From Octopus vulgaris (lineage: Eukaryota), in contig OX597820.1 in the NCBI GenBank assembly GCA_951406725.2, positions 26,722,001 to 26,786,000 on the forward strand: DNA of 64,000 bases, read 5' to 3'. Positions 1 to 64,000 of the stretch are shown piece by piece. The notes beneath the pieces were generated by a model. The model did not search any database. It worked only from the letters and a program-made list of their open reading frames with translations, and was not told the origin of the DNA. How positions within the stretch are numbered: the first letter of the stretch is position 1; each line of letters starts with the position of its first letter. A program made the position numbers and the translations under genes.

Positions 1-183
1 AAGACAAACTTGGGTTTGCAAGCAACAAAACAATTGGAAAACAAGACAAGTAACATAAATAACAACCAACACACACATTTCTATACATATACATATTTGT
101 ACATATATATATATATGTACATTTCGGTATATGTATATATATATTTACAAAGTTTAGAACAACAGCATTGAATGTCCCGAGGG

Positions 184-251
184 TATGTATGTACGTATGT
201 ATGTATGTATGTATGTATGTATGTATGTATGTATGTATGTATGTATGTATG

Positions 252-340
<89 letters not shown>
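184..340. repeat. Compound microsatellite (TATG)n(TA)n(TG)n
   Basis: Seen directly; similar compound tracts recur throughout, e.g. 4390-4705, 14000-14305, 18560-18720, 37296-37465, 48700-50220 and 62455-62760. Confidence 0.95.
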
Positions 341-342
<2 letters not shown>

Positions 343-928
343 TATTTTTAATCGTTTAATCGTTTCGTATTGGAAATCCTGTATTACTAATGGACTCAGG
401 TGAAAACACGTTTGCAAACCACCCATTTCACTTTCTATCGTGTAGTTAGCATACGTTGATTAGATAGTAATCATGTCGAAAATGATCGATAGGAATATTG
501 CCAAAATCAATATCCTCTAAGGGAAGAGGCTGAGTTGGTGCTATCGCTTGTTCCAGCTGAACAGAGCCAGACTTTTGGCGAGAAAAAAAAAAATGTTTGA
601 ATTTTATTTTAGATAAGGTGAAATCCATCCGTATCAGTACACGTGAACCTAACACTCGCACACAGATGTACATATGTGTATATGTGTGAGTGGGCTAGAT
701 AGATAGAGAAAAAGAGGAAGAAAGAGTGAGGGAGGGAGAGAAGGGAAGAGAGAGAGGGAGAGAGAGAGAGAGAGGGAAATAGTGAGAGTGAGAGAGTGTG
801 TGTGTGGCAGAGAATTTGTTTCACAATCACATAGTTTCCTGTTTAGTCCCACTGCTCAGGAAAGTGTCTGCTCTAACTCCGGGCTAATCAGTGATCACAC
901 AAAAACTGTGGGAAATCTGGCGCGTGTG

Positions 929-960
<32 letters not shown>

Positions 961-1134
961 GGTTTTCATATATCCGGAAAAGAAGCGCACTCTGAAGTAT
1001 TACAGCAGTAACATACCTTTTTAGGAAGTTAAAAGTTGGCCGGTCACTGAATGACCATTGGTTTCGCATCTGTAAAGCGCTTAGCATTATAGATGACATG
1101 TCACTCTATGGCCAAGCATAACTTTTAACTTCTA

Positions 1135-1139
<5 letters not shown>

Positions 1140-1212
<73 letters not shown>

Positions 1213-1237
1213 AATAATGATAATAATGATAATAATA

Positions 1238-1268
<31 letters not shown>

Positions 1269-1808
1269 TGATAATAATAATAATAATGATAATAATAATA
1301 ATAATAATGATGATAATAATAATGATAATAATAATAATAATAATGATGATAATAATAATAATGATAATGATAATAATAATAATAATGATAATAATAATAA
1401 TAATAATAATGATAATAATAATAATAATAATAATGAGAAAATGTGGCATCTCAAGGCGGTTACAATACCAGTGATCGTAGGAGCACTAGGAATGATCAAG
1501 AAGGGAACCGAAAATTATATGAGAATGATCCCTGGCTTACCATCCCTGCAAGAAGTGCAAAAGATTGTCTTAACTGGTACATCACACGTATTGAGAAGAG
1601 CATTGTCGATGTGAGAACTGTTGCTGCTCATGTATTTTAATTTAACTTAAAAAAAAAAAAAATGAACGAACTATTGAGTTTGGTTTAATGGCCTACCAAT
1701 GTATACTATGAGTTTCTTTGCCCAAGGAGTCGGGAAGACACTCGGCAAGAAATGGAAGCAAATTTGAAAGAAGAAAAAAAAATAGTAATGATAATAATAA
1801 TAATAATG

Positions 1809-1854
<46 letters not shown>

Positions 1855-1952
1855 TGATGATGATGATGATGATGATAATAATAATAATGATGATGATAAT
1901 AATAATAATAATAATAATAATAATTATGATGATGATAATAATAATAATAATA

Positions 1953-2013
<61 letters not shown>

Positions 2014-2026
2014 CAACAATAATATT
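1140..2026. repeat. (AAT/GAT)n microsatellite split by the Dong-like insertion
   Basis: Tracts at 1140-1434 and 1783-2026. Confidence 0.95.
1435..1782 (+). mobile_element. 5'-truncated R4/Dong-like non-LTR retrotransposon 3' end
   Basis: Open frame EKMWHLKAVTIPVIVGALGMIKKGTENYMRMIPGLPSLQEVQKIVLTGTSHVLRRALSM* (stop 1612-1614), the C-terminus of a restriction-like endonuclease ORF; 3' UTR follows; embedded between long (TAA/TGA)n tracts. Confidence 0.7.
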
Positions 2027-2312
2027 AGGGAGTATAACTTCAAACTTAGAGGGAAAAATTCAATTTAGTATTAAATCAAATTTCCCACAATAAATATATG
2101 ATATATAAATTATATTAATTATAGCCTTGAAACGTATGTAGTTTTTTTTTACTTATATATTGTTTATTCATTTCTGTACTTTTTGTGATCTAGTTATATG
2201 GTTTTTAAAAAAATATATTTTATTTTTTTATTTATGATTTGGTTTAGGCCATATATTTGGTTTACATCATTGTTTGAATTGCATAATAGTGGTTTTTCTC
2301 TAATTTATATAT

Positions 2313-2347
<35 letters not shown>

Positions 2348-2378
2348 AACGAGAAAGAAGCAACAAGAATGGATTGGT

Positions 2379-2468
2379 TTTTAGTACAATTGCTTCATAC
2401 AAAGACAGGCTTTATTACAAGTTGCAAAAATTGCAGCAGATAAAAGTGTCCGTACTCATCAGCTAAAA
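2379..2468 (-). ncRNA. Inverted hammerhead copy with GAAA>GAAG core change
   Basis: Reverse complement of 2617-2707 except for a substitution at 2393 and a 1-nt deletion in stem II. Confidence 0.6.
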
Positions 2469-2616
2469 TACATTTGAGTTCTCTAGACATCTTAGTGGGT
2501 GAGGTTATACTCATGAGATATTGGAGATAGTTCCATTAGAGGCCTCTAATGGAACTATCTCCAATATCTCATGAGTATAACCTCACCCACTAAGATGTCT
2601 AGAGAACTCAAATGTA

Positions 2617-2707
2617 TTTTAGCTGATGAGTACGGGACACTTTTATCTGCTGCAATTTTTGCAACTTGTAATAAAGCCTGTCTTTGTATGAAACAATTGT
2701 ACTAAAA
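2617..2707 (+). ncRNA. Type I hammerhead ribozyme (Penelope-like-element type)
   Basis: Stem I TTTTAG (2617-2622) / CTAAAA (2702-2707); core CTGATGA 2623-2629; extended stem II (GTACGGGACA/TGTCTTTGTAT, CTTTTAT/ATAAAG, TGCAA/TTGCA); GAAA 2690-2693; stem III AC-AATT-GT with palindromic loop; GTA cleavage triplet 2699-2701. Confidence 0.8.
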
Positions 2708-2853
2708 ACCAATCCATTCTTGTTGCTTCTTTCTCGTTTATAATCACCCCACATTACTGTATGGATAACACCATATAGTTTTTCTGGTGCATCTAAGTTA
2801 AGTACCACATTCAAGTAAATTCATTGGAAGTTACTTGAATCTTAATTGCTTTG

Positions 2854-2914
<61 letters not shown>

Positions 2915-3149
2915 TATATATACATTATATATATATATACATTATATATATACAGGGTAGTCCAAAAGTAGGTTTACAGTTATCCCGTAGGCATTTTAAA
3001 TTTCTTTTAAAACATTTTATTTCATGTTTAACGGCATTTCTCCATGTCCGCTATATGCAGAGTTCAAATGTGACTGGGGTTGATTTTGCCTTTCATTCTT
3101 TCGGGGTTGATAAAATAAAGTACCGAGTTTGATGTAATTCATATTGGTT

Positions 3150-3935
3150 CCAAATTTTGGTACAAGGCCAACAATTTCGACGGAGGTGTAACTCGATTAC
3201 ATCACCCCCTCTCCCAGTGCTCATCTGGTACTTATTTCATCGACACCGCAAGGATGAAAGGCAAATTCAGCGGAATTTGAATTCAAAACATGAAGTCAAA
3301 CGAAATACCTATTTCTTTACTACCCACAAGGGACTAAACACAGAGAGGACAAACAAGGACAGACAAACGGATTAAGTCGATTATATCGACCCCAGTGCGT
3401 AATTGGTACTTATTTAATCGACACCAAAAGGATGAAAGGCAAAGTCGACCTCGGCGGAATTTGAACTCAGAACGTAACGGCAAACGAAATACGGCTACGC
3501 ATTTCGCCCGGTGTGCTAACGATTCTGCCAGCTCATCGCCTTAAAGTTAAAGTGGACCTCGGCGAAATTTGAACTCAGAACGTAAAGCCAAACGGAAATA
3601 CCTATTTCTTTACTACCCACAAAGGGCTAAACACAGAGAGGACAAACAAGGACAGACAAACGGATTAAGTCGATTACATCGACCCCAGTGCGTACCTGGT
3701 ACTTAATTTATCGACCCCAAAAGGATGAAAGGCAAAGTCGACCTCGGCGGATTTGAACTCAGTACGTAACGGCAGACGAAATACGGCTACGCATTTCGCC
3801 CGGCGTGCTAACGATTCTGCCAGCTCGTCGCCTTAAAGTTAAAGTGGACCTCGGCGGAATTTGAACTCAGAACGTAAAGCCAGACGGAAATACCGCTAAG
3901 CATTTTGTCCGGCGTGCTAACGATTCTTCCAGCTC
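3150..3935 (-). mobile_element. SINE family A cluster with ~293-bp tandem duplication
   Basis: Two full copies (~3310-3543 and ~3603-3835) interleaved with partial copies. Confidence 0.85.
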
Positions 3936-4150
3936 ACTGACTTCATATTGCAATTGAAATTAATACAAACCACACTAAAGAATAAGACAAACGAAACTGT
4001 AAAAACAATAAAGAATGAAAAAAAAAAGCAAAAAACAATGAGACAAAGAAGGCTTGAGAGCTGGACATATGCTTGGTTCTTATCTGTACTCATGTCATTC
4101 TTATATTTCATATTTTGTTGTTATTCTGCCACTGATCAAACACTCACACA

Positions 4151-4387
4151 CATACACACGTGAATGCTCTCACATCCAAATACACAAAGAAACATTCACC
4201 TACATAAATAAAAACACATATTGTAATTATCACACATTTACTCATGCACGTTCGCCCGCGATATAGAGGTTTAAAAAAAAACAGAACAACAGGAAATAAT
4301 GTGACGTCATCACTCGTTTCAAGGTGATTTAGCTTTTTCGATTACACAACCATATGTAGGATACATATGTAAACATACATAGTTATC

Positions 4388-4482
<95 letters not shown>

Positions 4483-4609
4483 ACACTCACACGCACATAT
4501 TTGTATAGAGGCATATATTCATACATATTAATATGTATACAAACACTGATGCATACCTCTCTTCCTCCTCCTCCACACATATACATACATATATACATAC
4601 ATACACACA

Positions 4610-4703
<94 letters not shown>

Positions 4704-4821
4704 CACTCAAATATAGATATAAAATACGTCTTGTGGGGGTGTTTTTTGAACCATTAGTCGTTGGTCCGGGAATTAGCACAACAAATATACGTAAGCATAC
4801 CTATAGACATACACACGTGAA
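4151..4821 (+). promoter_or_regulatory. Candidate GILT proximal elements: CRE palindrome and two E-boxes
   Basis: TGACGTCA at 4302-4309; CACGTG at 4157-4162 and 4814-4819. The TSS is unknown. Confidence 0.3.
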
Positions 4822-4827
4822 GAAATC

Positions 4828-4947
4828 ATGTCTAACCTGACATTCGTATTTTGCTTGTCTTTTATGGTTGTATCTGTGGCATGCCAAAGATGTGACTTGC
4901 CTCGAAGTCTCTGGTGTTCTTCTCCTGAAATCGCAAAGAAATGTAAT
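4828..4947 (+). CDS. IFI30: GILT/IFI30-like thiol reductase, coding exon 1 (signal peptide + SapA-like motif)
   Basis: ATG at 4828; translates MSNLTFVFCLSFMVVSVACQRCDLPRSLWCSSPEIAKKCN, a hydrophobic leader followed by CxxPxxxWCxxxxxAxxC as in the N-terminal SapA-like region of non-mammalian GILTs. Donor GTAAGT at 4948; joins exon 2 in frame. Confidence 0.88.
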
Positions 4948-5972
4948 GTAAGTAGAACAACTAATGTCTTGTGTTTATAAAGCGTTTTTTCATGTTTATA
5001 ATTTTCAGATCAGTTCAGAAAAGTTAGAGTCTCGTACAAAATGTTTTTTGATGTTTCGATTGCACTCTTTACATTGTAAGGGCGAGTTCAATACCCGCTG
5101 AGGTCAACATTGCCCTTCCTTTCCCTTCGGGTTCGATAAAAGTAAATACCTGTCAAGTACTTGGGTAGATATAATCATCTAAATCTACCCCCTCCACGTC
5201 TACCAAAATTTGAAACTATGAGACAGTGAGCAGGCAGAATCATTAGCGCGTCGGACAAACCGCTCAGCAGTATTTCTTCTGACTAATTACGTTTTGAGTT
5301 CAAATCCCGTGAAGGTCAACTATGCCTTTTATCCTTTCAGAGTCGATAAAATAAAGTACCAATGAAGTACTGACGTAGATGTAATCGACTAATCCCGTCC
5401 CCAACCCAGAAAATTGAATTTGTGCCAAAATTTGAAACCATATAAGGCAGTGAGAAGGCAGAATTGTTAGAGCGTCGCAAAAAGTATTTAGCGGTATTTT
5501 TTTTAATGTTTTGTTCTGAGTTCAGATTCCATCTAGGTCAACTTTGCCTTTCTTCCTTTTGGAATCGATAAAAACCAGATACAGTTAAGTAGTATGATCG
5601 ACGTCATCAACTTGATCTCTCCCCTCAGAATTGCTGGCCATGTGCCAAAATTATAAAGAATCATCATCATCATCATCATGGATTAGTAGAATTGTCTGAA
5701 CAGACTTGTTCGGGGTCCAAGCGCTTCTGACTTGTGGAGTTGTCAAACTCTTGTTGCGTATAGGACGGATTTGGCTGTCGATTGAATCTACCGTAAAAAC
5801 TGTTCGTCATCTTCCTTGGACAAGGAAAGACAGGCAGTTTTCTTCTGCCTTGTGTTCAAAAGGGCTAAAATTTGAGAATTCATAAAGATATCTTAAGAGA
5901 TAAGGGAATCGTTAGAGCATTTGGAAAATGTTTTGTAGTATATTTTTCTGGTTCTTTATATTCTTTATGCCT

Positions 5973-6146
5973 TTAACCCTCCAACGCGGAGTATAGGGCA
6001 CTTATAGTTGAATTCCATGTCGCATAATTTTTCGCTTCTGTACTTATACTCTGCCATGAATGTCCACCTTTTTCAAGTTCCTTTTGTGTTGATCTCCGCC
6101 ACGAGTTCTTAGGCCTACCTCTCCTTCTATATCCATCCGGTTTCCA
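5973..6146 (-). mobile_element. RTE-clade LINE 3' fragment
   Basis: WKPDGYRRRGRPKNSWRRSTQKELEKGGHSWQSISTEAKNYATWNSTISALYSALEG*, carrying the W.P.G.R.RGRP..W C-terminal motif; flanked by repeated GGTTCTTTA. Confidence 0.7.
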
Positions 6147-6611
6147 GTATGTAAAGAATCGAAGGTTCTTTACATACTGCGTTCAAATCCTTTTGAGGTT
6201 GAATTTGTCAACCACGCCGATATAGAGGAAGAAAATACATTACTCTAAGACCAACTTGTTTCGAGATACAGTATTTCTAAAGTTATTTGCAACTATGTCG
6301 GCACTTAGTAGCTTGGAAATATTAAACAGCTGGTGATGAATACTGATGTGACCTCTGTGGACAATTTGCTACACGCTAAAGTCGACATAAATGAATTACA
6401 AACGAAGAAAGAAAAACTCGGAAAAGAGGATCCGACGACAACGAAATAAAGATGAAAATACATCAACACAAAACCAAGTTGTTTCGAAATATCTTTGCAT
6501 TTCCTATCAGTTATTTGTTGGCAATTTTGAAGCTTGAAAATATTAAATTATGAAAGAAAATACCTTCCCATGAGTCCAACTTATTTTGAGATATCATATA
6601 TGCAAGCAATT

Positions 6612-7398
6612 CGGTGAGCTGGCAGAAACGTTAGCACGCCACGCGAAATGCTTTGCGGTATTTCGTCTGCAGCTACGCTCTGAGTTCAAATTCCGCTGAG
6701 GTCGACTTTGCGTTTCATCCTTTCGGGGTCGATAAATTAAGTACCAGTTACGCACTGGGGTCGATATAATCGACTTAATACCTATGTCTGTCCTTGTTTG
6801 TCCCCTCTGTGTTTAGCCCCTTGTGAGTAATAAAGAAATAGGTATTTCGTCTGCAGCTACGCTCTGAGTTCAGATTCCGCCGAGGTCGACTTTGCCTTTC
6901 ATCCTTTCGGGGTCGATTAAATAAGTACCAGTAACGCACTGGAGTCGATATAATCGACTTAATCCGTTTGTCTGTCCTTGATTGTCCTCTCTGTGTTTAT
7001 CCCCTTCTGGGTAGTAAAAAAATAGGTATTTCGTCTGCCGTTACGTTCTGAGTTCAAATTCCGCCGAGGTTGACTTTGCCTTTCATCCTTTCGGGGTCGA
7101 TTAAATAAGTACCAGTAACGCACTGGAGTCGATATAATCGACTTAATCCGTTTGTCTGTCCTTGTTTGTCCTGTTTGTGTTTAGCCCCTTGTGGGTAGTA
7201 AAGAAATAGAAATAGGTATTTCGTCTGCCGTTACGTTCTGAGTTCAAATTCCGCCGAGGTTGACTTTGCCTTTCATCCTTTTGGGGTCGATAAATTAAGT
7301 ACCAGTTACACACTGGGGTCGATGCAATCGACTGAATCCGCATGTCTGTCCTTTCTTGTCCCCTCATGTATAGCCCCTTGTGGGCAATAAAGAAATAA
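6612..7398 (+). mobile_element. Head-to-tail tetramer of SINE family A
   Basis: One head (GGTGAGCTGGCAGAAACGTTAGCACG), then ~184-190-bp units starting GGTATTTCGTCTG at 6657, 6841, 7025 and 7215, each with a B-box-like GAGTTCAAATTCC. Confidence 0.88.
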
Positions 7399-9694
7399 GT
7401 TATATGTTGCAATGCCGGCAGTTGCAAATTTGAAAATATTTAATTGTCAGAGAGGAAAATACATTAGCATAAGACCAACTTGTTTCAAGATGTTATTTAC
7501 GGTAATGTTGCCAGTAAGATACATGAAGACAGTAAACAGTTACGGAAGAAAATGCATTTAATATATTACCGACTCGTTTCGAGCTATATTTCCAAAAAGT
7601 TATTTGTAGCAATGTCGACAGTGATATGCTTGACAATATTAAACTATCGAAGAAGAATATACGTTGCTATAAGACTAACTTGTTTCGCGATATCGTATTT
7701 CCATCCAACTACCCATATTCTCGTAAGATTTAAATAATTGACGAAGAAACGTACAAGTAGAATGAATGTATGTATATGTATAGTAATTATTACTAGTCCT
7801 GTCAGCTGATGTAATCTCGGAAATATTAACTCAATAACAATAGGATTTACAGATAGACTGTTTACATCGAGATGGTATTAGGATTGCTTCTGACAGGTGT
7901 GAGCTTGAAGGGGTTAAATCGATATTGGCCAAAATCGATACTGATTACATCCGACAAGCGAGACAGAATTTTGTTGATAACGTGGTAATAACATATATAA
8001 AATACTTCATATTGGCCAAATACTCTTCGTCACCACCAGTTCCCTATACCCACGCCATTGCGCCTATTCTCATCAATTCTTCGGCTATATCATACTATCA
8101 ACTAACTGATCTTCTACTAAAATAGCAACACGAATTTTTAAGCGAACGTTGCTTTTTTTGTGTGTTAATCTTAATATCGATTTTTTTCTAGCCTACTCTC
8201 ATACTACATTTCATTTTATTTTTAATTAAAGCGAGGGCGTTAAGGCAGTGAGTCAGTAGAATCGCTAGAACGACAGAAAAAATACTTAGCGGATTTTCTT
8301 CCTACTTTACGTTCTGAGTTCAGTCCCGCCGAGATCGACTTTGCCTTTCATCATTTTTCGGGGTCGATAAAGTAAGAACTGCTCAAGCACTGAGGTTGAT
8401 ATAAACGACTGCTCTCCCCACCCACCACAATAAAATATTTCGGGACTTTCTACTAGAGAAATAGATACTAATTCTATGGTAAAAAGAAATAAATTAAAAC
8501 GGGAAGTTGGCAGAATCATTAGAGCATGGAAAACTGCTTTCCGGTATCTGTCCTGGCTCTTTACGTTCCGAGTTCAACTCCTGTCGCGTTTAACTTTGTT
8601 TTTCAATATGACAAAGTACCAGTCAAGTACTGAGGTCAGTGGTGTCCACTATTCTCCTGACCTCAACACTGCCGGCCTTGTACCTAAATAAAAAAACACT
8701 TTTAATTAAAGCGATGGAGGCCGTGTGCTGAACGCAGAGTCAAAACTAACAACGTACAAATCGAGTCTATAGCTTAGTTTCAACCCTTCACCTATGACAG
8801 CCCTGTTTCTACATCACAAAATCTCATTCGTATCTCCAAAAAAAAAAAAAAAAGATATGAATTTGCACACACGTAATAATTATTATATCATTCAACTACT
8901 ACCGTGGTTAAATAATATTCTTAAGGTCGCAATTTACTTACACACAGCATCTTCAGAGCTTTGTCGCGAATTCAGTTCTAACCAAATTAGAAAGCGTTAG
9001 CATTTTTGAAGAAGACTGGTCCCTAGCTACATTTTGGCATAAAAAATTGAGATTTGGGCCAGTAGAAACATGTTTACATCAAAATTTGTAGCAACGTTAT
9101 AGGAGAGTAAGTAACAACTCCAATTAAGTATAGATCTAAATAACTTTTTTTATTTTAAAAGTAAAATATATTTATTTTAGCTTGAATGATAGAAGAAAGC
9201 ATGAAGAATTTCATATATTTTGTCCCAGCAACAAAAATTTGTATAAAATAAAGTTGTGAGGTAAAATATCATGAAAAAAAATATAAGGCAATAAATTGGA
9301 TTTAAGTATAATTAACTTTTTATTTTAAAAACAAATTATATTTTAATTCGAGGAATTTCATGGTATCAATCTCATGCAATGAAGTTTTAAAAGAAAAAAA
9401 GTGATTAGTGTTTGTTTCTCAAATTTGAGGGTGGTTATATAGTTGTATACTCTTTTATGAATATAGTTCTAAGGGGACTTTTAATATACGTCACCGGCAT
9501 CATTGAGGTAAAAAAAATTATCAATGACACCGCTAATTTACAATTAGTTTAATTACATTATCTGAGTTAAAAATTAAAATATTACTTAGAAATTTATTAA
9601 ATTTATTATTCAATTTTGAATAAGATAAAATCTTAAATTATTAATTGACACATTATTAATTAGCATAATAGCATAGCCTGTAAAAAAAACATGG

Positions 9695-11158
9695 ATTACA
9701 TGGAAAAATGCGAGCAAGAGAAATAATATTCTTAAGATTATAAACCTGGAAAAGTACAGGACATGTTATCAAACCTGGAAAAGTTCAGGACAAGTTATTA
9801 CGTCTGGTAAAGTACAGAACAAGAAAATTTTTACTTAAAATGTTGCAGCTAACGATAAAATTTGAATATTAAAAATTACTTTGTTTTAATTTACAAAGTA
9901 ACATTATAATTAAAAAAGTACCATCGGATCTTTTCGGTTTGAACGGCAGTTTGTAACATAATTTCTAGGTAACTAAAAAATTTTAAACTTCGTATACTGG
10001 TAGAATGTGTTTATAAAACATCATTTTCTCTTGGCTTTATTGAGAAAATTCTGTAGTTTGTAACATATTTCGTCTTTAATTTCTTGCATTTCGGCAATTT
10101 TAACCAATCAATTACCTCCGTTGACGTAAACAACATTCTGTGCCGCATGAATATGTCCCTCCTTTAAGAAACAGATTGGGTTTATTTACATTTGTGAAGA
10201 AAAAAAGATACCCTTCCCCCACCTCTAACCCTAACCCTAACTAACCCTAACCCTAAATCTAAAATAGATTGAAATGCAATAGATCGATACTAGGGTTATA
10301 ATTATGGGTGACAATTTCATATGACACCGCTAGAGAAAATGGAAGTTTTTTCTCAGAATGTTGTTTACGTCAATGGAGGTAATTGATTGGTTAAAATTGC
10401 CGAAATGCAAGAAATTAAAGACGAAATATGTTACAAACTATAGAATTTTCTCAATAAAGCCAAGAGAAAATGATGTTTTATAAACACATTCTACCAGTAT
10501 ACGAAGTTTAAAATTTTTTAGTTACCTAGAAATTATGTTACAAACTGCTGTTCAAACCGAAAAGATTCGTACCATCATTTTGTTAAAATATTGACTCACT
10601 AAAATGCTTACAAAACGAGAGCCAGAATTACGAATATTGTATATGGTAGGCAAATTCATTATGTAGAAAATAGGTATTGGGTCAAGACTAAAAATGAGAA
10701 AACTTGGCCACAACTTAGGCAATAACTCAAGCAAATTTTACTGTGAATTCGTTGTTATAGGTAGATTTTACTGTAACATATAACTAATTTTTATATTATT
10801 CTATTTATTGTACTATGTATTAATATTACCTTTTATAACCTGTTTTCAAATTTCTAATTATTAACAATTGAAAAAATGAATTTTTTTCAAGTGCAACAAA
10901 TATTTTGAGTTATTTCTATCAGAAGTAACAAATAATAACAAATTGAAGTAATAACTTGTAATAAAATTTTTAGTTTTAATAAAAACTGATATTTTCTAAA
11001 TCCAAATATTTTATTTGAAATGTTATCCTTACTTGCAATATTTTAAGTTAAATATTTTTTGGTTCTGTACTTTACCGGATGTAATAATTTGTCCTGTACT
11101 TTTCCAGGTTTATAATCTTAAGAATATTATTTCTCTTGCTCACATTTTTCCATGTAAT
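9695..11158. mobile_element. Older inverted-repeat element hosting the MITE
   Basis: ATTACATGGAAAAATG.GAGCAAGAGAAATAATATTCTTAAGATTATAAACCTGGAAAAGTACAGGACA... at 9695-9848 is the reverse complement of ~11031-11158; AT-rich interior; termini and TSD not resolved. Confidence 0.6.
9926..10568. mobile_element. Merlin-like MITE, long-TIR variant
   Basis: Ends GGATCTTTTCGGTTTG / CAAACCGAAAAGATTC; 8-bp TSD GTACCATC at 9918-9925 and 10569-10576; 215-bp inverted arms; internal (CCCTAA)-like repeats. The superfamily call rests only on the GG termini and 8-bp TSD. Confidence 0.8.
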
Positions 11159-12585
11159 ATAGTTATGCTTAAATCGATAGAAGCTCTGTGTGTGTGTGTA
11201 TATATACAGTTGTTTACTTTAAATAATAATAGATAAAAAAAACACTCGCGCACACATGTGCATATATTGATTTCTTATACAGGAGCAAGGTCACACATAT
11301 GACCGGGCGATATTATTATGTTTACTGTATGCATCTATATGTATGTGTGTGGAGGCACATGGCCTAGTGGTTAGAGCAGCGGACTCGCAATCGCGGGTTC
11401 GAATCTCAGATCGGGTGATGTGTGTGTTTATGAGCGAAACACCTAAGCTGCACCCGGCTCCGGCAGAAGGTAACGGCGAACTTCTACTGACTCTTTCGCC
11501 ACAACTTTCTCTCACTCTTTCCTCCTGCATCTTGCAGCTCACCTGCGACGGACCGGTGGGGAACCTATACGCCAAGGAAACCGGGAAACCGGCCCTTATG
11601 AGCCAAGCATGGCTCGAGAAGGAACAAACCATAATGCGTATGGCCAAGACGATGCTGTTATTGCCAGTAAATGTACGTGACTTAGTGGATGGATATTCGT
11701 AAGGTCGTGAGTTCGATTTCCTGCGACGCGTTGTGTCCTTGAGCATGACACTTTATTTCACGTTGCTCCAGTCCACCCAGTTAGCAAAAATGAGTAGCGC
11801 CTGTAGTTTAAGGGCCCAGCCTTGTCATGTTCTGTGTCAAGCTTAATCTCCCTGAGAAATACGTTAAGGGTACACGTGCATTTGGAAAGCTCAGTCACTT
11901 GCACGTTAATTTCACGAGCTGGCTGTTCCGTTGATTGGATCAACTGGAATCCTCGTCGTCGTAACCGACGGATTGCCAGTTGGGAAAGTGGAAAAACGTA
12001 GTGGTGGTGATGGTGGAAGTAGTAGTAAATAATGCACAGTAGTAAATAATTCCTTAAAATACGGAAAGTAGACATCTGTATTTCGTAATCAAAGTATTTT
12101 ATCTTGAGTCTAGACAGCTGTCCTTCATTCCTTTTAGATAAGCAACCGTAGATAAAACGAGTGCGTGAGGACAATGAGTGAAATATGTGTTGTTATTATT
12201 GAGGTAGAGCCATGCACTAATATCATTAACGGCTGTAGCGTAGACAGCTGGTGACAGAAGTGTTTTATCATTAAAGTCTTCCATACATTAGTATGGTAGG
12301 CTTTAATGATAAGATTTAAATTCGAAGTAAATATTATTTTAGATATAACCCCCTAAATATACAATGCTCCGAAGGCTTGACTTTTATTACCATTTATAAG
12401 AATTGAGTCTTTGGATTATAAAAATGTCATATCTCTATATAGAAAAACGTGTTCAAACATCGAGTCCCGTTCTGCCTGTCTTTAGGCCTTCGAGCATTTG
12501 GTTTCCATAGCAGCAAGCGGTATAGATACCCCCCAATTAAAAACCTCTGTTCTAATGTAATGTAATAGTTATTGTTGTTCGTTAA

Positions 12586-12816
12586 GGCGGCGAGCTGGCA
12601 GAAACGTTAGCACGCTGGGCGAAATGTTTAGCGGCATTTCGTCTGTCTTTACGTTCTGAGTTGAAATTCCGCTGTGGTCGACTTTGCCTCTCGTCCTTTC
12701 GGGGTCGATAAATAAAGTACCAGTTACGCACTGGGGTCGATATAATCGACTTAATCCTTTTGTCTGTCCTTGTTTGTCCTCTCTGTGTTTAGCCCCTTGC
12801 GGGCAATAAAGAAATA
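12586..12816 (+). mobile_element. SINE family A, representative full-length monomer
   Basis: GGCGGCGAGCTGGCAGAAACGTTAGC head, GCCTYTCRTCCTTTCGGGGTCGATAAA core, AAAGAAATA tail. Related copies at about 5060-5660, 8240-8690, 13434-13866, 22070-22290, 33925-34137, 34455-34685, 35890-36112, 36418-36790, 41222-41640, 44835-45025, 51190-51424 and 56680-56880. Confidence 0.88.
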
Positions 12817-14002
12817 AGTTAATCGTTGTTCGTACATAATTCTTTCCCTAAATTTATTTAACTTCTGGAGAGTGTAAAAGAATTTTTCTCTTTAACCAGA
12901 TAACAACATTGTCAATGAGAATTATCAACTGCCTTAATGTACCGATTTTGAAGGATTTACCGATAAAATATTGCTGTAATGTCTTTACATATATTACGAT
13001 TAGATTAGAACGTATTACTTATATATAAGGTTGGCTTGGCTGTGTGATAAATAACTACGTGATTCTAGAATGGATTCCACGGCACGGAACTTGGGCAGGT
13101 AACTCTAACTATAGTCTTGGGCTGACCTGTATCTGTGAGTGGTGAAATGTGTATGTATGCTTGCGTGCGTGTATGTGCATATGTGTATATGTGTGTGTTT
13201 GTGTATGTGTATGTATCTGCGCGCGAGTGTGTGCATGTGTGCGCGTGCACGTTTGTTTTCTGTTTACGCCGCTCTAAAAAACGTTTTCGTCCTTTATGTT
13301 CAGCGCTTTCATGTCCCGTAACCTAGCAGTTTAAATAACAGAATTCAATAAAAAATATATAAAAACAAACTGAACTTAGACACTTCCCTCAAAATTTCCG
13401 GCCTTGTGCCTAAATCAGAAATCATTATTATTAAGGCGGCGAGCTGGCAGAACTGTGAGCTGTCGGACAAAAGGCTTAGCGGCATTTCTTCCGGTTCTTT
13501 ACATTCTGAGTTCAAATCCCATCGAGGTCAACTTCAACTTTCATCATTTCGAGGGTCCATAAAATAAATACCAGTCATGTACTCGGGATGATGTAATAGA
13601 CTTAACTCTCCACCCTGTCCAAGAAAATGATGTACCTGTGTCAAAATTTGAAACAATTATTGGTCTCAGATTTTGGTACGAAACCAGAAATTTCGAGAAA
13701 GGAGTAAATCAATTACATCAACTCTAGTACTCAACAGGTATTTACTTTATCCTGCCAGAAAAAAGGATGTAAGGCAAAGTAGACTTCGGCGGAATTTGAA
13801 CTCAGAACGTGAAGACGCTAAGCATTTTGCTCGGCGCGCTTAACGATTCTGCCAGCTCGCCACCTTATTACTTAGTAACGATGTAGTGTGAGCAAAGGTG
13901 ATATATCATACATTTCAAATTTACATTCAAAGAAAACAGACAGGTTAACTATTTATGATATTCTAATCTTTTCCATCAGTTTTTATTGTATTTTATACAT
14001 AC

Positions 14003-14099
<97 letters not shown>

Positions 14100-14205
14100 T
14101 GTATATCAAATACAAAATGAGACAACAAAACATCCAGATAGACGATACAAAGAAAACAAGCACGGGTCATTCGAAGTTTTCTTTCCAGCGGCGTACGTAC
14201 ACTTT

Positions 14206-14308
<103 letters not shown>

Positions 14309-14629
14309 AATACCAAAGTAAAAGGAAAACATTAGGTATAAATAATCTCAACCGATCGACATAACAGACAGCAATGATAAAAATCAAAAACAACTTGTCA
14401 GATGATTTTTTTCTTTTTTCAATAGTTGTTTTGAAATCTTAATTATTTCAGAGATGTCCTGTTGTGTTTAACAGTTCCTTTCCGCAGACTTCAGTTCGAA
14501 AAAGAGAAACTAATTAAATAAAGAGAACATCTTTTACCAGATGTGTCGAAAACCGCTTTTTATTTCAGTTTCTGGTCTCTATATTCTCACTTTGTTTTCT
14601 TTCCATTTTTGTTTTATTTCCTATCTACC

Positions 14630-14632
14630 ATC

Positions 14633-14694
<62 letters not shown>

Positions 14695-14758
14695 TTCCTT
14701 TTTTCTTTCTTTCTTTATCTCCTTCTTTCTTTCTTCCTTTCTTCTTTCTTTCTCTCCT

Positions 14759-14811
<53 letters not shown>

Positions 14812-15007
14812 TTTCCTTCTTTCTTTCCTTCTTTCCTTTTCTTTCTTGCTTTTTTCTTTCTTTCTCTCCTTCATTCTTTCTTTCTTTCTTTCTTTCCTTC
14901 TTTCCTTCCTTCTTTCTTTCTTTCTTTTTTTGCCTTCTTTCTTTCTTTCTTTTTGTCTTTTTTTGCCTTCTTTCTATCTTTCTTTCTTTCTTTTCTTCTT
15001 TCTTTTC

Positions 15008-15038
<31 letters not shown>

Positions 15039-15040
15039 TC
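14630..15040. repeat. (CTTT)n polypyrimidine tract
   Basis: ~400 bp of almost pure C/T in GILT intron 1, about 300 bp upstream of exon 2. Confidence 0.95.
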
Positions 15041-15336
15041 TTCATTTTTGGCTATTAATTAATTAAAAACTTTACTAATTTATATTTTATATTTACTTTC
15101 CTTGTCTGCTTGTCTGCCTCTCTATCTGCTTGCTTGTCTGTCTATCTGTCTGTCTATCTGTGTGCTTCTCTCACTGTCTTATCTGTCTGTCACTCCTTCC
15201 TCCTCTCTCTCTCACTCTGTCCTATCAGTCTATCCTTAAATTATGTCTGCTAATTTATATACTTAACTAAACAACAAATTAAATTGCAGTCTACATAAAT
15301 ATTTAACTATATGTAAAACTATTCATCTAATTCCAG

Positions 15337-15519
15337 GTGAGTGATCTTTGCAAACCTTACCTGTCACCCGCCACTGAAGAGAGTAAGGTTAAAGTGTCTG
15401 TTTACTATGAATCGAGATGTCCTTTCAGCATCAAGTTTTTATTAGAACAAGTAATGAAAGCCTTCGCAAAAGTAGGCGATATTATGTCCGTTGATTTGGT
15501 ACCATTCGGAAATTCTCAC
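15337..15519 (+). CDS. IFI30: GILT/IFI30-like, exon 2 (active site YYESRCPFS, CXXS)
   Basis: Acceptor TTCCAG ends at 15336; VSDLCKPYLSPATEESKVKVSVYYESRCPFSIKFLLEQVMKAFAKVGDIMSVDLVPFGNSH matches the GILT motifs V.V.VYYESxCPx(C/S) and LVP(F/Y)GN. Donor GTAAGT at 15520. Confidence 0.95.
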
Positions 15520-15554
15520 GTAAGTCATAAAAATTCTTTCTGTCAGTAATAATA

Positions 15555-15622
<68 letters not shown>

Positions 15623-15880
15623 GACGTGGCTGTGTCGTAATCATTAGCAACATTGTCATCACATCCGCCGCCCTCATCGTCATTTAACGATGTCAGTTGG
15701 AGAAGACCTCATAATTTCTTCCCCATAGATCACGGTTCTGCATTACCACATCACACACAGCCTCGTATATTACCTCCCGAATCTTTGACGATGACATCTG
15801 CAGAGAAGTATTTGTGACTTTTGCTACCTGCTAGCCACTGTATCCAGAGGGAAAATAATAATACTATTTTTGCTCTAGAT

Positions 15881-16198
15881 TAGTGCTCCTTAACAGGGGT
15901 CCATGTGGCCCCATATAAGATTTTTAGGGCTTTTCGCAACAAAATAGTAAATTTGAAGAGCCCCTGGAAAAAATTTGATTTAGCTGTATGTATTGGTATG
16001 AATATCAAAAACAGGTAGGCTTCGTTCTCTGATATTTTACATAGTTCAACTTATACAAATTAATGTGTGAAAAGCAAAGTAAGGATTTGAAAGAAGCATC
16101 TATAAAGCTAGTTTTTAAACATCGAATGCTATGGGGGTCCACCGGAATAAAATAGTAATCAAAGGGGTTCATAGACAGAAGAATGGTTGAGAATGCTG
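15881..16198. mobile_element. hAT (Charlie-like) MITE
   Basis: 8-bp TSD CTCTAGAT at 15873-15880 and 16199-16206 (NTCTAGAN preference); degenerate TIRs TAGTGCTCCTTAAC / GTTGAGAATGCTG; subterminal GGGGTCCA motifs. Confidence 0.7.
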
Positions 16199-16211
16199 CT
16201 CTAGATAATAC

Positions 16212-16639
16212 AACCTTGTTTCTATTTTCCCGATCGTCAGCGTATCCCGATATGACATGATGTAGTATTATATAGACTGATACAGTTTGGGATTTGTATT
16301 TGGTTGCTCTGACATTATTTAGTGCAATCAGAGAAATCTAATGGTGCCTGTCTCTCTTCTCCAAATACAGTTACCTGTTGGCTTGGTTGTGAAAGGTTCT
16401 TCTGTCCTTTTGACAACATCTATAAAACCTTGTGTCCATTTTCCCGATCGTCAGCGTATCCCGATATGACACGGTATGGTATTATGTAGACTGATACAAC
16501 ATGGAATTTATATTTGGTTACTCTGACATTATTTAGTATAATCAGAAAAATCTAATGGCGCCTGTCTCTCCTCTCCAAATACAGTTACCTGTTGGCTTGG
16601 TTGTGAAAGGTCCTTCTGCCCTTTTGACAACATCTATAA
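16212..16639 (+). repeat. ~214-bp tandem duplication in GILT intron 2
   Basis: Units start AACCTTGT at 16212 and 16426 and share TTTTCCCGATCGTCAGCGTATCCCGATATGACA and CAAATACAGTTACCTGTTGGCTTGGTTGTGAAAGG. Confidence 0.9.
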
Positions 16640-16848
16640 AAGTAAATGTTGCCGGATGTCGACAGAACCACATCACGAGGTGAATTAGGTTACAGGATGA
16701 AGGTGAGATGGATGGCTTGCCGAATGACCCGACCATGAAATATGGATTGCGTGTTATAAGTAGCAGGTAGAATATGTCAAGATCACTATAAGAGATTATT
16801 ATTATTCAACAGCTAATTGTTTATTTTGCTTTTTATTTTCTTATACAG

Positions 16849-16923
16849 GTACGAAAAATCGGCGATAAAGTTCTGTTCACTTGCCAACATGGACGAATAG
16901 AATGTGCGGCTAATATAGTTGAG
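16849..16923 (+). CDS. IFI30: GILT/IFI30-like, exon 3 (signature CQHGxxECxxN)
   Basis: Pyrimidine tract + TACAG acceptor; VRKIGDKVLFTCQHGRIECAANIVE; donor GTAAGT at 16924. Confidence 0.95.
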
Positions 16924-17336
16924 GTAAGTTATTAAAATCAATCAATTCTTCGAAAAAATAAGTGAGCACTGGTTATGTACATAAAGCATAGAAGACTCCG
17001 GTTCCTTACTATGTGGTTTTGAATTCGGTCCCACTGCGAGACAACAAGAGCAAATGTAGCTTCGTGCTAACCAATACCGTGCCAGCGAAATTTGATGAAG
17101 GGACTATTCCATTGTTGCATTTGGGTGAGGTAGACTTAAGGATAACTCTGGAGATAGTGGTCTTCTCTAACGGGTGCTGCTTAACCTCTTTTCAATTCGA
17201 CATTAAAAATTGAAACAATCCAGCCGAATGGTGCCCCTTATGTGTTTGTGTTGATTTTTCTAGAATCTTAGCTTAAACAACTAAGTGTTGCTGTTTGCGT
17301 TGAGTCACGGCTGTTGACGTTCTGAATTCATATCCG

Positions 17337-17771
17337 GGATCTTTTCGGTTTGAGTGGCAGTTTTTCTAGCGGTGTCATATGAAATTGTCACCCATAATTA
17401 TGACCCTAGTATCATCGATCTATTGCATTTCAATCTGTTTTAAGGTTAGGGTTAGTTAGGGTTAGGGTTAGGGGTGGGGGGAAGGGTATCTTTTTTCTTC
17501 AGAAATGTAAATAAACCAAATCTGTTTCTTAAACGAGGGACATATTCATACGACACAAAATATTTTCACCTCAATAGACGTCATTGATTGGTTGAAATTG
17601 CAGAAATTGAAGAAAAAACGACAGCAAATATCTTACAAACTATAGAATTTTCTCAATAAAGCCAAGAGAAAAAGATGTTTTATAAACACATTCTACCATT
17701 ATGCGAAGTTTAAAAGTGTTTAGTTACGTGGAAAGAATTTTTAAAAACTGCCGTTCAAACCGAAAAGATCC
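17337..17771. mobile_element. Merlin-like MITE, standard form of the same family
   Basis: ~28-bp TIRs GGATCTTTTCGGTTTGA..GGCAGTTTT; 8-bp TSD CATATCCG at 17329-17336 and 17772-17779; internal TTAGGG-like repeats; opposite orientation to the 9926 copy. Confidence 0.82.
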
Positions 17772-18253
17772 CATATCCGGATGTAATCAATTTTGCTTTT
17801 CAACTTTCAGGGATCGACTAAATAAAGCACGAAACAAGTTTGGAAGACGATTTAATCGACTAAACTCTTGTGAAGCTGCATTGCCTAATGGTTAGGCTGT
17901 TGCATTAACGATCGCTAGATCGTTGGTTCGATTTCCTGATTGGATGTAGCATTGTGTTCTTGAGCAAAACACTCCATTTCACGTTGTTTCACCCCCTTGC
18001 GATCAGGGGTGAATGTTGGCCTGCTCGTCTAGCACAAATTAGTATGGATTCTCTTGATTGTAATTAACAACACATTTTAGTTTATAGTTTTCTGGGTGCC
18101 GGTTACTTCAGAGTTTCGGTTATATGAGTACCGGATAAGAGGGCGTTTACTCTATATTGTTTTGTTTTTTGTTTTTGAGAGTTCAAATTACTGTTTGCTT
18201 TAACACCTTATCTGAAGACTCATTCGTACCTGTTTTATATCTAATTATAATAG

Positions 18254-18358
18254 ACATGCGCAGTACGACTTTTACCCGTTGAACAACATTTACCATTGAT
18301 CGCCTGCATTTCCAGTCAATTCATGCACGGAGTTAAACCAACATCTGCTTACAAATTA
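18254..18358 (+). CDS. IFI30: GILT/IFI30-like, exon 4
   Basis: TAG acceptor; TCAVRLLPVEQHLPLIACISSQFMHGVKPTSAYKL completes the signature (ECxxNxxxxC) and supplies another conserved Cys; donor GTAAGT at 18359. Confidence 0.9.
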
Positions 18359-18829
18359 GTAAGTTTCATACTAAATTTATACTTTTTGTTATATTCACTA
18401 TACAGAGTTTTGCTATAGTGTGTGTGTGTGTGTGTTCCCTCTTGTTTTAATTATTTGAAGCCTTCCCAGAGGAAGGGGATACTTTCTAACCAAGACACTA
18501 AGCCCTGTCGTTGGAATGTAAATAAAAACAAATTCACATTTTAAACTCGAGAAAAGTCTTATGTATGTATGTATGTATGTATGTATGTATGTATGTATGT
18601 ATGTATGTATGTATGTATGTATGCATGTATGTATGTATGCATGTATGTATGTATGTATGTATGTATGTATGTATGTATGTATGTATGTATGTATGTATGT
18701 ATGTATGTATGTATGCATGCAAGCGTTTGTGTGTGCATGTATGTATATATGTGTGTGTGAAATGTGAAAGAGGTGGTATCCATAATCTTCATAGATTAAA
18801 GAAGAACAGTAACAACTTGATGAGATGAA

Positions 18830-19420
18830 TGCGGTTAATCTTCAAAAATGTGGGGTTTACACCGAACAAATGGAAAAACAAAAGCAATGAGATAACAAGG
18901 GATACAAAAATAGAATTCAGAAAAATGAATAAATAAAGAAATAGAATCCGCAATACGGGGCAGTACAGGGTAATTCGGAAACGCTCCCCCAACTCCCTCA
19001 CACAAAATGTCCCAGAATACTTTGCCGTCTGCAAAGTACGTCGGAAGTGTCTTATTCCATTTTTTCTTCTACTTAGAAAGCATACTCTGAATAGGCATAT
19101 TCAGCCTCTCCAGTCTTGCCAGCCTCATCCACCTATCGATAAACACGATTTGTCTTGAAATATTACCTGAAGAAATTGATGAGAATTAGTCTTCAAGCCT
19201 TTCAGACGGGTCCTCTATGCAGCCTCTTTCACCGCAATCACTATGTAGGGCAAAATCCGCCTTTCTTCTTTGGCAAAGGAAGATGGTGCGGCGATCTTCA
19301 CTAAACACATCGTGGACAGCCAGATTCGTTTTACACGACACAAGTTCACAATGATATCTAGGATCAATGAAATAAAGCTCTATCGCAAAAAGTTTACATA
19401 ACGACAAAGGTAAAGAGTAA
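18830..19420 (-). mobile_element. Possible Tx1/L1-like LINE 3' remnant
   Basis: Broken minus-strand frames IVIAVKEAA*RTRLKGLKTN and VFIDRWMRLARL resemble Tx1-type ORF2 C-termini; heavily decayed. Confidence 0.4.
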
Positions 19421-19914
19421 CATGCCGAATTTTAAACAAGTCTTGCATACTTTTATTGTTTAGTTTATTAATGGTGTTTGCGAAGTGCATGTTAGCTGGC
19501 CAGTTATTTTTTTACCTGAAAACTCCAGCTTTTCAAGGAGTGGCTGTGTGGTAAGTAGCTTGCTTACCGACCACATGGCTCCGGGTTCAGTCCCACTGCG
19601 TGCCACCTTGGGTAAGTGTCTTCTACTATATCCTCGGGCCGACCAAAGCCTTGTGAGTGGATTTGGTAGACGGAAACTGAAAGAAGCCCGTCGTATATAT
19701 ATATAATATCAAAGGGTAATCAGAAATATTTGAAATTTCTATTACCAGTGGCCTAGCGTGTAAAAATTTAGTCAATAGAATATATATTATTCCTATTTCG
19801 AAATTTTATCCCTTATAGTGGTTCGGAATTTAATTGTCCTCTCTAGCGTGCAAGTAGTCCTATGATGGATGCCTCTTATGTGTTTAAATGTATACTGTGT
19901 TTATATATATATAT

Positions 19915-20581
19915 GAAAGAATACAAAAAAATGGGACAAGAACGCAACAGGCGACAAAACATCTAGACAGATGATACAAAATAAAACAAGATAAACAAGA
20001 ACGAGTCATTCGGACTTTTCTTTCCTTAGTCGAGTTCCAGATCATCTTTGCGGTTTCGGCTGGTTATACTCGAGACTGCTCCAATCTAGCCAGCCCCAAG
20101 GAAAATCTAAGCTAAGAGCACTAGATTCCTTGGAAGAAAGCAGCGAATGTATACGAAAACAAGGACGAAAAAACAAAACAAAACGGAGAAATGGTACACA
20201 AATACAAGTGCAAACAACAGGACATTAACAACAGATGTCTTTCGACTAAGGACGAATTAAATTAAGCTGGTGTGTGTGGAAGTGAAGCCTTACGGCAGGA
20301 ACATAAGAGATGACATGCATGGGAAGGATTATAGATGTTGCACGAATGGTAGTCGAACCAAAAAGAAAGGTCAGGCTTGGCAGAACACCGGTCACGGGCA
20401 GAGGGATAGAAGAATTAGGGAGGGACGAGAAAGAAAAAAAGAAAAGGGAAAGAGTGAAGTGAAAGAGAAAGAAAGGCAAAGAAATGTGAGAGAAGGGGAG
20501 CGAAAGATAGAAGAGTGGATGTTCCACGTCCTGCGTTGCTGTGTTTTTTTCTCTTTTTTTTCTGTGTTTTCTTGTTTGGAT

Positions 20582-20585
<4 letters not shown>
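19915..20585. repeat. (TA)n-flanked interspersed repeat family
   Basis: ~420 bp homologous to 25310-25740, with a short copy at ~14110-14190; all abut (TA)n-rich sequence. Confidence 0.75.
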
Positions 20586-20649
<64 letters not shown>

Positions 20650-20846
20650 TGCATGTGTGTGTGTGTGTGTGTGTGTGTGCGTGCAATGACAAAATTTTAA
20701 GCTTGAAAATATGTTATGATATAGAACTTCACCGACTACGTTTTTAGCAATTTTTTGTGGAGATCAATGCTTCTCTTTCTCTCTTTCTTTCTTCTCCCCC
20801 CTCTCTCTCACATACACACACTACATTCATTTTTTAAATTTTTTAG

Positions 20847-20993
20847 TGTGCTGCCAAACAACAGATTGATATGCAACCAATTCTTGCCTGCTCTCAAAGC
20901 GATCAAGGTGTTAATTTTCAGAAAGAAATGGCAACAAGAACTAATAGTTTGAAGCCACGTAAAACTTACGTTCCTTGGATTGTATTAAACGGC
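20847..20993 (+). CDS. IFI30: GILT/IFI30-like, exon 5
   Basis: TTTTAG acceptor; CAAKQQIDMQPILACSQSDQGVNFQKEMATRTNSLKPRKTYVPWIVLNG contains the GILT L.P...YVPWIxxNG motif; donor GTAAGT at 20994. Confidence 0.95.
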
Positions 20994-21662
20994 GTAAGTA
21001 AAAAAAATTCGACTGATTTAATATTTATGTCCATTCACGTAGTTGTAAAGCCGAGGATTAAGAATATTGGAAAAGGACTGGACAAAAATTCCTTACTTAT
21101 TTATTTCAGGGCCAACGCAGTCATTTATAAGATATACAAACATATATGCATACTTACTTATATGCATCAAACTTACGTGATAAGGTGATAAATGATAACG
21201 GGTAAATATCAGATTAAAAACCTTTGGGTGGAAAAAGTTGAAGGTTGCCCCTGGGACTCAAACCTGGCTTTCGAACTTTTCCGTTCTTAAGGCACAAATG
21301 AACCCGTGCATACATACACATGATATCAATAGATGTGGTTAATTCTAACAGTAAATGGACTCAATCAAGGTGTAGGATATATGCTTAGTTATAAGCTGTC
21401 TTACATACATATACGTGTACTTACGAGCTGTCTTACATATACGTGAACACACATACATGCATACATAACTACATGCATGCATACATACATACATACATAC
21501 AGATACCAGGCGAGTTGAATGCCCGATGGAATATCTTATGTGTTCGTCTGGGCTCTTTGCTTATTGACTTGAATTCCACTGAGGTCACCGTAACCTATTT
21601 ATCCTTCAAGATCGACAAATAAATTACCAGTCCAACACTAGGTTTACTATTACTACTACTAT

Positions 21663-21719
<57 letters not shown>

Positions 21720-22009
21720 CTCTTCTTAAAAGAAATCGGCTGTAGCCAGACATAGTTTAAAATGCCCGAAACGTGACCTGTATAACAACGGTGATCCTAA
21801 GGAGGCAACGATTGAAATATATATTTACGTAATCCTCAGAACCTGAGATTGAGTGAAGGCACCGGGTGTGTTACAAAATGCTGTCTGAGTTGTTTTCATC
21901 GCATGAAACTATGAAACTATTAATAACTCTTTTTAAATATATACTGTGTTTATTAAATAATAATAGTAATGATGATAATATTAACAACAACAACAACAAC
22001 AACAACAAC

Positions 22010-22066
<57 letters not shown>

Positions 22067-22645
22067 CCCTTCTGCTATAGGCACAAGGCCTGAACTTTTT
22101 TGGGAGTAAGGTGGGAGGTAAGTCGATTACATCGGCTCCAGTACTCAACTTGTATTTAATTTATCGACCACGAAATGATGAAAGGCGAAGTCGACCTCGG
22201 CGGAATTTGAACTCAGAACGTAGCGGCAGATGAAATCGCTCTAAGCATTTCGCCCGACATGCTAACGATTCAGCCAGCTCGCCACCTTAATAATAATAAT
22301 AATGATAAGTATATTAATAATAATAATGATAATAATAATAATAATAATAATAATATATATATATACGCACACAGACACATACCATACTTAAGGAGTATCT
22401 AATACACTACATATGTATACATATATGGTAACCCCACAAATATTTTTAATCAATTAAGATTACGCCTGTAATTAAAGAAAAGAAAAATCATTAGTGTTAA
22501 TGATAGTTCTAGGCAAATGCAAGGGAGACAATTTTGAAATACAAATGGCTCTAAACTTGAATCGGTATACATAAATGTTGTAATAAGTTTAGATAACTTT
22601 CGATGAGTTTTCACCGTCATTCTTGTTGTTCTGTCTCTTTAACAG

Positions 22646-22714
22646 GTCCACACACGAACCATCAATAACAAAGCACGGACAAACTTAATTCAACTTGTCT
22701 GTGATACTTATAAG
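22646..22714 (+). CDS. IFI30: GILT/IFI30-like, exon 6
   Basis: Pyrimidine tract + AACAG acceptor; VHTRTINNKARTNLIQLVCDTYK (L..LVC..Y motif); donor GTGAGT at 22715. Confidence 0.92.
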
Positions 22715-22883
22715 GTGAGTATAGCCCGTTGCTTTATTTTAGTCTAATTAAGCTACCATATGAGGAAATACAAGTCGAAATTTTGGAATAGAGATTGAAT
22801 TATTTAAATCTCATTACATATTTCTAATACATACACACACACGTACATACATACATACATACATACATACATACATACATACA

Positions 22884-22917
<34 letters not shown>

Positions 22918-22941
22918 CATACATACATACATATATGTATA

Positions 22942-23454
22942 TCGTAAATCCTCGAGTATAATCCGCATATTTTTCCCCAAAATTTAAAGGTCAAAATCCC
23001 TAGCATGTACTATATACAAGGTTAAAAATGAAAATTATTTTCTAAGCAATGTCCGAGTCTCTATTTGCTGTCCGGCAATGTTTATTCAGACGCATATCGT
23101 GATGTCGGGCGCGAAAATACCTCAAGCTAAGTCTGAAAGCAATGAAGGCATAAAAGAATCATCCATAACTTGCAGTAAGCAACATTTATTAAACGTTATT
23201 ACTGTTATTTCTATATTTTCTGCAAACAAAATGCACAAAAAAGCTACACTTTTGCATTATGTTATATATACAATAATAATAAAGGACGTTACCGTATACA
23301 TTTTTACAAACCAAGGACGTTATATAGACCTCCTTGACTCAAGTTAGAGAAGGGGTGCGTATTATACACAAGGTTTAGGTTTTTCAGAGGTATAAACCCC
23401 TAAAAATCCCCTGCGTATTATACTCAAGGGCGGACTATACTTGAGGATTTACGG
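22942..23454. mobile_element. pogo/Tc2-like MITE in GILT intron 6
   Basis: TIRs TCGTAAATCCTCGAGTATAATCCGC / GCGGACTATACTTGAGGATTTACGG, flanked by TA. Confidence 0.75.
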
Positions 23455-23492
23455 TACTTAAATATAAACCTAAGTACGCACATACATATATA

Positions 23493-23575
<83 letters not shown>

Positions 23576-23830
23576 TGACCCTTACATGCATACATTCATA
23601 CTTGTATATAGATTCTACAATTTACCGAAGAGTGTATGCCATAGTCATACCTTTAAATTACGGCCATTAGTGTGGGATGTGTATGGATGTATGTGAGTGG
23701 CTGTATGCGTATATATGTGTGTGTGTGTACTTACATGCTTGTGTGAGTGTGTATATGTTTGTGGATGTAAGCGAGATTTTAAACTCAAATATTACACGAA
23801 TAATAACTTACCTTTTTCTTTTTCTTTTAG

Positions 23831-23866
23831 GGAAGTGATAAACCTGCAGCTTGCTCCAAGTCGTAG
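23831..23866 (+). CDS. IFI30: GILT/IFI30-like, terminal exon 7
   Basis: Long pyrimidine tract + TAG acceptor; GSDKPAACSKS*, matching the G.KP..C C-terminus of GILTs; stop TAG at 23864-23866. Confidence 0.9.
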   Translation, partial: GSDKPAACSKS

Positions 23867-24044
23867 ACAACATCGCATGAAGATTCTTCCTTTGTCCATT
23901 AAGTAATTAATACACACACACGCGCGCGTATATATACACACGCATAGATACGCACGCATATATTCAGCCATAATATTTTTGTATGATGCTATACTGAGAC
24001 GAAACTGGCCACTGATTGTAAGCAATTGTACCCTCAGTTTCCGC

Positions 24045-24054
24045 AATAAATAAA
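24045..24054 (+). terminator. Candidate polyadenylation signal of the GILT-like gene
   Basis: Overlapping AATAAA hexamers (AATAAATAAA) about 180 bp after the stop codon. Confidence 0.55.
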
Positions 24055-24293
24055 TATATATATATCCTGCAGCGTGACTGAGTTCTTTTACTATTAGTAT
24101 TAACCATTTCTAGTAATATTATGTATATATATGAGCGCATGTATGTTTTTGTGCGCGCGCACATTTGTGGCTTAAGAACAGAAAAAGTCGAAGGCTAGGC
24201 TCGAGTCCCAGGAGCAACCATCAACTTTTTCCTCACATAGGTTTTTAACCCAATATTCACACGCTATTATTTATAGCCTTATCTACTACGAGT

Positions 24294-24349
<56 letters not shown>

Positions 24350-24576
24350 AATAAGGACAAAAGGTCCCTCCCTAACCATAGGTTCCTAAAGTCGATTTCC
24401 TGGATTCTGTGTCGTATATATTCCGTATTTCCTTCCTGTAAGGGATGCCGGCCCGTTGCAGGATCACTAAGATCTGAAACGGAGTGTTTTGCTCTTGAGC
24501 ACTATGCATTGCTTGGTCCAGGAGTCGAAACCACAATCTTACAATCATGAGTACTACACTTTTACCATTAGGCCCT

Positions 24577-24638
<62 letters not shown>

Positions 24639-25769
24639 ACGCTTTGATAGATAGGTAGATAAATAGTTAGATGCAACCAACAAATAAATGTTTCGTTGAA
24701 ATAATGAAAAGTGTCACGCATCAAAATAGCTTTTCAGTTATTCCAGTACATAAATCTGTCCTGAATGTCTAGATTAATAAAACGATAGCTGTCAAGTATG
24801 AACGTAGGAAGTGATACCTACCAAGTATGAATGAATATTTGTATTTCGGACCTAACAACGGAATGATACTACATAAAATATAGATTATGTAAATTATCTT
24901 CGAGAATGTGAGCTTTTGGAAATGTACGCTTTAGGTTCGGTTGTTGCTATTGTACTTAATAAACATTATACTTTTGAAGACGAGTTCATACAAGAGTTTT
25001 GTCTGTATTATTAATTAGGAAGAATTCAGAGTTTAAAAGCTGTGAAATAATTTTATATATATAGGGAAATAGGAAGATAAAGTATATAATGGCTATGTAA
25101 TATGATATGGTATAGTATAATATAATATAATATAATATCAAAGAATATAATATAATATTAATATGGGATAAATGATTACTTTGAAAAGTCAATTTTAGAT
25201 AGCAAAGACAAAAGAAAGTGAAGAGAAACCAGTTTTGGTGCATGTATATCATATGTATGTATATCATATATATATATAAGTGTAAGTACGTCGCTATATT
25301 TTATATATAAAAAAATACAAAAATGGGACAAGAACGCAAAACATCCAGACAGTTAGGTGAAACAAAAAATGGACAACAAAATATCAAGACTGACGATACA
25401 AGGAAACCAAAGACGGATCGTTCGGAGTTTTCTATCCTCAGTCGAGTTCCAGATTATCTTTGCAATTTCGGCTGGTTATACTCGAGATTGCTCCAATCTG
25501 GCCAGCCCCAAGGAAAAAGTAAGCCCAGAGCATTACATTCCTTGGAAGAAAGCAGCGAATGTATACGAAAACAAGGACGAAAAAAACCCCAGAAATGTTA
25601 CACAAATACAAATCGCAGGACATAACAACAGGTGTCTTTCGACTAAGGACGAATTAAATTAAGCTGACGTGTGTGGAAGTATAGCCTTACAGTAGGGACA
25701 TAAGATTTAACTAGCACAGGAAGGAATATAGATGTTGCAACATCTATATTCCATACAACACCAGAGATA

Positions 25770-26605
25770 CCATAAGAGATATGGAAACATGGGTGTCCTG
25801 TCATACATGTTAAACTCCATGAGCTCCTCGTCGCATGCTGGGAACAGGGCAAGCTGCCACAAGATCTCTGCAATTCTGTCATCATAACACTATACAAAAA
25901 CAAAGGGAAAAAGGGGGATCACCCTGCTTTCCACTGCAGGAAACGTTCTATCAAGATTACACCTCAACAGACTTGTTCCGTCCATTGCCGAAATTCATCT
26001 TCTAGAAAGCCAATGTGGTTTCAGAGCCAACAGGAGCAAAACAGATATAGTTTTCGTTCTCAGGCAGCTCCAAGACAAGTGCCGGAAGCAAAACAAACCA
26101 CTTAATGTAACATTTGTCGATCTGATGAAAGTGTTCGAGACAGTGATCAGAAAAGGTCTGTGGCAGATCCTAAGCCGACTTGGCTGTACCATCAAATTTC
26201 TAACCATGATCATCCAGCTTCACGAAGTCCAGCAAGGACAAGCCTGTCTGAATAGCGATATATCAGCCATTCCCCATCAACAACGGCGTGCAGCAGAGCT
26301 GTGTCCTTGCACCAACTCTCTTCAGCATGGTGCTCATGCAGGCCACTGCAGTCCTCGACGCTGAAGACGGCGTCTACATCAGGTAGTGTCTGGAAGGCAG
26401 CCTTTTCAATCTCCGGCGCCTACTGACCCACACCAAGACTTAAGAGCAATTGGTCCAGGACCTCCTCTTTGCAGATGATGCTACACTTGTCGCACACACA
26501 GAAAGAGCCCTGCAGCGCATCACATCCTGCTTTACAGAGGCCGTCCAGCTCATAGTGCTGGAAGTAAGCTTGAAAAAGCCTCAAGTCCTACACCAACCAG
26601 CAGTC
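25770..26605 (+). pseudogene. RTE/BovB-like LINE reverse transcriptase fragment
   Basis: Frameshifted motifs CWEQGKLPQD, IITLYKNKG, ESQCGFRANRS, FVLRQLQDKC, FVDL.K.F, CVLAPTLF and LFADDATLVAH. Confidence 0.85.
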
Positions 26606-27362
26606 ACTCATGCATACCAGCCTCCCCCTCTCCACGCCACCAATGTCATCGAAGGGAATGGCAAAGGCTGATACAGCTTGGCATCAGTGACACTGCAACT
26701 CATTTCTACAGCTGAGTGAACTGGAGCAATGCGAAATAAAGTGTCTTGCTTAAGAAAACAACAGACAGCCTGCCCCAGGAATGCTGATGTAAATGACACT
26801 TTTACGTCATGCTGACATAGAGGTAGCTGATGACAATGCAGTAAAGAAACCTCTTGTCAAATGAGCAAATTAGTGGCAAAAGAGGAGTGCTGCAGTTTAT
26901 CTCTTTGTTTCAAAATGTCAGTGTATGTGTACCACATACACTGACATTTTGGATTTCAACCAACACGTGAAGTTGATGAACAATAAGAGCACAAGAACTT
27001 CCCTTTGTACTCACCAATTTCTTAGTTGGTTGGCATGTATACTCATGGATGAGCTTGTTCGATTGGCCCTCATGGCATTGAGCAAGTTGCCCAGAATATG
27101 GAGAATTTGCAAGCTCAAATCTCCACCACTTGAAGCATAAAACCCATTTCTGTTAAGTTCTTTCAGTAATGGAGTCTTCTCTGCACACAGTGCAAATATC
27201 TTGCACTGATTCTCGGAGTGGTTGGCGTTAGGAAAGGCATCCAGCTGTAGAAACTCTGCCAGATCAGATTGGAGTCTGGTGCAGCCATCTGGTTCGCCAG
27301 ACCTCAGTCAAATCGTCCAACCCATGCTAGCATGGAAAGTGGACGTTAAATGATGATGATGA

Positions 27363-27403
<41 letters not shown>

Positions 27404-27459
27404 TATATAATGGAGAAATTGAACAAAACATATAAATAGATGATGAGTAAAGCACTGGG

Positions 27460-27820
27460 CACAGGTTCAGTCCCACTGCTTGGCACCTTGGGCAAGTGTC
27501 TTCTACTATAGCCTCGGGCCGACCAAAGCCTTGTGAGTGGATTTGGTAGACGGAAACTGAAAGAAGCCCGTCGTATATATATATATATATGTGTGTGTGT
27601 GTATGTTTGTGTGTCTGTGTTTGTCCTCCCCGACATCGCTTGACAACCGATGCTGGTGTGTTTACGTCCCCGTAACTTAGCGGTTCAGCAAAAAGCGACC
27701 GATAGAATAAGTACTAGGCTTACAAAGAATAAGTCCTGGTGTCGATTTGCTCGACTAAAGGCGGTGCTCCAGCATGGCCACAGTCAAATGACTGAAACAA
27801 GTAAAAGAATAAAAAGAGTA
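27460..27820 (+). mobile_element. SINE family B with internal (TA)(TG) microsatellite
   Basis: GGTTCAGTCCCACTGC..CACCTTGGGCAAGTGTCTTCTACTATAGCC...GGAAACTGAAAGAAGCCCGTCG. Related copies at about 19537-19700, 30225-30305 (-), 46650-47010 and 60585-60750 (-). Confidence 0.82.
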
Positions 27821-27885
27821 ATCGTAAACACACATACATACACATATATATACACACAAACGTACATACGTACAACTCACTTTTA

Positions 27886-27919
<34 letters not shown>

Positions 27920-27927
27920 GCATATGA

Positions 27928-27964
<37 letters not shown>

Positions 27965-28354
27965 GGTGTATGTGAGTATGTATATGTATGTATACATGTG
28001 TGTGTGTTTGTGTGTGTGTTTGTGTGTGTGTATGTGTTGCTTCTTCGTTATACCTTATATCTCGGTTTACATCTGTAATCTGGAAATTTCTGATTTGTTT
28101 ATAATCGCTCGAGTTTTCAATCCTTCTTCCCCCACGCTCGCTCTTCCCCCTCCCTCCCTGCCACACATACAACACAACTTCTCTCCTCATCATCTGCTGA
28201 TCTTACTCCCGTTCTCTCACCCCCACTCTTCCCTTCTCTCTCTCTTTCTCTCTCCCCCCTCTCTCTCTCTCTCTCCTTCAAATTTCCGTTTCTATAGCAT
28301 TACAATTTTTTTTTATTGTTTGGGAAAGCTGACAACATTCTTTATGCGTATTAG

Positions 28355-29435
28355 CAACACCAACACCGCCAGCGACATCACCATCAACACCGCCGACAGC
28401 AATGGCAGCACCAACACCACCACCACCACCACCAATGCCACAACCATCACCACTAACAACAACACCACCAAGATCGGCAACACCACCACAACCACCACAA
28501 TCACCCTCACCACAATCACGACGAACACTACTGCAACCGTAGCTACCATATCCATCATATCCACAACTGCTGCAACCACTAAAAACCTCACAATCACCAA
28601 TGTAACCACCATCACCACCACTACCACCACCACCACCACCACCATCAACATCACCACCATCGGCACTACAACCACTACCATAACTACTACCATCATCACC
28701 GCCACTTTCATCGCTACCACCATCACACCTGCCACCACCACTACCACTACCACCATTACTAACACCACCACCACCACCACCACCACCTTCCACCACCACC
28801 TTCCACCACTACTATCGCCACCACCACCACCACCACCACCACCACTACTATCGCCACCACCACCACCACCTTCCACCACTACTATCGCCACCATCGGCAC
28901 TACAATCACTACCATAACTACTGCCATCATCACCGCCGCTTTCATCGCTACGACCTTCAGACCTGCCACCACCACTAACACCACAACCACCACCACCACT
29001 ACTACCACTATTACCACCACCACCACCACCACCACCACCACCACCACTACTACCATCGCCACCTTCAGCACTACAACCACTACCATAACTGCTGCCATCA
29101 TCACCGCCGCTTTCATCGTTACGACCATCACACCTGCCACCACCACCACCACCACCACCACCACCATCACCATCGCAACCGCCACAGGTGCAACTCATAC
29201 AACTACCACCACCACCACCACCACCACCACCACCACCACCACCACCACCACCACCACCACCACCACCACCACCTCAACCATCACCATCACCACGGCAACC
29301 ACCAAAACTATCACCAACAATCACCACCACCGCCGCCACAATCTCAACAACGATTTCAACCATCACAACCATCACATCGGAAACCACCACCTAACCGCCA
29401 CCACCACCACCACTATTACAACAACAACAACAACG
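28355..29435. repeat. Degenerate (ACC)n microsatellite with three ~90-bp higher-order units
   Basis: ACC/ACT/ATC triplets; unit CACTACAAYCACTACCATAACT..CCATCATCACCGCC.CTTTCATCG recurs at about 28660, 28895 and 29065. Confidence 0.85.
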
Positions 29436-30359
29436 ATTTTTTTCAGTTTATCATTAGTTACATCGTTTATCCTTTTTATTTTTGTAATATGTCTTTCATT
29501 TCTTCGAGTCTTCTTTTTTTATTTTTCACCTCTTCATTTCTTCGAATTTTTCTTCCATTTCCTGACTTTATATTTATTAACTAAAACCTAAAGATCATGA
29601 ATCACTAAAACAAAAAACAAAACCAAAAAGAAACAAAAAAGAAAAAAAGGAAAAAAAAAATCTATAAAACACAAGTGATATAACGTGTTAAACCAAACCC
29701 AAAATAAACGTAAATATTAAAACATCGGTTGACATGCTTCAAGCAAAACACAATAATTCAAAGAAGTCAATCCTCCCTTCTCTATTAACACATATTACCA
29801 GTATACAGCGATTGCAATAAACCAAAGAGAGAGAGCCTCTATATATATATACGTAGCTGAGCTATCTAATGAAATTGCTGTTAAATATTCCTCAAAGCAC
29901 ATTCTAAAATTGTGGTTGGTTTTCTGTTTTATGACATCGTTGCAGCCTTGGAGAGCGAAGAAAATAATATTGGCGCACTTTACGTAAAAAGTTAAAAAAG
30001 GCGCAGCTGTGTGGTTTTTTTTTGCTGAACCACGAAGTTACGGAGCTGTAAACACACCAACAACAGTTGTCAAACGGTGGGTAGAGACAACAGGTATACA
30101 AAGACACATGTATGTATGTACATATGTATGATATAAATAATATATAAATATATGCATATATACATACATACATCTATATGTATATATACATGCATATATG
30201 GGTACAGGACATAAAAATAACGTTGCCCAAGGTGCCACGCAGTGGGACTGAACACGGAACCATGTGGTTGATAAGCAAGCTACTTACCACACAACCACTC
30301 CTGCACCTGTGAATAATTTTTACTGTGAATAATTTAAATGAAAGGCTCGAGAAAATTTT

Positions 30360-30870
30360 ACCAGGAAATGAACTAACAAATCTATAAACTGCTGATGACT
30401 TGGGAATTGTCAATTACCCAGTTGTGTTCTTAAAATCACTGGAGCTACGAGGAGCTTCTCCTCATATCCTTCAATTGAAAATAAGCGCTCCAATCATGCC
30501 TCTGCAGAACTTTTCACAATCTAAGCTGTGCAATGACACAAAACTTGTGAAGAAATTAATGAGAAATGTCATAAATGCCACAGCATCTATGGAAACGACA
30601 AAGTTGTTTTTATTTCCCACTTACCTTTAATACCTTCCGATATGCCCTTCGAATTCAAATGACTTCAGTTTCCAATACGTCTGTCTTTTGCGATGTCTAT
30701 TAATAAGTCCCAAGATCAGACTTTGAAAGTTACTGCTTTGCAATTAGACGAAGACTGTTTTTCACACAGTCAGTTATATGTTAGGACTCCGAAGTGGGGA
30801 GCAAGAACAATCTTTTTATTTTCGCCCCTACTGGTAAAACCCGAAATATTGTCTATAAGGAAGTTTTTAG
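30360..30870 (+). mobile_element. Helitron PIF1-like helicase relic 1
   Basis: [53 protein letters not shown] and CFSHSQLYV, with stops and frameshifts. Confidence 0.85.
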
Positions 30871-31130
30871 CATGGGATCAACAAACTTAAATTTTCCAAA
30901 TGAATAATAACCTTGAATTAATTCTGTCAACGTCACACTATATTCGTCTAAGAAAAGCTATTTATCTTTTTGTTTGTTGTAATAGTTAAGTTTAATAAAT
31001 TATAGCACATACATTTTTAGTTTTCCCGAACTTATATTTAGTTATCTTGTACTATATATAAGCCAAAGTCTATGCGATGTTTGCTTCATTTATAGACTGA
31101 AATACTTGAGATCGTACACCAGAAGTTTAT

Positions 31131-32660
31131 ATGCGCAAACCTGTAGAAATCTTTACTGCTACAGAAGCTGAACGGGAGGCAGTAAGAACTGATTACATCG
31201 AAATCGAAGAAAATGATGTTACGCAGCCAATAGATGATATAGACGCATACTCAGCTGCTGGCTCTGATGGATTCCCAGCAATCCTCCTCAACTCATGCAA
31301 ACGAATCCTTGCAAAATCATTGCAGCTACTTTTTCAGAGCTCCCTAGCAAATGGCAAGCTCCCGGACAAACTAAAGGAGGGAATGATATGCCCTATCCAT
31401 AAAGGAGGAAGCAGAGCAGATGCTAAAAACTATAGGCCTATCTCTCTGACCTCACACATCAGCAAAGTCGTGGAACAAATTGTCCGATGGAAATTAATTG
31501 CATTCCTTGAAGAAGAATGACTTGCTGACTGACACCCAGCATGGTTTTCGACCAGGTAGAAGCTGCCTAACACAGCTCTTGCAGCATTACGACCGGGTGC
31601 TAAAGCAGCTGCTCAACAACTCAAATGTGCACATGATATACCTCGACTTCACAAAAGCCTTTGACAAAGTCGATCATGATATGATTTCTCACAAGCTCCG
31701 AAATCTTGCCATATTTAGAAAACTTGGAGAATGACTAGATTACTTTCTAAACGATAGAAGTTGGGTAGTGGGGATCAATGGGGCACCTCCAAGAAAATAC
31801 AAATAAAGAGTGGTGTTCACAAGGGCACTGTCCTGGGGCCACTGTCATTCATAGTGGCCCTCTCTGCTCAGATACCTACTCTTGCTAGCTATGCAGACTA
31901 TACAAAGAGTATCTCAAAGGATACAGAACCCTGGAGACGTTGTGCATCTGCAACGTGAGTTGGACACAATATACATGTGTGCTCTGGAAAGTAATATGCA
32001 GTTTAATGCTGGAAAATTCCAAGCCCTGCGCTACCAACACAAGAAGTTCATTGAAAAGCAGATAGGTTGCACTGGCCCAGGAGGGATTCCAATCTCTAAA
32101 TCAAAATCAGTGCGGGAAAGATATGCAATAATATACATGAGTAATGATGCATCTTTACAGGTGCACGTTTCTAAATTGGAAATAAAATGCAAACATCTTG
32201 ACAGGTGGATCCTTCGAACTTTCAAAACAAGAGAAAAGGAAACCATGATAGTCTTCTGGAGGATTTTCGTTCTCAGCCGTCTGGATTGCTGCTCCCAACT
32301 GTAGTCACCAAGCAGTATAAAATTAACGACGGAACTCGAGGCGATCCAGCGAAGCTACACAAGGAAGATCGATACAATGTGACATATCAGCTACTGGAAG
32401 ACACTGAAAGAGCTAAGACTCTACTCCCTGGGGCGAAGACGGGAAAGATATGCAGTAATATACATCTGGAAAATCCTAGAAAACTTGTTCCAAACTTTGG
32501 CTTTGTCACTTACATAAACAGCAGGACGGGGCGCTACTGTAGCATGGTACCAAAGGTCCCAACATTGCCATCAGGATACAGGACCAGATACTGCAACAGT
32601 TTGGAATTCAAAGGCCCACAGCTATTCAATACCCTCTCACAAAGCCTGAGAGACCTGCTG
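31131..32660 (+). pseudogene. CR1/L2-group LINE ORF2 (RT) remnant
   Basis: PIHKGGSRADAKNYRPISLTSH, QHGFRPGRSCLTQLL, YLDFTKAFDKVDH, GTVLGPL, YADY(D)TK, MQFNAGKF and GPQLFNTL; multiple stops and frameshifts. Confidence 0.88.
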
Positions 32661-32917
32661 CTATGTTTGCCAGAGAAACTCTTTGGCCTCGCCGAGGACA
32701 AAGCAACCTCATTAGTACTGGTGCAATAACAAAATACTCCAAGTACACTCAATCAGTCATGCAGCTGGCGTTAGGAGGGAAGTCCAGCCATAGAAAGCAC
32801 GTTAAAAGTGGAATTTCTCCTGGGAAAGGACAGGGGATAATGACTAGTACGGGGCCTGAAGGGGTTAAATATAAGGGTTGAAATTTATCACTTGTTTTCG
32901 CTATTTACATATGAAAC

Positions 32918-33231
32918 GTGGGGGTGCAATGGCCCAGTGGTTAGGGCAGCGGACTCGCGGTTGTAGGATCGCGGTTTCGATTCCCAGACCAGGCGTTGTG
33001 AGTGTTTATTTAGCGAAAACACCTAAAGCTCCACGTGGCTCCGGCAGGGGATGGTGGCGATCCCTGCTGTACTCTTTCGCCACAACTTTCTCTCACTCTT
33101 TCTTCTGTTGGCTGCTCGCTTAGCCAGCGGGGTGGCGCCATTTGAAGGCTAAAACAATGCGAAAGCGCATTGTGACCAGCGATGTGTAGCAACATCTGAT
33201 AACCTGGTCGGTCACGGGGATCACGGTCATC
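32918..33231 (+). mobile_element. SINE family C (tRNA-like head) with 11-bp TSD
   Basis: A-box TGGCCCAGTGGTTAGG, B-box GGTTTCGATTCC; TSD ACATATGAAAC at 32907-32917 and 33232-33242. Related heads at about 11350-11630 and 39285-39460. Confidence 0.85.
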
Positions 33232-34929
33232 ACATATGAAACAACAGCTTTCTCGACAAGCAACGTTCGTGACAGTTGTAAAATCTGTCTGAAAATACGT
33301 TCAGTATATTCTGTCAAATAGTAGGCGTTGCAAAGGACATGCAACCATAAAAAGCACGTCAAAAGTGGAATTTCTCATTGGAAGGAAGGACAGAACATAA
33401 TGACAAGTGTGGGGTCTGAAGGGGTTAAATATAGGAGTCCAAATTCATCACTAGTTTTCACTATTTACAAATGAAACAACAGCTTTGTCGACTAGCAGCA
33501 TTCGTGACAGCTGCAGAATCTGTCTGACAATGATTACACATGAAAAGGTAAGATAATTATATAAATTATATAGAAAAACATTGCAAACCGATTAAAGTGC
33601 TTAAATGAAGTGTTTAAACACGAACAGTATCAAACGACGTAATTATTTGTTTTAACCCATAATACTTAACATTATATAAGCAATCTCTTGCAACTACCCT
33701 GCCTGATAGCAGTGAATACATAAAAGAAAAAAACTCAACAAAAAATAAAAATAAAACTTCTCTGTAGTCATATTTCTGTAATGATATAATGGTTTCAAGA
33801 GCTATACTTAGTGATTAGACCATACTCAATCAGTGTTTAATGAGGAGAGAAATAGACGGTAGAGTCTCACAATATATTCGATCAATACCATAATAATCAA
33901 ATTACAGCATAATATACAGATAAGGAAGCGGCGAGTTGGCAGAATCGTTAGCAAGCCGGGCAAGCTGCTTAGTTGCATTTCGTCCGACTTTACGTTCTGA
34001 GTTCGAATTCCGCCGTGGTCGAATTTGCTTTTCATCCTTTCGAGGCCAATAAAATAAGTACCAGTTGTTTACTGGGGTCGATGTAATCGACTTAACCCTT
34101 CCCCTAAATTGCTCTCCTTGTGCCAAAATTTGAAATTAATATACAGATAAGAGAGGTGAAGTGATAGAATAGCTACAGCATCAGATAGGATCTCTCTGTA
34201 CTTTGAGTTCAAATCCGGCCGAGGGTTAGCTTATATTTTAGCATTTATATAGATCAATGAGTGGCAGAGTCTTTATAACATTGGATCTTATGCTTGCCGG
34301 TATTTATTTCTATTCTTTGAGTTAAAATATGGTCGAGGTTCTCCTTTCTCCTTCCATCCTCCCGGAGTTCATAAAATATAATACCAACCATGTCTTGAGG
34401 TCAATTTAATCGACTAACTCTTCCACCATCAAATTTCAGGCCTTAGGTTTCTATGCGGCGAGCTGGCAGAACCGTTAGCACGTCGGACGGAATGCTTGGC
34501 GGTATTTCATCTGCCGCTGCGTTCTGAGTTCAAATTCCGCCGAGGTCGACTTTGCCTTTCATCCTTCGGGGTTGATTAAATAAGTATCAGTTACGCACTG
34601 GGGTCGATATAATCGACTTAATCCGTTTGTCTGTCCTTGTTTGTCCCTTCTATGTTTAGCCCCTTGTGGGCAATAAAGAAATAAGTAATTAGATTAGTAA
34701 ACTCGCTCGCTATGCTGGGAGAATATTTATTGAAATTTTTGCTTCTTGCAAAACGCTGCATGAACGCGATTGATGCTAACTAATCTGAAATATATGAAAT
34801 TTTAACCTCAATCCATAGTTATTTCGCAAACATACAAACTTAAATCATAAAATATATAACCCCCACTCCCTAAAATTATTGCTGTTGTGGCAAAATTTCA
34901 AACCGTTATTATTACTATTAAAATAAATA

Positions 34930-35183
34930 AATAAATGCGCCCTTTTAAAGCCTAGCCCGGCTCATGGGCCCGGTTTCCCGGTTTCCATGGCGTATGTGTT
35001 CCCAAGATGGATGTGACGCCAGTCCATCGCATCGTTACTCATTTTTGCCAGCTGAGCGGACTGGCGCAACGTGAAATGAAGTGTTCTGCTCAAGAACACA
35101 ACGCGTCGCCCGGCACAGGAATCGAAATCACAATCTTACGATCATGATGCTGACACCTTAACCACTAAGCCACGCACCTCCAC
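34930..35183 (-). mobile_element. SINE family D
   Basis: tRNA-like head, then GTTGTGTTCTTGAGCA..ACACTTCATTTCACGTTGC core. Related copies at about 11680-11980, 24480-24575, 26590-26770 and 55290-55523. Confidence 0.75.
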
Positions 35184-35480
35184 TATTATTACTATTATCT
35201 TAAAACAATTTATGGTGATATTATTGTCAGGTCTATAATTTTGGTGCAGTTGGTAACACGCTGGGCAGTAATTAATTTTGTTGATTAATGACTGAGTCAG
35301 CTTTGGCATTGCATTTTATCCGATCGTTGGTCTGCAGGAAATATTTACCGTATTCAGTTCAATAGACAACAGCTGCTCCTGTACCTCAGCTGTGTGTGTG
35401 TGTGTGTGTGTGTGTAGGCACAAATAATACTATGCAATAGAAATACACATTCAAGGGGTCACAAAGTGACCGTGGTGCAC

Positions 35481-35570
35481 CAAAACAAAAAAGGTGTCCT
35501 GAGTAGAGACCAAAACCAAAAAGGTGTCGTGAATAGAGACCAAAACCAAACAGGTGTCATGAGTAGAGAC
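35481..35570. repeat. 30-bp minisatellite, 3 units
   Basis: CAAAACMAAAMAGGTGTCNTGARTAGAGAC repeated head-to-tail without spacers. Confidence 0.85.
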
Positions 35571-37332
35571 TGTTCACCTTGAATATAGGATTTCAACATT
35601 ATACAAATAAATCAGAATCGGTAGAGTGCCGGACAGTATGCATTGCAATATTTGTTCCGGCTCCGTGTGTTCTCAGTTTAAATGTGGTCGAGATTTATTT
35701 TGATTTTCGTGTGTTTTGTGATCAGTAAATAAAGTATTAATGACACGTTTCTCTACGAACAAACGCTGGAGTTTCTATGGGTTCACTTGACCTTCCAGAA
35801 CAAGCAACCTAATTTTCTTGACGTTCTGAGTTCAAATGACTCTGAGATTAACTTTACCTTTCATCCTTTCGGTGGACGATAAAATAAGTACTATTTCTTT
35901 ACTACCCACAAGGGTCTAAACACAGAGACAGACAAACGGATTAAGTCGATTATATCGACCTCAGTGCGTAACTGGTACTTAATTTATTGACCCCGAAAGG
36001 ATGAAAGGCAAAGTCGACCTCGGCGGAATTTGAACTCTGAACGTAAAAACTGACGAAATACTGCTAATCATTTCACCCTGCGTGCTAACGGTTCTGCCAG
36101 CTCGCCGCCTTACGGACGATAAAATAAGTACTAATCAAGTACGGCGATCGATGTTATCGATTTGCTCACCTCCTGCATAAAAATTAGTGGCCTTGAACCC
36201 AGTAACAGACCGGCATCTCGTTCAAGTAGAACGCTGTGATTGATAACGTATACGTCATAGAAACGGGATAACCCACCTTATTGGGCCTAAGGAGTCGACA
36301 AAAGAAGAAGAAAAAAAACGACTGGGGATAGTATAATCGACTTGCTTTATCCCCTCACCATTGTTGATCTCGTGTCTAAATTTAAAACCATTACAGGCGA
36401 GGTAGGAGAAGCGTTGAAGGCGGTGAGCTGGCAGAAACGTTAGCACGCCGGGCGAAATGCTTAGAGGTAGACTTTGCCTTTCATCCTTTCGGGGTCGATA
36501 AATTAAGTACCAGTTATGCACTGGGGTCGATATAATCGACTTAATACCTATGTCTGTCCTTGTTTGTCCCCTCTGTGTTTAGCCCCTTGTGGGTAGTAAA
36601 GAAATAGGTATTTCTTCTGCCGCTACGTTCTGAGTTCAAATTCCGCCGAGGTCGACTTTGCCTTTCCTCCTTTCGGGGTCGATTAAATAAGTACCAGTTA
36701 CGCACTGGGGTCGATATAATCGACTTAATCCGTTTGTCTGTCCTTGTTTGTTCTCTCTGTGTTTAGCCCCTTGTGGGTAGTAAAGAAATAGGTAGTAGAA
36801 GCGTTAGCATGTCGGACAAAAGGCTAAGTGACATTTCTTCCAGCTTTACATTCCGCGTTCAAGGGCCACCGAGTGCGACTTTGCCTTTCATCCTTTCGGG
36901 TCGATAAAATAAGTACCAATCAAACAATGGAGTTAATATATATTCGACTTGCTCACCTCCCTTCACAATAGCTGTCCTTGTGTTAAAATTAGAAAGAACT
37001 ACGTGCAATGATATTATTATTTGCTATAAAAACTTGCTGGTGTCTTTCTTACATACATCACTTTCCTCCTCATTGATTCTCACAGATGAATTGTATATTT
37101 CTTTTCTTCCAATGTGGTCTTCATTTTCTTAACTGCTCTATTCTTATTGATTCCTTTCAATACTTCTGCGGCTTCCTTTGTTGTCCTATCGCGTTTTCTT
37201 CAGTGATCATATTTGTGTAATTTGACGTACGTGTGTGTCTGTGGTGTATAATTAATCTCGTCGTTTCTCCTTCTTCTCTCTATGTACAGCAGGACATACA
37301 TACATACATACATACATACATACATACATACA

Positions 37333-37364
<32 letters not shown>

Positions 37365-37849
37365 CATACATACATACATACATACATACATACATACATA
37401 CATACATACATACACACATATACATACATACATACATACATACATACATACATACATACATACATGGATATACAAACATACATATACGCAGGTATCGATC
37501 GATCTCACGCACTCTCTCTATATACATATTTATGCATGTACATATATATGTAGATATGCGTACATACACACACAAATACACACGCACACACATATACACA
37601 CACGCACACACATATGCACACAAACACATAAACACACTCACACATATACACGCTTTTGTTGTGATCATACTTTCATAAAGCATTTCGTTTTAGATATAAA
37701 ATATTTAACCTATAGGAAAATTGCACCTCGTGTGCCCTTAAACTGATGTATGGTTGGAGTGCATGCAACAGACTGGACTCCGTTAAAGGAACCCCAGAAG
37801 AATAAGTAGTGACGTTAAAAACCGAGCAACGGATTAAGACACAAGTAGA

Positions 37850-38560
37850 TAGCGGGATTTGAATTCAAAATGATAAGATCTGGATCAAATAGGTAAAGCT
37901 TCCGTTCCCGACGTTTTCACAATTGTTCCGCTAACCCAGTGTCATGGATTTACGATTTTTTTACGAACTCTGAAAGGGTAAAAAGCAAAACGGTCTCCCG
38001 CAAGATTTGAACTCAAAGTGCAGAGGGTCAGCACAAACGCCATGCGGCATTGTACCCGGCACTCTAACGACTATCAATTAATCCACCAACCTATAGATGA
38101 ATTTGTATGTGTGTGTGTTTTACCAACTCTGAAAGGATAAAAAGCAAAACAGACATCAGCGAGATTTGAACTCGAAGTGCAGAGGTTCAACACGAACATC
38201 ATGCGGCATTCTACCTGGCACTCAAATGTCTATTAATTAATTCACCACCCAAAGATAGATATTTTTATTTGACCGACTCTGAAAGGATAAAAAACAAAAT
38301 GGGATCCAGCAAGGTTTGAACTCAAAATGTAGAGGGTCAGCACAAACACCACAAGGCATTCTACCCGGCACTCTGGCGACTCTACTGATTAATTCACCGC
38401 CTAAAGATGGACTTGTATTTTTTTTTCCTATATCGACCCTAAAATCATAAAAAGCAAAACCGACATCAGCGAGATTTGAATTCAAAGTGCAGAGGGTCAG
38501 TACAAACACCACAAGATATTCTACTCGACGCTCTGACGACTACTAATTAATTCACCTCCT
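37850..38560 (-). repeat. Degenerate tandem array of SINE-A-like units (~150-bp period)
   Basis: Recurrent ACTCTGAAAGGATAAAAAGCAAAAC...GATTTGAACTCAAAGTGCAGAGGGTCAG...TACCCGGCACTCT. Confidence 0.7.
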
Positions 38561-38989
38561 AAAGAATCTATATGTCTTCGAGAAAATAGCTTGCATCTTA
38601 TTTTTGGCATTCAGTTACATAAGTGTCTTTACAGTTCATGAGTTCTTTTCAGTTATGTTTTAGTTTCATTGAGTGACAACTAAATACTTGGTTGCTTTAC
38701 TTGTCTCTGCTTCCAAAGTAATTAGCTTCATATATATTTATTAACGGAAACGTCTCTAGAAATATTTGGTCATTGGCTTGGAAAATATTTTCTCAACGTG
38801 ATGCTGCTTCGCCATACATTCTAAATATCCCAATTATGGGGAAGATAATACACACACACAAACACACACATACTCACTCATCCACTCACCCGCTCACTCA
38901 CTCTCTCACTCACTCACTCTCTCATACATACATAAATTTATGCACTATGCACACCATGTGAATTAGAAGTACTGAAATAAATTTGCATA

Positions 38990-39280
38990 CAGTGATCCCT
39001 CGTTTATCGCGGTAGATTGGTTCCGAGACCAGCCGCGATAACTGAATTTCTGCGCAGTAGGGACACCATATTTACAGTATTTATTTAACGTGTATTTGGA
39101 CTTTTAAAACACCTCCCTGTACTGTTAACAACTCACCCATTACAATAGTCTATTAATAATAAGGACAACTGTTAAGCAATAACACTTTAGATTTAAAAAA
39201 ATAAAGATTGTTACTGTACTCAATACGAAAGAAGTTGAAGTAAAATTTGAATGATGATGAAATAAAATTTGAATGATGAA
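38990..39280. mobile_element. Tigger-like element end fragment
   Basis: TA-CAGTGATCCCTCGTTTATCGCGG..TTCCGAGACC..CCGCGATAA; the matching opposite terminus was not found. Confidence 0.45.
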
Positions 39281-40557
39281 TTTGCTGCGCAGTGGTTAAG
39301 GCAGCGGACTCGCAGTCGTAAGAACGTGGTTTTGATTCCCAGACCGGGCATTGTGAGTGTTTATTAAGCAAAAACACCTACGCTCCTCGAGGCTCCGGCA
39401 GGGGTGGTGGTGAACCCCGCTGTACTCTTTCACCACAACTTTCTCTCACTCTTTCTTCATACTTCTGTCACAAAGCAGAGGAACCATGGTGTAACCCACT
39501 ATGTTGTGGTAAACTTTCAGACCCTAGTCTAGATTGCGAATCCTCTGTACCCCAGGATAGTTCAGCTCTCCACCCGTTAAAAGTCACCGTTTACGGAATG
39601 AGGATAACAACATAGCTTTCGCGCCCGTGCAACCGCCAGTTTATCGCGTGTGGTGGGTGGATCTTCAAGTTGCCACACGCATTCTTAGTAGCTTATAGTA
39701 GGCTCGAATTAGAGATTATTCTATGTGGCTAATGGCGTGAGTCCTGACTAGAAGAAGAAGAAGAAGGAAGCAACAGCCGTCAACAAACAACAAATAGCCG
39801 CCGTCACCACCAAAACTACCACCATATCTATTTTTTCTTAGTCTTTCTCTTACTGTTTTTCTGGTTTTTTTCTCTTTCTTTCTCTCTATCTATCTCCTTC
39901 GATTTATTTCCCTTTGCATCGCGCACGCAAAAGGTAGGTTGGTAGGTAGGAACATACTATTGTATTAATATAGAGATAATAGGGACAACGTTTAAATAAA
40001 ATCCATTCTGAATGTATAAATGTAATGCAACGTACACATATTAAGGCAAAACGATTGTGTACAACAGAACTAATTTAAAACAAAAAATAAAAATAAAACA
40101 AAAAATATAAATATTTTCTGCGTAAGAAAAAGAACATATTAAACTGATGTATTTAGTGAGATATAATGCAGTTGTTTGGAGAGATGTTAGACAATATAGT
40201 CAAAAGTTCTTTATTTTATGTTAGGTTAGCTGCTGTGCAGGTGTGTTTCTAAAACTAAGTTCCAACATTCGAAATCATTGCACGTGAGCTGTTGGTATAG
40301 TTGTTGGTAGGTGCAGGCGTGGCTGTGTGGTAAGATGCTTGCCACACGATTCCGTGTTCTGTCTGGAACAACGTGAAATAAGTGTCTTGCTCAAGGACGC
40401 AACGCGCCACCAGGCATTGAATTCACGACCTTACGATCATCAGCCGAATACCCTAACCACTCAGCCACGGGCCTTCATTCATTCATTCATTCATTCATTC
40501 ATTCATTCATTCATACATACATACATACATACATACATACATACATACATACATACA

Positions 40558-41040
40558 GTTTGGAACCCCTATCTTGCTCAGAACATTGACCTCCTGGAAT
40601 CTGTTCAGAGACGTGCAACCAAACGCATACCCTCCATCAGACACCTACCATATTCTGAGCGCCTTGTTTCCCTGGACATGGATTCACTGAAGCTCCGGCG
40701 TCTGGCGACGGACTTGGTAAACGCCCACAAAGTTGTCAACCACCTCACCAATAACAACACTGAACACCTTTTTGATCTCCATGTGTCTAACACACGTGGA
40801 CATGCCTACAAAGTCAGAAAACAACACAGCTCCCATGACTTTCGGAAACATTTCTTCACACTCAGAGTTGCTGAAGCATGGAATAAACTGCCTGCGTCAG
40901 TTGTTGACTGCCATGACACTGCATCCTTTAAGGCCCTCATGCTTTCCGAAATCCGTCGAAACTACACCTGATTATATATACACTTTCGATGAGTTGTAGT
41001 GCACCTGAGCACTGTACACAATGTTTATTATTATTATTTT
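40558..41040 (+). mobile_element. 5'-truncated CR1-like LINE 3' end with intact frame
   Basis: VWNPYLAQNIDLLESVQRRATKRIP...YSERL...TRGHAYK...RKHFFTLRVAEAWNKLP...* (stop at 40971), short 3' UTR and (TTA)n tail; begins directly after a (CATA)n tract. Confidence 0.88.
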
Positions 41041-42940
41041 TTTTATTTTATATATACAAGCATTTATTTATTTATTTATTAAGGGATTAGAGCTAATGAT
41101 TCTTTCAGCTCTAATCTCTCAAACGATAAAAAACAAATTTGATCTGAGCGTGATTTGAACGCGAAACGCAAAGAACCGGAACACATACCACAAGGAATTC
41201 TGTGCAATAGTCTTACAGTTCAAGGCGGCGAGCTGGTAGAAACGTTAGCACGCCAGGCAAAATGCTTAGCGTTATTTCGTCTGTCTTTACGTTCTGTGTT
41301 CAAATTCCGCCGGGGTCGACTTTGCTTTTCATCCTTTCGGGGTCGATTAAATAAGTACCAGTTACGCACTGGGGTCGATATAATAGGCTTAATCCGTTTG
41401 TCTGTCCTTGTTTGTCCCTCTTGCGGGCAGTAAAGAAATAAAAAACGTTTGCACGCCGAGCGAAATGCTTAGCGTTATTTCGTCTGTTTTTATGTTCTGA
41501 GTTCAAATTCCGTCGAGGTCGACTTTGCTTTTCATCCTTTCGGGGTCGATAAATTAAGTACCAGTTGCATACTGGGGTTGATCTAATCGACTGAGCCCTC
41601 CCCCAAAATTTCGGACCTTGTGCCTTGAGTAGAAAAGAATATTTTTACAGTTCAGGCCAAGCTGGAAAATCTTTTTCTTTGTCGTTTTTGGATTTGGTTT
41701 GCAAGATTCTTTATATGAGTTCGTGTGTTGAAGCATATTCTGTTGTGTCTGGGGAGAGTCAGTTTGTTTTTGTGTCTTATAATGTAACACACTCACCGGT
41801 AAAATATCCACTTATTTCTAATTTTTATTTTCCTAAAATTTTCGTTGCGTCTTGCAACCTTTTCAATGGTCTTAACTCTCTTTTTATCGACCTCAAAACG
41901 ACAAGACAAAAAAAAAAAAAAAAAAAAAAAGTAACCATGAGGAGATTTGAACTCAGAGCACTGTAAGTTGGAACGAATATCGAAACGTACTTTGCCTGAC
42001 GATCTAACAACTTGGCTAATTCATCGACTTCTGCAGGTGTTTTGTACAGACAAATAAATTGCTCTCAAAGTTTTTCACCATAAAGAGATGTTCTATTAAA
42101 AGAACAAGTTCTATACATTTTATTCAAACACAGTACAAGGTCTTACTGAATGTTTTAAGTGGTTTCCTTCAATGACATGGACGTAATGAATTTTTGCTGA
42201 GTTTGGTTGAGTATGCCCATGAGAAGCTTTGCCATTAATGGATTTCACTGAATTCATTCATTGTCTTTAAACAGCTCGTTGCTAATGGATTTGCTAAATT
42301 TAGATTTAATTTTGTCAACACGTACTACTGCTACTACTACTACTACTAACTAAAAAGTTATTTAATTTCAGCTTTTATTACTCATCCACAATAACACCCA
42401 CATGCTTCCAGGAACACCTATCCCATAACTCGTTAAGTGATAACTATTAACTCTGCAAAAATAAAAAATGAAAATTAGAAAATTAGAACGTACTCGGTAT
42501 AAGTAATTAAACAGATGAATAAGCAGTATGTTCTTAAATAGATGATGTAAACCAGAAAAACTTGATAAACCGTCCCCTGGCATCCCGAATCCACTTCGTT
42601 TCATGTATCTTATTTTCCACTTGTTCTTCATTTTATTATTATTGCATTGCTACCGTTGCTTCGGCTATAAATTTTTATGTTGCTTTTTTTGAAAGCTATG
42701 AAGTATTATCAACGTTCTACAACCGACACATCTTGCTGTTTATTTTTTTTTTATTCTTGTTAACTATCGCTTTTTTTCACCATTTTTTCTCCTTCTCGTT
42801 TTCCCTTCGCATTGCATTGCCATATATCAATCATGCACCTCTCTCACCTTTTCGATAGATACACATGCATATATATATATATATATATATATATAAGTAC
42901 AAGGAGTGAGAGATAAATACACACATATATGAATGCAGAC

Positions 42941-42985
<45 letters not shown>

Positions 42986-43069
42986 CGTGTGTTTGTGTGT
43001 ATACATATGTATATATGTGTTTGAATATATATATATGTATATGTGTGTGTGTGCATGCGTCTATCTATG

Positions 43070-43298
43070 TATCTATCTACCTATTTATCTATCTATCTAT
43101 CTATCTACATACCTATCTACCTAACTATCTACCTACCTATCTATGTATCTATGTATCTATCTATCTACATACCTATCTACCTAACTATCTACCTACCTAT
43201 CTATGTATCTATCTATCTATCTATCTACATACCTATCTACCTAACTATCTACCTACCTATCTATGTATCTATGTATCTATCTATCTATCTATCTATCT
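43070..43298. repeat. 60-bp higher-order repeat built from CTAT/CTAC tetramers
   Basis: Three consecutive 60-nt rows are nearly identical. Confidence 0.85.
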
Positions 43299-43396
43299 GT
43301 GCGTGTGTGTACAGCAGATACATGTAAGCGTATGTACGCAATTATGTATGTGCACACACACATATATATATATATTACAGGTATTTATGTACGGAT

Positions 43397-43520
43397 GTAA
43401 TCTCCAGGGATACAGGCATCCAGCAACAGGACCTCCGTAATGCTATGATGGACCGTGAAGTCTGGCGCAACATGGTAAATTCCATTGTCTCGACCACGGT
43501 CGAACAATGATGATGATGAT
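43397..43520 (+). mobile_element. RTE-like LINE extreme 3' end with (TGA)n tail
   Basis: SRDTGIQQQDLRNAMMDREVWRNMVNSIVSTTVEQ* followed by (TGA)n; flanked by duplicated TGTACGGAT. Confidence 0.6.
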
Positions 43521-43522
43521 GT

Positions 43523-43562
<40 letters not shown>

Positions 43563-43626
43563 GTACACACACACACACGTATATATGTAAAATCTGTTTC
43601 CTCTATGTGTTTTCCACCTTTGTCTA

Positions 43627-43707
<81 letters not shown>

Positions 43708-44080
43708 CTATTATTACATATATAGATATATGCACACAAGTATGTATGTGTTTGTACACATGAATGTATGCGCATGCATGTAGGTATAAATGCATACATA
43801 CACGCATTTATATTTATTTCCTGTCTTTAAGCCGGATCATTTTCACGCTTTGCCAATAATCATCAGATTAACTTGGAAATGGAAAATTGGGAATGAAAAG
43901 TTGTATTGTCAGTTCTATAGAGTCCAATCTGGAACAAATGCAACAACAGCAGAAACTGCAATACTAACAACAACAACAACAACAATAGCAGCAAGAAGAA
44001 GAAGAAGCACTGCAATTTCTTCTTCTTCTTCTTCTTATTATTATTATTCTATTACTGACAACAACAGCAACTGCAGGTAG

Positions 44081-44111
<31 letters not shown>

Positions 44112-44271
44112 GCTGCTGCTGATGCAACCAACAACAACTGCAGGAAGCACCGTAATATCTTTGCTACTACTACCACTACTACTACTGCAGCAAGCACCGT
44201 AATATCTTTGCTACTACTACTACTACTACTGCCAATAACAACAACAACAGCAGCAAGCACCGTAATATCCT

Positions 44272-44306
<35 letters not shown>

Positions 44307-44825
44307 AAAAACCAAGAATGGTAACAACAGCAATTCCATAAAGATATATGTTCAAAGGAAGAAAGTGTTTAGAATTTCCGTATTGCTTGCCGACTTGTAA
44401 AGATACATGGATATCTATCCATGGATAGATTCATTCAGGTGTTATGTTATTTGCTTGCTTCTTTAAGAAGAAATAAACTAGCAACGATCGTAGAAACACC
44501 TGTCGTTTTGATTTCGCTCTCTTTTCATTCATTTTTCGTTTATTTTAACACATGGTGTGCAGAACATCGTTATTTTTACATCGAGGAAACTTATAAGATG
44601 GCGTACTAATGCTTAACTTAGGGTGCGCGGTTTCTTGTAGACGAAAACAGCTGTAAACTTAATGAACGTGATAACGTAACTTCTGTTCTTTTATGATCCG
44701 AGAAGATAAGATAAGATAAGATAAGATAATTCACATTTCCTTGCTGCCAGACCTTACTAATTCTGTGAAGTATAAGTATACTGGGTTCTAACAACTGCTA
44801 AGACTAAACGGAGCCATAATATATA

Positions 44826-46526
44826 CAGGGGTTGAGGCGGCGAGCTGGCAAAATGCTTAGCGCCATTTCACCCGTCCTTACGATCTGAGTTCAAATTCCG
44901 TCGAGGTCGACTTTGCCTTCCATTATTTCGGGATTGATAAAATAAGTACCAGCTGAGCTCTAGGAATCGATGTAATCGACATCCCCTCCCCACAAATTGC
45001 TGGCCTTGTGCCAAAATTTGAAGTCAATATATACAGGGGTTGGACAAAATAATGGAAACGACGAGTTTTCATTTAGCTATTTTTATCTATGGGCAACATG
45101 AGAAATTCAAAACTGTTCTAGTCTGTATATGTGTGTTCATATGTATTAAATATACTTTATACTCCATGTTATAGCACAACCGCTGTTGGATTTTCTTTTT
45201 GCAGATATTTATATCTAAATAAGTTAAAGAGAGTTATCTATCTTATTTCCAAAGAGGAAAAATTGTTGAAACGTCGATGACTGAAGCTTCGGTCACAAAA
45301 ACTGCTGAATTATTTAATTTTTCAAGAAGTACATTCTCTAAAATATCATGTTAGTATTCTAAAACCACGGTAAAAAAACCCAGCCCTGAGAATTACAATT
45401 CTGGCCGGAAGCAAAGTTCACCGCATGGGACTACAGAATAGTTAAACGTATTGTGTCAAACAAAAACAAAAACCCCAAAACACCAAACTACGACAGCAAA
45501 AATGATATTGGAGTTAAAAGACCGCCAAGCCAACTAAAACTGTGAGTTGTACTAAGTTGGATATCATGAAAGGTCTGCTTTTGCCAAATCTCTCCTGTCC
45601 CCCATCAACACTATGTAGAACAATGTTTAGACTATCAGAAGTGGTCAATAATTTAATAGAACAATGTCATCTTCTTTGATGAATCACCATTCACCTTTTT
45701 TCTCATTTTGGAGCGAGTTTATTTCTGGATACAGCCCAAAGAAGCTTTCAATCCTGACTGTTTGGTTCTTACCGGGAAGCATGGAAATTACTCTGAAGAT
45801 TTGGGCAGCCTTATTACGAGATTCTTTTTACCCTCTACTTGTTTTACAAGGCAGGTTTAATGTCAAGGTTTACTGAGCATTTTAGTTAGTCGTGTCCATC
45901 CAAGGTAGCTCAATCGTCCAGGACGGTAATGCACCGATTCACACAGTTAATGTTATTCATAACTGGTACGAAGAGTACCAGGCGGCGAGCTGGTAGAAAC
46001 GTTAGCACGCCGGGCGAAATGCTTTGCAGTATTTCGTCTGCGGTTACGTTCTGTGTTCAAATTCCGCCGAGGTCGACTTTTCCTTTCCTCCTTTAGGGGT
46101 CGATTAAATAAGTACTAGTTACGCACTGGGGTCGATATAATCGACTTAATCCGTTTGTCTGTCTTTGTTTGTCCTCTCTGCGTTTAGCCCCTTGTGGGTA
46201 GTAAAGAAATAGGTACGAAGAGTACAAAAGTGATGCAGACCACTTAGATTCTGTCCACAATCACCGGATTTCAGTATGATGGAACATTTATGGTACATTT
46301 TGGAACTGCAAGTGAGGAGCCGCTTCATTCTGCCATAGTCCCCTACAGAGTTAAATCAGGTTTTCCTTGAAGAATTGTTCAAAATTTCCTTAACAACCGT
46401 TCAGAATCTGTACAAGTCAATCCCTCGACTTATGAAAGCTGTGATTGATGCCAAAGGTGGACTAACTCCGTATTAAATCAAATAATATCTTCCATTTAAT
46501 GGTGTTTCAATTTTATCGATTCCTTG
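44826..46526 (+). mobile_element. Decayed Tc1-family DNA transposon with two nested SINEs
   Basis: TA-CAGGGGTTGGACAAAATAATGGAAAC left end and degenerate right end; peptides ASVTKTAELFNFSRST, FFDESPF, QDGNAPIHT, PQSPDFSMMEHLW and GGLTPY*. Confidence 0.8.
45979..46211 (+). mobile_element. SINE family A inserted in Tc1 with 14-bp TSD
   Basis: GGTACGAAGAGTAC at 45965-45978 and 46212-46225. Confidence 0.9.
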
Positions 46527-47344
46527 TGCGCGCACGCGCGCACACCCATCCACACACATTTCTCTCCTTGCTCACCATTATAGGTTTATGTCTACTCGTG
46601 TTGGCATGACCTACAGAAGTCTTCTCACCTTGATAGGTAATAGATACACTGCGGGACACCTTGAGCAAGTGTCTTCTATTATAGCCTTGGGCCGACTAAA
46701 GCCTTGTGAGTGGATTTGGTAGAAGGAAACTGAAAAGAAGCCCGTCGTATATATGTATATATATATAGATATATGTGTGTGTGTGTGTATGTTTATGTGT
46801 CTGTGTTTGTTCCCACCAACATCGCTTGACAACTGATGCTGGTGTGTTTACGTCCCTGTAACTTAGCGGTTCGGCAAAAGACACCGATAGAATAAGTACT
46901 AGGCTTACAAAGAATAAGTCCTGGGGTCGATTTGCTCGACTAAAGGCGGTACTCCAGCATGGCTGTGGCCAAATAAATAAAACAAGTAAAAGAATAAAAG
47001 AGTAAAAGAGAATATATATATGTTTAGGAAGTTATGTCTAGTCATAGAGTAACCATTAGTTTCACACCTATAAAGCACTTAACAGTATAGGTGACTTGTC
47101 AGCTGCAAGTGGCTGAAGGCACATAACCTCTCTATGAGTAACCTATACTGCTAAGCAGCTTATTGGTGTGAAACCAGTGGTCACTCTATGACCGGCCATA
47201 ACTTTCAACTTCTTAGAAAAGTATATTACTATTCTCATGCTTTAGACTACACTTGATGGTGCAGCCTTCCAGAGTGCCAGCCCAGTCAAATCGTCCAACC
47301 CGGGACAACAGACGTTAAATGATGATGATGATGTTCATGATAAT

Positions 47345-47830
47345 TGTTTAATGTCTGCTTTCCATGCTAGCATGGGTTGGATGATTTGACTAAGGACTGG
47401 CAAACCAGATGGTTGCACCGGGCTCCAATCTGATCTGGCAGAGTTTCTACAGCTGGATGCCCTTCCTAACGCCAACCACTCCGAGAGTGTAGTAGGTGCT
47501 TTTATGTGCCACTGGCACGAGAGCCAGTCTGGTGGTACTGACAATGGACATGCTCAAATAGTGTTTTTTACATACCACCTGCACAAGAGCCACTCCAGCG
47601 GCACTGGTAGCGACCTTGCTCAAATATTTTTTCATGTACCACCGGCACAAGTGCCAGTAAGGCGACGCTGGTAACGATCTGGCAGTGCTCCACTAGCATG
47701 GATGCCAGTCATTGAATTTGATTTCGATTTCAATTTCACTTGCCATAACAGGTCTTTGCAAGCAGAGTTTAGCGTCCAATGAAGGAAAGGTATGCGTAAG
47801 TGGGCTGGTTACACTCCTGGCATAGGCCAC
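47345..47830 (-). mobile_element. Retroposon family E (GGTTGGCGTTAGGAAGGGCATCCAGC motif)
   Basis: Shares ~150 bp with the + strand copy at ~27205-27365, which ends in (TGA)n. Confidence 0.7.
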
Positions 47831-49151
47831 GAGGTTGATGATAATGGGATCTCCCATTGAATATGACATATAAGTGCACAGTATTTTGCTGAGTGACCTG
47901 CAAAATGATGTGTTTATAGTGGGCAAATGTATGTACTGCTCATTAGCTTGCTCACTCTAGCAAATCAATATTGCTTGAACAGAGGCACAAGTGTGCCACA
48001 TGTCGGATTTTAAATGAATGTGGAGCAATGTGAAGTGTTTAGTTCAAGAACATGTGTCACATGTTGTAGGATTTGAACCCACAATCTAGCAATCATGGTG
48101 CAACTCCCTTAACACTAGACCATGCACCTTCACACAAAACACAGACACAGACACACACACACACAGACAGACAGACAGACACACACACACATGCATGTAT
48201 GCACATGCACATACACACATATAAATATATGTATATATATATATATATATACATGTATGTGTAGATATATGTATATAAGTATATATATATATATGTATGT
48301 GTATGTGTGTGTGTATACATATGTGCATGTGTATAATTACGTGTGTGTATGTGGTAGAGTGTAAACTTATTAATACATCAAACATCTTTCCCTTATCTTT
48401 GAAAAACAAAATCCTTTTCCTCCTTAGAAACAAAATCCTCTTCAAGAGACCCCAGATTCAACAAATATATCTGAGTCTAGAAGATGTAGCACACACACAC
48501 ACACATACAAAGAAACCCAGGGAAAACACAATAGAAATATGGTATTAGTTGCTAAGCAACATAGGAGGCAAAATATGTAATAAATATATTAATAAAAAGA
48601 CCAACACTAGGAAGAATAGAAGCAAATGTCCTTTATTTCGTGCAACATCTCTTTTTTCCAGAGTGATACCAGGCAACAAATTGTGTAGAGAAGATATGCG
48701 TGTTTATAAGGATGCTTGTATGTGAGTGCATGTATGTGCATATGTGATTGTAAGTATATGCGTATGTGTGTACATGTATGCATATACATATATGTATATA
48801 TGGATATATATTTGTATATGAGTGTGTACATGTATATTTGTATTTATATGTGTGTATGTATGCATATGTATATACATGCATACACATGTATATATATGCA
48901 TACAGATGTATATACAAATAAGTATTTACATATTTGTGTGTATCAATAAATATTTGTTTATGAATGCATTCATAAATATATATATGTATGTATTTATAAA
49001 TATATATATATGTAAGAATATTTATTTTGATATATGTATATTGTGTGTGTATATGTATGTGTGTATATATATATATATATATGTATGTATATTTATATAT
49101 AAATATATTCATGTATAAATATATATACATATATATCTATATATATAGATG

Positions 49152-49195
<44 letters not shown>

Positions 49196-49491
49196 TGTGT
49201 GTATGTATATGAATGCGTATCTGTTTAGAATATATATGTGCACTTATGTACATTATGTACCTGCATGATACAGGTGCTCTATTTGGGAAATGAAAAGACC
49301 AGCATCAAAAACAACAATAACAGATTTTTTGAAAAAAAAAAGATAAAAATTAAAAATTAAAACAGCACAGCTTTTAAGTTCACCATTGCTGATGGGAAAA
49401 CATGAATATTATTGAAAAAAAATAATAAAGGTATTGTGACAAATTAGTAGGTTGGCATGAACATTAATTGTGAATATATATATATATATAA

Positions 49492-49544
<53 letters not shown>

Positions 49545-49777
49545 TATATATATATGTATGTATATGTACAAACATGCATATATATGTGTATGTGTATGTG
49601 TGTGTATATATTTATATATATATATATGTTAAAGTGATGTTATTATTTAAAGCAATATTAAGAATGACAACAGAGCATTTAATATTGATGAGATTATTAA
49701 TACTTGAGTCAACTTTTGCCTTTAAACAAACATTTACATGTATGTAAATATGGCTACCTACATACATACACACATAC

Positions 49778-49815
<38 letters not shown>

Positions 49816-49931
49816 GTGCGCACACACATGTACATTACATATATACATGTATATATATATATATATATACATACATACATATATATATATTTATATATAC
49901 ATAAATTCATATGTATATATTTATATGTGTG

Positions 49932-49976
<45 letters not shown>

Positions 49977-49983
49977 CTATCTA

Positions 49984-50023
<40 letters not shown>

Positions 50024-51789
50024 ATATATATAGATAGGTATAAGATATATATATATGTATATGTATTTATATACATATACATATATAAAACAAAGTGAAG
50101 TTGTAAGATACCGCACGAGTGGAAATATATATGAAAGAAGGTTTGAAAATGCAATTTTATTTTCAAACCTTCTATCATATATATATATATATATATATAT
50201 AAATATATATATATATATCTCATACATTGGAATGTAGTGTAGAAAAGAAACACATGCAATATGGTTCTAATGCCTTGCCAATTGATATTTAGTGAATAAA
50301 AATGAAAACAGTTCTATGTAAGAACTGAATCCGGATAATCACAAATTTAAAATTACCATCACCACACCGCTGCTTCACCATCTTTTGCTAAAAACAATTT
50401 TATTTTCCAAATTTTTTTTAGTATATTATTTTTCATTTATTTACTTTTAAGTTTTATTTATATTTTATTGAAAATTTGTTTGTTTTGTTTTTTCTTTGCA
50501 AATTTAATTAATTTTTTTTTTTCACATTTAAATTTAATTTTTAATATGGTTTTAAAAATAATGTGTTTAGGTTGGTGTACCGAGAGTATCAGAAGAGTAG
50601 ATATTTTAAGAGAATATCAAGAAATATCTAAATCAAAATGCTAAGACTAATGGTGCCAAAGCATTGTCACAAGCCAACTGGGTGGAACCAGTAAAAGAGT
50701 AAAAGCATTCTTCATGTTGAGAAAAAAAAAATACACACACACATGCATGCACGCATACACGCAAAACGAATATAATCAAGTAATGAAATTTCTCTTTCAG
50801 ATAACATTTCTCTCTCAGTTCATTAAAAGTTATTGATCTCACAGAAAAGCAGTAGAAGCAATAAAAATCTTGCCTTTTATGAAACCCTAGGGAACCACCC
50901 ATGGTGGAAGCTAGTCTTTGCTGTTTTTTGTCTTTATTTAAGTGAATGCCTCTTCCAGCTCCTCCGCTGGTCAACTTAACAACCATCACATTATACTGGG
51001 CTCTAACTGCTTAAGAAAAAAATGTATGCTGCACTATTTCTATGTTATGGTGTATGATTACACTTTGATAGACTGTGTTGGTGAGAAGTCATTAGCTTGA
51101 CCATCTACATTAATTTTGCTTCCTCTTCCTCCTCCACATCACCTCCATAATCAACATATTGGCACAAATATGCTAACCAATATTTTTTTTTATTTCTTTA
51201 CTACCCACAAGGGGCTACACACAAACGGATCAAACAAGGACAGACAAAGGGATTAAGTCGATTATATCGACCCCAGTGCATAACTGGTACTTAATTTATC
51301 GACCCCGAAAAGATGAAAGGCAAAGTTGACCTCGGCAGAATTTGAACTCCGAATGTAACGGCAGACGAAATACCACTATGCATTTCGCCCGGCGTACTAA
51401 CGTTTCTGCCAGCTTGCCGCCTTCATATGCTAACCAATATGTTAACATATTGGCACCAATATGTTAATCATAATTTCTCTGGCTTATTGTCACTGTCTAT
51501 GTTAGAATGAACGGGCCAGATCACTTCTTTAGCAGGATTTCTTCCTCTGAAGAGTTCTCCCACTGTCTGCTCACCATAAAGCAAATTTCCACTTACTATA
51601 GACCCTAGTCTAATCCATTGACTTTCAGAAATGAACTGAATGGCTACTGGGGCAGTCTACAGTTGACACCTGGAAAGTCATTGAGCTCATTGGGTCAGTG
51701 AGGTCACTGCTGAAGAAAGTTTTTATAGATAGCGTACTGACTTCCCAGACACTGATAGCCTGATGCCTCTTATAATCAGTACTTACTGA

Positions 51790-51930
51790 TCATTCTGATA
51801 AGAAAAGAACTCCTGAATTTGTTGGTAGGGTCCAGGCCATGATTGACAGCGATACCTTCCAAGCCAGTCAAATCCATCGCCAGGGACATGGGAGTGTCTG
51901 GGTTTCTTATCAAGCAGGTATTGCATGAAA
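51790..51930 (+). mobile_element. Tc1/mariner transposase N-terminal (HTH) fragment
   Basis: HSDKKRTPEFVGRVQAMIDSD and, after a frameshift, KSIARDMGVSGFLIKQVLHE. Confidence 0.5.
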
Positions 51931-53584
51931 ACTATAATCAGTAATTTATAAGCAGGAACTTCAAATTACTGTGGCCACCAGGCAAGGTTATTCAGCAGCA
52001 TTGTTTCACAGTACTTTGAACAGTATAGTATTAATAAACTTATATCAGTACTGTCCCTCTGGGGAGCAATTGAAAGATCGAGAGGGGCATTGAAGAAAAC
52101 AATGGGGGTGCTAATGGAGTGGACAAAAGAGGGCAATTGTTATAAAAACAACAAAATAATGGGTTAGCTAGGTTAAGTTTTATTTGTGAAATACAGTTGT
52201 TTTGAATTTGTTGCAGAACGAGGTCTATGTTTGTGATGAGTGAGGGTGGAGGCTGAGGAGGCAGGGGCGCTAGGAATGTGGCATGGGTGCCAAAGGAGTG
52301 GCAGACCAAAAATTTTTGGGAACTACTGATTTATGCTAATTCATCTGTATTTCATTTTCCTTATTTTCAGGTAAATTTAATATTGTTTTATCTAAAGGTG
52401 ACCATCCCTACTTCACAAAAATCAATAATCTGGAAAGGCTTTGGAATCAAAGGTTCTGGAAAATCGATGTTGTATTGGTATATTAAATTCCTTTTGTTTT
52501 CTATTTGATTTTGTGGACATACTTGTTACAATGTTGTATTGAAGTGAATGTATTGGCTAACCTCATGTAAAAATGCTCAAAATATGTAGCCCTAACTTCA
52601 GTTCTATCAGCCACCTCTTGGACTCGAGACAGTAAATTAAAAAAAAAAAATCCTGACCTTTTGGGCAATAGATCAACACAGAAATAACTTGGCAAAAATT
52701 TACAATGCTTTTGTTGCTATAGATAGAAATTCTTGGGGGCTTGAGAAATAGCTGCAAAAATTCTCATACAAATGGCACGGTCAAGTTGATGACCTTGAAT
52801 AATTTAACACATTTTAAGACTTTGCCACTAAGCAAACATTACAATAGTCTGAAAATATTAACAAATACAAGCAGTGGCAGTAACAGCAGCATTAGCAGTA
52901 GCAGCAGTAGCAGCAGCAGCAAAAGATTAACAAAGTGATGTGAAAGAAAAATATATGCTGACAAAGTGTGTATGTTTGTGTGTGTGTGTATGTGTGTGTG
53001 TAATGTTTAGATGTTATTCTGTGAGTTTGAATGTGTGTGTGAGTGAGTGTGTGTGTGGATGTGTATGCATATGTATATTTGTTGCATGTGTGTGAGTGTG
53101 TGTGTTTGGCTATGTATTTATGTGTATGAGTGCGTGTATATATCTATGTGTGTGCACATGTGTATGTGTGTTTGTGTTTGTGTGTGTGTGTGGGGGGTGC
53201 ATGCATATGTATGTTTGTTGCATGTGTGTGAGTGTGTGTGTTTGGCTGTATATATGTGTGTATGAGCATGTGTATATATCTATGTGTGTGCACATTTGTA
53301 TGTGTGTTTGTGTGTGTGTGTGTGTATTCAGAAAAGAGTAGAAAAGAGGCACACAAAGGGTGTTGGAGAAATATATGTGAAATATAATTTTTTTTTAGAG
53401 GTGAGTGGCAGTAAAAAGGAAATTAATATATTTTGAGACATCAAAGAGAAATAATTTAACAAGAAAGACTCATTAATTTATAGTGTATATCATCATCAGC
53501 ATCATCACCATCATCTTAATCCTCATCATCACTTGTATACAATATCATTATTATCATGATAATCATCATGAATTAAATTTGTTA

Positions 53585-53635
<51 letters not shown>

Positions 53636-54285
53636 GTAACCCCCCCCCCATCCACTCTTTATGTCTGTCTCTGTATTGTCTCTCTCAACCTTCGCCCTAG
53701 TGGCAAATAAAGGAAATTATTATTACACTTACTATTATCATTATCATTATTATTATTAATATATTTTGCTTCATCATCGTATTTCTATTCTAGTGACAGT
53801 TAGCCAACCCACACATATATATGTGTATATGTGTGTGTGTGAGTGTGTATGTATATAATATACACAATTATAATATATATATATATATATATAAGGAGTG
53901 AGAGAGAGAGGGAGAGAGCAAAAAGGAAAGAGATGTAGTGGCATTGCCTTTGGAGTTTTGTATTTATATGTTATTTGCATCTCTTTTTATCATTTCCAGT
54001 TAAATCTATTATCGTGGTGGATAAGTTCTGTTTTCAATCTTCACATTTCTCAGTAACTCTAGTTTGTATTTGAATTTTCTTCTCATATCTTTTGGAGTTG
54101 TAGTGTCATTTGTTGGAATTGATATGTATGTTATCATCATCATCATTATTATTATTTTTCTCTGAGTTTGACTTTGTCGGTTATCCTATTGGGGTTGATA
54201 AAATAAGTACCAGTTGAACACAGGAGTCGATGTAATCAGTTTATCCCCTCCCCCAAAATTGCTGGCTTTGTGCCCGAATTTGAAA

Positions 54286-54323
<38 letters not shown>

Positions 54324-54539
54324 GGTGGAATTTGAGAAATGGACAAAATATGCCTTGTGGTATTACTTTTGATATTTTTTAGATGTTCTGAGTTCAAATC
54401 TTGCTGAGGCTAACTTTGTCTTTCAGCCTCCCAGGGTCAATTAAAGAGAATATTGGCTTAAACTCTTCTTCTAAATATTATTGATGTTGTGCTTAAGTTG
54501 GAAACTATAATTATTATTCCTCATATCATTATTATTAAA

Positions 54540-55990
54540 CCAGTGCAGGCTTTTTCAGTAAGCTGGGATGTTATCTTGAGGTTTGATGGCAACAAGTCTT
54601 CTCAAATCTCAAGAGTCTTTCTGAGGATTCCTGCAGAATACAGCACTGTACTTTTCTGCAGGTTGACAATGCGAGTCTGAACTCAAATATCTTTCAATCC
54701 CTTAAGTAAGCATTACGATTCTGGTTGTGGATAAAAAAGAATGTGGGAACAAATTTAGCAATTTTTGGCAAAATATGTACACTTTTGCCAAGTTATAACA
54801 AAAAGTTAGAGAAATATTTAAAATGCTTACAGTTGGATAGATAGACAAATATTTGACAAAAAAATAATTTGACAAAAACTAATTTTGTAAAAATAATTTT
54901 ACAAAAACAACAAAAATATTAAAAAAACAAAATTATTTTTAGAATCGAAACCATAATCTTTCAATCTCCTAGATAGCATTTTGAATGTTGTGCCAGATGC
55001 ACCAATTACCATAGGAATAATTGGAATCTTAGTCTTCCACATTCTCTTCTGCCCTCTGGCTAGACCTTGATATTTCGCACCTTTTTCCAATTTCTTCAAT
55101 ACTGACTCTGCTATCATGGGGAACTGCAAAGTCTATGAGCATATTCCATTTGTTTATTTTGTCTTCTGTAATCATATCTGGTCTTCATGTTTCAATAGTA
55201 CAGTCAGTCTTCAAGGGGAAATCTCATAAAATGCTGTGATTATTCTCTTTTACAGCCTCTAAAAAAAGAAGGTAAAGTTACCTTCTTGAGTTCCACCAGC
55301 TGATAAGAGCTTGTTTCCCAGTTTAATGATGTATATATTCCCCACCTGGCTGGGATGTCGGTCAATTGCAGGATTACAAAATTTTGCCAGCTGCGTGGAC
55401 TGGAGCAATGTGAAATGAAGTGTTTTGCTCAAGAACACAACACATGACCCGATCCAAGAATCGAAACCATAATCTTATGATCATGACTCCAACACCCTAA
55501 CCACTAAGCCATGTGCCTCCACTATTACAGCCTCCAGTTTGTGTTTATTCCACATGTCTGCAGCTTTGAACCCAGACACTCAGTTAACATCTCAATACAC
55601 ACTTTTACCTACATAGCCACACTTGCACTTATACTCTGTTTGTGCTAGCTTGCTGAATCCACTCAAGTGATGATGAATATTTTCCTTTCCTTTTCCACAG
55701 ATTCTGCAATTGCTCTCTGACTAAGTTTTATCAAACTTTATCTTTATCAAAGTCATTCTGATTGTTTGCTCCTGAGTGACTATAATTAACAATTTGGTGT
55801 CTCGCTTCAGGTTTCCATCTGTCAGCTATATCCAGCATTCTTTTCTTCCAGTACTCTTGGCTTGTTGTGTGAATTAGCTTTGATAATTCCTCCTCTTTCC
55901 AGCTACATGTTCTGTTGTTCTTCCTTCTGTCCTACTGTTTAAATTAATTTTGGCACATCTCTCACCACCAATACTATTCTTTCTCTGCTA
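54540..55990 (-). mobile_element. Decayed R4/Dong-like non-LTR retrotransposon (Zn knuckle + REL endonuclease)
   Basis: Minus-strand fragments: CRICGKGKENIHHHLSG..LAQTEYK; RPDMI...LIDFAVPHD; KYQGLARGQKRMWKTKIPIIPMVIGASG; LQKSTVLYSAGILRKTLEI*. Interrupted by a SINE at ~55290-55523 and an insert at ~54700-54955. Confidence 0.7.
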
Positions 55991-56005
55991 TGCAAAACAT
56001 AATTT

Positions 56006-56041
<36 letters not shown>

Positions 56042-56532
56042 GTCATCGTCATCATCATCATTGTCATTACTATTATTATTTGGCACAGATTAGAGAATAG
56101 GACAAAATACTTTGAGATATTTAGTTATCACGCTTGGCTTTCAGAGTTCCCACCAGTCTGGTTTAAACTTTGTTTTTCTTTCTTACTCCAGGTCTCTGTG
56201 AAATAAACACCAGTCAAGTAGTGGCATCAATGAATTAAGAACTCAGTATATGAGTTGTACAAATTTTATCAACTCTGGAAAGATGAAAAGTAAAGTTAGC
56301 CTTACTGGGATTTTAACTCAGAAAATCAAGGAAGGATATATAAGTGCCGATCAATTGCATCAACAACAGTGCTTGACTGTTAATTATTTTAAAAACCCCA
56401 AAAAGATGAACAGAAAATTTTACCTCAGTGGAATTTGAGCTCAGAACCTAAAGATGGAAGAAATGTCATGAAGCATTTTGTCTCGTGTGCTAATGATAAA
56501 GCAACAACAACAATGCTATCAGCAACAAAAAT

Positions 56533-56566
<34 letters not shown>

Positions 56567-56579
56567 CAATAACAACAAC

Positions 56580-56669
<90 letters not shown>

Positions 56670-57926
56670 CATTTCAAATTTTAGCACAAGGCCTGAAATT
56701 TTGGGGCCAGGGCTAGTCAATTTCATTGACCCCTGTGCTCAACTGGTACTTATTTTATTGACCCCGAAATGATGAAAAGCTAAGTTGACCTTGGCAGAAT
56801 TTGAACTCAGAATGTAATGACATGAAATGCTGCTAAGCATTTCGCCTGGCATGCTAACATTTCTCCTAGCTCACCACCTTCTTAATAACAATAATGATAT
56901 TAATGAAGAGGATGATGATGATGAGGATGATGATGGTGATGATGAAGATTCGCTTTAACTTGGTACAAAGCTAGGAGATTTGAGGAGAGGGGAAGTTGAT
57001 TACATCTACAGTAGACTTGTGAAGTTGCTAAGAGCATCGGGCCAAAACACTTCATGGTATTTGTTCCAGCACTTTATATTTTGCATACACAGTGATGGTT
57101 GGAAAAAAAAAAGAAAGAAAACATTTGCCTGTATCTAAGTAACAACATGATATCTTGAATAAAAAACAAAAAACAATTATAAATCATGGAAAACCTTTCT
57201 ATGGTCTCATGAAAAAAATACGACAAACATGTTTGTTAAACACATTTGTCAAACAAATGGGCTCTTCAATCAACCTGATGGCATATAAAAAAAAAGACAA
57301 GAGTACTGATTGTAGCCCCTGGTCAAGTGGGGTTGTTCTCAATAGATAACTGTTGGTGATTTGACTAAAACATAGAAGAAAACTCTGTAACTTGCCTCTG
57401 GTGGTTAAGACAATTTGAGATTAGTAGAGTGGGGTGGGTTCTGCAATTGGCCCTCAGTGGTAGTGCTTTGTCATAAATATTTTATTTCTTTCATATTTTA
57501 TGCTTTTATTATTTTTCCCATGCTTATTTTCATCAACAGCTGAAGTAGCAATTGCAAACTGTTATACTAAGAAAAATACAAAGCAGAAAAACAAACTCAT
57601 CTTTGTAATAATCATCTCTTATTGGTGTTGAGGAAATAAAGAAATCATCATCTTTATCATCATCATCATCGTCATCGTCATCATCATCATCATCATATTT
57701 ATCGTCATCAGCATCATCATCTACATCGTCATCTACATCATCCACATTGTCATCGTTATCCTATTCTTCGTTGTCGTTGTCGTCATCATCACCATTATCA
57801 TCATCATCACCACCATCATCACTGCCACCACCATCATCATTATTGTTATTTTAATACTTTTTATCATTTTTATTATAGCTGTTATCATTTTTATTATTAT
57901 TGTTATTATCATTATTATTATTGTTG

Positions 57927-57972
<46 letters not shown>

Positions 57973-58284
57973 ATTTATCCTTATTATTATTATTATTATG
58001 CACCCACCTCTGCATCTATGCCCCTGTGGCTGATAAAAGAAATTATTATTATTGTTATTATTATCAACATCATTATTATTATTGTTATTAGTGTTTATGG
58101 AGATGACCATGACAGTTAAGTGCCCAACATTATGCCCAATATCACTTATTATTCCTTCTCAAGGGTATAATTGCATTAAGTGGGAGTGATATAACTTCAA
58201 TGGAAAAGAGATTTAAAGGCCTGCTCTCTCTTCTGACTCACCAGGAGTATTAACTGATATGGTACAACAAGAGTAGTAATAGTA

Positions 58285-58341
<57 letters not shown>

Positions 58342-58621
58342 AGGATGTAAAGTCAAGCTGGCCTGGCTAGATGTCAGTTAAAGCTGAAATGATTGTGGTT
58401 ACAATATTAATGAAAAAGAAGAGGAGGAGGAAGAAGAGGAGGGGGGTGAAATGTGGTAGTGAGAAGTAAATTACAGGTGAAACAGAAACAAAAGGTGAAA
58501 ATAGTAATGGCAAAGGTAAAGAATATGCACATCTGGTGTTTAGGGTTAGGGTTTTTGTTGTACCAAAAAATGGGTGGTGTGCATATTCTTTACCTCTGCC
58601 GTAGTAATAATAATAATAATG

Positions 58622-58662
<41 letters not shown>

Positions 58663-59676
58663 CATAATCATTTCTGCTATAGGCCAGCAATTTTGGAGGA
58701 AGGGGGGCTAAAACAATGCGAAGCGCATTGTGACCAGCAATGTGTAGCAACATCTGATAGCCTGGTTGGTCACATGATCACGTGACATATGAATGTATGT
58801 ATGTGTGTATATATATATATGTGTGTGTGTATCTGTCACACATATATATATATAATTAAATAAATACATAATATATGTATATATGTACATATACACACAC
58901 GCATATATATATATACACAAACACATATACATACACACATACATATATACACACACACACACACATATATATATATGCTCACACATATGTTTATATATAT
59001 AAATACACATTATCAAAAACAACACATCACCAAAGTAATACATGTACAAGAGTGTTAAGTTACAGCATGCATGTAAGCTTTTGAAGAAAGTCCACTGAAA
59101 ATTTTAAGAAAACATAAATAAGTCATGAAATTTACATAGAATCTTAAGTATCACAGCTGTCAGCACCATCACAATTACCAGCAGCAGTGGCCGCAGTAGC
59201 AGCAGCATCACCACCTCCATAACCACCTGTACCACCACCACCACCATTATCAATGTTGAAGTTAGTGAACGAAAAAGGGACCATTAATCTGGTTACTTGA
59301 TTTACAGGGAATAAAAATGCAACCAAATTTTCTAACAATTGTATTTTATAAATAATTATCTGAATGAATTTTTTGTCGATATATATCTCGAGGATTTGCT
59401 TCTGTTTGTGCAAATATACATACATGCATATATATATATATAAATATACAGATATATATGCATACATATACATACACACACACACACACATTATATATAT
59501 GTATGTATATATATATATATATGTATGTATACATATATGTATGCCTCTGTTTTGCTTCTGCTTGTTTTGATTATGTGCATACATACGTACATACATATAT
59601 AGAAATATGTATAAATATTTGTGTATTTTGTGTATATTTATACATATATGTGGGAGTGTGTGTATCTATATCTATC

Positions 59677-59714
<38 letters not shown>

Positions 59715-60102
59715 ATATATATATTTATATAGAAAGAGAGAGAGAGAGAGAAATAAATACATACATATAGTTATATATATTTACCAAAACAATGCAAAAA
59801 CCCAAAGAAGCACCATGGGCAATTTCCAACTCTTACAAAGACAAATTGAAGTTTTACAGAAACAACTCATCAACAAGTTTCCAAGAAAGTGTATCCCCAT
59901 ATACACAGACATCCCAGTTTTTCAATTCAATTATTTGATCTGCTCTAAAAATTCGTAGTAAAAATGAATTAGTTCAACTTCTAATTAGCAATTTGGAACT
60001 TTAAAAAAAGCCAGCAATAAATATGTTAGGCTGTAGGGTATGCAATGAAGATGGAATGAAACAACAGCCAACAGTGAAAAGGAAATTCCCACAAATGAAG
60101 TG

Positions 60103-60133
<31 letters not shown>

Positions 60134-60518
60134 TTACTTGGAAGAGGATGCGCAGTGTTCAATCATAAAATAATATAAAGAATATAGATATATACATATA
60201 TCCATATATACATATGTAACATACATATAAGTACATGCTTATATCTATACATATTCATATATGCTTATGTGGTAACAGGGCTGTACAACAAAAAAGTACA
60301 AACCATGAGTACATAAAACATGAACTATTATTTCATATATATATGCCTATATGTATATAAGTATATATTTATATATATATATATATATAAGTATATATAT
60401 GTATATATAAATGTATATGTATATTTGTATAAGTATATATATATATGTATATATAAATGTAATGTGTATAGGTATAAGTATATATATGAATATATGTATA
60501 TGTCTATATATATATACA

Positions 60519-60558
<40 letters not shown>

Positions 60559-60859
60559 CATACATACAAGAGAGATTCTGACTGTTTGTTTAGTTTACTC
60601 TTTTAGTCTTTTACTTATTTCAGTCATTTGACTGTGGCCATGCTAGAGCACCACCTTTAGTCAAGCAAACTGACCCCAGGACTTATTCTTCGTAAGTCTA
60701 ATACTTATTCTATTGGTCACTTTTGCTGAACTGCCAGGTTCAGCAAAATGAATGTAAATGGTTCAGGGGGAGCTATTATGCTTTTCCTAAAGATAAAGGA
60801 TTGAAATTCTGTCACTTTCTTTCTCTGGCAAAATTAAAGTACCCGGTTCAAGGGAAGCT

Positions 60860-61572
60860 GTTATGCTATTGCCTAATTTGTCACAGCAAAAGTTATGCAA
60901 TGGTACAACACTAATTGTGCACAAACTTATGAGGAACTGTGTTGAAGCCAATATTCTCACTGGTTGTGGTAAAGGTGACACCGTCTTCATTCCTTGCATA
61001 CCAGTTATACCATCTTATGTTCCATTCCAATTTAAGCCGTTACAGTTTCCTATCTCACTTTCTTTTGCCATGAGCATTAATAAAAGTCAGGGCCAAGCAC
61101 TAAAATGTAATTGATTGCAACTTGAATAATTGTGCTTTTCATATGGCCAACTTTATGTAGGAGTATCAAATCTTTTTGCTTATGCACTCCGAAATTAAAT
61201 AAAAAACATTGTTTATAAAGAAGTATTCACTCTTAATGCAACATGAATACTTCAATGACTTAATTTGGCATTGTTATTATTACATTCAAGAAGGAATAAA
61301 TTACCTATTTAAATGAACTCTATTATATAATTGCCATTACGGTATTGATAAGTAAAATAACACATACAACTCACTTATTACTATCATATAATAAACAAAC
61401 ACTAGTTCATGTATGAAATTGATTTTCTTTCTACTTGAATCATTACATATTTTTCTCTTATAAAAATACACACATACATGGGGAGTAAATGACATATACA
61501 ATAATACTTTGAATGTGGCTCCTGGGAAACAGTAAAAGTTATTACCCGATCAACGATGGGTACTACTGCTAA
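60860..61572 (+). mobile_element. Helitron helicase relic 2 with 3' hairpin terminus
   Basis: LLPNLSQQKLCNGTTLIVHKLMRNCVEANILTGCGKGDTVFIPCIP...QFPISLSFAMSINKSQGQAL...FSYGQLYVGVS; subterminal hairpin TACCC..GGGTA at 61543-61562, then CTAA-T (CTRR-type end). Confidence 0.85.
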
Positions 61573-61618
61573 TATATACATACATATTTATATATGCAAA
61601 TATAAATAAATAAATAGA

Positions 61619-61649
<31 letters not shown>

Positions 61650-61724
61650 TCATGTGTGCAAATATAAACACATTGTATATGGGTATGTGGTTTTATGTTT
61701 TTGTATTCATTTAACTACATCTTT

Positions 61725-61757
<33 letters not shown>

Positions 61758-62073
61758 GTGATATATATATATATATATATATATAAACAGCATATATATG
61801 CGTTGTGATATAAATTATATATATATTATATATATATATATATATATGTATGTATATGTATATATATATGCTGCAGTCAAATGATCGAAACGAATAAAAA
61901 ATACATACATGTAGACACAAAATGTGTGTGAGTGTGTGTATCTCTAGTGGAGAACAATGATAAAGAAAACAGAGCAGGATAACTTCATGAGCCATCAGAA
62001 TTATTTATTTGATGCTCAGAGGAATGGCTAGAGTTTCTATGTATGTGTGCATGCATGTATGTATGCATTCAAC

Positions 62074-62118
<45 letters not shown>

Positions 62119-62502
62119 AGTATTGAAAATGTATTATAAAAAACTGATCGTGATATTATATTATGATAATTTCGATGATGATAGTTAATGAAAATATTTC
62201 AGAAGAAAAATATATGATAATGGAAGTAATAATGATGAAAAAGAGAGTGAAGAGAGAGAGAGAGAGAGACAGAGAAAGAAAGAGAAAAGAAATAGAGAGA
62301 GAGAGATAGAGGGAGAGAGTAAATAAGGAGGGGAGTTTGCCAATGTAATCTGCCTGACACTAAAACATCACACTAACACTGAACCTCTACCTACATTTTA
62401 GGCTACATCATAGTAGGATCATTGAGCCACCTAATCAAATTATATACAGGAACAAATATATATATATACGTATGTATGTATGTATGTATGTATGTATATA
62501 TA

Positions 62503-62544
<42 letters not shown>

Positions 62545-62547
62545 CAC

Positions 62548-62590
<43 letters not shown>

Positions 62591-62625
62591 CACATACATA
62601 CATACGTTCATACATACATACAAAC

Positions 62626-62656
<31 letters not shown>

Positions 62657-62682
62657 CATACATACGTTCATACATACATACA

Positions 62683-62722
<40 letters not shown>

Positions 62723-64000
62723 GGTATGTATATATGTATGTATATATATACACATATATGTAATGTATAAGTGAACAGTATCTCATGGGTGTGGATGTAT
62801 TTTATTGAAATAAAAATTACTTAGTTCATTGAAGTAAAATAAAATAATATTTATCAAAAAGCGACTGAGTAAATAAATTGAAGGTTTTAATGGTACACTT
62901 TAATTGAGGTTAATTGAAAATGAGAAGATTGTATCATTGAACCAGAGGTAGTGTCTGGTTGATATCAAAAGAGATGAACTTTCACATGGACAAATCAATC
63001 ATTCAGTCAACCAAATTCAATTTCAGAGACACTGTTGGGTGTCTCTAGGATGAAAAATGCATGGGAAAAGAAATAGTGGAGAGAACCAATGCATACTCAG
63101 CTCACTGTTCAGTAAAAATGTATATTAGTTTGACCACAAACACATTTAAGGCTAGATATATAGCACATATCCGTTTAGTATGTTTCCGAAGTAATTATCT
63201 CGTAACATCACATTCAAAATACAATCTTTGTTTTTGAGTGATGGAAGAGAAAGCAATCTTACAGTATAATGAAATATTATTACAGAAAACAAAAGCATAC
63301 GATATTTATTGTTGCCGCTGTCATCAACTTTCAGTTAAAAAAGCTCAAGATTTTATTACACAATTGTATTGTGGACAAAGATGATGAAACATTGTCACAT
63401 AACCTCCTTGTAAAGAAATTTGAACTTCACCTCTTTAAGTGCATGTTCATATAACAATGGAGTTTGAATTGCAAACTGATGAAATCCACAATATACAGCA
63501 AAACTGAGACAATAACTTGTGATACGATGCATAAAATCAAATTGGAGCATTATTTCCTCATAACAAGTTAAATACTGTAGCTCCCCACCTCTATCAGGGT
63601 AAACATGATTTCTTTTGCATGTGGCACAGAAAGAGCCATGTCTCATACAAAGAATATCTTACCATTAAACTTGGCATATGTACTGTCAATTGTGAGAATC
63701 AAATGGATTATTTACCTTAATCGTTAATGCATTCCAACAGATTAAGCATTATGCAAATTATACATTAAGAATAAAAAATTTTAACCATTAACCATCAAAT
63801 CAAGCCATTTAGCCAAAATTCAGTTCTATCAACATGTCAAACAAACGCAATTATATCTTATAAAGTAAAAATGATTTACAACAATGTCTGTTTCAATGCA
63901 TGATTTCATGAGGAATCTTGTAAAATGAATTGATATATATATATATACATATATATATATGCATATATATATATATATACTTATGTATTATATATATAGA

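Follow-up and report, generated by a model that had tools for sequence, protein, structure and literature searches.

A probable young, heavily 5'-truncated Penelope-like insertion with a mirror-image arm in a (TA)n tract of Octopus vulgaris

Inspection of a 64-kb window of the Octopus vulgaris genome (64,000 nucleotides, the whole stretch that was analysed) revealed a long palindrome carrying hammerhead motifs on both strands within a (TA)n tract. It is likely a young, single, heavily 5'-truncated insertion of a Penelope-like element (PLE), with the mirror arm made during integration. It is likely that only the last 316 bases of the element were copied and that the inverted second copy of its last 200 bases came from the same event. 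The palindrome and the opposite-strand hammerheads are published features of PLEs and not a special design, and the insertion is likely a new member of a known PLE layout, not a new type of element. The features of the locus are as follows.

2306–2347, no strand: left (TA)n target tract, interrupted by TACA (sequence)
2344–2542, minus strand: inverted, tail-less copy of the element 3' end, its terminus being the short 3' end of the family (arm comparison and recurrent 2742/(TA)n junctions)
2379–2468, minus strand: mirror hammerhead motif, A15.1>G at 2393, predicted to be impaired (arm comparison; effect of position 15.1 as described in PMC3088659)
2539–2546, no strand: head-to-head junction without a spacer, centred between 2542 and 2543 (palindrome search)
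2543–2742, plus strand: direct 5'-truncated copy of the element 3' end, presumably pLTR-like (arm comparison, contigs)
2617–2707, plus strand: type I hammerhead motif with intact core and 60-nt helix II, predicted to cut after A2701 (sequence; none of 34 core-proximal positions variable)
2693–2700, plus strand: self-complementary helix III/loop 3, predicted to form an 8-bp intermolecular duplex at -6.4 kcal/mol (duplex prediction)
2743–2858, plus strand: one-sided 116-nt tail between the two 3' ends of the family (contigs; fold compared with shuffles)
2756–2779, plus strand: tail hairpin 1 with an A/C-rich loop, a candidate RT-binding signal (fold prediction)
2796–2847, plus strand: tail hairpin 2 (fold prediction)
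2859–2952, no strand: right (TA)n target tract (sequence)
4828–4947, plus strand: GILT, first coding exon, given as context (88% identity to Octopus bimaculoides GILT)

Self-comparison of the sequence showed a 399-base loop-less palindrome at 2344–2742. Apart from one substitution, which sets 2393 against 2693, and an additional G in the right-arm G run at 2634–2636, its left arm (2344–2542, 199 nt) and right arm (2543–2742, 200 nt) are reverse complements without a spacer. The arms of about 200 nt, the zero loop, the substitution at 2393 and the single indel given in the original prediction were thus all reproduced. The right arm runs on for 116 nt (2743–2858) that have no left-arm counterpart, (TA)n tracts flank the insertion on both sides, and TATA at 2344–2347 is common to the left tract and the end of the left arm. 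The insertion therefore shows one feature of EN+ Penelope-like elements, a 5'-truncated copy placed in inverted orientation against the 5' end. The window held one direct copy of the unit (2543–2858), no second full copy and no other long palindrome; the next perfect palindromes outside simple repeats had arms of 12–19 bp. Two perfect palindromes, 25723–25752 (15-bp arms, no loop) and 26911–26951 (19-bp arms, 3-nt loop), lie near a reverse transcriptase fragment.

The unit was present in 20 of the 24 listed sequencing-run rows (9 studies, 4 organism labels), and no RNA run was listed among those carrying it. Contigs from four public runs (X1, X3, X5, and X6; 4 studies, 3 organism labels) were compared; X1, X3, and X6 are DNA-like and X5 may be RNA, X1 may be the source sample, and X3 and X6 carry other organism labels. 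Contigs matching 2543–2858 numbered 876, 755, 225, and 74 in the individual runs, with identities of 80%–100%, from under 90% to over 99%. An exit at 2742 into (TA)n was seen in at least 14 contigs of X3 and at least 9 of X6 (24 of 159 loose-end rows), neither run being the best match, and this recurrent exit coincides exactly with the end of the left arm. The unit thus belongs to a repeated family. A second, long 3' end, weaker than the one at 2742, lies near 2852–2858. Past 2852, at least two X5 contigs enter TA, and each of the four runs shows a drop in depth of about 4- to 8-fold in the last bin, part of which an edge effect could explain. Since both outer ends of the insertion are 3' ends of the family itself, 2743–2858 is an optional one-sided tail. 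Exact patterns of the unit gave no matches in metagenome, viral, and prokaryote collections, as expected for animal DNA.

Summed contig depth, which is not equated with copy number, climbed about 100-fold in X1 from 2543 to 2625; most copies may be very short or differ upstream. Loose ends with differing upstream sequence were found before 2556, 2569, and 2622, and one of them starts with TA repeats. Among the joints listed for the four runs there was neither a contig spanning the whole unit nor a strand-change joint at 2543, so the palindrome junction stands without independent read support.

The one-sided tail, left uninterpreted in the original prediction, is the most diagnostic part of the insertion. 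An optional tail at one end, or two alternative 3' ends, characterizes EN+ Penelope-like elements and was found here, with the long end less firmly than the short one; the same holds for dispersal as a repeat and for an AT-rich or microsatellite target, both also found. With about 110–116 nt the tail is longer than the 30–40 nt usually quoted for PLEs (PMC8557442). It folds into two hairpins, and its fold was better than that of any of 200 shuffles (z -3.69). In at least two X5 contigs hairpin 2 is shorter at 2809–2840, its base apparently being kept (loose end behind 2813), which could reflect either a conserved structure or a simple hairpin deletion. A bacterial sigma-70 scan of the tail is irrelevant to a eukaryote and served solely to reveal the tail hairpin.

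All parts of the right-arm hammerhead that had been predicted (6-bp stem I, CUGAUGA, GAAA, 2-bp stem III, AAUU, and GUA) were located at their positions. Helix I is formed by six Watson-Crick pairs (2617–2622/2702–2707), CUGAUGA occupies 2623–2629, the helix II region 2630–2689 (60 nt), and GAAA 2690–2693; helix III consists of A2693-U2700 and C2694-G2699 closed by the loop AAUU, and the GUA site has its predicted cut after 2701. The minus-strand motif of the left arm, predicted to read GAAG instead of GAAA, does carry A15.1>G at 2393, and earlier hammerhead work found losses of at least 10-fold for changes at 15.1/16.1 (PMC3088659). The search with hammerhead models that had been proposed as a check gave a divided answer: our own descriptor found a single site in the window, with no matches in 100 shuffled windows or in 5,000 shuffled 316-nt units, but the Rfam hammerhead models gave no match to the palindrome unit at E ≤ 10. 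Because the 60-nt helix II was missed by these models, octopus hammerheads may be undercounted. A type I hammerhead that lies close to the 3' end and has a short, palindromic helix III is typical of EN+ Penelope-like elements; it was thus recognized here by its sequence motif, Rfam being silent. Rfam matches to miRNA precursors were below the gathering score, and any long hairpin gives such matches. Compared with shuffles, the isolated motif had no advantage in folding (z -0.34 and +0.25), helix II alone gave z -1.4, and the hammerhead fold (-11.7 kcal/mol) was 3.3 above the MFE. The 5' strand of helix I (2617–2622) ends in a T-run plus AG and resembles a 3' splice site; in Penelope of D. virilis an intron terminates at helix I, as described in PMC4209133.

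Palindromic, dimer-type helix III has been described in metazoan PLE motifs (PMC4209133), and single motifs of this kind are reported to show little or no cleavage in vitro (PMC4209133, PMC11167929). The hammerhead is probably a passenger from the pLTR, and its activity in the master transcript probably depends on dimerization or on the assistance of a protein. At this locus the ribozyme is likely idle, given the predicted read-through duplex and the two motifs on opposite strands, which make a cis dimer impossible. The idea that a read-through transcript masks the ribozyme as dsRNA agreed with the predicted energies (-342.5 kcal/mol for the long duplex vs -11.7 for the hammerhead fold); the companion idea of a self-cleaving transcript is weakened by the opposite-strand motifs, the lack of a cis dimer, and the poor in vitro cleavage of single metazoan PLE motifs.

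In the contigs of the four runs, 30 positions of the unit varied at ≥5%. None of the 34 core and core-proximal positions was among them (P 0.008–0.012, for a set chosen after seeing the table), and for the hammerhead core alone conservation was not significant (P 0.19–0.25). The common variant 2695 A>G preserves the palindromic pairing as G-U. Among 14 variants in predicted pairs, which are unphased, 7 keep and 7 break the pairing, so outer helix II and the tail hairpins are without covariation support; 2683 T>C was dropped as evidence for a helix, being bulged in the computed fold. Of the expected conservation of core and stems, the part concerning the core-proximal positions stood, while covariation in the stems did not emerge. 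The arms carry identical letters at 11 of 12 positions checked. At 2593, 2611, 2668, and 2711 they agree with each other although most X1, X3, and X6 depth has another letter, and this sharing of copy-specific letters indicates that both arms were copied from one template. The two differences between the arms were not among the listed common variants. From one substitution in 199 sites, with a rate from PMC13282606, the age of the arms was estimated at about 0.7 Myr (0.02–3.9), which would be an underestimate if the arms have undergone conversion.

The coding capacity of the unit is negligible. An open frame of 51 aa (2550–2702) had no Pfam family and no homolog, and it was ruled out as an ORF end because a stop directly precedes it at 2547–2549. 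EN+ Penelope-like elements encode a telomerase-like RT and a GIY-YIG endonuclease in an ORF flanked by pLTRs in direct tandem. No RT or GIY-YIG sequence linked to the unit was found in the unit and the short contigs, and membership in the PLEs is therefore drawn from the RNA motif and the layout.

This layout is well represented among known elements. PLEs are described as typically having a 5'-truncated copy in inverted orientation next to their 5' end, a tail on one of the ends, and a preference for microsatellites, and heavy 5' truncation of autonomous PLEs occurs (PMC8557442). Head-to-head junctions with palindromes have been reported, self-priming being proposed (Arkhipova et al. 2013, PMC3846280), as have pairs of opposite-strand hammerhead motifs 100–700 bp apart (PMC4209133). 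In the supplement of Craig et al. 2021 (PMC8557442), (TA)n is the target of nearly all families of the Hydra clade. One of the families with this target, Penelope-13_HM, carries hammerheads on both strands and an inverted copy joined to it, as here, but its inverted part is 966 nt long vs 200 nt (PMC8557442). Hydra-clade PLEs also resemble the insertion in their canonical type I hammerhead, which lies close to the 3' end and has a palindromic helix III (PMC8557442). The distance from the cleavage site to the 3' end is 41 and 151–157 nt here; in 24 of 26 Hydra rows of the supplement (one antisense row and one 5' copy were dropped) it is 30–48 nt in 10 consensus sequences, 114–153 nt in 9, and elsewhere in 5 (PMC8557442). 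Helix II, predicted to be unusually long, is so indeed: its region spans 60 nt vs 10–24 nt in all 24 rows, and it is close to the helix II of about 53 nt of a spike-moss PLE (PMC8557442). Insertion into (TA)n and a canonical hammerhead near the 3' end, both found here, are not diagnostic of the Hydra clade, and distances were compared within that clade only; judged by layout, Hydra is the closest clade, as a lead and not as a placement. In its proteins this clade is marked by RWK, DKT, and a CxCX5C linker and by the absence of CCHH (PMC8557442).

Among octopus elements, the hammerhead listed for Hydra-1_Obim differs from that of the unit in all helices (PMC8557442). Five short exact probes of the unit had no matches in the wrapped FASTA lines of the Craig 2021 consensus supplement (PMC8557442). 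Within the reach of such probes on wrapped lines, identity was rejected with Hydra-1_Obim, whose hammerhead differs as well, and with Naiad_Ovul, whose consensus the supplement contains. Naiad_Ovul ("HHR_half_core") shares with the insertion the octopus host, the (TA)n target, and core halves lying far apart, although Naiads are described as lacking canonical hammerheads (PMC8557442). The suggestion of a possibly undescribed family thus stands as far as the octopus PLE consensus sequences compared are concerned. In O. vulgaris, 31 Penelope-like families have been active recently, with 336 near-full-length insertions covering 1.83 Mb (PMC13282606); the repeat library of the species includes 190 Penelope-like consensus sequences, and the family may already be in Repbase, Dfam, or this set of 190. 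A literature search on octopus hammerheads and ribozyme-bearing octopus retrotransposons found no paper devoted to such a family.

Penelope insertions of Adineta vaga share the head-to-head inverted pLTR, the junction palindrome, and the single-end tail (PMC3846280). They have ORFs, 8–10-bp TSDs, and a 31-bp tail, whereas here there is no ORF, the tail is 116 nt, and a TSD is unreadable in (TA)n; here, unlike there, the whole arm is a loop-less palindrome (PMC3846280). In PAc, a Poseidon element of Anolis, two 3' ends likewise bound a tail, the target is AT-rich, the hammerhead lies upstream, and an A/C-rich stem-loop is found near the ends (PMC11167929). The ORF of PAc begins inside the hammerhead, whereas the ATG frame starting there in the octopus unit closes after 21 codons; the mechanism is demonstrated for PAc and would apply to the unit by analogy (PMC11167929). 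Non-LTR retrozymes are similar in their type I hammerhead, low GC, noncoding nature, length of 150–450 bp, and relation to PLEs (PMC7229834; bioRxiv 10.64898/2026.07.22.740005). They form head-to-tail tandems giving circular RNA, in contrast to the head-to-head arrangement with one motif per strand seen here (PMC7229834), so that the retrozyme-like reading fits poorly. No head-to-tail tandem was found at the locus, and no go-back joint occurred among those listed in the four runs, which is weak evidence for other loci. Of the original prediction of a young, non-autonomous, TA-targeting PLE or retrozyme-like insertion, the PLE origin, the TA targeting, and probably the young age were retained and the retrozyme likeness was abandoned; non-autonomy was not retained, since a truncated autonomous PLE looks identical.

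According to PMC11167929, the protein of PAc nicks and extends both target strands in vitro, reverse transcription starts at two sites bounding the tail, and the hammerhead is dispensable and cleaves only with the protein. By analogy, the element protein would nick both strands of the TA tract, and two cDNAs would be primed on one RNA or on sister RNAs, starting at 2742 and 2858. Both cDNAs would stop early and anneal at a short self-complementary stretch at about 2539–2546, and each could then prime copying of the other. The product would be a head-to-head palindrome that has no loop and bears the tail on a single arm. If two cDNAs share one sequence, their ends can pair with each other only where that sequence is self-complementary, and this would account for the loop-less centre that is seen. 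Within the PLE-insertion reading we lean slightly towards such twin priming. Fold-back of a single cDNA (Arkhipova 2013) is a less probable yet serious candidate: it would more often be expected to leave a short loop, and TATA at 2739–2742 could supply the stop at the short end. Other routes are quite unlikely.

An unlikely alternative to the truncated insertion is a dedicated short, non-autonomous, hammerhead-bearing mini-element that uses the protein of an autonomous PLE, that is, an ORF-less family with many stubs and palindromes in (TA)n. The concentration of depth at the hammerhead, the differing upstream loose ends before 2556, 2569, and 2622, and the ORF-less unit would agree with it, and non-autonomous pLTR-forming elements exist (PMC8557442; bioRxiv 10.64898/2026.07.22.740005). 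However, strong 5' truncation of autonomous PLEs yields the same profile (PMC8557442), the contigs are too short to reach any ORF, the tandem unit is absent at the locus, and the 31 recently active families of O. vulgaris (PMC13282606) also count against it. In its fullest form, which we likewise regard as improbable, an abundant ORF-less octopus mini-element would derive from a Hydra-type PLE end, carry the long-helix-II hammerhead and the 116-nt tail as an RT landing pad, and routinely integrate as loop-less 200–400-bp TA palindromes, seeding perfect dsRNA for A-to-I editing and small-RNA pathways. If a mini-element existed, the differing centres of its copies would also reveal, across the genome, the way in which the inverted ends of PLEs arise.

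The copy-specific letters shared by the arms and the TATA microhomology at the left end would also suit an ordinary PLE stump that became a palindrome afterwards and apart from retrotransposition, when a break at the TA tract was repaired or the template was switched there. This is very unlikely, since the mirror arm stops at a recurrent 3' end of the family and PLEs of other animals repeatedly show this layout (PMC8557442, PMC3846280). We give the least credence to an assembly or fold-back read artefact. It would be in line with the missing contig-level joint at the centre and with the trouble that PLE inverted structures cause in short-read assemblies (PMC8557442), but the mirror ends at a natural end of the family, the flanks on the two sides are unlike, and the two inter-arm differences are absent from the listed common variants. 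The truncated PLE insertion with a mirror arm made during integration is therefore preferred.

The predicted position about 2 kb upstream of the immune gene GILT was confirmed by the exon at 4828–4947, whose ATG is 1,970 bp from 2858; a Pfam GILT match lies at 16849–16932. The gene extends over 4828–21020 on the plus strand with exons at 4828–4947, about 16849–16932, and about 20868–20996, and its N-terminal stretch is saposin A-like (Pfam SapA, E 0.011, below the cut-off). Several other repeats occur in the window. A short plus-strand open frame at 1474–1614, following a long (AAT/GAT)n tract, had no Pfam match; we take it to resemble the C-terminal end of a restriction-like-endonuclease LINE of the Dong/R4 type. 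A reverse transcriptase fragment was found at 25888–26364 on the plus strand (Pfam RVT_1, E 6e-8), and fragments at 31110–32729 and 40288–40971 are LINE-like by eye, two pieces scanned giving no significant Pfam match. A piece of the Pif1 2B domain at 60797–61114 on the plus strand (E 4.6e-5) is probably a Helitron remnant. A SINE-like repeat with partial tandems of about 292 bp occupies 3048–3943 and other places; one of its 20-mers has 24 occurrences in the window when ≤3 mismatches are allowed.

The architecture is already known and would not surprise a PLE specialist; its value is that of a clean test case. The formation of inverted ends and tails of PLEs is still debated in the literature (PMC8557442, PMC3846280), and a minimal insertion with both natural ends and a loop-less junction makes a sharp prediction for the master sequence at the centre.
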